Assembly (NCBI GenBank): GCA_965112735.1 | Contig: OZ218951.1 | Location: 3,224,001 to 3,288,000, forward strand | Source: Phaeosaccion multiseriatum | Taxonomy: Eukaryota > Protista > Ochrophyta, other classes | Reading direction: 5' to 3' | Length of the DNA: 64,000 bases | In this document: positions 1 through 64,000 of the stretch, one piece after another | Layout of the letters: each line of letters opens with the position of its first letter | How positions within the stretch are numbered: the first letter of the stretch is position 1 | Program-made: the position numbers and the translations under genes | The notes under the pieces: model-generated | The model's database searches: none | What the model was told of the DNA's origin: nothing | Seen by the model: only the letters and a program-made list of their open reading frames with translations

Positions 1-54
1 GCTCAGCAGCGGAAGGGCGTACAAGAGAGGGTTCTCCTTCCTGATCAGCAGGGC
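1..54 (-). CDS. Partial exon of an unidentified gene running off the left edge
   Basis: Minus-strand acceptor caacaatag| at 55-56 is followed by an open stretch (e.g. ALLIRKENPLLYALPLLS). A possible first exon MASGPPPGMEGSPPTSF lies near 875-927 with a gtgcgc donor. No family recognised. Confidence 0.3.
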
Positions 55-1457
55 CTATTGTTGTTGTGTATGGATATTAAATGATATAAAGCCAGAACGC
101 TTTTCAACTACCTAGGCGGATAAAAAGGACCAAGAGTTTCAGGGGGAAGGCATACGGGCGAGAGAGGAATTGTCGCGAAGTTTCATTTCATCATCCATCA
201 CACACAAAGCAGCAGCAGCGGCTGAGGTCCCGAATAGATGCAGTTAGTTGCTGGCAGTATTGCGTGTTCCACAGAGAAGAGACTCTGCACTCCAAGGCTT
301 TTCCAGCGGTAGAAGCGACAGCGGACAGAGAAGGAGAAGCAAGCATGTGAGAAAGAAAAAAATTGGCATCCCATCCATCCCCCGTCTCGTGCGTTGTCTG
401 TCTCGCTCGCCTTGTGTGTGCCTAATTAGTGCCTCCTATCTTCGCCTCTCGCCTACCTCTTATGAAAGACGCATTGTGGAGCTGGGAGGCTTGAGAATTG
501 CTGAGTGCAGCGGGAAAGTTTCCCGAAGGAGTGGGCGGGTAGAGGGGGAAGAAGGATGGACTTAACCCAGCCCCGATCGCCACGGAGTGGCAGCAAGGGC
601 CATAGCCACAGCCCCAGCTTTTCCCGCTCACACAAGCGTACAGCGAGCAAGACCCCAACAGCGGCGAAGGTGAGTCAACGATAACAGATGTGGACGAGCG
701 AAGGGGGAGGAGGGGGGGGGGGGGATGAGCGAGATGGAAGAGAGCCTGGGAGGGGGGGGGGTCTGGGAGAGAGAAAGGCCAAGACGGAGTGGCGCTAGAG
801 CGTACTGGAAAAGAGAGAGAAAGATTCTGGGCAGGAGGAGTGGGCACGAAAGGTGTCGCGAGCGACATGCGCACCCGAAAGAAGTAGGGGGGCTTCCCTC
901 CATCCCCGGTGGTGGCCCTGAAGCCATGGCAGTACCCACAACGCTCTTATAACCCCCTCCTCCGCTGCCTCCCGCTCTGTGCTGCTCTGCTGTGCTCTGC
1001 TTTACAACTTACTCTGTCGGTTCTCTGTCGGTCCCCTGCAATCAGGATGACGACGAAGGCGGGTCCAAATCCATGTTCAGCTTTACGAGGCACAAGTCAG
1101 CTACAAAGCTCAGCGCTGCCACCCCCGCTTCTACCACTTCGCCGTCCACACCAGGTGGGTAGAAGTGCGCAACTGCCTGATTGATTGATTGATTGATTGA
1201 TTGACTGCTTGATTGACTGCTTTGGAGGGGAGGAGTGGAAGTGAGAGAGCCAGTTAGTCAGTCAGTACTCAGTCAGTCAGTCAGTCAGTCAGCCCAGCAA
1301 ATCTGTGGGGGCGGTTGGCTATAGGGACAAAGCGGCGACGCACTTGGCGAGGCGGTTACAGGCGGTTACACTACAGAGAGCCTCGTTGGTCAGAGCTACG
1401 AGCAACGGGGGCGACCCAGCGATCGGCTCAGGAGAGAGGAGAGAGAGGGAGGGGGAA

Positions 1458-1513
<56 letters not shown>

Positions 1514-1582
1514 CACCCCCTCCCCCTCCTCCCCCTCTCCCACCACCGCGCACACACAACACACACACACACAGCCTCTGTA

Positions 1583-2377
1583 GTGGCGACGTCTGGCCTG
1601 GCGGCTCCCTCTCCATCTTCTCGCCCCTCCAGCCCCTCACGACACGGACCGAGCCTGCCCTCCTTCGCTGGCGGTGCAAGTTTCATGAAGAAAGTGCACG
1701 CCTTAGACAAAGATAAGGGCGGTAGTAAGGCACAATCTCCGGCTCAGAGGAGGGGGGGAGGAGCGCACAAGAAGGGGAGTTACCTGAGGGAGAGGCTGCC
1801 TCTGAAGCTCTCACAGATTCTCGCTGCCTTGCTGGTCTTGGCGGTGGGCGTCTTCTTCTATGGGTAAGGAAGGAGGGGAGGGGAGGAGAGGAGAGTAGGA
1901 AAGGAGGAGGCACGTTCGCCTGCTCAAGCACACATGTACACACACGAACACACTCAACTCACTCACTCACTCACGCGCACACACTCTCACTCAGGCTAAC
2001 GCACACCACAAACACACACACACACACGCACACACGCGCACACGCACGCACACACATCCCACAGCCACCGACCGGGTCCTCGGCTGGTGAAGCGCGACGC
2101 TCCCTTGTACCGAGGGGACGTGCTGCGAAGTAACGAGTACATCACCTTCTGCACTGGTATACTCGCCTTCGGCTGCGAGGGGAGCAAGCACTTTATTCTC
2201 AACGACAAGGGGGAGCTTGCGTTGTTCGCCGGCAGGTATGTGTGTGTGCGTGTGTGTGCGTGTGTATGCGTGTACGCGTGATAGTGTGTAGGGGGAGGGA
2301 ACGGGAGGGCAAGCAGGACAATCTCTCGCCCATGGAAGATGTGTGTGCGTGTGTGTGTGCGTGCGTGTGTGTATATA

Positions 2378-2433
<56 letters not shown>

Positions 2434-3193
2434 TGACCTTGACCTTGACCCTTCCCTTTCGGTTTCCTTTCTGCCCCTCTCTCCTGGGCGAACTCCCTCC
2501 CTCCGTCTTTCCCTCCATTCCTCACTCACGCATTCACTCACTCACTCACTCTGTCCCTCCCTCCCTCCCTCCTCCCCCTCCTGTGCAGTGGTCCCGACAG
2601 TGCAGGCAAGAAGCTGTGGTCAAGCGGCACGAAGAGCAAGGGCGGCAAGGACATCGTAAGGCTAGAGACAGACAACCTTGTCATCTCAAGGGAGGGGAGG
2701 GTGAGTGAGAGAGAGAGAGAGAGAGAGGGAGGGAGGGAGGGAGGGAGGGAGGGAGGGAGGGAGGAGAGACGGGGGGAGGGAGGGAGGAGAGACGGGGGGA
2801 GGGAGGGAAGGAGAGACGGACGGAGGGAGGGAGGGAGGGAGGGAGGGAGGGAGGGACGGGGGGAGGGAGGGAGGGAGGGAGGGAGGGAGGGAGGGAGGGA
2901 GGAGAGACGGGGGGAGGGAGGGAGGAAGGGAGGGAAGGAGGGAGGGAGAGAAGAGAGACGGAGGGAGGGAGGGAGGGAGGGAGGGAGGAGGAACGGGGGG
3001 AGGGCGTGAGGGAGGGCCACTACTACAACGTGACCTCCTAATTTTGAGCGCATTGCCCGCCCCCCTCCCCTCTGGTGCCATCCCCTCTGGTGCCATCCCC
3101 TCGTGCCATCCACTGCCATCCATGCAGGTGACGTGGAAATCCCCCGTGTCGAGGCTGCCGAAGACCATGCGGCCTTGGCCACTCAGCGTATGA
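1583..3193 (+). CDS. Type II membrane protein with degenerate bulb-type (B-type) lectin-like domain; 5' end uncertain
   Basis: Exons 1583-1863, 2065-2235, 2589-2700 and 3128-3193 splice in consistent phase. A TM segment ILAALLVLAVGVFFYG precedes LYRGDVLRSNEYI..FILNDKGELALF..KKLWSSGT..VRLETDNLVIS..VTWKS, which resembles the B-lectin pattern. Further upstream exons may lie near 1047-1387. Confidence 0.6.
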
Positions 3194-4093
3194 GGAGATG
3201 AGGGGAGGGGCAGAGGGGCAGAGGGGCTCTCTACAGCGCCGGAGGGGATGGCACCAGAGGGCAAGCAAGCCTCTCTTTCTTGTCTCTTGGCCTCTCTTGT
3301 GTGACTGAGTCTGTGTCTCGGCCTCTTTCTCTTTCTCTTCGTCTTTGACTGAGCCCCCCTTGTGTAGTAGGCATCTTAAGCCCCGTAGAGGAGGGTGAGG
3401 AGGCAGTTTATAGAGCAGCTTGTGTGCTTTGCTTGTTGGTCGTGTGTGTGCATGTGTGTAGGTGTATAGGTACTTGTGTGTGTGTGTGTGTGTGTGTGTG
3501 GCCATTGAATCAAGATGTGATGTGAAGTGCGGGGGCTTTTCTTCTTTATTGATACAATGAGTGCCCCCCGCTCAGCTCAGCCGCAGCTCCCCAGCCGAGG
3601 CGTCTACAAACAGCACAAAGGATGCAGCGCTGCTGTCTTGAAGCGTTGGCAGTTATTTTAGTCGGGTGGAGAGAGATTTGAGCTTCGAAGTTTTTTTACA
3701 TATTTCGAGAATGAATTATTTGTTGTAATTATGGGAAGGAAAGAAGGAATGAGGACGTGGTTTGTACATGTGTGCTTGTAGAGGGAGAATGGAACAGGTG
3801 CACTGGACCAGAGGAGGGGAGGGGGGCAAGTACAGTACAGGGCAGGCGGTTCCAAAAGGGGACTTAGTGCCCCGCCACCAAAGAAGAAGAAGGGGGTGCA
3901 GGAGAGAGGTGGGCGTGTGTGTGTGTGTGTGTGTGGGTGGGTGGGTGAGTGGGTGAGTGAGTGAGTGGGTGGGTGAAGGAGAGAGATGAAATGGTCTATT
4001 CACTTGCACACACAAGTGAACTATTACACCCACCACACCCCCCTCCCTCCCCCACCCAGCCCCGGAATGAGGCAATACATAGGCAATCAATCA

Positions 4094-4124
<31 letters not shown>

Positions 4125-4190
4125 TTGTAACACGTGAACTTGGCCATCATCTCAAGTTGGCTTTGCATCGTGCCATTTGGCCAAAGTCCC

Positions 4191-4226
<36 letters not shown>

Positions 4227-4238
4227 GGTCATCATCAT

Positions 4239-4291
<53 letters not shown>

Positions 4292-4313
4292 GTCGCCGTC
4301 GTCGTCGTCGTCA
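4191..4313. repeat. (CAT)n microsatellite immediately after the fadH stop
   Basis: Interrupted CAT/CGT trinucleotide runs seen directly. Confidence 0.9.
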
Positions 4314-6625
4314 TCATGCCATCTTGGCCATTATCCGGGACTTGAGTGACTCAGGGGCGTTAAATACCCCCTCAGTGACATTCTCTAGGACGGCGGCTAA
4401 GCGAGTACCCTGTTGGTGGGGGCAAACAGGGGCACGGAAGGGAAGGAGGGAGGGAGGGAATGGGGGTTACTTTTGGTTGTAATGCGTAGAAGGAAAGAAA
4501 AGGGGGAAGGAGTCAGAGGAGAGGAGAGGAGAGGAGAGGAGGAGCAGAAAGAGGAGAGGAGAGGATGAGGAGAGGAGAGGAGGAGGAGAGGAGAGGAGAT
4601 AAGAGGAGGAGGAGAGGAGAGGAGGGGAGGAGAGGAGGAGAGGAGAGGGGACACCACGCACAACACCGCCCGTTCGTCGCTGCGCAGCCCCGCTAGACCC
4701 AAGTACAGCAAGACCCAAGTACAGCAAGACCCAAGTACAGCGAGCACCGCCCTCCCCTCCCCATCAACTGCCATCCATCCCATCCCATCCCCTGTGTACT
4801 GGTTGGTACCTACCTGATCGATGGCTCTCTTTGCGTCAAGCTCCGCGGCCCTCTCCGCCCCTCCAATGACGAACAAGGGAGGCAAAGGCAACTTCTTGTC
4901 CCCCGTCGTCATGTACTCACGTACTTCGCGCACAATATCCGTGCGAGGCTCCTGAAAGGAGGGCAGGGGGGGGTACATGGGGGTACATGGGGGTATATGG
5001 GGCGGGGTATGGCGGTATATGGGGGTATATGGGGCGGGGTATGGCGGTATATGGGGGTATATGGGGCGGGGTATGGCGGCATATGGGGGTATATGGGGCG
5101 GGGTATGGCGGTATATGGGGTTATATGGGGCGGGGTATGGCGGTATATGGGGGTATATGGGGCGGGGTATGGGGGTATATGGGGCGGGGTATGGGGGTAT
5201 ATGGGGGTATATGGGGGTATATGGGGCGGGGTATGGCGGTATATGGGGGTATATGAGGCGGGGTATGGCGGTATGAGAAGGTGGGTTGTTAGGGTATATA
5301 CAACCAACCAACTGAAGGGAAACACATGATTGCATGTATAAAATATAAATATATCAGACTAAGCTTACGGAAATGGAAACTGAAACCATCAGCCAACTCA
5401 CAACTGGACTAACCTGTCCGGCGCAGATGATCACACTGTCCACCTCGAGGACTCGCTCCTCCCCATCGACGGTTACGTGCAGTCCTGTGAGATGAGAGTG
5501 AGAGATGAAGGTGATGAGCGTCATGAGTGCACGCACGCACGCACGCACGCACGGACAGGAGGAGGAGGGGGTGGGGCACATACTCCATATCCCATACCCC
5601 ATACCCTACACCGTCCTCTGTCATCCCTCCCGGTATACTCCATACCCTATATACCCTATACCGATAACACGCCATACCCTATACCCTATGCCCTGTTCCC
5701 TTTCCCATACGCCCTATACTGTAATGGGGTACACACCCAAACACCATACCGTTTCCCCCCCCCTCTATATACCTAACTGTCAAAAAATATACCCTATATC
5801 CTTTATCCTTCATACCCTATTTTCCCTTATCCCGTATACCATATACCCTGTTCCCTTTCCCGTACGCCCTATACCGTGATGGGGTACACACCCGAACACC
5901 ATACCGTTATACCCTATACCCTATATACATACCTAACCCCCACACCCTATACCCTATATCCTATATCCTTCATACCCTATTTTCCCTTATCCCGTATATA
6001 CCATATACCCTGTTCCCTTTCCCGTACGCCCTATACCGTGATGGGGTACACACCCGAACACCATACCGTTATACCCTATACCCTATATACATACCTAACC
6101 CCCACACCCTATACCCTATATCCTATATCCTTCATACCCTATTTTCCCTTATCCCGTATACCATATACCCTGTTCTCTCTCCCATACGCCCTATACCGTG
6201 ATGGGGTACACACCCGAACACCATACCGTTATATACCCTATACCCTACATACCTAACCCCCATACCCCATACCCCATACCCTATATCCTTAGTCCTACAT
6301 ACCTACCCCCTACACCCCATACCCTATATACCCTATATGCGCTGGTCCTTTACCGTAAGGGGGTATACACCCGTTACACCACTCTCTACACCATATACCC
6401 TAGATTCCCTACCCCCCATACCCTATATACCCTATGCCCGACATACCCTACCCCCTATTGTATACCCTATACCTTCTATCGTACCTTTGTCGTCGACCTT
6501 GTTGTACTGCACGCCTGCCAGCAGATGCACTCCGTGTCGCTTGAGGGATGTCCGGTGAATCCAGCCTGTCGTCTTGCCCAGGCCCTTAGGGAGGAGATGG
6601 GAGTCGAGAGGAAGGAGGAGAGAGC

Positions 6626-6660
<35 letters not shown>

Positions 6661-6706
6661 CACAGAGAGAGAGAGGGAGAGGGAGAGGGGGAGAGAGAGA
6701 GGGAGG

Positions 6707-6795
<89 letters not shown>

Positions 6796-9700
6796 GGAGG
6801 GAGGGAGGGAGAGAGAGAGAAGAGAGTAGAGAGCAGAGAACAGAGAACAGAGGAGGGGAGGGAGGAGAGGAGAGATGAGAGGGGAGGAAGGAGGGAGGAG
6901 GGAGGAGGGAGGAGGGAGGAGGGAGGAGGGAGGAGGGAGGAGGGAGGAGAGCGGAGAGCGGAGAGCATAGACAAGAGTCCGACAAGTTACCCCCTCCCCC
7001 CCTCCCCTGCCCTGGACTCACCTTGCCTAGGGCCCCCTTTTTCCTCTGACAGAGGAAGATCTCTCTCCTCGGCAGCGCTTCCTTCTGGGCCCCGTCCGCG
7101 TCGCCAGCTGCTGCTGTACCACCAACTGTTGCACTCACCCCCCCCCGGTGCGTGTGGGTAGAGTCTACGCCCCACTCCCGCAAGAAGGCCGCTCGATCGT
7201 TCAATCGGTCCTGGGGGGGGGATGGCAGGGGATGGCAGGGGATGGGGGGAGGGGTGTGTGTGTGTGTGTGGGTGTATGAGTGGGTATGTGTGTGTGTATG
7301 TGTGTGTGTATGCGTGTGTGTGTGCGCGCGCGCGTGTGTGTGTGTGTATGTGTGTGTGTGTATGTGTGTGTGTGTGTGTGCGTGCGTGTGTCCATTCGTG
7401 CGTGCGTGTGCGTGTGTGTATGTGTGTGTGTGCGCCAGTGTGTGTGTGTGCGTGTGTGCATGTGTGCGTGGGTACAGGTACGTGTGTATGTGTGCCCCTC
7501 CCTCCCATCCCCTCCCATCCCCTCCCATCCCCTCCCATCCCCTCCCATCCCCTCCCATCCCCTCCCCTTCCCCCTCCCCTCACCTCCGGAGCCTTCTTGA
7601 GCAGCTCTGGGTCCAGCAGATACTCCGAAACGTCAAAGCCTATGCCTCCTGCCCCAATGACCGCAACCCTCTGCCCCAGTTGCTGCTCGCTCACCCTCCC
7701 CTGAAGCAAGTCAACGTAGCTGTGTACACTTCGGTGATCGGCGCCTTCAAATTCTAACTTGCGAGGTGTCACGCCAGTGGCAAACACCAACTTATTAAGG
7801 GAGAGAGGAAGGAGGGAGGGAGGGAGGGAGGGAGAGGAGGGAGAGGAGGGAGGGAGGGACAGAGAGGAGGGAGGGAGGAAGGAGGAGATACGAAGGAGGA
7901 ACGAGGGAGGGAGGGAGGAGGGATGAGTTACAGATTCGAGAGAGGGATGGCTTGTTCTTCTTGGTCTTCTTATTGTTTTCCTCTTCGTCCCTCACCCCCC
8001 CCCCCCCCCCCCTCCCCTACCTCCCCCCTCTCTCTCTCACCTTGTCAAAGCCCTCCTTCATCAACATGTCCGCCGTGGCCAGTGTCCCCAGCTGAACCTT
8101 CACCCCTGTGAGGCCCAATTGCACCCTAAAGTAACGAATTGTCTCGTAAAACTCCTCCTTCCCTGGGATTTTCTTGGCCATGTTGAATTGGCCCCCCACT
8201 TGGTCTGCGGCTTCGTAAAGCGTCACATCGTGCCCTCTTCTGGCCGCGGAGGTGGCAAAGGCCAATCCTGCAGGGCCAGACCCCACCACAGCCACTCGGC
8301 ACACCTAACAGAGGGTACACGGGTGTGTGTGCGTGTGTGTGTGAGTGAGTGTGTGTGTGTGAGAGAGAGTGTGTGTGTGTGTGTGTGCGTGTGTGTGAGT
8401 GAGTGTGTGTGTGTGTGTGTGCGTGTTGAGAAATCGCAACCAAGGAGGGCGATTGTCCGCACAACAGCACGGCCCGAGAGAGAGACAGAGAGGCCTTCAA
8501 GATGCACGGACAGCACGGGCTGCCGTATCACCAACTGCTTCTACTGCTGCTGCTGCTGCCTCTGCCACCCCCCCTCACTGTCTTCCTCCTGCCCCGTCCG
8601 CCTGGCCGGATCGCTGCTCGCTCTCGTTAGCTCACCTTCTCCTTGGTGACCGGTGGCAGCTTGAGCTCAGTCTCGTAGGCCGCCAGCGGATTCACCAGGC
8701 AAGAGGCACGCTTGCCCTGTCACGCGAAGAAGCGGGGATGATGACCAGGGGGGGGGGGGGGCACAAGTTAAGGCCCTTACGTAAGGACACTGCGTAAGCA
8801 CCCAACACGTGGAGAGGGACATAATCAACACACACATACCAACCATTCTCTGCTTGACCCCAACCATTCTCTGCTTGACCCCAACCATTCTCTGCATGAC
8901 CCCAACCATTCTCTGCTTGACCCCAACCATTCTCTGCTTGACCCCAACCATTCTCTGCTTGACCACAACCATTCTCTGCATGACCACAACCATTCTCTGC
9001 ATGACCACAACCATTCTCTGCTTGACCCCAACTATTCTCTGCATGACCCCAACCATTCTCTGCATGACCCCAACCATTCTCTGCTTGACCCCAACCATTC
9101 CCTGCTTGACCCCAACCATTCTCTGCTTGACCCCAACCATTCTCTGCCTCGGTGGCACGGCATGTGTCACGCACACTTTGGAATAGCAAAAGCAAAGAGT
9201 GACACAGTGTACACACGTAACTCACTCAATTCCCTCCCTCACCATGAAAGTGTGGTCTAGACAGGCTTGATTGCACGCGATGCACGTGTTGATCTCCTCC
9301 ACACGCCCCTCCTGTGCCTTTCGCACCTGCAAAGGTTGTGGTGGTGGTGGTGGTGGTGGTGGTGGTGGTGGTGGAGGAGGAGGAGGAGGAGGAGGATTAG
9401 GAGGAGGAAGAGGAGAAGGAGGAAGAGGGGGAGGAGCAAGAGGAGAAGGAGGAAGAGGGGGAGGAGGGGGAGGAGGGGGAGGAGGAAGCTTCAGAAGGGT
9501 GGGCAATGGGCAAGCCAGGGCAGCGTATGCGGCGCTCCTCCCCTACTCTCCCTTCCCCTTCCCTCTCCTCAGCTTTACACCTCCCCATATCACATAACCT
9601 TACGTACCCAGTAGGGATCAGCGAGTAGGGGTCGAGCCATAGACACCAAGTCGGCCTCCCCCATGGTCAGGATCTGAGGGCAGGTGAATGGGTATATGCA

Positions 9701-10636
9701 AGCATATGGGCAGGAGGGAAGAACATCACATGGTGGACATCAGAGAGGGCATATGGGTTGGGGGAGGAATGGGATCAGGATAATTTGTCACTCTTTGACT
9801 TGTCCTAATCCTTAACTTACACCAATTTCCAACCACTGACACCCTAATCCTTGACTTACTTACCTTCTCTGCGGTGTCTGGCATGTTGATTCGGTTGGTG
9901 GCCACAAGGGGGATCTTCACATGCCCCATCAGCTTCTTGGTCACCCACGAGAAGCCTAAGTCAATGGGTATGTGTGTGTGTGTGCGTGGAGGCGAAAGAA
10001 AGGAAACTCGTTGTTAGAATGAGGGGTGGAGGGGGGGGAGGGGAGGTGGGGGGAGGAGAGGGGAGGAGATGAGAGGGGGGGCTTCAAAGAATCCCCCCCT
10101 CCACTGCTATACCCCCCGCCCGCCCCAGCCGCCTAACTAAAGTTTCCATTGCGCCTGCTTGAGTTTCAATTGCGGCGCCTTTGGAACACGTATGCTTTGT
10201 ACCTGCTCTCGGTACACAGGTGGCAATGGTGGGGATGCGTGCTTCGTGCCAGCCGATGCCCTGTGCGTGTTGTGATGTGAGGAGAAAAGGAGCGGAGAGG
10301 AGGAGAGGAGAAGACGAGAGGAGAGAAGGAGAGGTGAGAAGGGGAGGAGAGAAGGAGAGGAGCGAAGGAGGGGAGAGGAGGAGAGGAAACAAGACCACAT
10401 GACATGACGCACACAACAAGCATGCAAGATCCACACGAGAAAGCAAAGCATGAGCAGTTGGTGAAACAGAGCAGAGTAAAGCAGTTGTGCAGCCCCTCCT
10501 CCCTCCCTCCTTCCCTCCTCACCGTGTTGATGATGCTCGCACCCGCCGCCTCGATCTTCTTGGCCAGCTGAGAGAGAGAGCGCAAGAGAGAGAGAGAGAG
10601 AGAGAGGGCAAGCGAGAGAGGAGAGGGAGGAGAGAC

Positions 10637-10676
<40 letters not shown>

Positions 10677-12611
10677 CGGGTAAGGGTAAAGTGCCCTCCT
10701 CAGAGCCGTTACTAGACAGAGCGGGTAAGTGCTCTCCTCAGAGCCGTTACTCTTCCCTCCTCAGAGCCGTTACTCTTCCCTCCCGCTTGGACTCGTACCT
10801 CCTCCTGGACTCTTGCCTCCCACCCCCGGTGCCCCCTGATTCCTATTAAGTCAACAAAATATCCCCCTGGGCCCCCACTCACCCCCTTCCCCTGCCGGAC
10901 CATTTTGGAGCTATCCACTGCCTTTTTTACTTACCTGCTGCACCTCTTCCCATGTGGAGCCGTCATCGATGAGATCGAGCATACTGAGGCGGTAAATGAT
11001 GATGAAGTCCTTCCCCACCGCCTCGCGCACCTGTAGCAGTTGGTGATGATGCATGTACAGCAGTTGGTGGTTCAGCAGCGGTTGGTGACGCAGCAGTTCG
11101 TGGTACAGCAGCGGTTGGTGGTACAGCAGCAGTCGGTGGTAGAGCAGTTGGTAATACAGCAAGAGCAGCAGTTGGATACGGCAGCAGCAGCAAAGTCCTT
11201 GTGGTAGAAATTATGCAACCGAAGGCGCTCTCTGCCTCCCTCCACTGCCATCCCTCCCTCCTGCGCTAGTGACACACCTGCTTAACAATCTCCACGGGCA
11301 GTCTGCATCTTGCGGAGAAGTCTCCCCCCCAGGGCCCCTCCCTATTGTTGGTCCTGCCCACGATGAACTGATTGATAAAGTAGCCCTCACTGCCCATGAT
11401 CTAATCCATCGCAAGATTACGACACAGTAGGGCAGAACAAACATTGCAGGTAGGGGGGGTGGGCATGAGCAGCAGCAATGTATGGGTCCAACGGGAACAG
11501 TGGAGACAATGACGGCAATGTATGGGTCCAACGGGAGCAGTGGAGACAATGACGTTCAGCTTGAGTAACGGCCTACACACTCACACGTACACACACACAC
11601 ACACACACGCACGCACACGCCCACACGCCCACCCACGCACCCACGCACGCACCCACCCACGCACCCACCTCCACTCCATCGTAGCCCGCCTCCCTGGCGA
11701 GCTCGGCACAGCGTACAAAGTCCCTTATGGTGCCATCCACCTCGCTGTCCTTGAGGGCCCTCGGAGTGTGTTTGTTGATGGGCGACTTGATGGACGAGGC
11801 CCCCACACACCACGGGTGGTAGCCGTACCTAAGGGGTTGGTTTTATGGTAGAGGTATTGTGGGGCAGGGTGGGGAAGGGTGGGGTAAGGTGGAGTGAGGT
11901 GGAGTGAGGTGGGGTGAGGTGGGGTGGGGTGGAGTGGGTTCACTCTCCTCCCCCTTCTCCCCCTCCAAACGACTCTCTCTTTCTCTCCCTCTCTGCCTCT
12001 TCTTGTACGCTGACTCTCTATCGTCCAATCCTCACCTTCCGGCGTGAAGAATCTGCATACAGATCTTCCCGTCGGCCTCGTGCACCTCCGCATCCGCGTG
12101 GGAGAGGAGAGGGAACAGCAGCAGCAGCAGCGGCAACAGTAGGACGGTGGGCGGCGACGAGTCCAATTAGCAATCACACCAGTTCCATTCCGCATCGCAC
12201 CTGCTCCATCCGTCCTCCTCCTCACCAAACCGAGAGACGGCCCCCAAGGTCGCAACACCCCCCCCTCCCGCTCGCTAGCGTAGAGCAAAGCAGCATCCCC
12301 ACCCACCTCACCTGCCTGGTGACGTCTCTGTGCCCCCTCGCCTCCAGCGTGGTGCTCATCTTGGCCGCAAACGGGTACACCATGCCCGCGTTGTTAGGGC
12401 TAATGCCTCCCGTCACCATGAGGCCCACGCCCCCTCTGGCCCTCTCTGCGTAGAAGGCGCCCATCTTACTCAGGCCGTTGAGCCCCAGCGGAGTGAGAAG
12501 CGAGTCCTCCAGCCCCGTGTGCATAGACCCCATGATGACTCGGTTGCGGAGCTTCGTGTGGCCCAGATCCAGGGGCTTCAGCAAGTTGTGGAACTTACTC
12601 GGGGCAGACAT
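4314..12611 (-). CDS. fadH: NADPH-dependent 2,4-dienoyl-CoA reductase, FadH type (FMN/FAD/4Fe-4S), 18 exons
   Basis: Starts [36 protein letters not shown]. Motifs: [33 protein letters not shown], Fe-[68 protein letters not shown]. Approximate exons: 12611-12312, 12086-12036, 11829-11670, 11400-11278, 11030-10935, 10567-10523, 10260-10203, 9955-9864, 9673-9608, 9326-9243, 8716-8636, 8304-8041, 7790-7584, 7210-7022, 6585-6486, 5484-5414, 4951-4814, 4409-4314. Confidence 0.95.
4971..5274. repeat. Intronic minisatellite built from GGGGTATATG / GGGCGGGGTAT / GGCGGTATAT units
   Basis: Tandem ~32 bp higher-order unit with 10 bp variants, in fadH intron 16. Confidence 0.9.
5581..6480. repeat. ATACCCT-rich satellite with ~160 bp higher-order units
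   Basis: The unit start (c)cgtgatggggtacacacccgaacaccataccgtt recurs at ~5719 (degenerate), 5875, 6036 and 6196. Located in fadH intron 15. Confidence 0.9.
8838..9148. repeat. 21 bp minisatellite (CCAACCATTCTCTGCWTGACC), ~15 copies
   Basis: Head-to-tail copies with few substitutions and no spacers, in fadH intron 10. Confidence 0.95.
11032..11191. repeat. Degenerate tandem array (~8 copies) of the CAGCAGTTGGTGATAC motif
   Basis: Units include agcagttggtgatg, agcagttggtggttc, gcggttggtgacgc, agcagttcgtggtac, gcggttggtggtac, agcagtcggtggtag, agcagttggtaatac and agcagttggatac. The array abuts the acceptor of fadH exon 5. Confidence 0.85.
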
Positions 12612-13899
12612 TGCGAGCGAGCTACGTTGGCCTGTCGAACCCGAGTCGGCTCCTTTCCTTGCGCCTTTAAACGCGTAGAACCTCGCTTCCGGACCCTCTG
12701 TCCTTGGAGGGACACTCTTTCTTGCTCTTTCAGCGAACAACCAGACGAAGAGGAGGGGCACCGGTTGAAGGGGAAGAAGGGTCGATTGAAGAAGTTTCAG
12801 TTTATATGTTTACATGACCTTGCCAATGTCGAATACCATAAATGGAGTCGATTTGTGGCGCCCCAATTCGGCTTCTATTTTGTTTCTCGATGAGATTTCC
12901 CTTCCCCTTTTGAATACCCCTTGCTATACAATGTAGTGAGGGAGAGAAACTCCATTGACGCTGCGAAATTTCTATATACCATCTTCCCTTGCATTATATT
13001 TATTTGGTTTTGTTTTGTCTTAGGGCAGGGCTACAGGCCCGCTTGTTACACACGAACGAACGCCCCTCCCTCTCTAACGACGTACAATATACTTTAGATC
13101 GATTGAATTTTTAATTAAAAAAAGAACGTCCCCTGGCCTGGAGCGCTTGGTGCAAAATATATCAAGCACACAACCAGAAGAAGAAAAATCAGCGAAACAA
13201 CGACAGCTGCCCGCTCTTGACGCCTGACAGCCACACACCCACTCCCCGCCACACTCCCCGCCACACTTCCCCTCCCACCCCCCTCTCCCTCTCCCTCTCG
13301 GGTGTGCTCGCGCTGTCGTGGCCGTGCTTGTGCTTGCCTCGACTTGGCTTGTGCTGCCTTCTCTCGAGAGGCAGGGCAGGGAGGCATTTCAAGTGGAGGA
13401 TGAGGATGATGAGGAGGAGGAGGAGCAAGAGGAAGAGGAAGAGGAAGTCGCTTGGGGTGGACTCGCTCGCTCCTCAGTCAGGTACAGCTTTGGTGGTCCG
13501 TCTGAGGCGAAGAACGAAGGAGAGGACAGGCAAGAAAAGAGATGATGCAGAGAGCATGTTAGAGAGGTAGGTACTCACCATGTGGAACTGTACTGACCTC
13601 ACCCAGGGGAGAGGGGAGGAAGGGAAAGGCCGGTGAGCAGAGCAAGAGCCACGCAAACGAAAGGAAACTTGGGGGGGTGAAAGGGAGCCTCGAAAGAGAG
13701 AACACAAACAATCCAAGACACATTTCCGTTCAGTTTCAGCTATTAGCCCTTGTCGTCCCCCTGGGGGCAAGCGCACGGTGGCGGGCAGTTTGGAGACCAA
13801 GGTGGATACAACTAGCTCAGGCAAATACATGTAACGTAAAGAGCCATCCAATGCCATCCAGTCCAGGTCGTTCGTTGACTTATGATGATGATGACTTAC

Positions 13900-16865
13900 T
13901 TAGGCCTGGGCGTCAGACCTCTTGGCCAGCACGGAGAGGAAGCAGTTGTAGAACACTTGCACGGTGTTGATGTACAGCAGGCGCTGGCTGTAGGTAGGTA
14001 GGTGTATGTGGGGCAGCAAGGACACACCAAGAGGGGAAGGGGGCGCGACAAAGGTCAGGTGCGATAGTGGATGGGGCAGATGATGGCAGCGGATGGCAGC
14101 TTTGGGGTAGTTGCACTTGGGGGGCGGGCATGTATGTATGTAGAGGCAAAAAGTAAGTCTCAACAGCAACGCAGCCAACACAAAGCATCCATGGTTCGCT
14201 TCTTCTATGTGTGGGAGCAAGAGTGGATCCCGAGTAAAGAAAGCCCTCTCTTTCTCTCTCTCGCGCGCGCCCGTCTCTCTCTCCATTCCATTTTCCTCTC
14301 TGCCAATTCCTCCTCGGCACTTGGGTAGATGACCAACTGACTGTCTGACTGACTCACTGACTGACACCAAGTACTGACCGACTGACCGACTGACTGACCT
14401 GGTGGGGATGCAGCGGAAGTTGATGGCGTGGGCCACAGGCCACACAGTCCAGCTGCCCTTCACCTGATGATGATGATGATGATGATGATGAGTCAGCAAA
14501 GAGAAGAAAGAAGAGCAGGAGTGAGTGATGAATTCATTCGGGCGTACAAGCGTAGGTGGGTGCGCGACAGGGGGGGGGGGGGGGAGCAAAAGGGCAAGGC
14601 GACCCGACCACAAGTGGGGGGGGGGGGGGAAACCGCTCCGGCCAGACAAAAACTCGGGGTGCTAATGGTACTGACAGCCCTGTGCAACGGCATCATGTGC
14701 GTCACTAGGTCTCAACCACCAACCACCCCTCAGACGCGAAAGACAAAAGAAACACGCACACACGTATGATGTACGTACCGCGGGGATGAGGTTCTTCTCG
14801 ATACGGTTCTTGATGACCTGGGGGCTGTCTCCGGCGCACGCTCCCATGTAACCGAAGAACATGCAGCCTAAAAGAGAACAAAGGGCAGGGGAGGGGAGGG
14901 AAGGGAAGCGGTCAGGCTCGGCTCGGGGCGGTTTGGGTGGGTCGGTCGTGGTTGTGCCTGTGAACCGTGACAACCCCAATACAAAAGAACACCACGCCAC
15001 CACACACACACACACACACACGCGCGCGCGCGCGTACACGCACACGCGCAACATGCACACACCCACAGCACAGACAGACCCTTACCGAAGATGGGGTTCC
15101 AGAGCAGCTGGTCAATGGCCACCTTGGTGGCAACGGTCACAGCGGCCGTGCCGGGGATCTTGGCATCGAGGAAGTTGTAGAAGAAGTGGCCGGTAGGGCC
15201 GTGGATGAGGAAGCCGAACATGGCAAGGCGGATCAGGCGCTTCATGTCCTGAGCTCGCAAAACGGGGTGGGTGGGGGGGGGGGGATTCTTGCGTGGTTAG
15301 TGGGGAAAGAGACGGCGTAGGGACAGAGCAAGAACACACAACAGCCACACACTCCGTTTGAGACAAATGGCCCCTCTATTCACATCTATATATCTATTCA
15401 CGTCGCCCTTCTTTGAGCGAGCGCCCCCCACCCGCCGCACTCAGCAGGCAGGATGAGCAAGGGCTCACTCACTCAAATACACACGTCTGCCCAAAATTGA
15501 ACGGAAGTGCCCTCCCTGAGACTGCCCCCATCTGTGAGCTGCGACTTACCAACACATCAAGTTTGTCGATGGCCTTCTGGGCGAGAAGGTCTCCGAGGGC
15601 AAAGCCCACAAGGGAGGTGAGTGCCTGTTGGTGAGGTGGTGACACAGAGAGCAGCAGTAGTAGCAGCAGTAAGCACCGTTAACGATGATGATGAGGGTAA
15701 CAGCAACCAGGAAAAAATGGTAAAAGTCCTCCATTCTACTCTAGTGCTCCACACGAGCAAGTAATCACGTCCCTCACGCCCTCCCTCACTCATTCATTCA
15801 TTCACGCACACACACAGACTCACACACGCACGCACGCACCTTAGTGACGATAGGGTGGGAGTCGAGGGCGGCATTGTATGCCTTCCACAGGCCCACCAGA
15901 GGGTTGCTGCTGTCCTCCTCCTCCGCGTCGGCGGCGAACAGCACGGTGGGGGGGATGTTGCCTCCGTCGTTGCCGTCTCCTCCGTCGTTGCCGTCAAGGC
16001 TTCCACTAGAATGGGCACGAATCAAGCAATCGAATCCGTCCAGCAACACCGGAGCCGCACCAAGTAGCGAGAGAGAGAGAGAGAGAGCGCAGCCGGGGAA
16101 AGAGGTAGAGGCAAGTGGGTCAGCGCCTTCAGACCTTTGCAAGCGCAATCTTGCTGGTACCCATCACCAGGAAGGGCTCTTGGCCGGTCCGATACACACT
16201 ACGAGAAAGAACAATGGGGCGCGCAGGTGACCTCTGGACCGTGCTACGCTGCGCTCCATACGCCAGAATTCAGAGACGCAAAGACAGGATGGCGTGACAG
16301 CAGCGGGCGCTGAGCCGCCGCAGTGGGGAAGCCCTTGCTGCCTTACTCATGCGCATACAAGAGCGAATCCAAACTGCTATCTTCCCACCCGAGATTTGTG
16401 CCCATTTGCACTCCACCCGGTGTTGCAAGCACCGGTGCACTCGAAAGCACTCCTATGCGAGCCCTGACTGTGCAGCAAACGCCGCCCTGCGCGCCGCTTG
16501 GCTCTGCATCCTGGATCGCTCTGTTTCGTCTCGGGGTTGCTACTGTTTTTTTTTCATTTTTCTCCACATTCTCATTCTCTCCCCCTTGCAGACACGACTC
16601 ACCCGTTCTTGCCCTTGGACCTAGGGAACAGGTTGCGGATGTTGCGGTTGATGCCCCCCGATCGCCCCCCCCATCCTCCCTTTCCTCCCCCTCCCAGCAC
16701 CATCTTCATGGAGGTTGACTTGGAGGAAGGAGCCGTTTGAGAGACATATCGCGCGCCGAACGCGCCCGTGCTCGAGGTGTGCACGGGCATGGGCACGAAT
16801 GCCGCCGCAGAGTCAAGGCATGTTGCTGCTGCAGTTATGCAAACGATGGTGGTGGCGCTCTTCAT
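13900..16865 (-). CDS. Mpv17/PMP22 family membrane protein with bipartite (signal + transit) presequence, 7 exons
   Basis: N-terminus MKSATTIVCITAAATCLDSAAA-FVPMPV. Family motifs LWKAYNAALDSHPIVTKALTSLVGFALGDLLAQ, TKVAIDQLLWNPIF, SWTVWPVAHAINFRCIP, RLLYINTVQVFYNCFLS. Approximate exons: 16865-16603, 16006-15840, 15624-15550, 15247-15086, 14866-14779, 14463-14399, 13987-13900. Confidence 0.92.
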
Positions 16866-17150
16866 GGTTTTTATTAATGAGCAAATGGGGAATTTAGATT
16901 TTGCGTATGAGCATTGCAGTTTCAGTTTCCTTTCTTTGAACCTCCTTCAATTTTTCTAATAATTTTTCTTTCCCTTCTCGTGCGCTTCTTCTCTTCTAGA
17001 AAAATGCACAGCACACTTGTTTGTTTGCGTGTGTGTGTGCAATGCGGAGGGGAGTGGGGGGGGGGGGGGGCGAGGGGATTGGAGACAGGAAAAAGAAACA
17101 GTCAGGAATTGATTGGAGAGAGAGAGAGAGAAGAGAGAAACCATGCAATC

Positions 17151-17240
17151 CGGTAGAGCGGAATAGGAGTATAGAATCGGAATAGGAGCACAGAGTCGGA
17201 ATAGGAGTATAGAATCGGAATAGGAGTTGGAATAGGAGCA
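17151..17240. repeat. Short tandem repeat of CGGAATAGGAG(TATAGAAT) units
   Basis: Five copies of ggaataggag upstream of the Mpv17 gene. Confidence 0.8.
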
Positions 17241-17746
17241 CGGATTTGGCTTCATCCTGTGCCTCCCCGCCCCCCGCAGCCCCTCCCTCTTCCCTCTTCC
17301 GGTGCATTCGGTTGCCATCCGTCTGGTACCCATCCGCTGCCATACTTGATTCATATGCATGATTCATATTCAATGTACACCTCCTCCTCCTCCTCCTCCT
17401 CCGTCATTTTTACAATTATGTGACAGTATCATACACTGTTATGTACAAGCAAACCTTTTGCCGTCCGAGCTCCCCCCCGGCATGGTGGGGCAGGCGCAGG
17501 CGGGGCCAAAGGGCCCTCCTCCACGAAAGGGAGAAGGGCGTCCCGTGTCCAGTCGTCAGGCCTGCCAAAAGGAAGGCCTCCCTTCTGTCATTGGGTCTTC
17601 TCCCCTCTGCCGCTCCCTCTGCTTCTCCCTCTCCCTGTCCTTGTCCCGATATCCTGTCCCTCTCCTCCTCCATCTGCTGCTCCCTCTCCATCCGCTTCCC
17701 CTTCTCCATCTCTCTCTCCCTCTGCCGCTGCTCCCCTCATCTCCTC

Positions 17747-20087
17747 CTACTGGCTTTCCTCCCCCCTCTGCCGCTCCATCTCCCTCTGCTGTATCACCAA
17801 CTGCTGCTCTATGTGATGCCTCTCGAGTACGGCCTGGGGTTGCGGCAGGGGCCAGCGCTGGGCCCATCGCTCTCGTTCCTCCGTGAGCGAGGGGTTGCCC
17901 GTGAATGTGTACATCGTCACCTGGGCAGGGACACACGGCGGCCGGGGTGACGGGGGGGAGGGAGGGAGAGAGGGAGGGAGGGAGGGGAAGAAGGCAGCGC
18001 AACAGAACAGAAGGAATAGACATACATGTCGGTGAGGCGAGACTGGACAAGAGACGCTCTCTCGCTCTCTCGCTCTCTCTCCCTCTCTCTCTCGCTCTCT
18101 CTCCCTCTCTCTCCCTCTCTCTCCCTCTTCCTCTCTCTCTCGCTCTCTCTGTCTCTCCCTCTCTCTCTCGCTCTCTCTCCCTCTCTCTCCCTCTCTCTCC
18201 CTCTTCCTCTCTCTCTCGCTCTCTCTCGCTCTCTCTCCCTCTCTCTCCCTCTCTCTCCCTCTTCCTCTCTCTCTCGCTCTCTCTCGCTCTCTCTCCCTCT
18301 CTCTCCCCCACAGAGAGGCATCCCCCTCTCTTTCTCCCTCTCTCTCTCCCACATACACACGCTCACCTCTCCGGCGATGTAGTCGAAAGTCACGGTGCAG
18401 AGCGTGGCGGAACCGTCCGGCGGAGTCGCCGTCCTGAAGAGCGGATAGGCCTCGTCCTGCGTATCGCCCAGCGCATCCAACATGGCCTCCACAGAGCTCC
18501 CAAACGATGAGGACGACGAGGAGGAGAAAAGACCCTGCTGTACCACCAACTGCTGTAGCTGGAGCTCGTCGAGCCGCTTTTGGCGATGCACGGAGGACTC
18601 GTCCGTCCTCTGCGGTACCGTGAGGAGATGCTTAAGCATGTTGACGTGGTCGAGAGGGGCGCCGTCCTCCTGGACCGGGGTGACTTGCACAAGTGAGTTG
18701 GCGGCCTCCACATTGGCCATGGACACCTGGGGGCTCTCCAGGTAGCGAGGAGCAGTAGTAGTAGTAGTAGTAGCAGGAGGAGGAAGAGACATGGAGTCCC
18801 TCTCGCCCTCCACCTCCTTCTGGTGCTGGTGCTGCTGATACTGATGCTGTGTTTCATCCTCAAAGACGCTCCATCCGGCGAGGTTGGCGCTGTAGCCAAA
18901 GGCCACCGCGTGGGCGCGTGCGATGCCAATCACCCCCCGCACGCTGCTAGCGGTGAGGAAGTGGCGGGCAATGTAAGAGCGAGAGACCCCAGTCTCCTCG
19001 TAGGGGAGAGGAAACACCGCGTTGGAGGCCAGCGATAGGCCTGTATGCGTGAAGCCCCACGCTCGACCGGGCAAACAGCCGGGGTAGCAGTACGCGGTAA
19101 AGCCCTCGCCCTTGGGGTTCCCTCCTCCTCCGCCTCGCCGGCCTTCGGTCGATGTCGATGCCTCTTCCCCCTCCCCCTCCCCCTCCCCCTCCTCCTCATC
19201 ATCATTGGTGGTGATGGTCATGTGGACAATGTACGCGTAGCCCCGACTAAGCTCGTCATTGTCCTCGTTGTGAGCCATGGCCTTGTTGTCCCTTGTGTTG
19301 GCCATGAGGGTGGTGCAGTCGTCCACGTAGTGGCTCTTGGACGCGGCGCTCACCTCCACCTCCATGTTGAGGAAGTGCAGCAGGGTTGCGTCCACTGCGG
19401 CTCCGTCTGCCGTCCCTTGCACCTCCTCCATGTACTGCGGGAACGCGGAGGCCGTCTGCTGGAGGAGAGTGGCGAACATCTGCGGTGGTTGGGGGAGGGG
19501 GGAGAAGGGTGAGGAGGCGAGGCGGCGAGGCGAAAACAAACCCGGTTTCGTCGTTTCATCCAAGTAGTAATGCGCTCGCTCCATTCATTCATTCATTACC
19601 TGCTTGCCGAAGGGGTCCTCTCTGATGAAGTGGAGGTGGTCCTGGGTGGACTGCTGCTCCAGCTTGAGAGCCAGGTACTCGTTCAGCCGGCCCTTCACGG
19701 CACTGCCCAGCTGAAGACCGGCGTCGTAGTGAGTGGCGGCCACCACCGTCACTGTAAGGCAGTACAAAAGGCGAGAGAGACAGAGACGAGACGAAGGGGG
19801 ACAGCGGGGCAGCGACAAGTTCAGCGGCGCTCTTCTATGAGAGAGGACATGGGGTGCTCACGCGGAAGCAGGTAGGCACATGAGAGCATCTCACCTTCTG
19901 GCAACGCGTACGAGAAGTAGGTACCCGTCGGTGGGGCATGCTGTTGCGGGGAGGCAGCGGCAGCCGGAGCCGCCAGCACGCCGCCGAGGCTGAGCAGCAG
20001 CGAGCACATGGTGGCCGCTGCTGCCGACCTGATCCACCCCCGCCTGAGCACTTCATTTGCCGCGGCGCGAGGGCGAGCGGCAAGCAT
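17747..20087 (-). CDS. Peptidase C45 / acyl-CoA:6-APA acyltransferase-like (Tan-like) Ntn hydrolase, secreted-type N-terminus, 4 exons
   Basis: YMEEVQGTADGA, nucleophile context VDDCTT, AHNED, YPGCLPGRAWGFT, SSVHRQKR, TLCTVTFD, YTFTGNP. Approximate exons: 20087 (or 20009)-19895, 19751-19600, 19479-18368, 17920-17747. Hydrophobic signal MCSLLLSLGGVLAAPAAA. Confidence 0.85.
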
Positions 20088-20250
20088 CGTCTCACAAAGA
20101 AAGGTTTTTTGCAAACCAAAAAGTACTTTACACGAGCGTCAATCGTCAAGTTGAGGGGACAAAGATGGCAGCCAACGACGCGAGCTGCCCCCGTACTTGA
20201 CAACAACAACAACAACAACCCGCCCTCTACAGACCGAGAGCACGAATATC

Positions 20251-23045
20251 ATGAGGACGGTGGCGACTGTAGCTTGCATGGCGCTCTTGGGAGGAGCTTC
20301 CTCCTGCTTGGGCCACAAACCCTACATGAACGAAATCGTCAGGCCTGCCGGTTATGAGGTGAGACAGCAACACCTCAGACGGGGAGAGAGAGGGGTGCTG
20401 TGCTGCTTGCTTCTCTTGGCTGTTGCTAACGGGGGGCTGGAAGCCGTCTGGGCTATTGGGGGATGCGCATTGAGGAGTGGGTTTTTTTCTTGCTCTTCTC
20501 CCGCCCCCTTCGCCCCGCTCCTCGTTCCCTCTTTCTTTCTTTCTCTCCCCCCCTCTTTGCTTCACCTGCTCACTCCTTCCCCTCCCCCTTACTTGCTTCA
20601 CCTGCTCACACACGCGCAGCACCTCGAGCGGGTCCACACCCCACTCACCAGCTCTTACGTCGACACCGAGGAGCTGCCGAAGGAGTTCAGCTGGACAGAC
20701 ATGTTCGGCAAATCATTGGTCACTCGGAATCTCAACCAACACATTCCCCAGTATTGCGGAAGCTGCTGGGCCCATGGGGCGCTCAGTGCTCTCGCCGATC
20801 GCATCAAGATCCTCCGAGAAGGGGAGGGCTTCGACGTCAACCTCAGTGTGCAGGTAGGTGGGAGAGGGAGGACACGGGCGGGCTGCTGCTACTACTGCTT
20901 CTGCTACTGCTGATTCTTGCGCCTCCTGCCTCTCGGTCTCCTCTCTGCTTATTATCCCTCCTCCCTCCCTCCGTCCCCCCCTCTCTCCCTCCCTCCCTCC
21001 CTCCTCGCTCCTCACTCCCTCAGGTGATTCTGAACTGTGCCCCTTCTGCGGGCACGTGTCACGGAGGCTTCCACTCCGCCGTGTACGAGTGGGGCTATGA
21101 AAACGTACGTGAGGGACGTGGTGTGGTGCGGGGGAGGGAGGTTGGGGGTGAGCCATTCAATATTATGCCTTTTTGAGATGAGTGGGGGTGAGCAACTCAA
21201 TATTATGCCCTTTTGATGAGTGGGGGTGAACCATTTAAATGATACCCTTTTGGTTAGTGGCGGCGGTATGCAATAGGGACGGGTCGAGAGAGGACACGCA
21301 CCAGTCCAGAAGGCATATAGAGATCGATATCCAGTGTCGACATCGATTTATCTCAACATTTCCTTCCTAACTCCTTACCGCCTGGCCTTTTTGTTCAACA
21401 ACTATTTGAACTAGTGTATTAGTAACGTCCTTAATTCCTCTGGCCCCTCCCTCCCCTACCCCACATGGTCCCCTCAGCCGCTGCCCTTCGACACGTGTCA
21501 ACTCTACGAGGCCATTGACGATGTGTGTACGCCCATCAACACGTGCAAGACCTGCATGGGCTTTTCAGAGGAGTGCGAGGCGGTTACAGAATACCCCAAC
21601 GCTACGGTCGCGGAGTATGGCAATGTCTCTGGAGAGGAGGATATGATGGCTGAGGTGAGAGGGAGAGGGGAGGGACAGACGGAGGGAGGGCGGGAGGCAG
21701 GGAAGGGGGAGGAAGGGAGAGAGAAAGAGGGAGGGAGAGGAAGGGAGGGAGGGAAGAGGGAGGGACGGACAGACGGAGGGAGTGAGGGAGGGAGAGAGGG
21801 ACGGAGGAGGAAGGGGCAGGGAGGGAGAGAGGGAGGGAGGAAAGGGGGGGGGCATCCACACATTCCTCGGGGCTATCAATGCACCAATCAAGCACGCATG
21901 CCTCTCTCTCAATCACCACCCCCACCCCTCCTCCTCCTCCTCCTCCTCCTCCCCCTCCTCCTCCCACTCCTCCTGCTCCTCCTCCATCCTCCTCCTCCTC
22001 CTCCTCCATCCTCCTCCTCCTCCTCCTCCCCCTCCTCCTCCCACTCCACCTCCTCCCACTCCTCCTCCTGCTGCTCCTCCTCCTCCTCATCATCCTCCTC
22101 CTCCTCCTCATCCATCAATCCTCCTCCTCCTCCTCCTCCTCCTCCTCCTCCAGATATTCGCACGTGGCCCTATCGCTTGTGAGATCAATGCCGAGCCCAT
22201 CCACGAGTACACAGGAGGGGTGGTGGATCTGCCCGACGACAAGGGGGAGACAGATCACATCATCTCGGTGGCGGGGTGGGGTGAGACGGAGGACGGGGTC
22301 AAGTTTTGGGTAGTGCGCAACAGCTGGGGAGAGGTGAGTGAGTGAGCGAGCTTGGGGGGGGGGGGTGAGTGGGTTGGACTTTGGACGTGGTTGGCTGCTG
22401 CTGCTGCTGCTGCTGCTGCTGTATCACCAACTTGTGCTTGTTGCTGCTCTGCTCCCACTCCCTCCCTCCCTCCCTCCCTCAGTATTGGGGCGAGGCTGGA
22501 TGGTTCCGGATTGTGCGAGGTGAGAATCAACTCAATATTGAGAGCGCCTGTGCCTGGGCCGTGCCGGGCTCCTGGACTGACAACGAGGTACGAGTACACT
22601 GACTTAGTAGACTTATCTCTCTCTCTGGCTCTCTCTCTCCCTAGATCTCTGTCTGTCTCTCTCTCTGGCTCTCTCTCTCTAGATCTCTCTCTGGCTCGCT
22701 CTCTCTCGCTCTCTCCCTCCGAAGCCCGCATGGGAGTGAACTGACTGTAAATGCTGTTGCTCTTTCTCTCTCTCTCTCCCACACCCCCATGGCGACGGGC
22801 CTATGCTGCCGACCGACTCGCTCTTTCCGTTACTTTCAAAGCATTAAAAGCCCCACCCCCCCCCCGCCCCCCCCTGACCTGACCATCCACAGGTGTACAT
22901 TGGCGGCAAGGTGGCGAAGAACCAACACGCCCACACGCTCGGGGAGGGAGAGCACCGTGCCATGCTCAACTTGGGTCAGGACTACTTGGATGCACACGCT
23001 GCCGCCACTGCCGCTGTCGCTCCTTCTCTGGTGCAGCAGGCGTAG
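20251..23045 (+). CDS. CTSZ: Cathepsin Z/X (papain family C1A cysteine carboxypeptidase), 7 exons
   Basis: Signal peptide; NQHIPQYCGSCWAHGALSALADRIKI, including the HIP mini-loop diagnostic of cathepsin Z; DHIISVAGWG; VRNSWGEYWGEAGWFRI. Approximate exons: 20251-20358, 20620-20853, 21024-21105, 21478-21654, 22154-22333, 22483-22587, 22893-23045. Confidence 0.95.
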
Positions 23046-23969
23046 GTGGGTGGAATTGTGGGAAGATAGACAAGACAGAGTTGTGGACAGAGCCCCTGTG
23101 TAGACAGAGCTGTACACATAGTTGTAGACAGGCTTTCCGGGCCGGATCCATTCGGGGTTGACTCTTATCTATCCATGTATATAAGTGTGGCAGCACCGGC
23201 TTTGATTGACTCTTATGTATAAAAGTGTAGCAACACACACACTCACACACACACACACACAAAACAAATCAAAGTACATACGAGGGTATCACGGGACATG
23301 CGCAGTCATCCACACAAAAGGCTTTCTGCCTACAAAAGACTTTTTGCCTTCTTCGCCAATGGTGGGGAAGGGGGGTCCATGATATCACCCCCCCCCCCTC
23401 CTCCTTTTCTCTTTCTCTATCTCTCTTCTTTTATTACATGGTGCGTTGTTATAATCTGTATCCGCGGAAGGCGCGGAGTCTTAATTACTACTAAGTTCTT
23501 ACTCTTGATACAACAACTGATTCCTCCAATTGCACTCAGCCATTGGTTCTGCCTCAGTTGGCCGGGTCGGTCCGGGGAATGGAATGATCGGTTTGGCGGG
23601 CGGGGGGGGGGGGGGAGGTAGGGGCCGAACAACATCGCAGCCCTTCCCATCACTCGCTCGCAGTAGGGAGGCTAGATAGGCGGTCCTGTCTGGAGTGGTT
23701 AGGGGTGTCAAGGGGAATGCCCATCCACCCCAGCGTTCTACACGCCCCCCAACCTCGTCTGCCGGTGTGCCCTCTTTTCTTGTCTCCAAGTCAAGTGCAC
23801 GCACGCACGCACGCACGCACCGCCCACCTCCCTCCCAGTCACCCCAACCTTCAGGACCCCGACGACTCCTCTCCTCTCCTCTCCTCTCCTCTCCTCTCCT
23901 CTCTTCTCTCGTTTTTTTCTCCCCTCCTCCGAAAGCTCGAAATATCCTCCATACAATAACAAGCCTCTC

Positions 23970-24004
<35 letters not shown>

Positions 24005-24452
24005 GACCGGTACAGAGCAATAAATACGTGGAGGTGCCACAGTGAGCGGATGCAGTATTGTGCCTCCTCCTCCTCCTCTTGCTCCTCCTCCTCCTCCTCC
24101 TACTACTACTACTCCTCCTCCTCCTCTTGCTCCTCTTGCTCCTCTTGCTCCTCTTGCTCCTCCTCCTCCTCCTCCTCTTGCTCCTCCTCCTCCTCCGCCC
24201 CCCCCCCCCTCCTTCTTTCACAGCCAAATCCATTGACCACGGGGGTCGCAGCAGCAGACGGACGTGGTGGGTGACCACACCCGTCGCCAGTGCTTGAGCA
24301 GCAGCAAGCAGCACCACTTCAATGCCCGACTTCGATCCCATCCCTACCTCACCGCTCACTCGCGCACTTATACCCTCCTCTCCTCACCCCCTCACCAACA
24401 GTAGTCATTGTCCTGACACCACCCACTGTCCATGTGTCCTGACACCACCCAC

Positions 24453-27305
24453 TCAAAGGAACACGGCACTCCGCGCGGACAGCGTGGACATGCTGCGTGA
24501 GGTGTGCATAGCGAAGGCGTCGCTCCAGTCCATCACAGGAGGGTCAGCAGTTGGTGATACAGCAGCAGCCGCACCACCACCACCACCAGCAGCAGCAGTC
24601 TTGTTGTTGCCGGCCAAGACGGGAAGATGTGACGACGAACCACCACCACCACCCCCACGACGGTCATGATGCCCAGCAGTGTCCCCCCTCTCATTCTTGT
24701 TGTGGTGGGTATGGAGGTAGCCCTGTCTCAGCTGCTGCTGCTGCTGCTGTTGTGCAAAGGGCAGCACCTTACGCGATTCCCCCGCGAGCCTCATCATTGA
24801 AACTCTCCGCCTCCTCCGCTTTACCCCCCCCATAGCCCTACTCCCACCCCCACCACCGCCACCGCCATTGACACTGCTGTTGGCATGATTGGCCTTGCCA
24901 CTCTTGACCGCCGAGGAGGCGAGCCCAGCGGAAGCAGAGCCGTGATAAGTGTCCTCATCGCTGCTGGAGTCTCCTCCTCCTCCTCGCTTTGCCCCTCCTA
25001 TCCGACGGGCCAGGGAAGCGGAGCCAGAAACGGTGGTGCTACTATCCTTGTCGTTGTCCTCCTCATCCCCCCTGTTCTTCTTGCCCGTGTCCCCATCCGG
25101 CTCTGCTGGGTACCCCGTCAGCGAGCTGGCAATGGACCCACCATCTCTACTACCCCCACCAATCCCCGTACTCTGCCCTCCTTCTCCTCCTCCTCGTTTA
25201 ATCCTCGCTGCAATGGACGGGGTCGCTACAGTCCGTGGTTTGTCCTTGCCCAGTTGGTCCTTCAACTTGCGCCGGCGCCGCTGATGCCCTGTGATACCGC
25301 TGCTGGCGACGCTGCTGGTGCCAGTGATGCTAGTGATGCTAGCCACACTGCTGCCACCGCCACTGCCGGCCACGCTGACATCCCCGTCGCCGTCTAACGA
25401 TGCTGACGCTGCTGGGGGCGCATGCCCATACCCTGTCATTTGCTCCAAGCCTGACCTTGACCCTACGCGAGAAGCACGAGCACGGCGGCTACGAGGAGGA
25501 AGCCCACCCCCCCCCCCTGCCCCTGAAGGAGCGGAAGGAGGAACAGGGCTGCCGTCGTAGAGGGACTCAATCTCCACAGAGCCCATCGCGCCCCCCCCGT
25601 CCTCCTTCTCCTCCGCCAGGTCGGACAGACGAATGCCCGCGATGCTCTGCGTGGAGGCCGCGACAGACTGAGTGATACTGGCGTCGTCGGAGACGGCTCC
25701 CGCGTCTCCCCCTGAGAGCAAGTGCAAGTCCAAGTGCAAGTGCCCGAGGAAGTGGAGGGGGAGTAAAGTGGATGATGGGTCGGTTGTTGTCGGTGATGTG
25801 ATGTGAGGAAGAAAAGGGGCGGTTGAGGGCGGTTGGGGGCGGAGAGAGTCAGAAGAGGTCAAAGACATGTGACATGTCAGAGGGGATCCATCACAAGGAA
25901 CGAGCAATGAACAAACGAAAAAAAAATGGAAGGCCTACTGGTAGAAACACTCAGGAGAAACCGACCGACCGAACCGAACCGACCGACCAACTACTACGAA
26001 CTACATCCTCGCGCCCTGCTTCCACTCCAACGCGAACGCTTCACGCTTAGAGCCGTTACACCGCGCTTAAGCTGTCGTTCTGTCGACTCTCTCTCCAAAC
26101 ATGCTCTCTCGCTTCTCTCTTAAATGCTCACACACACACACGCACACACACACACCTCCGATGCCCACAAAGTGGATCAGCTGTCCCAGCTCCACATGGT
26201 GCGGCCTGTACATGGCTATCGAAGTATACGCACTCGGAAATCTCTCCTTACACAGGTCCCTGGCCAAGAGGCCCCCACAGTCCCGGGCCTCCGGATCCGC
26301 GCCTGAGATGAGCAAAAACCGCGCCATGTGCTTATGTCCGCTGTTGGCGGCATGGTGTAACGGCGTCCATCCTGAGGCGTCACGAGCGTCGTAGTCGGCT
26401 CCGTGTTGCATGAGCAGAGCTGCCACTATGGATGGGTGGGTTGAGATGGGTTGGGTTGTGCGTTGGTTGGGGTGGGGGGAGGACGGAGGGAGGGAGGGAG
26501 GGAGGGGCTGGTAAGTACAAGTACATCGGAAACAAACCACCGATCAATGCGTGTGGGTGAACGACTAAAAGTCTTTATATGCATGCACGCACATACCCAC
26601 ACACACACAAACACAGACACACACGGGCATCCCCGCCCCCACCCACCCACCCACCCACCCACACACACACACACCTGCGACGTGCTGCCGTGTGCCCTTC
26701 CTCGCCGCCAGCATGAGTGGCGTGAGCTGCTTGGCACAGCCTGAACGAACATCAGAGCGACAGCGACGGTCCAACAGCCACAGCAGCCGAGTGAAGTTAC
26801 CCGCCTCTGCTGCGTGGTGCTGCGGGTAGTACGCCGGCCCATCGTTGTCATGCACGTCATCCAAAGCCAAGCCCAATCTCTGCCCCTGGCCCTGCTCCTG
26901 CCGATTACCCCCAACCACAGCAGCCCCAGCTCCAGCCAGCTTGGCCGCCATGACACCCTTGCCACCACCCCTGCCCGCCTTGCTGCACATTCCGTGGGCC
27001 AGTTCCTCCAAGATGTCTGCGTAGAGCGTTACCATATCCTCGCCCTTGTGCAAGTCCACGCCTTCGGGGAAGGTGCCCTCCTCCTCCCTGTGTCCCTGGT
27101 TGTGTCTGGAGAAGATTCGTACGCCCTCTCCCGCTCCTCCCTTGCCTTTCCCCTTCTTGGTACCACCGCGGTGCTTCTGGTTTACCTTCCTCTTGCCCGC
27201 TCTTGCTCTTGTCTCTGCCTCCATCTCCCTCTTGCCCAGCAACAGTGGTAACAACACCTCAGACACGTCATCCTCATCGGCCACCACCACAGTACCGCCA
27301 ACTGC

Positions 27306-27345
<40 letters not shown>

Positions 27346-30300
27346 ATCCTCAACTGCTGTAGCTGCTGCTCCTGCCGCATCCTCAACTGCTGCGTGTCCA
27401 ACCGTAGCAAAAATTGGAAAAAATGCGAAAAGACACTCCTGTTGGCGTCGAACTCCCTCCTACCCGTAATGCCTAGCCTGGCCAGTCTCTTGATGCCTTT
27501 CACATCCCCCATCTCCACTGCGGTCACAAGAAGGTCCAATTGAGCCTCGGGGTCCATCATCATCGCCTGAAACGCCGCGGGTCGCATGTCATCAGTGCTC
27601 ACACCAAGCTCCATCCGAGGTCGACCTTCCTCACCTCCCCCCCCCTCCTCCTCCTCCTCCTCCTTGCCCCCTCGAGTCTGCCTTACTCTCTTGGGAAGCA
27701 TTGATCTTGAGAGCGTTCTTCGTGGCCTCCATCACCGCCCGCGCCCTCTTCTCCCGAAACTCCGCGGCGTTTCTCTGCTCCTCAATCTCTGCCGCTCGGC
27801 CTTCTCTTAAAATGCTTTGTTGCTGCTCATCAAAGTACTTCTTCCTCCGCGCCAGTTCCTCTTCCTCCTCCTCCTCCCCCCCCCCACCCCCCTTCTTCTC
27901 CTCCTCCTCCTCCTCTGATCCCTCCTTCTTCTTCCCCTCCAACTCCTCCTTTCCGTCGGGTCTCTTTCGACGCTTCAGCGTGCCCAGTCCTGTCCACCTC
28001 TTCTGTTCCTTCTTCTTCTTATTCGCCATAAGCTCTGTTGTCCCGTCCTCCGAAAGTGGGTTATGCTTTGACAGAGACTCAGTCGGGTCCTTCTCCTCCT
28101 CTGGCTCCCGCGCCTCCTCCTCCTCCTCCTCCTCCTCCTGCTGCTGCTGCTCCTCCTTCTCCTGCGAAGAAATGTCGGAGTCGGAGTCCCGCTGGCTGTC
28201 GTCTGCTGTCAGGAAGAGAGGCTGTTCGATCTCACAGGAGCCGATCCCCCCCATAGTAACGGAGGAAGCAACACTTCCCTCACCATCGTCGAATCGACCC
28301 CCCGCAAGGTTCAGTATAGCACGCTGCGCAGCAAGGCTTTCCTCCCCGTACCGAGGAGAGACTCCCCCGCTGTCTCTGTGGGCAGCGCTCCGGAAGCCCC
28401 CACCCCCACCCTCACGCAAACTCAAACCCAAACTCAAGGTGCTGGGGTTGCCACTTGTTTCTTCTTCTCCTCCTCCTCCTAAGCCTAACCCCTCTTCCGA
28501 CAGCGTGTTCGTCGCAGCCCCAGGCTCAGCCGGGGTCGCCACCCTTGCCACCGCATCTGCGAGTTTATCAGCCGCAATTTTGCGCATGTCTCCATCTACG
28601 GCCTTGAAGGCCGCCACGACTCGATAGTTCTTGTAGTACAGTTGGTCAAACTCATGCACAAGGTCGCCGGCTTCAGGCAGGGTGGTCACGGAGAGGACGC
28701 TGCGTTCCTCCTCCTCCTCGCCCTTTGCCACCGCCCCGCTGCTCATGGCGCTAACACTCATCACCGAGCCGCTAGCCCTACTACCCCCCGCCGTGCCTGC
28801 CCCGCCCATACTGCTACTTCCTCCTCCCCCTCCTCGACGACCGGCACCCCAGCTTTTGCTGCGAGTCTTTTGCAGCCTCCTTTCCTCCATCAAGTCGTGC
28901 TTCATCTTCACTGGCGTTTGGCTGTTGATGCCCATGTAGCGGTTACGGAGCAGCGCTGCGACCTTCAGCGCTTCACCCTCCTTCTCTGTCTGCCTGCGCT
29001 CCACCTCCACCACCTTTCAAGGACAAAAGACGGGCGCGCGAAGAAGCAAACAAAGCAAAGCAAAGCAAAGAAGGGGGGGAAGCAAACAAAGCGAAGCAAA
29101 GCAAGGGGGGGGGGGGGGGTTGATGCGACATTGGTCAGCGTCTTTAGGAGGGATCGCAACAAGGAGCGTTTCGAGCGAAACAGAATAGAGTTCTTCCCCT
29201 AAATGCCACCCACTGCTAACCCCACCCCATCCACTGCCATCCTCCTCCCCTACCTGGTCTACACTCTTGTAGTTCAGCCAAGAGCTCTGGCTGCGTGTTC
29301 CGATGCCCCCTGGCCCTGAGATACAGACGCAACAAACAAGCAACAAACAACAGCAAAGCAGCGGTATGGTTGGTGCCTCTGTTCGCAAGCGCGCCCGGGC
29401 AGGAGGGCCAACCGTTCGCAAGCGCACCCGCGCAGGAGGGCCAACCCTATAAGTGAATGCGCCACCTCTTCCGTCTGCGTCTGTCTCACTCGTCCCTACC
29501 CTACCCCACCCTACCCTTCCCTAATTTTAGCTACCCTACCCTACCCTACCCCAATCACATACATACATACATGCATACATACATGCATGCATACATACCT
29601 GCCATGGCGAAGTCACCCAGTGACTTGAATTTCTCTTCCCGTAACCGCTCCCTCTCCCTCTCCAGAGCCCTCTCCAGCGCCGCCTCCTCCTGCTTGGTGT
29701 GCTTCACCGCCGTCTTGAGCAGGGCTGCCTCCTTGGCAGCATCCTTCTCGCTCAGGGTGGGAGGGATGGGGTTGGCGGTTTCATAGCGCACTCGAGCTCG
29801 CCACTGCTCGCGCATTCCCGCGGGCCCTGTTTGTTGGGGAGGGGGAAAGGGAGGGTGAAAGAGGGAGAGAGAATATGAGAGAGGGGCAGAGGCAGGGGCA
29901 GGGGAAGGAAGGAAGGAAGGAAGGAAGGATCAGGGCGGCGAGGAAAATGCAGTCAGTCAGATGCATACGGCGACACGACACATGCAGTCTCGGAGACAAG
30001 TAAGTGTGCATGTACCTCAAGGTAAATGGAGTTAAAAAGTATCAGCCCGTCCAACGTCTAAAGTGCCCCCCTTCCCTTCCCCTAAGTACTACAGCAGTCC
30101 CTCCCTCCCTCTCTCCCTCCCTCTTACCACTCACCATTGGCTCTCACAGTCACATTTGGTGCAATGTCGAGGCTCTTGATCTGCCTCATCTGCCGCACCT
30201 TCCTCTCCACCGCCGAAAACTCCCCCCGGTTCCCCATCATGTTGGGCTCGAAGCTGCCCACGTGCACGAACTTCATCCTCCTCCCATCGAGGATACCCTT

Positions 30301-32180
30301 CTCCTCCGCACTCAAGGGCGGCCCAACTACCCGACTGCCTCCCCCACCCCCCTCATCCTTACCCACGCCCCTCCCCGCTGGTGGGGCGGTGCCTCCCATC
30401 AGAGGCAACCTACACGCCTTGCTCCGAACGTCAGAGGGCCCCTCCGGCAACACAAAGAGCGGGCTGTTATGCAGCTCGGTAACCATCTCTTGTACCTCCT
30501 CCCCCACCTTTCCCGACCACAGCTCTGGGTTAAGGGTGGGCCCCCCCTGACCCCCTCCTCCTCTGTCGCGGCGATAGATTCGCTCCTGTTCCTTAATCGC
30601 CTGACGGTAGTGGTGATCCGCCCAAACGCGCGTATGAGCCGCCCCAGTCTTGATGGGCTCTCCTCCTGCCACCTCCAACCTCCCTGGCACATGAGCGTAT
30701 GCCTCCATTATGGCTCGAGACTCCGCCCCGCTCGGATCGCGCACCATGTCAGTGAGAAGCACCTGATGAGATGCACCAGCTTCCTCTCCCTGCTCGACGC
30801 TCATCTTGCCCCTCACCCCCCCCCCGCCCCTTGCTCGTCCTCGTCCTTCTCCTCTGCTACAAATACACCACTTTTGCTGCGATCGCCGTAGCAAAGGTGG
30901 CTAACCAGCCCACTTCATAAAAACGCGCAAAGCAGCCGTTGCTGCTGCTTCTTCTTCTTCTTCTTCTTCTTCTTCTTCTTCTTCTTCTTCTTCTTCTTCT
31001 TCTCCTCCTCCTCCGCTCCTTTCGCTGTCCTTCTCGCGACTATGGTTCATTACGGCCATCCCCACTCCCTTCTCCTGCGCCCCCCCGTCGTCCTCTTCTG
31101 GTTCGGTTCATCAGCCCCTCCTCGCCCTCCCGCACCCCTCCCCTTCCCCCCCCCCCCTCCAATTCAGGCTCTTTACAAAGAGCCCTTGTGAATAAAGAAG
31201 ACAGGAAGCTACGGCTGCTTCCCCCCCCCTCCCCCTCCGCCCCCTCTCCCGTGGTAACTGAGTGGCGGTTGCTGCAGCAGCGCCGCCTCGGGGTAAAGCT
31301 GGTGTCCCCCGCTCGATGCGGCCGCTGCCCCCCCTTCTGCTCCCGCGGCAGCTGCTCCTCCTGCCCCGCCTCCTCCTCCTCCTCCTGCTGCTGCTGCCGC
31401 TGCTGCTGCCCCCTCAGACGCGCCGCCCCCTTGATTCAGGAGACTTGCCTGCTGCTGGGCGTGCAGCTGCCCTTGACCCTGCGGCTGCAAAGGGTGGTGA
31501 TTCTGATGCTGCTGTGTCACCAACTGATGCGGCTGCTCCTGCTGCTGTTGTTGCTGTTGTTGCTGCTGCTGGGCAGCACCGCCGCCAGCAAGACTGAGAC
31601 CGCCGAAGGCCCGGTCTACTCCCCCCTCCCCCCCTCCTCCCGGCTGCTGACCACCCTCTGCCTCGTGGTCCTGGTTCTCGTCGGGATAGTGCGCGTCTAA
31701 TCTGCGCTTGGCAACGCCGTTGCCCCCCAGAAAGGTGTACAGCCTGTCCAGCCGGTTCCGCTTATAGTTCTTGTGGCGCCTCTTTTGATCACGAAACTCT
31801 TCGGGCAAGTCGAAGCCTTGTAGAAAAAGCAAGGGAGTGGGACCACGCGTATGCCCATGTGGAAAAGAAGCAGCAGTAGCCGGGGAACGGAAGGTCAAGC
31901 GTTGGGGAAAGGGAAAGACGTTAGGGAACTCAGAAAGAACCGCGAGGACAAGCTCAAACAAGCAAGACGGAGCGCAAAAACACGACAGAGATATGGCCAT
32001 GTGTATCTGTGTGTACTCTGGCCCGACTCTGGCCGCGCCCTGTCCGCGATAGGCGATAGAGCGGGGCTATGACAGTCATCGCCAGTCTCCCAGCGTCATA
32101 CAGCCCCCCGCAGCCTCCGCTCCCCACTCACCGCCTTCCTCGCCGGCTTTGGGCCTCGTCCCTGTGGGCGTCCAGCTCAT
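24453..32180 (-). CDS. Large low-complexity protein with ankyrin repeats; boundaries uncertain, several apparent homopolymer frameshifts
   Basis: First exon MSWTPTGTRPKAGEEG|gtgagt at 32180-32132. Long exons near 31817-30134, 29827-29599, 28993-26676, 26426-26157 and 25712-24453. Ankyrin motifs PQHHAAEAGN, LTPLMLAARKG, LMQHGADYDARDASGWTPLHHAANSGH, LLISGADPEARD. Confidence 0.65.
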
Positions 32181-32358
32181 TCCTACGCCTCAGTGCTCGA
32201 GCATCGCGCTGGCCGCCAGAAATTCTTCTTTGTTTGCGTTCCCGTCGTTCCGGTTAAGGCCAGCGCGAGAGGGCCATCAAATTGAAACGCACACAAGCGG
32301 CGCGGGCTCGAATCCGGGCTCTACTTTTCTTGATTCGCTCCCCTCCTTGCGCCTGAAG

Positions 32359-35300
32359 ATGTTGGCCCGGAGAGCGTGTAGGCTCGGGGCTTCGCCCGTT
32401 CTCGCAGAGGCCGGACGGGTGTGGAGCAGCAGCAGCGGCGGCAGCAGTAGCAGTAGCAGTAGCAGTAGCAGTAGCAGCAGCAGCAGCTGCAGCTGGAGGG
32501 GGGAGGGCACCCGGAGAAGCATTGCATCTAGCTCTCAGGTGGGTGGGCTGACAGAGGCATGCGCTTTCCATTGGAGTGGAACGTGCTGTGGTATAATGAC
32601 TCACTTACCTGTCCCCCTTTCTGTTTTCCTTTGATTACGTTACTTTGTCTGCACCTTTCTGTCCACTTCAACCCGATTCTCTCTCGCGCCTGCTTGACTG
32701 ACCATGCCTCGGCCTCTGATTCCGTTTACATTTTTAAACAACAAAACCACGCAGCCTCCCATCAAGAAAGTGGGTGTGGTGGGTCTGGGCCTCATGGGCC
32801 ACGGCATTGCCCAGATCACAGCCATGGCTCCTTCTAATTACAAGGTAGGTCGACAAGTGGAGCACCGCACCAGAAGAGGGCAGCACCGAGGGAGCAAGGA
32901 TGCTTCGGATGACACCTTGCTTCTTCTTCTTCTCTGCTCTTTTCGTTGGGTGGGTGGGTGGGTGGGTGGGTGTGTGGAGCACCGCATCAGAAGAGGGCAC
33001 GGCACCGAGGGAGGAGAAGGGGAAGGATGCCTTGTACCATATGTGGTAACTTCTCACACCTTTCTTCTCTTGTGCTCTTCCCATGTGGCTTGTACCCTAT
33101 CATCCCAACCAACGTTCTTCCAATGAGCAAAGGTGGTAGGCGTGGACAGCACGGAGGCGGCGGTGGGCGCGGGGCGAGGCCGCATCGAGGACTCGCTCAC
33201 TAAGGTACGACAAGACAAGACAAGACAAGAGGAATATGCATTTCAGTTAGGCAGTTCAGAGGAGTGGGGAGCGGGAGAGAGACCCTACGCTCCGACTCGT
33301 GCTCTGCCGCCCCATCTCCTCATGCTTGTTCTTCGAGTCGCACAAGGAAGACACAAGGGTTGCGTGCCTTTCCTCCTCTCCCTAAACTCTCTCCTCCCTC
33401 TCTCTCCCTCCGCATCCCGTTTTCTTCCTCCATTCCCCCCCTCCTTCCCTCCTTCCCTCCCCCCTCCCTCCTCACTCCTCCCTCCTCTGTCCTCCCAACC
33501 TCCCTCCCTGGCACCCAAGTTGCTAGCCAAGAAGGTAACGAAGGGCCTGCTGGCGGAGGAGGACGCCGAGCAACAGATCAGCGATACTCTGTCGCGCATG
33601 ACCTTCAGCACCGACAAGGGAGACCTTCACGACTGCGACTTGGTCATCGAGGTGAGCCACGCGCGCACGCACGCACGCACGCCATTCAAGGGGGAAGGAC
33701 AAGCCACACCCCTTCTTCTCTTATCTTGTCACCTTGTAGCAGACAAGGACACGGCCACTCCAAGCCAATGTCGTGCCACTTCTCGCTGCACTGAGCCAGC
33801 AAGCGAGCAGGCGCCCCTTCAAGTGCAGGCACCCACTTAGCCGATACCCACCCCAACCCACACCTCACACGACCCCTTCCACCTCTACCAGGCCATTGTG
33901 GAGGATATGTCAGTGAAGCCCCCCTTCTACGCTGAGCTCGGCTCCATCTGTAAGCCCTCGTGCATCCTAGCGAGCAACACGTCCTCCTTGGCGGTGATGG
34001 AGATGGCTACCCCGTCCCTCCGGCCGGAGAGGGTCGTGGGACTGCACTTCTTCAACCCTGTGCAGGTAACGAGTGGGTGGGTAGGTCGGGGAGGGAGGGG
34101 GATGGGGGGTAGGTATGTTTGAGTGCACCGTCAGGTGGCTGACGGGCGTATTGTGACTTGAGTAGGTAAGGAAGGAAGAGGGGGAAGGAGTGAGCGGTCT
34201 TCGCCGTAAAGAGGTGTTAGTGACAAGTATCCAATGCAGTACAGCTGCTAAGGTGTTATTCGTACGTGCCGTACGTACCATATCCCAACACAAACGCGTC
34301 CCTCCCTATGCCGCTTGTCGCTTGCCGCCCCTTGTCTTTTGCGTGTGTGCCGTGCGTGTGTGGTTGTCACTCTATTTCACATGGACGTGTGGATGGACTG
34401 ACTGCCAATGGACTGACTGACAATGGACTGTTGATGGATGGCAGCTGATGCGCCTGGTGGAGGTGGTGCGAACCGACGTGACGGACCCTGCCGTGTTCGA
34501 CGCCTGCAAGGCTTTCGTCAGTAGCATAGGTGAGGGAGTTGGACTGAGTGGGAGAGAGAGTGGGAGTGAGGGTGTGAGTGACCAAGGGTGAGTGGGCGAG
34601 GCGGGATAAATGTCGTAGTGCCGAACGTAGTGAGTGAGTGAAGGCAGTGAGAAGGGGACACACAGTGGACACCTGCTGGAGTGTGGGTGTAGGGAGGGGG
34701 GAAGGTGGAGGCTGACTTTTTCGCACTGCAAACAGCGTTCCTCCCTCTCCCCTCCTCCCCGACCATAGTGGACCGAATGTCTGACCCCACCCCGCCTCTC
34801 CATCCCTCCTTCCCCACCTTCCTCTCTCTCCATCCTTCCTCCACTCTCTATCCTTCCCCCTCTCCTCCCCTCCCTCTCCCTGCCCTCTACCCCCCCCCTC
34901 CACTCCCTGCCCTCTCTTGTCTCCCGCCCCCGTCCCCCCCCCCCCCCCCCCTCCACCGCCTCATGACGACTGTGGTGATGTGTTGACCGATGTCTTTTGT
35001 CTTTCGTCTTTGTCTTTTCTCTTTTGTCTCTTGTCTTGATTCTCGACTCTTGACAGGAAAGCACGCCGTGTCGTGCAAGGACACACCAGGCTTCATTGTC
35101 AATCGCCTTCTCGTCCCTGCCCTCGCACAGGTAGCGGAGGGAGTTGGTGATGCAGAGGGAGGGAGGGAGGGAAGGAAGGAAGGAGGGAGTGAGGGGGGGA
35201 GGGAGGGGAGGAGGGAAAGAGGGAAGGAGTGAACCAGGGACTGAGTGAGCTGTATCACCAACTGCTGCTGCACGACAAATGTTTACACGTATCACCAACT

Positions 35301-35946
35301 GCTGCACCTCCAGGGCATGCTGATGCTGGACCGGGGAGACGCAACTGTGGAGGACATCGACAAGTCCATGGAGCTCGGGGCGGGTGAGTCAGTGTCAGGA
35401 TGGGTGAGGGAGTGGGTGGAAGGGGACAGGGAGTGGATGAGTCGGTTTCAGGACAGTGACTGAGGGAGGGAGTGGGTGCCAGGCGAGAAGTGAGTGAGTC
35501 AGTGTCAGGATAGTGAGGGAGGGATGTACGGAGGGAGGATGAGTGAGTGAGTGAGTGAGTGAGTCTCCCTCTCTCTCCCCCTCTCACGCTTTCTCTCTGT
35601 ATATATTGTTTCGCCCCTCTCTGTCTCCGTCGATGTACTTATTATTCTCTTCCTCCCGCTCTCCCCCGCCCCTCCCTCTCCCCTCCCCCCCCCCCCTCGC
35701 CGCCCCTTCTCTCCCTCCCTCTCTCTCTTAGGCCACCCCATGGGTCCCTTGACCTTGGCCGACTACGTCGGGCTGGATACATGCCACTCCATCCTGAGCG
35801 GGTGGGTCAGCAACTTCCCCAATGAGCCGGCGTTTGTGGTGCCACAGTGCCTGACAGACAAGGTGAACAAGGGGCAGCTTGGCAGGAAGAGCGGAGTGGG
35901 TTTTTATAGGTGGGATGGAGACAAGCGGAAGGAGGTGGCTTCTTGA
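32359..35946 (+). CDS. HADH: 3-hydroxyacyl-CoA dehydrogenase (short-chain / 3-hydroxybutyryl-CoA type) with mitochondrial-type presequence, 9 exons
   Basis: MLARRACRL presequence; [85 protein letters not shown]. Approximate exons: 32359-32538, 32755-32844, 33133-33204, 33520-33651, 33892-34065, 34445-34529, 35057-35130, 35314-35383, 35732-35946. Confidence 0.95.
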
Positions 35947-36514
35947 AAGGGGCGCGGAAGAAGAACAAGAAAAGGAAGGAAGAGCGCAGATTAGATGGGA
36001 TGAGAAACCGAGCTCTACCTTCGCCTTCTCTCTCTCTATCTCTGATGGAACGGAACCGAGAAAGAGGGAAGCGGTGCTTTAAGGAAAGCGGGAAGGGAAG
36101 CACGCACAGGTGGGACTGGTGATGGATGCGTAGTCATGCTCTGGTCAAGTCGAGTGAAGAAGGCTGAAGGGGTCAATTCATTCCGTGTACCGGTGGGATC
36201 AGAGCCAAGGAAGGAAGGAGGTGGCTTCGTCTTGAAAGGAAGGGCGTGAAAGCAAGCAAGGACAGCACAGCGTGACTGATGGTTGATGCTCATATGGATG
36301 CCTAAGCGGATTAGCTAAAGCGCAGGCGAAGAAAGCAGGGGGAAGGCCGAGGGGGTTCTTCCTTCCCCTCATGCCCTCACGGTCCTTCCATCCCCTTTCA
36401 TCGGTCCATCCTTCCTCCGTGTGATGTGATTAAGTGGAGTCTGCCTCTCTACTGTAAAAATTCGAGATCGAGACTCCAAAAATATGATGTACCCCCTGGG
36501 GAATGAGCGAGAGT

Positions 36515-38934
36515 ACAGTTTTTGGAGTTCACAAATGGCGACTACTTTCCTGGTCCGGGACCTTGCGTCCCGCCAATTCGATTAGTGCAAAATAGATTGT
36601 GCTTTCACGCTTTCAAGAAAGACCTCACCACACTTACAGGACATCACAACACACTCCACCGGCTTGACTACCTTGAGCAATTGGTAAGGATTCACTCTCT
36701 CCATAATCTGCCTCTGTCTTTTCTCCTTTCTATTTTCTTTCCTCTCCTGCCTCTTTCTGCTCATCTCCCCCTCTCCCCCCTTTTCCCTCGTCCAATCCCT
36801 CTTCCCTTCTTTCCACTCCATCCCTCTCTCTCTCCTCTCTTTTTTTCGCCTTTTGCATAGTTTATCCTGCAGTTCACAGCCGGAGGCAGCCAGCAACATC
36901 TTTTCAAGAGCCCCCATCCAGCTCACAGCGCAGCAGAAAGGCAGTAGGAAGGAAGCAGGATCAAGATGGATAGCTTGAACAACCCGCTGGCCCAGCTGGG
37001 GTTCCTGAACAGCTTTAGAACGGGCAATGCAATGATAGACATGGCGATGGCGATGTTGGTTCCTCTTCTCTTCCAGGCGCTGTTCGCCATGGACTGGCGC
37101 AAGTTGGCCAACCTGGGGGGGCTCGCTTGGCTGTTCCAGCCCAAGAAGCAGCGCTTTGAGCGAAGAATTGTATACTCCACCACAACCAACGGCTACGGGG
37201 GGAGTGACGGCGATTTCCAGGAGGAGAGGAACAACATCCTCCAAAAGGCGATTTGCATCTACGTCAGCACAGAGCTCAACCTGAAGATCGACAGCGGCGC
37301 AGTCACCCTCTCTGCCGTGAAGGAGCAAGGAACCATGGACAACAACACCTACAGCGTTGTGTACGGCTCAACGGCGGACCAGCTCAAGTCCTACTCAGTC
37401 AACACTGTCCCCGCCGCCAATGTGTGGGTGGACGTCGCCCCTGGGGTGAAGTTTTGCAAGCAGGTGGAGCAGACCGGTGAGTGAGTGAGTGGGGCGGGTG
37501 GGGTAGGAGGGTGGGCAGGCGGGTGGGCTTGAGGAGAGACTCTTGAGAGAGTCCCCAGTGCTTCTTTCTCTCACCCCTGCTGAACAACACGTTGTCTGTC
37601 TGGCTGTGAACCTGTCCTCTTGCTGTGTGAGCAGATGAGCAGGGCGAGAAGAAGAACACCATCAGGTCGAGGAGCACCGTCCTGCTCTTCCGCTCCGAGG
37701 ACAGGAACGGCGCGGCCTTGATCGACAACTTTGTGTCCACCGCCTTCAAATGGTACCAGGCCGAGATGGAGAAGATCGAGGACAGGTAAGCGCAGACTTC
37801 GCAAAGACTTGTGTGCAAGCTGGACCGAGTGACTTGAGATGGGAAGGCAGGATGATGAAGACAACTGACTTGACGGGCTTTCTGTTTCTCACCAACCCTT
37901 CCCCTTTGGCACTCAATGTTTAATCGCAGCGGTCGGTACCTCTACGCCTTGGACGGCGGGAAGGGAGACGGAGGCAGCTCTTTGGACAGCGACCACACCT
38001 ACAAGCGCTACCTGCTGAGCGAGGGCAAGACCTTCAACTCCATGTTCTTCCCGGAGAAGGAGAGCATCCTCTCTTTGCTGAGCGACTTTACGGAGAAGAA
38101 GGGCAAGTACCGCATCGAGGGCTTCCCGCACAAGCTGGGGCTGCTCCTGCACGGCCCTCCCGGTACGGGAAAGACCTCTCTGATCAAGGCCATGGCTGCG
38201 CACACCAAGCGCAACATCGTCAACATCCCGCTGGCGAGGATCAAGACCAACCAGGAGCTCATGGACATGGTATTTGGGGAGAGCTTCCCCGTCAAGGGCG
38301 AGGAGCTGCCAGGTAGGTTGGAGGGAGGGAGGGAGGGAGGGAGGGAAGGAGGGAGGGAGAAAAGAAGAGAGGGAGGAAGGGCGGCAAACGATGAGGCCAT
38401 ACACATTCCATCCACAAGAAAGTAAGTCGCTGACTTTCCTCCCCCTGCTCTCTGCCCCTTTTGCTTCTTCACACGTACAGTCAAGCTGCACTTCCGCGAC
38501 ACCATCTTTGTGTTGGAGGACGTGGACGCGGCGTCTCCCATCGTTCTCAGTCGAGCGGCGCAGAAGCAGGAGAAGAGGGAGAGGAAGGAGGAGAAGGAGA
38601 AGAAGAAGCAGAGCAAGAAGAAGAAGGAGGAGAGCAAGAAGAGCAAGAAGACAGTCGAGGTGAAGGAGGCCGAGAAGGAGAAGGAGAAGGAGAAGGAGAA
38701 GGAAGCAAGCAGGGTTGAGAAGGGGGAGGAGGTGGAGGGAGAAGGGTCCGCCCTGCCCGATGCGCCCCCGTTGCGACGTACAGAGAGCACGCAGGAGGGA
38801 GAGAAGACACGGGAGGCCTCTCTTTCTCCTTCGCCTTCGCCTCGGGCGACGGAGGGGGCTTGCGTCGTTTCGGACGTCGACAGCGATGATGATGAGAAGG
38901 AGGACAAGGAGGACGAGCTCAGCGACAGCGAGGA

Positions 38935-38968
<34 letters not shown>

Positions 38969-40110
38969 GATGATGACATGGTGATGATTGGCCCCATGGT
39001 GGAGGGGGAGGGGACAGCGGGTCCTAGGGATGACATGCTTGCCATCCTCGCCAGCTGCTTCATGGGCGGGGGCGAGAAGGAGGGCAAGGGCAAGGGAAGC
39101 GGAGGAGGAGGCGGGGGGGGCAGCTTGAGCGGTAGCCAGTTCGCCTCCAAGACCGACAAGCTGGACCTCGCCGGCGTGCTCAACGTGCTCGATGGAGTGG
39201 TGGAGACTCCAGAGAGGATTGTCATCCTCACCAGGTGAGAAGAAGAGAAGAGGGGAAGAGGCAGTCGACCCTTGTTGCTTGTTGACCTTCCTCGGCGCCG
39301 CCAAACTTCTTTGTCCTACTTGGCATCTCACCTCTTCATCTCACTCACTCTCTCTCTCTCTCTCTCTGTCTCACAGTAACCACCCCGAGAAGCTGGACCC
39401 TGCCCTGGTCCGGCCTGGGAGGATCAACCGCAAGATCCACCTCGGCTACATGACGGTGGACAACGTGGCGCAGATGATCAAGCACTACTTCGAGCAGGAC
39501 CTCGACCTCGTGCAGAGGGAGCGCCTCGAGAGGCTCTTCCGGGATGCAGCAGTTGGTGATACGGCGGCAGCAGCAGCAGCAGCAGCACCAGGGACAGGAG
39601 CAGAGGCAGAGGGCGGCCCTCAGTTCACCCCTGCAGTGGTGGAGCAGCTGTGTGCCGAGAACGACACCGTGGAGCAGATGGTGAGCTCCCTCTGCCGCCT
39701 GCACGACATCTCGCTGGCCTTCGCCGAGCGCAGCCGCAAGAAGGGGGGCAAGCCGGGACTGCAGATCGGCACCACCCTGTTCTAACTCTTTACACGCCGT
39801 CGGGCGAGACCCACTCGTGGTAGGCGGCAACTTAACGACCTCTGTACATAATATACTTCAAGTGTAAAAAAAGGCAGTCTATTTTTGGTGTTACACCTCG
39901 CACTTACAACAACTCGTCTCCACAGCCATCCTCTGACGAATCGTTGCCTCGCCTTCCCTGCCAGAAAGAGGCCACGAGAAGAGAAGAGAAGCCCACCTTA
40001 CGCCGCCCACCCTTTCTCTGCTTCATTCCCCACCGTCCTATTCACATTTTGGGTGGATCACCACCACCACCACCATCACCATCGCCTCCCTTGCTCTGCT
40101 GCTTCTGCTG
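36515..40110 (+). repeat. Left arm of ~3.6 kb inverted segmental duplication
   Basis: Reverse-complement match to 48099-51786, running from acagtt..gagttcacaaatggcgactac to ctcccttgctctgctgcttctgctg. Confidence 0.95.
36966..39785 (+). CDS. BCS1-like AAA+ ATPase, copy 1 (5 coding exons, probable 5' UTR intron 36684-36860)
   Basis: N-terminal hydrophobic anchor; LLLHGPPGTGKTS (Walker A), IFVLEDVDA (Walker B), [35 protein letters not shown] (SRH). Approximate exons: 36966-37476, 37634-37785, 37931-38312, 38481-39234, 39377-39785. Confidence 0.92.
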
Positions 40111-43100
40111 CTCCTCCTGCTCCTGCTGCTCCTTCTGCATCTGCATCTGCTGCTCCTTCTTCCAGAGCGCCTCGCGCACCTTCCTGCTCTCCTCTGCGAT
40201 CCTGCTGGCCTCTGCCTTGGCCGCCTCTTGCGGGGAGGGTTGGGGGGGCGGGGGGGGTACCACGGGTATGTCGGCAAGGGCTTTGATGGCAGGCTGGCGA
40301 AGGGTGATACTCTGCATCACAGACAGAATATTGTTGGGCAACCAGTAGAAGAAGATGCCCTGGGTGTGTGCGTAGAGGGAGAGAGAGAGAGAGAGTGCGA
40401 GGACGAGGAGTGAGTGGTGCGAGTGCGTGGGTGAGTGTGAGTGTGAGATTGGTAGGAGACAAGCATGTGGGTAGGAGACAACTATTCCCTGCCTTGCAGT
40501 TACCCAGCCCCCCATTCCACTGCCTTTCCCTAATAACCCCATCCACTGCCATCACCACAACGGCAGCGCAGTGCAGGTGCGCGAGTCATGCGTTTGCTCT
40601 TCATGAACAACCAACCAACCTAACAACCAACCACCCAACCAACCAACCAACAAACCAACCCACCAACCAACCAACCAACCAACCAAGCAGCCAACAGTCC
40701 AATCCACCAACCAACCAACCAACCCGCCCACCCACCCACCAAGCAAGCAAGCAAGCAAGCAAGCAAGAAGCACCCAATCAATCAACCGAGCGAACGAGCA
40801 ACTCACCTGCGGCATGGTGATAGCGATGGGGACGGAAACGACGCCCATGATGCGAATCATGTTCTGCATCATCTTGGCCTGTTGGGGGTTGGGTGACGCC
40901 GAAGTGTCCATGGCAAACTCTCCCAGAGCCTGCGACAAAGGGGAGGGGTGGGTGGGTGAGGAGGAAGGAAGAGGAGTAGGTTGCCCCACCAGCGATGCCT
41001 CTCGCTCGCTCTCATACGCACTCTCCCTCTCTCTCTTCTTCGCTCTTTCTCTCACTCCCTCCCTCCCTCTACTCTGTCTCCCTCCTTTCTCTCTCTCTCT
41101 CTCTCTCTCTCACCAGCAGACTGAAGCAGGTGGCAGCCGGCAAGATGTACGTGGAGTCAATTGCAGACAGGTCAGGGAACATGGCAGGACCGCCAGTGGC
41201 CCAGTCTGGGAAGTACGTTCCCATCTGAGGAAAAAGGACGAGAAGAAGAAGAAGAAGAAGAAGAAGAAGAAGAAGAAGAAGAAGAAGAAGAAGAAAAAGA
41301 AGAAGAACAACAACAACACAAATAACGACAAAAAGGGAGAGAGTGACTGAATCCGTTAATAGTGAGAGAGAGAGGAGGAGGTTTGTGGTCATGTCCTTGC
41401 TTCCTGCCCTGCCCGCGTGTGCTTTAGAAGAAAGCCCCTCGCCCCCACCACACTACAATCACCCCACACCCACACTCACCCCACCCCAGCCCGGCAAACT
41501 ACTCCCCTCCCGCCACTCTTCCTTCTCTCCTCCCTTCCCCTCTCTCCAAGCGCACCTGCCTCAGTCCGAAGAACATGCCCGTGAAGACTGGAATCTGCAC
41601 GAAGGGAAAGAGGAGCATCTTGAAGGGGTGCGGTATGCCCCTGTCCTTGAAGAAATTTAAGGACTCCGCCTTGCCCTGGGCCATCTCCTCAGGGTCTCGA
41701 GTTTGTTGGATCTGCAGGCATAATACACGAATGATCAGTACGGGAATAAGTAAGTAAGTAAGCAAGTAAGGAAGTAAGAAAGTAAGAAGGAAAGTAAGCA
41801 AGAATAAAATGAAAAGAAAAAAAAAGTCCGTCGTACAGCCGTTCCTTCAGGCAGAGCCCAAAGCCCAAAGTAAGCAAGCAAGGCAAGGCACCATACCCCT
41901 GCCCCCCCGACCCCATCTGCTCAACATCCATCCCGTGCTCCCCCTTTCGTCCGTGTCTTTCGGCTTCGGCTTGCACCCCAACCGCAACCCCACCCCTCCG
42001 CCTGCTCCTGCCAGTGCATGCGCTTGCTTGCTTGCTATCCCTCCCCACCTGCTGCATCTTCTTCTGCAACGCCTCAAGCTCGGGCTTGACGATGGCGAGC
42101 TGCGCGGCTCCCCTCATCTGCGCGATGGTCATGGGAACCAAAGCGATCCGGAGCATGACGGTGAGGGCGATGACTGTCTGCCAATAGGGCAGGCCGCTTG
42201 CCACGTGTAAGGCCTCGACCGCCCTCATGGCAAGTTCACTTGGCCACATCCCCACTGAGGGGTGAGAGGAGAGGGGGAAGAGGGGAGGGGAAGGGGGGTT
42301 GGGGGGGAGTGGGGGTTCGTTCAGGGACTCTAGTTCTTGGTCACACACAATCGGAGAAGAGAAGGTGTGGGATGACGCAACGCATTCAGACAAACGCCTC
42401 CTCCTCCTCCTCCTCCTCCTCCTCCTCCTCCTCCTCCTCCTCCTCCTCCTCCTCCTCCTCCTCCTCCTCCTGCTCCTGGTCCTCATATCTCTCTGGAAAG
42501 AAGGACATGCAATGCATTATACAATCTCGCAGCGGCGGCGTTTGCTTTCAGCACCAGGGTCTTTCATAGGGTACCTCAAGGGCAAAGGATGGGGGGGGCA
42601 CAGCACATCAACTGGGATGCCTGGCGCCTTCCGGAAGGACGCCGTGGAAGGACTCTCCATCTTTCTGTTGCCGATTGGGTATATCAGGCCAAGAGAATCT
42701 TTTGCACTTGCCGACCGTGACACCCTCCTCACTTACGTTGGTCGGGAGATACACTCCCCAGCGTGCTCACTGCTGCATCCACGTTACTTGTAATGCCTGC
42801 CGCTGCTTCGGCTCCACTCCCAGCGACGCTCGTGCTTATTCCGTCGACACTGCTGCTCCCAACGTCAATACTGTCAACGCTGCTACTAACACTGGTGGCG
42901 CCAACCTCTGCTCTACCATCGTCTGCCCCCCAAGCCGGATTATCGGTCGAGAAGGGGTCTTGCATTATCTGCCCTTCAGAAGAGGATCCTGATCCCGCCG
43001 CTTCTTCTCCAGTTCCGTTTGCACCAGCCGCTCCAGACCCCGCTCCCTCCTTGCCCTCCTTGCCCCCCCCGCGACCGAACCAACTCGCGTGTCGCACGCC

Positions 43101-43364
43101 CCCCAGCTGCCGGCGATGCCGCTCGTAGTCGTTCTGCCGATACCCATGAAGGCCAGGGTAGGGACTCAAGATTCTTCTGCTGTTGCCGCTATTATTGCAG
43201 CTATTGCTGCTGCTGTTGTCGTTCTTGGCGCCACAGTCATGCTGGACAAGCAGAGATGAGTAGTTGGACGTGCTGACTGTGGCAGCAGCACCAGACTTGG
43301 CAGATCCCCTCCAACAGCATTTCCGCAGCACCGATGAGGCGTAGATGCCCTGCTTTCGAAGCAT
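40042..43364 (-). CDS. OXA1: Oxa1/YidC/Alb3 family membrane insertase, mitochondrial-type, 6 exons
   Basis: EALHVASGLPYWQTVIALTVMLRIALVP, KPEL, PFVQIPVFTGMFFGLR, FPDLSAIDSTYILP, MPQGIFFYWLPNNILSVMQ. Presequence ends ..GGVRHASWF. Approximate exons: 43364-42735, 42254-42049, 41711-41556, 41225-41114, 40929-40807, 40359-40042. Confidence 0.9.
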
Positions 43365-43532
43365 GGTCTTCTGCGAGAAGGAAGAGGCGAGGACGATATC
43401 CGAGGACAGGACAAGATCGTGCTGTCAGGTGCCATCGATGGAGGCGTACGGGAAATCTTTTGGAGTGATAATCGATGATAATTGAAGGCCAAGCAAGTGC
43501 TGCCTGCGCAAAGGAGGAGGAAGGACGGAGCT

Positions 43533-46500
43533 ATGCTCCATCAAAGAGCGAGACTATCGTTTGTACGGTGCCACCGCCACGTCGCTGCACTGCGAAAGCA
43601 GGAGCAGCTGAGGAAATATCGGTGCGCCTTCTCAGCCTCAGCCGGGCAGCTGCAGCAGCAGCAGCAGGGTGCAAGAGCGGCATCCGTAACATCAGGAGGT
43701 GTGCATCCAGGGTTGACGAGTAGACGGCGCAGGCTTTGTACTACTACGCCCACTCGCGGCTATGCAGAGGGGAAGTCCACGGCTGCGATGGGTGGAGATG
43801 CCACAGCCGCCCATGCGGCTGATTCCCTTGAGGGATTAGGCAGCACCAACGACGAGCAGCAGCGAGAGAAGCAGATGATGGTGATGAGCGAGCTTGCGGT
43901 ATTCGGGCGGCGGAAGCTCTGGAGGGAGGTTCATCGCGTGCTGCAGCGCGCCAGACAGCAAGGAGTCCTTGTGGATGGCTACGTGTATGGAGCCGCCTTC
44001 GCTGCCCTCGCCAAGAGCGGGCGCTGGAGAGAGTCACTGGCGCTCCTGGCGGAGATGCCCGTGTACAAGGTGCCGGTCAACCTGGTGCACTACAAGACCG
44101 TCATGAGGGCTTGCGCTAAGGTACGAGCCTCTCAGAGGGCAGGCACATCACGCGACGATTACTCGCCTCCCAAGGTACCTCTTGCCCGCATGCACACATA
44201 TACCGCTCTTTTCGCTCCAGCTTCCCCTCCCTCAACCCCACCCCCACCCCCACCCCCATACTCATGTTCGTCTCTAACCACCCTACAACAGGGGCGCAAG
44301 CTCGACGTCATGGCGCAAGTCTTCGGCGACTTACACAACAAGGGCCTAACCGCGGACGTGAGCACGTACAACATCATGATTGCAGCGTACGGCCGCAGCG
44401 AGAGGCCCGAGGAGGCGGTGGCACTGCTCAGAGCCATGAAGGAGGCAGGGGTGCCGCCAGATGCACTGAGCTACCACACCGCCATTGACGCATGCGGCAA
44501 TGCGAGGCAGCTCGACCTCATGGCGAGCCTGTTCGACGAGTTTAGGGCGGAGGTATCGTCAACATCATCATCAGTAGCAGCAGCAACAGGAGGAGGAGGA
44601 GGAGGAGGAGGAGGAGAGGAAGGGAGAGCGGACACTGCGGTGGAGGGGAGCGGCAGCATCGGCACCGGCGGCATGACGCCAGTGCTGCAGTGCTACAGCT
44701 CCATGATCTGCTCCCTCGCCAAGATGGGCCAATTCGACCAAGCCAAGGAGCTGCTCCAAGAGATGGAGGAGCAGCGCAGAGGAGCGGACGCGGCGGACAG
44801 GGACAGCAGCTCTGCTTCCTCTTCTTCCTCTGCTTCCATCCAACCCACTCTGGTGTGCTACGCCTCGCTCCTCAGTGCTTGCGCCAAGGCCGGCAATAGC
44901 AGAGAAGCGTTTCGCATCCTCTCGGATATGCGAAGCGCTGGCTTGCAGCCCAGTGTACAGTGCTACACGAGTTTCATGAAGGCGAGTGCGGCGGAGGAGG
45001 GGGGCGGGGGCGGCGGCTTGGAGAGGGGCCTCGAGGCACTGGAGGAAGGGGGGTGGTGGGACCGGGAGGCCTACTGCGCGGCCATTGTGCAGTGTCTAAA
45101 GCAGCACGAAGGAAGAGGGCCGAGCACAACGGGTAGCACAGGAGGAGGAGGAAGAGGAGGAGGCGGGCGAGGGCGAGACGGCAGGGGGTGGCTGAGGAAG
45201 GCCATGTCGTTGCTGAGTGACATGAAGGGCAAAGGACTATCGCCCGACCTGTCATGCTACGAGGCTCTCGTTAAGGCGCACAGCAGCGATAGCGTAAAGA
45301 GCAGCAGCAGTAGCAGGGGCAGCAGTTGGTCATCCAGCAGCCGCGGCGAAGGTGCAGGGGAAGGGGGGGGGGTCTTTGTTGGTGGTGGGGAGGAGGAGCG
45401 GCAAGAAAGGGCTCACGTAGTGGCCCGGGGGCTGCTCGGAGAAATGCATGCCATGGCCGTGGCAGACATGAAAGAAAAGGACGAAGAGAGAAGAGGGAGG
45501 ATGGGGGTGGACAAGGGGAAGGGTGGGGGAGACTGGAGTGATGACGACGACGGCAGTAGTAGAGCAGGCAACGCGAAGCTGTGGGGTGTCATGAGTGGGA
45601 GCTTTCAGGCCCTTCTAAAGGCACATGCGGAAACGGGTAGGCATGACCAGGCGCTGGCCCTTCTCGCTATGATGAAGCAGACCCGGCTTGGGGGGGGGGC
45701 ACAGCAGCAGCAGGCAGAGGGTGGAGAGGAGGGCGGCGGGGGAGTGGCGAGGGGCAAGAAGAGGATAAGCCAAGAAGAGGAACCCATTGGATCACACCTG
45801 ATGGACCTTGTTATCGCCTCTTTTGTGGGGGGCAGCAGCAGCACCGGCGGCAGCAGCAGCAGCACCAGCGGCAGGCACGGCGCCGATAGCGCAGCAGAAG
45901 CGGAGAGGCGGCTGGCGACTGTGAGTGGACTGATGGAGGAGATGCAGGCCAACAAGCAACTCCCCGCCAAGCAGAGCTTTGCTGCGGCCATTCGACTCTG
46001 CGCTCTCTGTGGAGACGGCGGGGGTGTGCTGGAGAGCGAAGGAGGAGGAGTGAGAGGAGCGACATCATCAAGCTTCGAGGCACAAGGAGGAGGAGTGAGA
46101 GGAGCGACATCATCAAGCTTCGAGGCACAAGATGGGAGGGCTGTGGCAGGGGTAGGGGCTGCGGCTGATGAGAGCCTACCCCATGACCCAGATTCGTTAG
46201 ACTCCGGGAGCCGCGCGTACGCCTATTTGCAGGAGATGAACAAGAAGGGTTACCGCCCTGTCGTGCAGACGTACTGTGACGTCATCACTGCTTGTGCTCG
46301 GGCCGGGCAGGAGGAGATGACTTTCGATGCCATGGTTATGCTCAGACAAGGTGAGTGAGTGAGGAGGAGGCGTGTAGCAAAGCACCACTTACCCTCCCTC
46401 CCTCCTTAGTATCCTTAATGGACGCTGCTGCTCCTTCCTTCTCGGTCCCGATCCTCCTCCTCTCCTCCTCCTCCTCCTCCTCCTCCTCCTCCTCCTCCTC

Positions 46501-47108
46501 CTCCTCCTCCTCCTCCTCCTCCTCCTCCTTCTCCTCCTCCTCCTCCTTCTCTCCTCCTCCTCCTCCTCCTGCTCCTCCCTCCTCCTCCCTCCTCCTCCTC
46601 CTCCTCCTCCTGCTCCTCCTGCTCCTCCTCCTCCTCCTGCTCCTCCTCCTCCTCCTCCTTCTCTCCTCCTCCTCCTCCTCCTCCTCCTCCTCCTCCTCCT
46701 CCTCCTCCTCCTCCTCCTCCTCCTCCTCCTCCTTCTCTCCTCCTCCTCCTCCTCCTCCTCGCCCCACCCTCGCTCATCATCGAATCACACACCCACCCAC
46801 CCACCCATCCACCCACCACAACTCTCAACAGGCCGTGCAGAAGCGACCATGGACTCGTGGACGTATTCCGCGGTGCTGCAGATGCTCATTGCCAAACACG
46901 ACTACGGCAAGGCCCACGAGGTGCTCAAGGTCATGGACAAGGACAGAGTGAGGCTTGACGCAGGCTGTCTCGACGCGGCCATCGCAGTCACTTGCTCGAG
47001 GGGAGACGCGGCTACCGCGGAGAGGCTGTACCGCGACTACATGTTACTAGCAACGGCAGGACCAGCACAAGTGCAGCAGTTGGGGTTACCGGAGGAGCAA
47101 CAGCAACA

Positions 47109-47150
<42 letters not shown>

Positions 47151-48096
47151 CAGGCCCCGCGCAGAGACGTATCACTTGTTCATCTCCACTCTCATCGAGG
47201 CGGGCAAGACGAAGCGCGCCGTAGCTCTGTTGGACGACATGCGGCCCTACCCCGACCGCAGAGCCTTGGAGTTGGCCGTGGGTGCGTGTGCGGTGGACAG
47301 GAGCATGCTTGACAAGTGCCTGTCGCTACTGGACGAGATGGTGATAAAGCGCGGGTTCGAGCCCAGTCAGGCAAGTATTGTTGGAGTCATTCTCGCCGCA
47401 GGAAAGAGAAAGGCGGGGGGACGCGGAATGGCATCAGAAATGGCAACAGCTGGCCCAGATAGCAACAGTGTTATGGGCGCAGATGGCAGTGGTTGGAGCG
47501 GCCTTGACGTCTTTCGGCGAGCGGAATCGGAGTGGAAAGTCGCCCCTGGCCCCGAGGTATACGACGCGGTGTTGCAGACTCTTGACACCGGTGGCAGCAG
47601 AAGGAACAGCGACGATGCCGAAGCTTCGAAGGAGGTGTATGCAGAGGCCGTGGAGCGCGGCGTGCTCAAGCATTGGGCGAGCATGGACACCGTCACCACA
47701 CCCACCTCCCCCACCTTCTCCTCTTCCACGGGTGGTGACGCTTCTGCGGCGCTTGAAGCCGGCGAGGAGAGCGAGAGCAATGGGGCTGCAGCAGGGGAAG
47801 AACAGGAGGAGGAGGAAGAAAAAGAAGAAGACGTGGTCCTGGACTTCCGTCGCTACTCCCTGGCGGCGAGTAAGGCGGCTTTGCGGCACGTCAGTGGCGA
47901 ATTGACATGTTCAGGGTTGCCAACTGTAGAGGTCATCACAGGCAACAGCAAGCCGAGGCTGAGGCTCTTCCAGCCTGCGCTCGTCAAGTGGATTGAGCAG
48001 GAGTCAGGGTCCGGTGTAACCGTCTCCATCGACTCCGCCAACCCTGGCCGCCTTGTGCTCACGCTGCCGGCAGATAGACAAATGCTCTTCCACTGA
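43533..48096 (+). CDS. Pentatricopeptide repeat protein with C-terminal degenerate Smr/MutS2 domain (PPR-SMR)
   Basis: PPR motifs such as VSTYNIMIAAYGRSERPEEAVALLRAMKEAGVPPDALSYHTAIDACG and CYASLLSACAKAG..AFRILSDMRSAGLQPS. C-terminal VLDFRRYSLAASKAAL..VEVITG..NPGRLVL. Introns at ~44121-44291 (in-frame) and 46351-46831. Confidence 0.88.
46040..46130 (+). repeat. Exact 45 bp tandem duplication within the PPR CDS (GGGVRGATSSSFEAQ x2)
   Basis: aggaggaggagtgagaggagcgacatcatcaagcttcgaggcaca occurs twice in tandem. Confidence 0.9.
46455..46760. repeat. (CCT)n microsatellite in PPR intron
   Basis: Seen directly. Confidence 0.9.
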
Positions 48097-48098
48097 TT

Positions 48099-51000
48099 TC
48101 AACAAAAGCAGCACAGCAAGGGAGGTGATGGTGATGGTGGTGATGGTGGTGGTGGTGGTGGTGGTGGTGGTGGTGGTGATCCACCAAAAATGTGAATAGG
48201 ACGGTGGGGAATGAAGCAGAGAAAGGGCGGGCGGCGTAAGGTGGGCTTCTCTTCTTTTCTTTTGCCTTCTTTCTGACAGGGAAGGCGGGTCTCGTTGCCT
48301 CGCGTCAGAGGCGCGGGGTATAACGCCAAAATATAAGACCAGCTTGCTTCTCTTTCAAACATGTGTGTCCAAGGACACACTTAAAAGTATATTATGAACA
48401 GAGGTCGTTAAGTTAAGTTGCCGCCTACCACGAGTGGGTCTCGCCCGACGGCGTGTAAAGTCCAGGGTTAAAAGCGACACTAAAGATTTAGAACAGGGTG
48501 GTGCCGATCTGCAGTCCCGGCTTGCCCCCCTTCTTGCGGCTGCGCTCGGCGAAGGCCAGCGAGATGTCGTGCAGGCGGCAGAGGGAGCTCACCATCTGCT
48601 CCACAGTGTCGTTCTCGGCACACAGCTGCTCCACCACTGCAGGGGTGAATTGAGGGCCGCCCTCTGCCTCTGCCCCTGTCCCTGCTGCTGCTGCTGTATC
48701 ACCAACTGCTGCATCCCGGAAGAGCCCCTCGAGGCGCTCCCTCTGCACGAGGTCGAGGTCCTGCTCGAAGTAGTGCTTGATCATCTGCGCCACGTTGTCC
48801 ACCGTCATGTAGCCGAGGTGGATCTTGCGGTTGATCCTCCCAGGCCGGACCAGGGCAGGGTCCAGCTTCTCGGGGTGGTTACTGTGAGACAGAGAGAGAG
48901 AGAGAGAGGGAGTGAGTGAGATGAAGAGGTGAGATGCCAAGTAGTACAAAGAAGTTTGGCGGCGCCGAGGAAGGTCAACAAGCAACAAGGGTCGACTGCC
49001 ACTCCCCGCTCTTCTCCTCGTCTCACCTGGTGAGGATGACAATCCTCTCTGGAGTCTCCACCACTCCATCGAGCACGTTGAGCAGGCCGGCGAGGTCCAG
49101 CTTGTCGGTCTTGGAGGCGAACTGGCTACCGCTCAAGCTGCCCCCCCCGCCTCCTCCTCCGCTTCCCTTGCCCTTGCCCTTCTTGCCCCCGTCCTTCTCG
49201 CCCCCGCCCATGAAGCAGCTGGCGAGGATGGCAAGCATGTCATCCCCAGTCCCCGTCCCGGTCCCCTCCCCCTCCATCATGGGGCCGATCATCACCATGT
49301 CATCATCCTCATCCTCGTCGTCGTAGTCGTCGTCGTCATCCTCGCTGTCGCTGGGCTCGTCGTCCTTGTCCTCCTTCTCATCATCATCGCTGTCGACGTC
49401 CGAAACGACGCAAGCCCCCTCCGCCGCCCGAGGCGAAGGCGAAGGAGAAAGAGAGGCCTCCCGTGTCTTCTCTCCCTCCTGCGTGCTCTCTGTGCGTCGC
49501 AACGGGGGCGCATCGGGCAGGGCAGACCCTTCTCCCTCCACCTCCTTCCCCTTGTCAACCCTGCTTGCTTCCTCCACTTCCTTCTCCTTCTCCTTCTCGG
49601 CCTCCTTCACCTCGACTGTCTTCTTGCTCTTCTTGCTCTCCTCCTTCTTCTTCTTGCTCTGCTTCTTCTTGTCCTTCTCCTCCTTCCTCTCCCTCTTCTC
49701 CTGCTTCTGCGCCGCTCGACTGAGAACGATGGGAGACGCCGCGTCCACGTCCTCCAAAACAAAGATGGTGTCGCGGAAGTGCAGCTTGACTGTACGTGTG
49801 AAGAAGCAAGAGGGGGAGAGAGCAGGAGGAGGAAAGTCAGCGACTTACTTTCTTGTGGATGCAATGTGTATGGCCTCATCGTTTGCCGCCCGGCCTCATC
49901 GTTTGCCGCCCTTCCTCCCTCCCTCCCTCCCTCCCTCCTTCCAACCTACCTGGCAGCTCCTCGCCCTTGACGGGGAAGCTCTCCCCAAAGACCATGTCCA
50001 TGAGCTCCTGGTTGGTCTTGATCCTCGCCAGCGGGATGTTGACGATGTTGCGCTTGGTGTGCGCAGCCATGGCCTTGATCAGAGAGGTCTTTCCCGTGCC
50101 GGGAGGGCCGTGCAGGAGCAGCCCCAGCTTGTGCGGGAAGCCCTCGATGCGGTACTTGCCCTTCTTCTCCGTAAAGTCGCTCAGCAAAGAGAGGATGCTC
50201 TCCTTCTCCGGGAAGAACATGGAGTTGAAGGTCTTGCCCTCGCTCAGCAGGTAGCGCTTGTAGGTGTGGTCGCTGTCCGAAGAGTTGTCCCCGTCTCCCT
50301 TCCCGCCGTCCACGGTGTAGAGGTACCGACCGCTGCGATTAAACATTGAGTGCCAAAGGGGAAGGGTTGGTGGAAACAAAAAGCCCGTCAAGTCAGTCAA
50401 TCTGTCTTCATTTCATCATCCTGCCTTCCCATCTCAAGTCACTCGGTCCAGCTTGCACACAAGTCTTTGCGAAGTCTGTGCTTACCTGTCCTCGATCTTC
50501 TCCATCTCGGCCTGGTACCATTTGAAGGCGGTGGACACAAAGTTGTCGATCAAGGCCGCCCCGTTCCTGTCCTCGGAACGGAAGAGTAGGACGGTGCTCC
50601 TCGACCTGATGGTGTTCTTGTTCTCGCCCTGCTCATCTGCTCACACAGCAAGAGGACAGGTTCACAGCCAGACAGACAACGTGTTGTTGTTCAGCAGGGG
50701 TGGCTGAGAGAAACAAGTCCCGGGGACTCTCTCAAGACTCTCTCCTCAAGCCCGCTCGCCCGCAACCCCACACACCCCACTCCCCCACTCCCTCACTCGC
50801 TCACTCACTCACCGGTCTTCTCCACCTGCTTGCAAAACTCCACCCCAGGGGCGACGTCCACCCATACATCGGCGGCGGGGACCGTGTTGACTGAGTAGGA
50901 CTTGAGCTGGTCCGCCGTTGAGCCGTACACAACGCAGTAGGTGTTGTTGTCCATGGCTCCTTGCTCCTTCACGGCAGAGAGGGTGACTGCGCCGCTGTCG

Positions 51001-51786
51001 ATCTTCAGGTTGAGCTCTGTGCTGATGTAGATGCAAATCGCCTTTTGGAGGATGTTGTTCCTCTCCTCCTGGAAATCGCCGTCGCTCCCCCCGTAGCCGT
51101 TGGTTGTGGAGTACACAATTCTTCGCTCAAAGAGCTGCTTCTTGGGCTCGAACAGCCAAGCGAGCCACCCCAGGTTGGCCAACTTGCGCCAGTCCATGGC
51201 GAACAGCGCCTGGAAGAGAAGAGGAACCAACATCGCCATCGCCATATCTATCATTGCATTGCCCGTTCTAAAGCTGTTCAGGAACCCCAGCTGGGCCAGC
51301 GGGTTGTTCAAGCTATCCATCTTGATCCTGCTTTTTTCCCCTTTCTATTGCCTTTCTGCTGCTGTGAGCTGGATGGGCTAGAGCTATACGAGCACGGTTC
51401 TATTTCCTGCTGGCTGGGTGCCTCCGGCTGTGAACTGCTCGATGAACGATGGAAAGGACGAAAAAAAGAGAGGAGAGAGAGAGAGGAAGGGAGTGGAAAG
51501 AAGGGAAGAGGGATTGGCCGAGGAAAAGGGGGGAGAGGCGAGATGAGCAGAAACAAAGAGGGGGAAGAGTAAAGCAAACAGAAAGGAGGGAGGAGAGAGG
51601 GAGATTATGGAGAGAGTGAAGCCTTACCAATTGCTCAAGGCAGTCAAGCCGGTGGAGTGTGTTGTGGTGTCTTGTAAGTGTCGTGAGGTCTTGTGCTGAA
51701 AGAGTGAAAGCTCTCGGCGCCATTGGCGAATTGGCGGGACGATCCCGGACCGGGCAAGTAGTCGCCATTTGTGAACTCAAACTGTC
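48099..51786 (-). repeat. Right arm of the inverted segmental duplication
   Basis: Reverse complement of 36515-40110. It begins 3 nt after the PPR stop and ends 5 nt before the SDR ATG. Confidence 0.95.
48488..51320 (-). CDS. BCS1-like AAA+ ATPase, copy 2 (intact paralog)
   Basis: Same exon structure and motifs as copy 1. The coding indels I could see are all in frame (e.g. STTNG vs STTTNG, shorter poly-Ala). Same C-terminus GLQIGTTLF. Confidence 0.92.
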
Positions 51787-51790
51787 CAAC

Positions 51791-53888
51791 ATGCCCACAA
51801 CAGCTGCTCAAATGATTCTTTCACGTGGGTTTTTGGAGCGTCTCCTTCTGCTCGTTGCTGTGGTCCTGCCTGCCACAGCTTTCTCTTTTTTGGTACCAAG
51901 CTCAGTCAACATCGCGGTACGAAATTCCATCAGCATGGCGGATACGAGTGCGCCGCCGGGAGAGGGCCTCCGTGTCCTCGTTCTTGGAGCCACCGGAGGA
52001 TTGGGGGGGGTGATCACCAAGGGCTTCGTGGAAAGGTCAGCACAAGGCTCCCCCCCTCTCTGGGGCGGGAGTGTTTCTCTGAGTAGGGAGGGGGCTAGAG
52101 AGAGGCAGACGGAGAGAGCGAGAGAAGAAAAGAGAGGGGGGCGAGAGAGGAACGAGGGCGGGGGGGAGGCAGAGAGAGAGAGACAGAGAGAGAGAGAGAG
52201 GGTGAGAGAGATACCCTGGACGAGCTTGCCCTCTCATGGGCACTCCCTCACTCTTGTGCAGTTCTCTTTGATTGTGCCAAACTCACTCACACCCATGACC
52301 TGTTTCCCTTCCCCCTTGGTACCATACAGAGGATATAAGACCGTGGCCACGTGCCGCTCGAGCGACAAAGACTTGGCCGAGATGGGCTGCGAGCTCATCA
52401 TTGAGGACGTCGACGTGACCAAAGCAGACAAGGTTGCGGCCATGGTCAAGGTGAGCTTCATGTCCTTAGTGAGGATTTCTTGCTGTCATGTGCTGTCATT
52501 GGGATACTTTTAGGTTTTTGAGTAAGCCTTCTTGCTGAATTGAATATCGCACACATACGAAGTGGCGTTTTGTTCTTTTGCGTCGCAGCAGCAGTGAGTA
52601 GCAGAAATAAGTGAAGTGGCACCCGTCTCCGACCAACACCGTCTTTCTTTTGCCCTTTCTTTTGCCCCTTGTGGTGTTGGTTGCCCTTTCGCTGCCATCT
52701 GCGGTCATGTGTGAGTAGAAGCTGCAGGAGAAGGACATGAAGCTGGACAGGATTCTCGTAGTGGCGGGCTTGCTCATCGCAGAGGAGTTCGGGGAGCTCA
52801 AGTATGACGCTAACATGAAAATGTGAGAGAGGGAGGGGAGGGTGGGAGGGAGGGAGGAAGGCGCGCTGCAATTTGTTCTTGAACTTGTATCTGCTCCTCG
52901 TCCATGGGGCGACCGACGCCCCCAATCAATCAATAGTAGTGGGTGGGTGGATGGATGGGCGAGACCCATTCTCCTGCACTCACTCTCGCTCCTTCTCTTC
53001 CCCTCATTCTGCAGGTACGACGTGTGTGCGTTGGGCCCTCTGCGAGTGGTGGAGGCGTTGGTGAACGCAAAAATGTTCACAGATGGCGCTAAAATAGGCC
53101 TTATCACGTCCGAAGGCGGCAGTATTGGGCTACGGACGGATGTGAGTGTTTCGCATAGACAATCCGACACGTTCTGAGAGGGTGTTTCTGTAACCGTCTG
53201 CATGGCCCTTCCTATTTCCGTTGCTCTATCTGTGTGCCTCCCTCACTCTCTCGTCTCTTCTCTATCTGTCGCTCTCTCCCCGTATCTGTCTCTCTCGCAC
53301 TCTCTACCTTTGGATGTCTGTCTCTCTTCCCCCTACCCTCCATCTCTCCCTCTCTCCCCTCCCCTACCTCCCCCCCCTCGCAGAAAGAGGGTGGCGACAA
53401 CTACGGTCACCACATGTCCAAAGCCGCGGAGAACATGATGGGCAAGATCCTGGCCATTGACCTCAAACCCAAGGGGCTTCCCGTGGTCATGATCCACCCA
53501 GGTACATGTAGAGGCAGTGTTTGGGGAAGATGAAGTCGAGGGACGCCGAGTCGGAAGGGAGTCGCACACTAACCCTGCACACTCTTTCACTCCTTCTTCC
53601 CTCTCTTCCTTTCTTCCCCTTCTCCCCCCCTTCCTCCCTCCCTCCCTCCTCTCCCTGGCAGGCTTTATGAAGACGGAAATGACGGAAATATACAAAGACA
53701 AGTGGGAGGAGTTTGGCGCCAAGACCCCGGCCGAGAGCGTGCCCGGTATCATCGACACGCTTGAGCGATGTACCCTCGACAGCACCGGCCAGTTTATTGC
53801 CCCGAGAGGGAGTCAAGGATTGGGCATGGGAGTCAACGCGCTGGAGAAGCCTGAAGATTACGGGCCGTTCAGTCAGCTTCCCTGGTGA
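51791..53888 (+). CDS. CsgA/C-factor-like short-chain dehydrogenase with atypical HxxxK active site and probable plastid presequence, 6 exons
   Basis: VLVLGATGGLG, DVDVT, VVAG, LITSEGGSI, NYGHHMSKAAENM, IHPGFMKTEMT, C-terminal LPW. Signal LLLLVAVVLPATA-FSF. Approximate exons: 51791 (or 51812)-52035, 52330-52450, 52719-52822, 53015-53140, 53384-53501, 53662-53888. Confidence 0.88.
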
Positions 53889-54438
53889 GGAGGGCTTTTC
53901 TGGCGAGGAGAGGGGTGACGAAAGCGAGAAAGGGAGGGAGTGAGGGAGGGAGGGAGAGGGAGAGAGATAGAGAGAGAGGGGGGGAGGGAGACAGACAACC
54001 GGTCAGCTTCCCTGGTGAGGAAGGCTTTTCTGGCGAGGAGAGGGGCGGCAAAAGCGAGAAAGAGAGGGAGGGAGACAGCCAGCCAGCCAGCCAGCCGGGC
54101 TGCTTTCCTGTCGAGGAGAGCGAGGCCAGCGGAGGCGAGGGCGGGGGCGAGAGTGATGGTATTGTGCAGCGAGACAGGGGTGTTTAGGAGGAGGAAGAAA
54201 TGGACAAGAGAGAGGAGGGAGAGTTGTGGTGGATGTGTTGCCAATCCTTTCACAATGATGGGCCTTATTTTATTTTATTAGTTGGATTTATGAGATTTGT
54301 TCACTGAGCGAATAACTAGTACTACACACACCACCACCCACCTCTCGAGTGCAAGCAAGAGAGAGAGAGACCGAGACTGCAAAAATTAGATTCCACCTGC
54401 TGCAAGTCTGTGTCTTTCCCCTACCGCCTACCGCCTAG

Positions 54439-55144
54439 CTACATCCCTCCTCTTCCCTCCCTGTCGTCACCAATCAATCTCCGAAAGGTGTTGCTCTCAC
54501 GTCTGCCGGTGTAGTGCAGCTGGGCTTTGGTGTCGTCTTGCTGCCCCTGTCTCTGCTCCTTCCCCTTCCCTGTCAACTCATATGGCAGGGAGGGTGTGAC
54601 TGCACCACCGGTAGCAGCAGCAGCAGCAGGAGCAGCAGCAGCCTTGACTTCCGCCTCCTCCCCCTCCTCCTCCTCCTCCTCCTCCTCCTCCTCCTCCTCC
54701 TCCTCCTCCTCCTCCTCCTCCTTCTCCTCTTCCTCCTCCTCCGCATCGTCGTCGTTGAGCCCACCACGACCCTCTGCACCGCTTTCACACACGGCTTCTT
54801 CGTACCGTTCATCCTCTGCAGAGAAGGAGCGAGGAGGGCGAGGAGGAGGACGGTCACCACTCCCACTCATTGGTACGCCGGAGGAGGTCGGCATGACGTC
54901 CGCAGCAACACGAGCGCTGCTACTCTCCCCCCATGTTGGTCCGGAAACCGAACAAGAGGCTTCAAAGTCCTCCTCGTCATCATCATCGAACAAAGGGGCG
55001 CGAGAACACTCGCAGCTGGGAGAGAGGGGGTCGAGCTCCCCTTCGTCCAGGGGCACCAACAACGCCTGGAGGGGACTGCTGAGCTGGGTGCTGAGCGGCG
55101 TCTTCTCCTCCTCCTCCTCCTCCTCTCGACCGCCAGCTTTCTTG

Positions 55145-55176
<32 letters not shown>

Positions 55177-56109
55177 ACTGCCGGTGCTGCCGTTGGTGAT
55201 GTGGAGGGCGATTTGCTGCCCTAGGGCGAGGCGAAGCGTCTCCAGGATGAAGGCAGCATCGGAGCTACTCAGCGTTACATCGAAGTTCTCCCTCTTCTCC
55301 TCCCCCTTCTTGTTGTTCTTTTTCTCATTCGCTGCTTCCTCCTTCTTCCCTACGCCCCCCCCCGAGAGCCCTTGCCAATGGTCATCATCCTTCTGCCCCA
55401 CCGCCGCCCCGCTGCTGTCTCGCAGCTTCTGACAAGCCACTCTGAGCCTCCCCGCCAGCGTCTCCATTTCCAGGTCCAGTGACGGACGGGAGGTGTCTGC
55501 CAGTGTGTCCCAGCCGCCTGAGTCTGGTGGGAATGACAAGCCGGGAGGATCCTCTTGCGGGTCCTGGCGCCCGCCGTGACCTTGCTGCTGGTCCACGTCA
55601 TGTCCCAGTGGCAGCGGTAGCGTTGTTTCAAGGAGTGAGTCTGAGATACTTTGGCATGTACCGAACAAGTCCATCTCTTCATCGGATCTTGCCGGAGAGC
55701 ATGGGGTCGTTGGAGAGGAGGTGCAGTAGTCAAGCAGAGACGCAGCAGCCGACAGAGTTTCCCCACTACTAACTTGGCGGCCGCGATGCGCGGGGCTATC
55801 AACATCATCACCCCTATCCTCATCATCCAAGGCACCTTTAAAGAAAGTGGTCAGATGGGGTAATGGAGAGCCCATGCGAGGACTGCTCATGTAGCTGCTC
55901 CCGTCATCTTCACCGCCAGCAGCCCCGTCGACTTGCACACACGGACGCCCAGTAACGCCAACAGCCTCATCGACCTGCAAACAGGGAAGTCCATGCCAGA
56001 AGGAGCCTTTCGCCTCGAGTGAACGCTTCCCTGACACCTCCTCTGTCGTCCCTGCTGCTTGGATCGCGTGTTCCCCGACGCCCACGTCAAGCCCGCACGT
56101 GTCCTCCAT
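54439..56109 (-). CDS. Hypothetical acidic, low-complexity protein (intronless 556 aa ORF)
   Basis: Long uninterrupted ORF with ATG start; no recognisable domain. Confidence 0.5.
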
Positions 56110-56488
56110 GGCTGATCAGTGGCCCTCTTCTCCCTATATATGTTGCTACCACGGCCTCTACTGCTGCCCTCGCATGAACGTACGTGAGTGGAGCCGAGGA
56201 AGAACCGCCTTATCCCGGGTCACCACCCCTTGGCTTCCTTCTTCGGGGAGACTTGGCTCGGAGTCCTTTGGCTGGGCTCTGTTGCCCTAAGACACACCCC
56301 CAGGGCACCAGTCTTCTTCATTTCCTGTGTGCGACCTACTTCTTTGTCTTACACAACTTGCACATGCCTCTTAGGTCTCAGTAGTAGTCTAAAAGTAATG
56401 TCTCACCGCCCCGAGAACTCGCGCCAATTTGGCAGTTTCCGTTTCCGCTCAGTTTTTGCTTCTTCGTCGGCCCCTGACATGCTTCTGA

Positions 56489-57012
56489 TCGGCCCCGTGC
56501 ACGCCTAGCGGGGGGTGGGGGTCGGCTTACTTACTTACTGCCTAGGCCTATTTTGGAAAATTGCCCGGCCTAGCGAGGGCCGTAGGCCCTCGGCCTATTT
56601 ATAGGCCGCCTAGGCGGCGGCCTAGGCGGGGGCCGGAGGCCCGCGGCCTAGGGCAGACGCCAACTAGGCGCAGGTCCAGGGCGGGAATATGCTCATATGC
56701 CCCTGGGCTGGCCCGGAACCCGCCCAAGTGTCGTCAGTTTTAAGCAAATGTATTGCATGGGATAAGTGAGGAGTAGACTTGGTTCGTGTTGTCTCTTTCC
56801 GCCTCGCTGGCCCTACGAGGAGTGCAGGCCTACAGGTGCGTGTGCTGCTACCCACTGGCGCGCGCACGCACGCGCCCACGGTCACTGGGAGGCTGCCTAG
56901 AGGCGGGCTATAGGCCGCCTAGGGCTGAAAAGTGAGCGGCCTAGAGCGGCCGGAGGCCGCCGGCCTAGCTAGGCCTATTTCGGCCGAAGAGCCTAGGCGT
57001 GCACGGGGCCGA
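56489..57012. mobile_element. MITE / non-autonomous DNA transposon with perfect TIRs and target-site duplication
   Basis: Left atcggccccgtgcacgcctag (56488-56508) is the exact reverse complement of ctaggcgtgcacggggccgat (56993-57013). Flanking direct repeat TTCTGA at 56483-56488 and 57013-57018. Dense subterminal CCTAG/GGCC palindromes; no transposase ORF. Confidence 0.9.
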
Positions 57013-57964
57013 TTCTGAGACAAGCCAGCCCAGAAGCAGGAAGCAAGAACAAGAAGCAGGCCGCCGGCCACAAGCAGGAAGCAGGGTCACCTCAGAAGCA
57101 TGTCAGGGGCCGAGTGTACAGGTTGCTCGTTCACCCACATGGAGCACACACATTGCTCTACCACTCCCCGGCCTCCGGCCTCCCTCAGTGTCGGCACCCG
57201 GCCGGGTCACCGTTAACCCGAAATCTGGCAATAGTCTCTCCCGTCGATAATAATAGAGAAAAAGGACGTCCACCGTCAGTTAACGACCCAAGTAACCACG
57301 GTCACCCACGGGGCGTGTTTAAGTATCGCTCCCAAACACAACACGGCACTGCGCACTCGTAGTACGTACCGAGCAGGAAACATGGCTCGATCAGCGGCCA
57401 GCCATGCCACCGGCCGCTGCCATCGCTCCCTGTAGTCAACACGTACGCCCCCCAGTGTGCCAAGCTCGACACCCCCCCACTCACTTCCTACCTACTTTAC
57501 TACTAGTACAGCTCCACAGAAAGAAAAAAGAGAGAGAGAGATTGAAGTTCCCAACCCCCCCCCCCCCCCCCCCGTAAATAGCTATATAAAGATAAAACTG
57601 CGCCCGCGACCCGCCCACCTCCCCCCCACACTCCCCCATCATTGCTAGCTACCCTCCACCCAACCGCACCCCTCCATCCCTGCGTTGGGCTCGGTGTTTT
57701 CGCTTGTCCGTCCTCCGACGGCGGCCCACGCACCAATAGCTAGCTAAGTCAATGGCTGGCTGACCAAGGAAAGGCCCCGCCACACGTTTTTCCATCGCTA
57801 GGCTGCCCTGGGCCCCTCCCTCCTTCTCGCTCCGTTTCGCCCTCCCCCCCGTTGCGCTCACTCCAATGACGGCGCCGCCTGCTGCTCCGGCTTCCAGGCG
57901 CTCGCCATCCGGCCACAAAGTCCGTGCCCCAGCCAGGGCCCGTCCACGAGGTAGCTAGTCCTCG

Positions 57965-58251
57965 TCATTGGAGGAGGACAGGAATGAGGGCCCTGTCTCT
58001 CACGATGGGCTTGCCTTCGCTGTCCTGCTTCAGCCTCTGCGCCTCTCCGATGACGCCGCTCCACGTCTCCATGCCCTCGTCATTTGGCTTGGCCGTGGAA
58101 GTCTAAATCTCCTGCTCCACCTCCTCCTGGCGGTAGTCCACCTGGAAGGAGTACGTGTCAGTGAAAATGTACACTCTCGCCCGCGACCCGGGTCCAGCGA
58201 AGAGGCTCCTCTTGAAGTCACGCCAAGCAGGAAGGCCATGCATCACCTCGC
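57965..58251 (-). pseudogene. Coding-like exon with internal stop
   Basis: After acceptor aatcag| the frame reads EVMHGLPAWRDFKRSLFAGPGSRARVYIFTDTYSFQVDYRQEEVEQEI*TSTAKPNDEGMETWSGVIGEAQRLKQ. Codons are GC3-rich on both sides of the TAG at 58103-58105. Confidence 0.4.
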
Positions 58252-58540
58252 CTGATTGTTTACCTCCGCACCTTGGCTGCCACTAACAGCCAGCAAGGCC
58301 AGATGCACAGCACCCTCACATAGCTAGACATCACACTCGGGGGGTTGCTTGACTTACCAGCGCATAGGTCGACAGAAGGAGGGCTTCACTCGGTTGAACC
58401 GTCGTAACAGTCCAAGAGGCAGAGGCGCCGGGGGGGGGGCGAAGGCGGGCGCGGACAGTTAACAATCAACGTGGAGGCGGGAAACAAGGCAACAATATAT
58501 ATATCAGTATGCAAGTCTTAATCTAATCCTGCGGAGGAGC

Positions 58541-59351
58541 GATGGTGCCACTCAGAAGGACAACGCAAGGAGTATCATGGTGGAGGAAGTAGGAGCAGCT
58601 TGCCCAGCTACGACTCACCAAATACCATCCGGACCGACCGGAATGCAGCACGCTTTGTCGGCAGGGGTGGATACCTGAGCGTGGCCCCATACACAGCGCA
58701 GGAGCAGAGAGTGGAAGCAGGAGGGGCAGGTTCACAGAGGAAGAGACAGCCCAAAAAGGTGTGTGCATTGTACTGACTGCAAGCTCATTACGAAGTGGCC
58801 CTACGTCCCCATCCTCAGCACGCCAGAGTCACAGTCATCAAAAGAAAGAAGACACGGCTTTGGCTCCACTACTGTTGTTCCACTAGCTACGATACTGGCT
58901 GGGCGGCCCAGCGACTCGCCACCCTCTTCCTCCACTCGTGCACGCACCTTCAGCTTTTTACAGGCATGGGCCGTCTCGCATTTAGCGGTGGAGTCCCCGT
59001 ACATTCTGAGAGGGGCACAGGCCGGTGGGGAAAGCAGCACGCCTCAGCAAAGGCGGCGTGGCAGGCCAGAGAAGAGGATGTGGCGAACGACGGACTTACC
59101 AAACAGGAATTCTTTCTAGTGCAAGCAGCACTCGACGTGCCCTCGAATATCGCTTCCTGCGGATGGGGTGATGCAAACGATACAGAGAAAGGACAGGCAT
59201 GAGTTACAAGCTTAGCTTAAGCTTCCCAGAGAGCGACTAACGAAGGGGCTCGTGCAATCACCCTTGTCCGTGTAGGACTCACATAGCATGCGTACTCTAC
59301 GCTGCACGTCACGGGGCAGTTCTGCGCACAGCCAGGGGTTCACGTCGCATG
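58541..59351 (-). pseudogene. Decayed direct-repeat copy of the Cys-rich four-exon block at 63159-64000
   Basis: Colinear with 63159-64000. It has a 4 nt insertion (aacccctGGCTgtgcg) and an 8 nt net deletion at the start of the exon reading GAELYGDS in the other copy; both shift the frame. Confidence 0.7.
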
Positions 59352-60888
59352 AAGAAGGATGGGCCGTCGTCGCCGGTCCAGAGCAAACAGCAGGCCGGCC
59401 AGGACACAGCAGGGAGACCAACCAGGCGTGCGAGCAGAGAGGCGGCGAGAGAGAGGCGTGAGACAGCGAACAGTAGCGATCTCCGCAACAGAACTCCCAC
59501 GATGAATGGAGAGGACGTACGTCATGGAAGATGGAGACGCAGAAAGCACAGGAGGGGACAAGCAAAAAGAGCAAAAGACAGAGACATGCAGGCTGCGACC
59601 GTGCCCGCTGTACCGCTCCTGGCTGTAGCTTCCCTCTCCTCCCACCACCACATCCTCTCCATCGGCAGCGGGTGCCCCCCCCCCCCCCCCCCCAAGCCCC
59701 CGGTCTCTCGCAGAGCAACTGACTGTAATCCAACAACCACACCAAGCCTTGGAGTTATCATAGGAGCCTGCCGCAAGGCTTGCTCTTCGAGGTCGGCAAC
59801 CAAATGGAGGCGGCAGGAGAGTCAAGTGCAGCAGGAGACAGGCCTTCTGGCTGCGCTCGCTCACCTTGAAGGTCACCCCCTGGCAGTACCAGTCCATAAC
59901 GGAGAATGTTTCCAGTATTCGTCCGTCCGCACACAGCAGCAGGAGCCGAGGGGCAGGCAGGTATGGTGCCACATGGACGCGAGGAAGACAAAGTTGTGCC
60001 GTCCAGCGGGAGACGGCACGGCGAGGGAGGAGGAGCCGCAGCCGTTGGGACGCGGGAGGCAAGCAGACCAGCCAGCCACAGGCAGAGAGGAGAAGCGAGC
60101 CCGGCACGAAGGGAAGGGTCGCGTGACATGCCGAACACGCAAGGAGGGGCAGCGAAGCGACACAAGTCAAGGAGGGGAAGGGCGGTAGGGGGGGGGGTGA
60201 GTCTCGCGTCTTGTGACGTCCAGTGAGGCTTCGAAGCAAGTATAACCCAAGGAATATGTAGCTAACACTCCGTCGGGAATAACTACCTCACCAACAAGCC
60301 GCAGCAGAAACACACAGCAATCCAAGTCACGCATGGTTCTTGACTGCGAGCGGCAACAAGGCGACCATGAAGCTGGAGAGACACGCACCCTGCAAGACCT
60401 GCCGTCACGCGCGGGGATGTCGCGCAAATACCAACTTGTGGATGGATCAACATCGCACACGATGGGAACGGTCGAGTCCGGCTGGCATTCACAAGTCAAA
60501 GGGTTATCCGTGGCCTGCCCGCCTGACACCACGCCCCCCACAGCAGTGCAGGCCGTGCTGAAGACTGCTCATCATGCCGAAGGGAGGGAGGAGGGGAGGG
60601 ACGAGAGCACCAGAGGCATGCATAAATAGAGAGAGGTCAGCAGCCAGCGACAGTAATAGCTACGAGGAACCACGAGTAAGTGGAGCAGCGGGAGAGCAAA
60701 GCAGGCAGGCAGGAAGAGAGAGGAGGCATAGGAGTGGGAGAGAGAACGTTCGGAGTGGGCTCGTCAGAAGGCAGGGCAAGTCACCACAGCCCCCGCAGTG
60801 CCCGATGGTTCGGGCCCGGCAGGAGCCTCCTCGTCCCCCTCTCCCCCTTCCCCTCTGAACTCACATGACTGGGCATCGAGCGAAGGGG

Positions 60889-60946
60889 TAATAGTTGTAG
60901 CAGCAATATAGTAGTAATAGCAGTAGTAGTAGTAGTAGCAGCAGTA

Positions 60947-61003
<57 letters not shown>

Positions 61004-61261
61004 GAGGAGGAGGACGAGGAGGAGTAGAGGAATAGCAGCAGCAGAAGTAGGAGGAGAAGTACTAGTTGTAAATAGCAGAGCAGCAGTAGCACCAGAGGAA
61101 GCAGTAGTAGCAGTGGTGATAGTAGAAGTAGTAGTATTAGTAGTGGTGATAGTAGTATCAGTAGTGGAAGTTGTAGCAGTAGAAGTAGTAGTATTAGTAG
61201 TAGTAGTAGTAGTAGTAGTAATAGTAGTAGTAGTTGTAGAGTAGTAGTAGTAGTAGTTGTA

Positions 61262-61297
<36 letters not shown>

Positions 61298-61298
61298 C

Positions 61299-61337
<39 letters not shown>

Positions 61338-61341
61338 TGTA

Positions 61342-61386
<45 letters not shown>

Positions 61387-61436
61387 AAAGTAGTAGTAGT
61401 AGTAGTAGTAGTAGCAGTAGTAGAGTAGTAGCAGAG
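60889..61436. repeat. Long interrupted (TAG)n microsatellite
   Basis: Seen directly. Confidence 0.95.
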
Positions 61437-61793
61437 GAGTAGCTAGGGCGGACGGGGAGCAGGATTAGCAGCAACAGGGGTGAGTGAACCCGTTCCCCTC
61501 ACGCAGCCCACAGGCCAGCCCAGGCTACATCGTCGCGCATCCCGGCTGCCAAGACCCTCCCTCCACACACACTCGCTTGAGGATCTTCCTCACTCACCTC
61601 TGGAGGACACGAGACGCGAAGTAATTAGCGCGGGGGGGTGGTTGTGGGGGAGGCGTGTGAGGCGGGCAGACTGCACTCCCAGCAAGCGAGCATGGCCGAG
61701 GCAGACAGAGTGAAGCAGCGATTGGCACCAGCCACCCCCCGCGGGGCGGGGAGAGGAACAAAAGTCGGAATGAAACCCCCTGCCTCGACTCAC

Positions 61794-62386
61794 CGACACA
61801 TGTGATTCCGTCCCACCTAAACCCGTCGTTACAGGTGCAAGTGTAGGAGGCTACCGGGGCCTCCGTAAGTTGCTCGCACTGGGCGTTGACGTCGCAGTTG
61901 TTGGGGCTGTCGGTGCAGTGGCCTTCAGCTGGGGACAGTAGACACGCAAGCAGCAAGCAAGAGAGAGGCAACACACGCACACGCAAGCAACAAGCAAGAG
62001 AGAGGGGAAGTGGGGAAGTTGCCATTAAGCTGATGGCTGGGAGGGGAAAGCTCTCAACCAACAACGGAGACGAGACGTGACGTGGACACGTCCAGGCAGG
62101 AGCCTTCGAGGAGGAGGAGGAGGAGGAGGAGGAGGAGAGGGGGAATGAGCAGGAGAAAACGAGAAAAGGCGGGGGAGGAGGAGGAGAAGGAGGAGGAGGA
62201 GGTGGTGGTTGTGGTGGTGGTGGGGTTGGAGGAGGAGGAGGAGGAGAAGAAGGAGGAGGAGAAGAAGAAGGAGGAGGAGGAGAAGAAGGAGAAGAAGAAG
62301 AAGAAGAAGAAGAAGAAGAAGAAGAAGAAGAAGAAGAAGAAGAAGCACAAGAAGCAGAAGAAGAGGAATAAGAAGAATAAGAAGAA

Positions 62387-62417
<31 letters not shown>

Positions 62418-64000
62418 AAAAAGAAGAAGAAGGAGAAGCAGAAGCAGAAGAAGAAGCAGAAGAAGAAGAAGAAGAAGAAGAAGAAGAAGAAGAAGAAGAA
62501 GAAGAAGAAGAAGAAGAAGAAGAAGGAGAAGCAGAAGAAGAAGCAGAAGAAGAAGAAGAAGAAGAAGAAGAAGAAGAAGAAGAAGAAGAAGAAGAAGAAG
62601 GAGAAGGAGAAGCAGAAGAAGAAGCAGAAGAAGAAGAAGAAGAAGAAGAAGAAGAAGAAGAAGAAGAAGAAGAAGAAGAAGAAGAAGAAGAAGAAGAAGA
62701 AGAAGAAGGAGGCGGAGGTAGAAGCGAGGAATATACGTGTTGCTGTCGACACTCTCCCTGGCTAGCTACGTTCTACGTCCACCTGCTCCCTCTCGATCTT
62801 CATCCTCCCTTGCACGGCAGACCAGACATAGCTACGAGCCGCCCAGACAAGAAGAAGGCACACAACCGTGGACGGGCAACACACCCCTTCCTCCAGTCAC
62901 GCAAAAGGGCCACGCATCGCTTCGCCTCACAGCCCAGGGTAGGACACACAGCACACTAGTCCACAAAGCAAATCAATCACTCTCTTCCTTGCCTTACCAG
63001 TGACAGGGCATATCTCGACGTAAAGAGGGCTTCGTTTCAGTCAAGGGGGGGGGGGGGGGGCAGTCGAGGCCATCATTCGCAGCGAACCACGCACAGCAAT
63101 GCGGACGCGGGGAATGCCTCTTCAGTCGTCAGCTTACAGGGATGAGCAAGGGGGGTATGATGGTGCCACTCAGAAGGACAACGCAAGGAGTAAATGATGG
63201 AGGAAGCAGGAGCAGCTTGCCCAGCTACGACTCACCAAACGCCATCCGGACCGACCGGAAGGCAGCACGCTTTGCCGGCGCGGGTAATTACCTGAGCGTG
63301 GCCCCATACACAGCGCAGGAGCAGAGAGTGGAAGCAGGAGGGGCAGGTTCACAGAGGAAGAGACAGTCCAAGGGGGGTGCCAAGAAAAGGGGTAGGTGTG
63401 TGCATTGTACTGACTGCAAGCTCATTACGAAGTGGTCCTACGTCCCCATCCTCAGCACGCCAGAGTCACAGTCATCAAAAGAAAGAAGACACGGCTTTGG
63501 CTCCACTACTGTTGTTCCACTAGCTACGATACTGGCTGGGCGGCCCAGCGACTCGCCACCCTCTTCCTCCACTCGTGCACGCACCTTCAGCCATACACAG
63601 GCATAGGCCGCTTCGCATTTGGCGATGGAGTCCCCGTACAGCTCAGCACCCTGAGAGGGGCACAGGCCGGTGGGGAAAGCAGCACGCCTCAGCAAAGGCG
63701 GCGGGGCAGGCCAGAGAAGAGGGTGTGGCGAGCGACGGACTTACCAAACAGGAAGTGGCTTCAGTGCAAGCAGCACTCGACGTGCCCTCGAATTTCACTT
63801 CCTGCGGATGGGGCGATGCAAACGATATAGAGAGAGGACAGGCATGAGTTACATGCTTAGCAAGGTTAGTCAGGCTTCCCAGAGAGCGACTAACGAAGGG
63901 GCTCGTGCAATCACCCTTGTCCTTGTAGGACTCACTTCGCATCCGTGCTCTACGCTGCACGTCACGGGGCAGTTCTGCGCACAGGGGTTCACGTCGCATG
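61794..64000 (-). CDS. Partial Cys-rich extracellular protein with an EGF-like domain; 5' part beyond the window
   Basis: Small exons >64000-63936 (CDVNPCAQNCPVTCSVEHGCE), 63801-63745 (EVKFEGTSSAACTEATSCL), 63650-63585 (GAELYGDSIAKCEAAYACVWLK) and 63291-63236. EGF exon 61928-61794 (HCTDSPNNCDVNAQCEQLTEAPVASYTCTCNDGFRWDGITCV) is phase 1-1. Confidence 0.7.
62283..62710. repeat. Long (AAG)n microsatellite
   Basis: Seen directly. Confidence 0.95.
63159..64000. repeat. Second copy of the ~0.8 kb direct repeat (pairs with 58541-59351)
   Basis: Both copies begin gatggtgccactcagaaggacaacgcaaggagta and run to ggggttcacgtcgcatg; this copy is truncated by the window end. Confidence 0.92.

Follow-up and report, generated by a model that had tools for sequence, protein, structure and literature searches.

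Inverted duplication of a BCS1-like AAA ATPase gene around the OXA1 and PPR genes of Phaeosaccion multiseriatum

Genes and arms at the locus

Here, we describe a pair of inverted arms in the stramenopile alga Phaeosaccion multiseriatum, each with a complete AAA ATPase gene, that enclose an OXA1 and a PPR gene. All coordinates refer to the window, i.e., the analysed stretch of 64,000 nucleotides (assembly GCA_965112735.1, contig OZ218951.1, positions 3,224,001 to 3,288,000 of the forward strand), which sits on a 6-Mb contig of a 67-Mb assembly with 22 contigs. The locus comprises the following features.

32704-35946, plus strand: 3-hydroxyacyl-CoA dehydrogenase gene (HADH), from the open reading frame list, with Pfam 3HCDH_N and 3HCDH
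36521-40100, strand not applicable: left arm, comprising 445 nt of copied upstream sequence, ATPase-L and a 3' region common to both arms, in which the final 20-23 OXA1 codons lie
36966-39785, plus strand: ATPase-L, BCS1-like AAA ATPase of 735 aa, five-exon model with GT-AG at all introns
40042-42486, minus strand: gene for an OXA1/YidC-type insertase, interrupted by introns, with Pfam 60KD_IMP matches to the ORFs at 41689-42486 and 40045-40542
43533-48096, plus strand: PPR gene with one intron at about 46350-46831, from Pfam PPR families, translation and splice sites
48100-51787, strand not applicable: right arm, comprising the OXA1 tail relic and 3' region, ATPase-R and, between it and the SDR-like gene, a head-to-head spacer of 470 nt
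48488-51320, minus strand: ATPase-R, 732 aa, mapped via the arm alignment, frame intact
51791-52513, plus strand: first exons of a gene for an SDR-like NAD(P)-binding protein, from translation and a weak Pfam KR match

A self-comparison of the window for breakpoints and identity, as proposed in a preliminary description of this DNA, was run by self-BLAST and a repeat search and revealed one large inverted pair. Positions 36521-39792 match 51781-48481 at 92.4% identity over 3350 columns, with 126 mismatches and 59 gap openings, and a second block (39950-40081 versus 48287-48156) is 93% identical. Global alignment, read at its ends, places the limits of homology at 36521-40100 and 48100-51787; the preliminary description, which had reported reverse-complement arms at 36515-40110 and 48099-51786 with a complete AAA ATPase gene in each, was right to within a few bases, and self-BLAST, alignment and gene models bear out its claim. 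The arm DNA is non-repetitive and, like the ATPase exons, present in two copies only across the 67-Mb genome; the left outer flank is single copy. Between the arms lie about 8 kb of unique sequence with the OXA1 and PPR genes, both of mitochondrial type. This is the form of a breakpoint duplication: otherwise unique, non-repetitive DNA that occurs twice, inverted, and brackets a segment. Between the convergent stop codons, a patch of about 90 nt (39866-39949 versus 48292-48384) is about 60% different in surroundings that differ by 7-10%; comparison of the patch between the arms ruled out a micro-inversion as its source.

The HADH stop codon (35944-35946) is followed by 574 nt of single-copy sequence up to the left arm. 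The last OXA1 exon is an ORF at 40042-40542 with its stop at 40042, and alignment and translation place 20-23 of its codons inside the left arm, in agreement with the earlier claim that the last ~23 OXA1 codons belong to the duplicated block. The PPR gene, which ends with a TGA at 48094-48096, had been described as a PPR-SMR gene. Its PPR repeats are evident (PPR_2, E 1e-47), and the SMR half of that label was not confirmed: SMR (PF01713) had no Pfam match at its C-terminus at E up to 1 and no match in a PDB sequence search. A single-sequence fold was unusable (pLDDT 52), and the resemblance to SMR is one seen by eye only. The best relative in a word-based protein search with the 958-aa PPR ORF was a brown algal protein of 28% identity, in keeping with a stramenopile host; the search returned no self match. 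The SDR-like gene, with its first ATG at 51791, encodes a hydrophobic N-terminal presequence and a GATGG Rossmann motif.

The ATPase family and constraint on its two copies

The model of ATPase-L (exons 36966-37476, 37635-37785, 37930-38312, 38481-39234 and 39377-39785) was built by three-frame reading and splice sites and transferred through the arm alignment to ATPase-R (exons 51320-50813, 50636-50486, 50332-49950, 49789-49027 and 48881-48488). Both copies have GT-AG at all eight splice sites, and no frameshift or stop interrupts either five-exon model. The gene model is validated by four intronless metagenomic homologues (L001-L004; 35-42% identical), because these align colinearly across the exon joins. 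The metagenome scan used ATPase exon 3 as query, and its homologues were too short or too distant to give gene order; database and family searches likewise used single exons.

The encoded protein has a strongly hydrophobic stretch at residues 22-40, an N-terminal anchor, followed by the Walker A (296) and Walker B (357) motifs, a sensor region (597) and RPGR (612). Exon 3 carries Walker A and matches Pfam AAA (2e-8); BCS1 is among its PDB matches, and for the full-length homologue L004 it ranks first in the PDB, as the best relative with a solved structure (E 4e-24). By these matches the protein has a single AAA module closest to BCS1. The BCS1_N domain (PF08740), however, had no Pfam match on exons 1-2 at E up to 1, and in a whole-genome scan it was found only on contig 7, where the canonical BCS1 gene lies. 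Language-model features placed the N-terminal 170 aa beside BCS1_N clusters (0.92-0.93), which is a lead only. The designation BCS1-like, used from the outset, is thus justified with respect to the AAA module and the general layout, though not in the sense of membership of BCS1 proper. As in BCS1 and the plant AAA_assoc-type ATPases, there is an N-terminal hydrophobic anchor and one AAA module; unlike them, the protein lacks a detectable BCS1_N and has an acidic/basic low-complexity insert of about 205 residues, present in both copies between Walker B and sensor 1.

The insert (window positions 38510-39130 and 49130-49760) begins with Lys/Glu runs, which give way to runs of Asp and finally of Gly. 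L001-L003 are of similar length (ORFs of 766-806 aa), and L004, intronless and 452 aa long, is without the insert. L004 comes from a dense metagenome contig of 63% GC (ERZ1049444 NODE-784, 4648-10789), on which it adjoins an mRNA capping enzyme and a DUF5767 protein. In a language-model search, the cluster nearest to the ATPase N-terminal domain was 92% viral (Nucleocytoviricota). The ATPase family may include giant-virus members; alternatively, the L004 contig could come from a compact green alga. A scan of viral contigs with the L004 homologue gave no matches. Upstream of the gene, a donor-like motif (CAATTG/GTAAGG, ATPase sense) is conserved at 36678-36689 and 51622-51633, and an acceptor lies just 5' of the ATG, which suggests a 5' UTR exon and intron. 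If this intron is real, ATPase transcription would start at about the outer edge of each arm, in the right arm beside the start codon of the SDR-like gene.

Divergence between the arms is lowest in the exons (2.5%), and amounts to 7.1% in the introns, 7.6% in the alignable 3' block and about 15% in the 5' flank. The preliminary description had proposed testing both dS and gene conversion between the arms. The comparison of the two ATPases gave dS 0.054 and dN 0.019, i.e., dN/dS 0.35, and 32 of the 57 changes are non-synonymous, against an expected share of 78%. Indels are multiples of three in six of six cases in exons, a pattern partly due to trinucleotide repeats in the coding insert, as compared with one of eight in introns and two of 17 in flanks (three of 25 outside exons). 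Because dN/dS is well below neutrality and all exon indels keep the frame, we conclude from these sequence comparisons that purifying selection has kept both ATPase reading frames. Polarised with the distant homologues, nine residues are derived in the left copy and seven in the right, and 15 are ambiguous. These numbers show no asymmetric evolution of a moved copy and, together with dN/dS and the indels, lead us to regard both copies as apparently retained.

A single age fits dS (0.054) as well as divergence in the introns (0.071) and in the 3' block (0.076). At 0.15, the 5' flank shows twice the divergence of the introns. This excess could stem from later homogenisation of the gene body; it could equally stem from fast change in the CT/GA-rich spacer. 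The test for gene conversion yielded no clear tract. The longest perfect tract between the arms measures 180 bp, slightly more than permutation predicts (2% of stratified shuffles reach this length); tracts of this length speak weakly for conversion and not at all for ongoing inversion. The earlier suggestion that the arms mediate recurrent flip-flop of the 8-kb interior found no support at 92.4% identity and with perfect tracts of at most 180 bp, and the assembly contains no second haplotig. It is highly improbable that the arms still recombine and that the OXA1-PPR cassette occurs in both orientations in the population. Were it so, each flip would swap the 3' region and the neighbour of each gene, the locus would be an invertible segment of a eukaryotic nuclear genome, and breakpoint-duplicating inversions would there be a recurrent source of new genes.

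Junctions and the origin of the arm pair

The left inner junction falls inside the last OXA1 exon, and both the reading frame and the Gln/Glu/Lys-rich composition run on across it. Because of this continuity, the OXA1 tail is most simply read as native in the left arm and as a relic in the right arm. At the right inner junction (48094-48195, plus strand), the PPR TGA is followed by TTT and then by the OXA1 tail relic. The relic shares the PPR frame, its GGT repeat is expanded, and it runs to what is left of the OXA1 stop. If the PPR TGA were read through, the protein would gain about 32 residues rich in Gly and Asp, up to the former OXA1 stop (48094-48195). The right arm fills the gap from 3 nt past the PPR stop to 4-9 nt short of the first ATG of the SDR-like gene at 51791, as the claim that it reaches up to the SDR start codon had implied, and it contains the complete 470-nt head-to-head spacer. 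At the left outer junction (36515-36526), the flank ends in GTACAG and the flank of the right arm, on the reverse strand, reads GGACAG, a 4-nt microhomology (ACAG). The preliminary description held that each arm keeps its ancestral context at one end only. For the left inner junction, the OXA1 frame and composition favour this view; that the right outer junction is native would follow from the plausibility of the spacer only.

We propose that an inversion duplicating its own breakpoint is the most economical reading of the arm pair, and we give it about an even chance. The ancestral order, the inversion itself and the geometry of the breaks are all inferred from one assembly. The ancestral order would have been HADH(+), PPR(-), OXA1(+), ATPase(-), SDR(+), with a single BCS1-like ATPase gene arranged tail-to-tail relative to OXA1 on one side and head-to-head relative to the SDR-like gene on the other. 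The PPR-OXA1-ATPase block would then have been flipped by an inversion of about 11.6 kb. Cuts on the ATPase side would have been staggered by 3.6 kb between the two strands of the DNA (or between two sister chromatids), and the cut on the opposite side would have been blunt, 3 nt past the PPR stop codon. Through fill-in and end joining, the 3.6-kb stretch bounded by the staggered cuts would end up on either side of the block, in opposite orientation, so that the right copy would have stayed beside SDR and the left copy would have moved with OXA1 and been joined to the 3' flank of HADH via the 4-nt microhomology. The event would be dated by dS (0.054) and intron divergence (0.071), and both copies would since have been kept as working genes. 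The mirror image of this event, a staggered break with the left arm staying put, is rejected, as it would run the OXA1 coding sequence into the SDR start codon.

The spacers in this ancestral map would comprise two convergent ones of 577 and 256 nt and a divergent one of 470 nt, and the OXA1 gene and the SDR promoter would both be native. We favour the inversion because it is the only one of four simple histories that combines normal spacers with an untouched OXA1 gene. The ancestral order and staggered-break inversion put forward in the preliminary description are upheld to the extent that the anatomy is real and only this map has that combination; the flush ends of the right arm (3 nt and 4-9 nt from two coding sequences) are not predicted by the model. 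They amount to two positional coincidences, of roughly 1-2% each if breaks were random. Survivorship of a new copy that kept its promoter softens the objection in part but does not remove it: to work, the left copy must have the entire upstream region but can do without the SDR start, and HADH depends on its 3' end. The 4-nt microhomology fits rival histories equally well.

Chief among these is copy-and-paste with the left arm as the original, which stays alive because the right arm is flush with two coding sequences, and which we consider unlikely. Here, the ancestral order would have been HADH, ATPase(+), OXA1(-), PPR(+), SDR(+), with no inversion at all, and a break in a very short PPR-SDR spacer would have been repaired by reverse copying of 3.6 kb from 8 kb away, i.e., by templated insertion or template switching. 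The flush fit of the right arm (3 nt and 4-9 nt) would then be explained, since insertion elsewhere would have destroyed a gene; OXA1 is native in this history as well, and the ACAG at the outer junction suits a template switch. However, the spacer between PPR stop and SDR start would have to be about 12 nt long, as compared with 250-1000 nt for other spacers at the locus, and the SDR-like gene would have to work from foreign upstream sequence. A transcript of both genes is unlikely to be translated, given a long upstream ORF of about 1400 codons.

A two-step path, in which the ATPase block was first copied in inverted orientation into the HADH-PPR interval and homologous recombination between the arms then flipped the interior, is improbable; the inversion and this variant taken jointly have a somewhat better than even chance. 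The path yields exactly the present structure, the arms were long enough to recombine when young, and such follow-up recombination is reported in Helicobacter by Furuta et al., as cited in 10.1101/2025.09.20.677491. It nevertheless invokes two events where one is enough, and its intermediate left no independent trace. Distinctly improbable is copy-and-paste with the right arm as the original, whereby the insertion struck the 3' end of OXA1, so that its last codons and its 3' UTR were replaced. The corresponding map does have normal spacers (PPR/ATPase convergent at 391 nt, ATPase/SDR divergent at 470 nt), yet foreign DNA would have to extend the OXA1 frame by 23 codons together with its Gln-rich run, and the segment copied would need ends that lie flush against two coding sequences. 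An assembly artefact, i.e., mis-joined haplotypes or a fold-back, is hardly credible, as the preliminary description had already argued from substitutions and indels: the arms differ by 126 and 59 of these, respectively, enclose 8 kb of unique genes, show coding constraint in both copies and lie on a 6-Mb contig of a 22-contig assembly that holds no alternative haplotig for flank or exons.

Known inversions and further repeats

That inversions by staggered breaks leave inverted duplications at their breakpoints, which the preliminary description took as established, is documented in Drosophila, where 17 of 29 inversions carry such duplications and one breakpoint alone is duplicated in 12 (Ranz et al. 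2007, PMC1885836). Duplications between melanogaster and yakuba measure at most 1.9 kb and most copies are dead (Ranz et al. 2007, PMC1885836). The 2025 preprint 10.1101/2025.09.20.677491 cites duplicated blocks of 7-13 kb with whole genes and names D. buzzatii 2m and D. mojavensis 2h as larger, gene-bearing cases; it further mentions cases of inversion-associated DNA duplication (DDAI) in Helicobacter and a plant case, buckwheat, for which the same mechanism is proposed.

The locus described here resembles the Drosophila inversions in that unique, non-transposon sequence flanks a block on both sides as two oppositely oriented copies. As in the 12 Drosophila cases, only one breakpoint is duplicated, and here a whole gene has been copied. 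In contrast, the block is tiny (8 kb of unique sequence plus 3.6 kb), the duplication is larger than any between melanogaster and yakuba (at most 1.9 kb), both copies are intact and constrained where most Drosophila copies have decayed, and the host is a stramenopile alga with an ancestral order inferred from one assembly. With Helicobacter DDAI the locus shares a new gene copy at the far end of the inverted segment, in reverse orientation; many genomes were compared there, as against one assembly here.

If the inversion is the true history, the locus would be a clear example of a chromosome rearrangement giving rise to a new gene as a side effect, and the PPR gene would have obtained its terminator region, that of OXA1, from the duplicated block. 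This is a known way of making new genes, and with a mechanism that has been textbook material since 2007 it opens no new question. The survival of both copies under selection is the unusual feature, in a lineage, the stramenopile algae, whose rearrangement mechanisms have hardly been studied.

A DNA-level comparison detected a second inverted duplication on the same contig (contig 2, 1256387-1257828 versus 1292703-1293928, contig coordinates), with arms of about 1.4 kb that are 84-90% identical and bracket about 35 kb. The present pair and at least one more on the same contig give a hint that this mode of inversion is common in the genome.

The window contains further repeats. Short-period tandem-repeat arrays at 46425-46786, in the PPR intron, and at 21927-22151 are related to each other (about 87% alike), and arrays like these are scattered through the window. 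A direct repeat (58541-59351 and 63159-64000) is 90% identical over 848 nt and runs off the end of the window.
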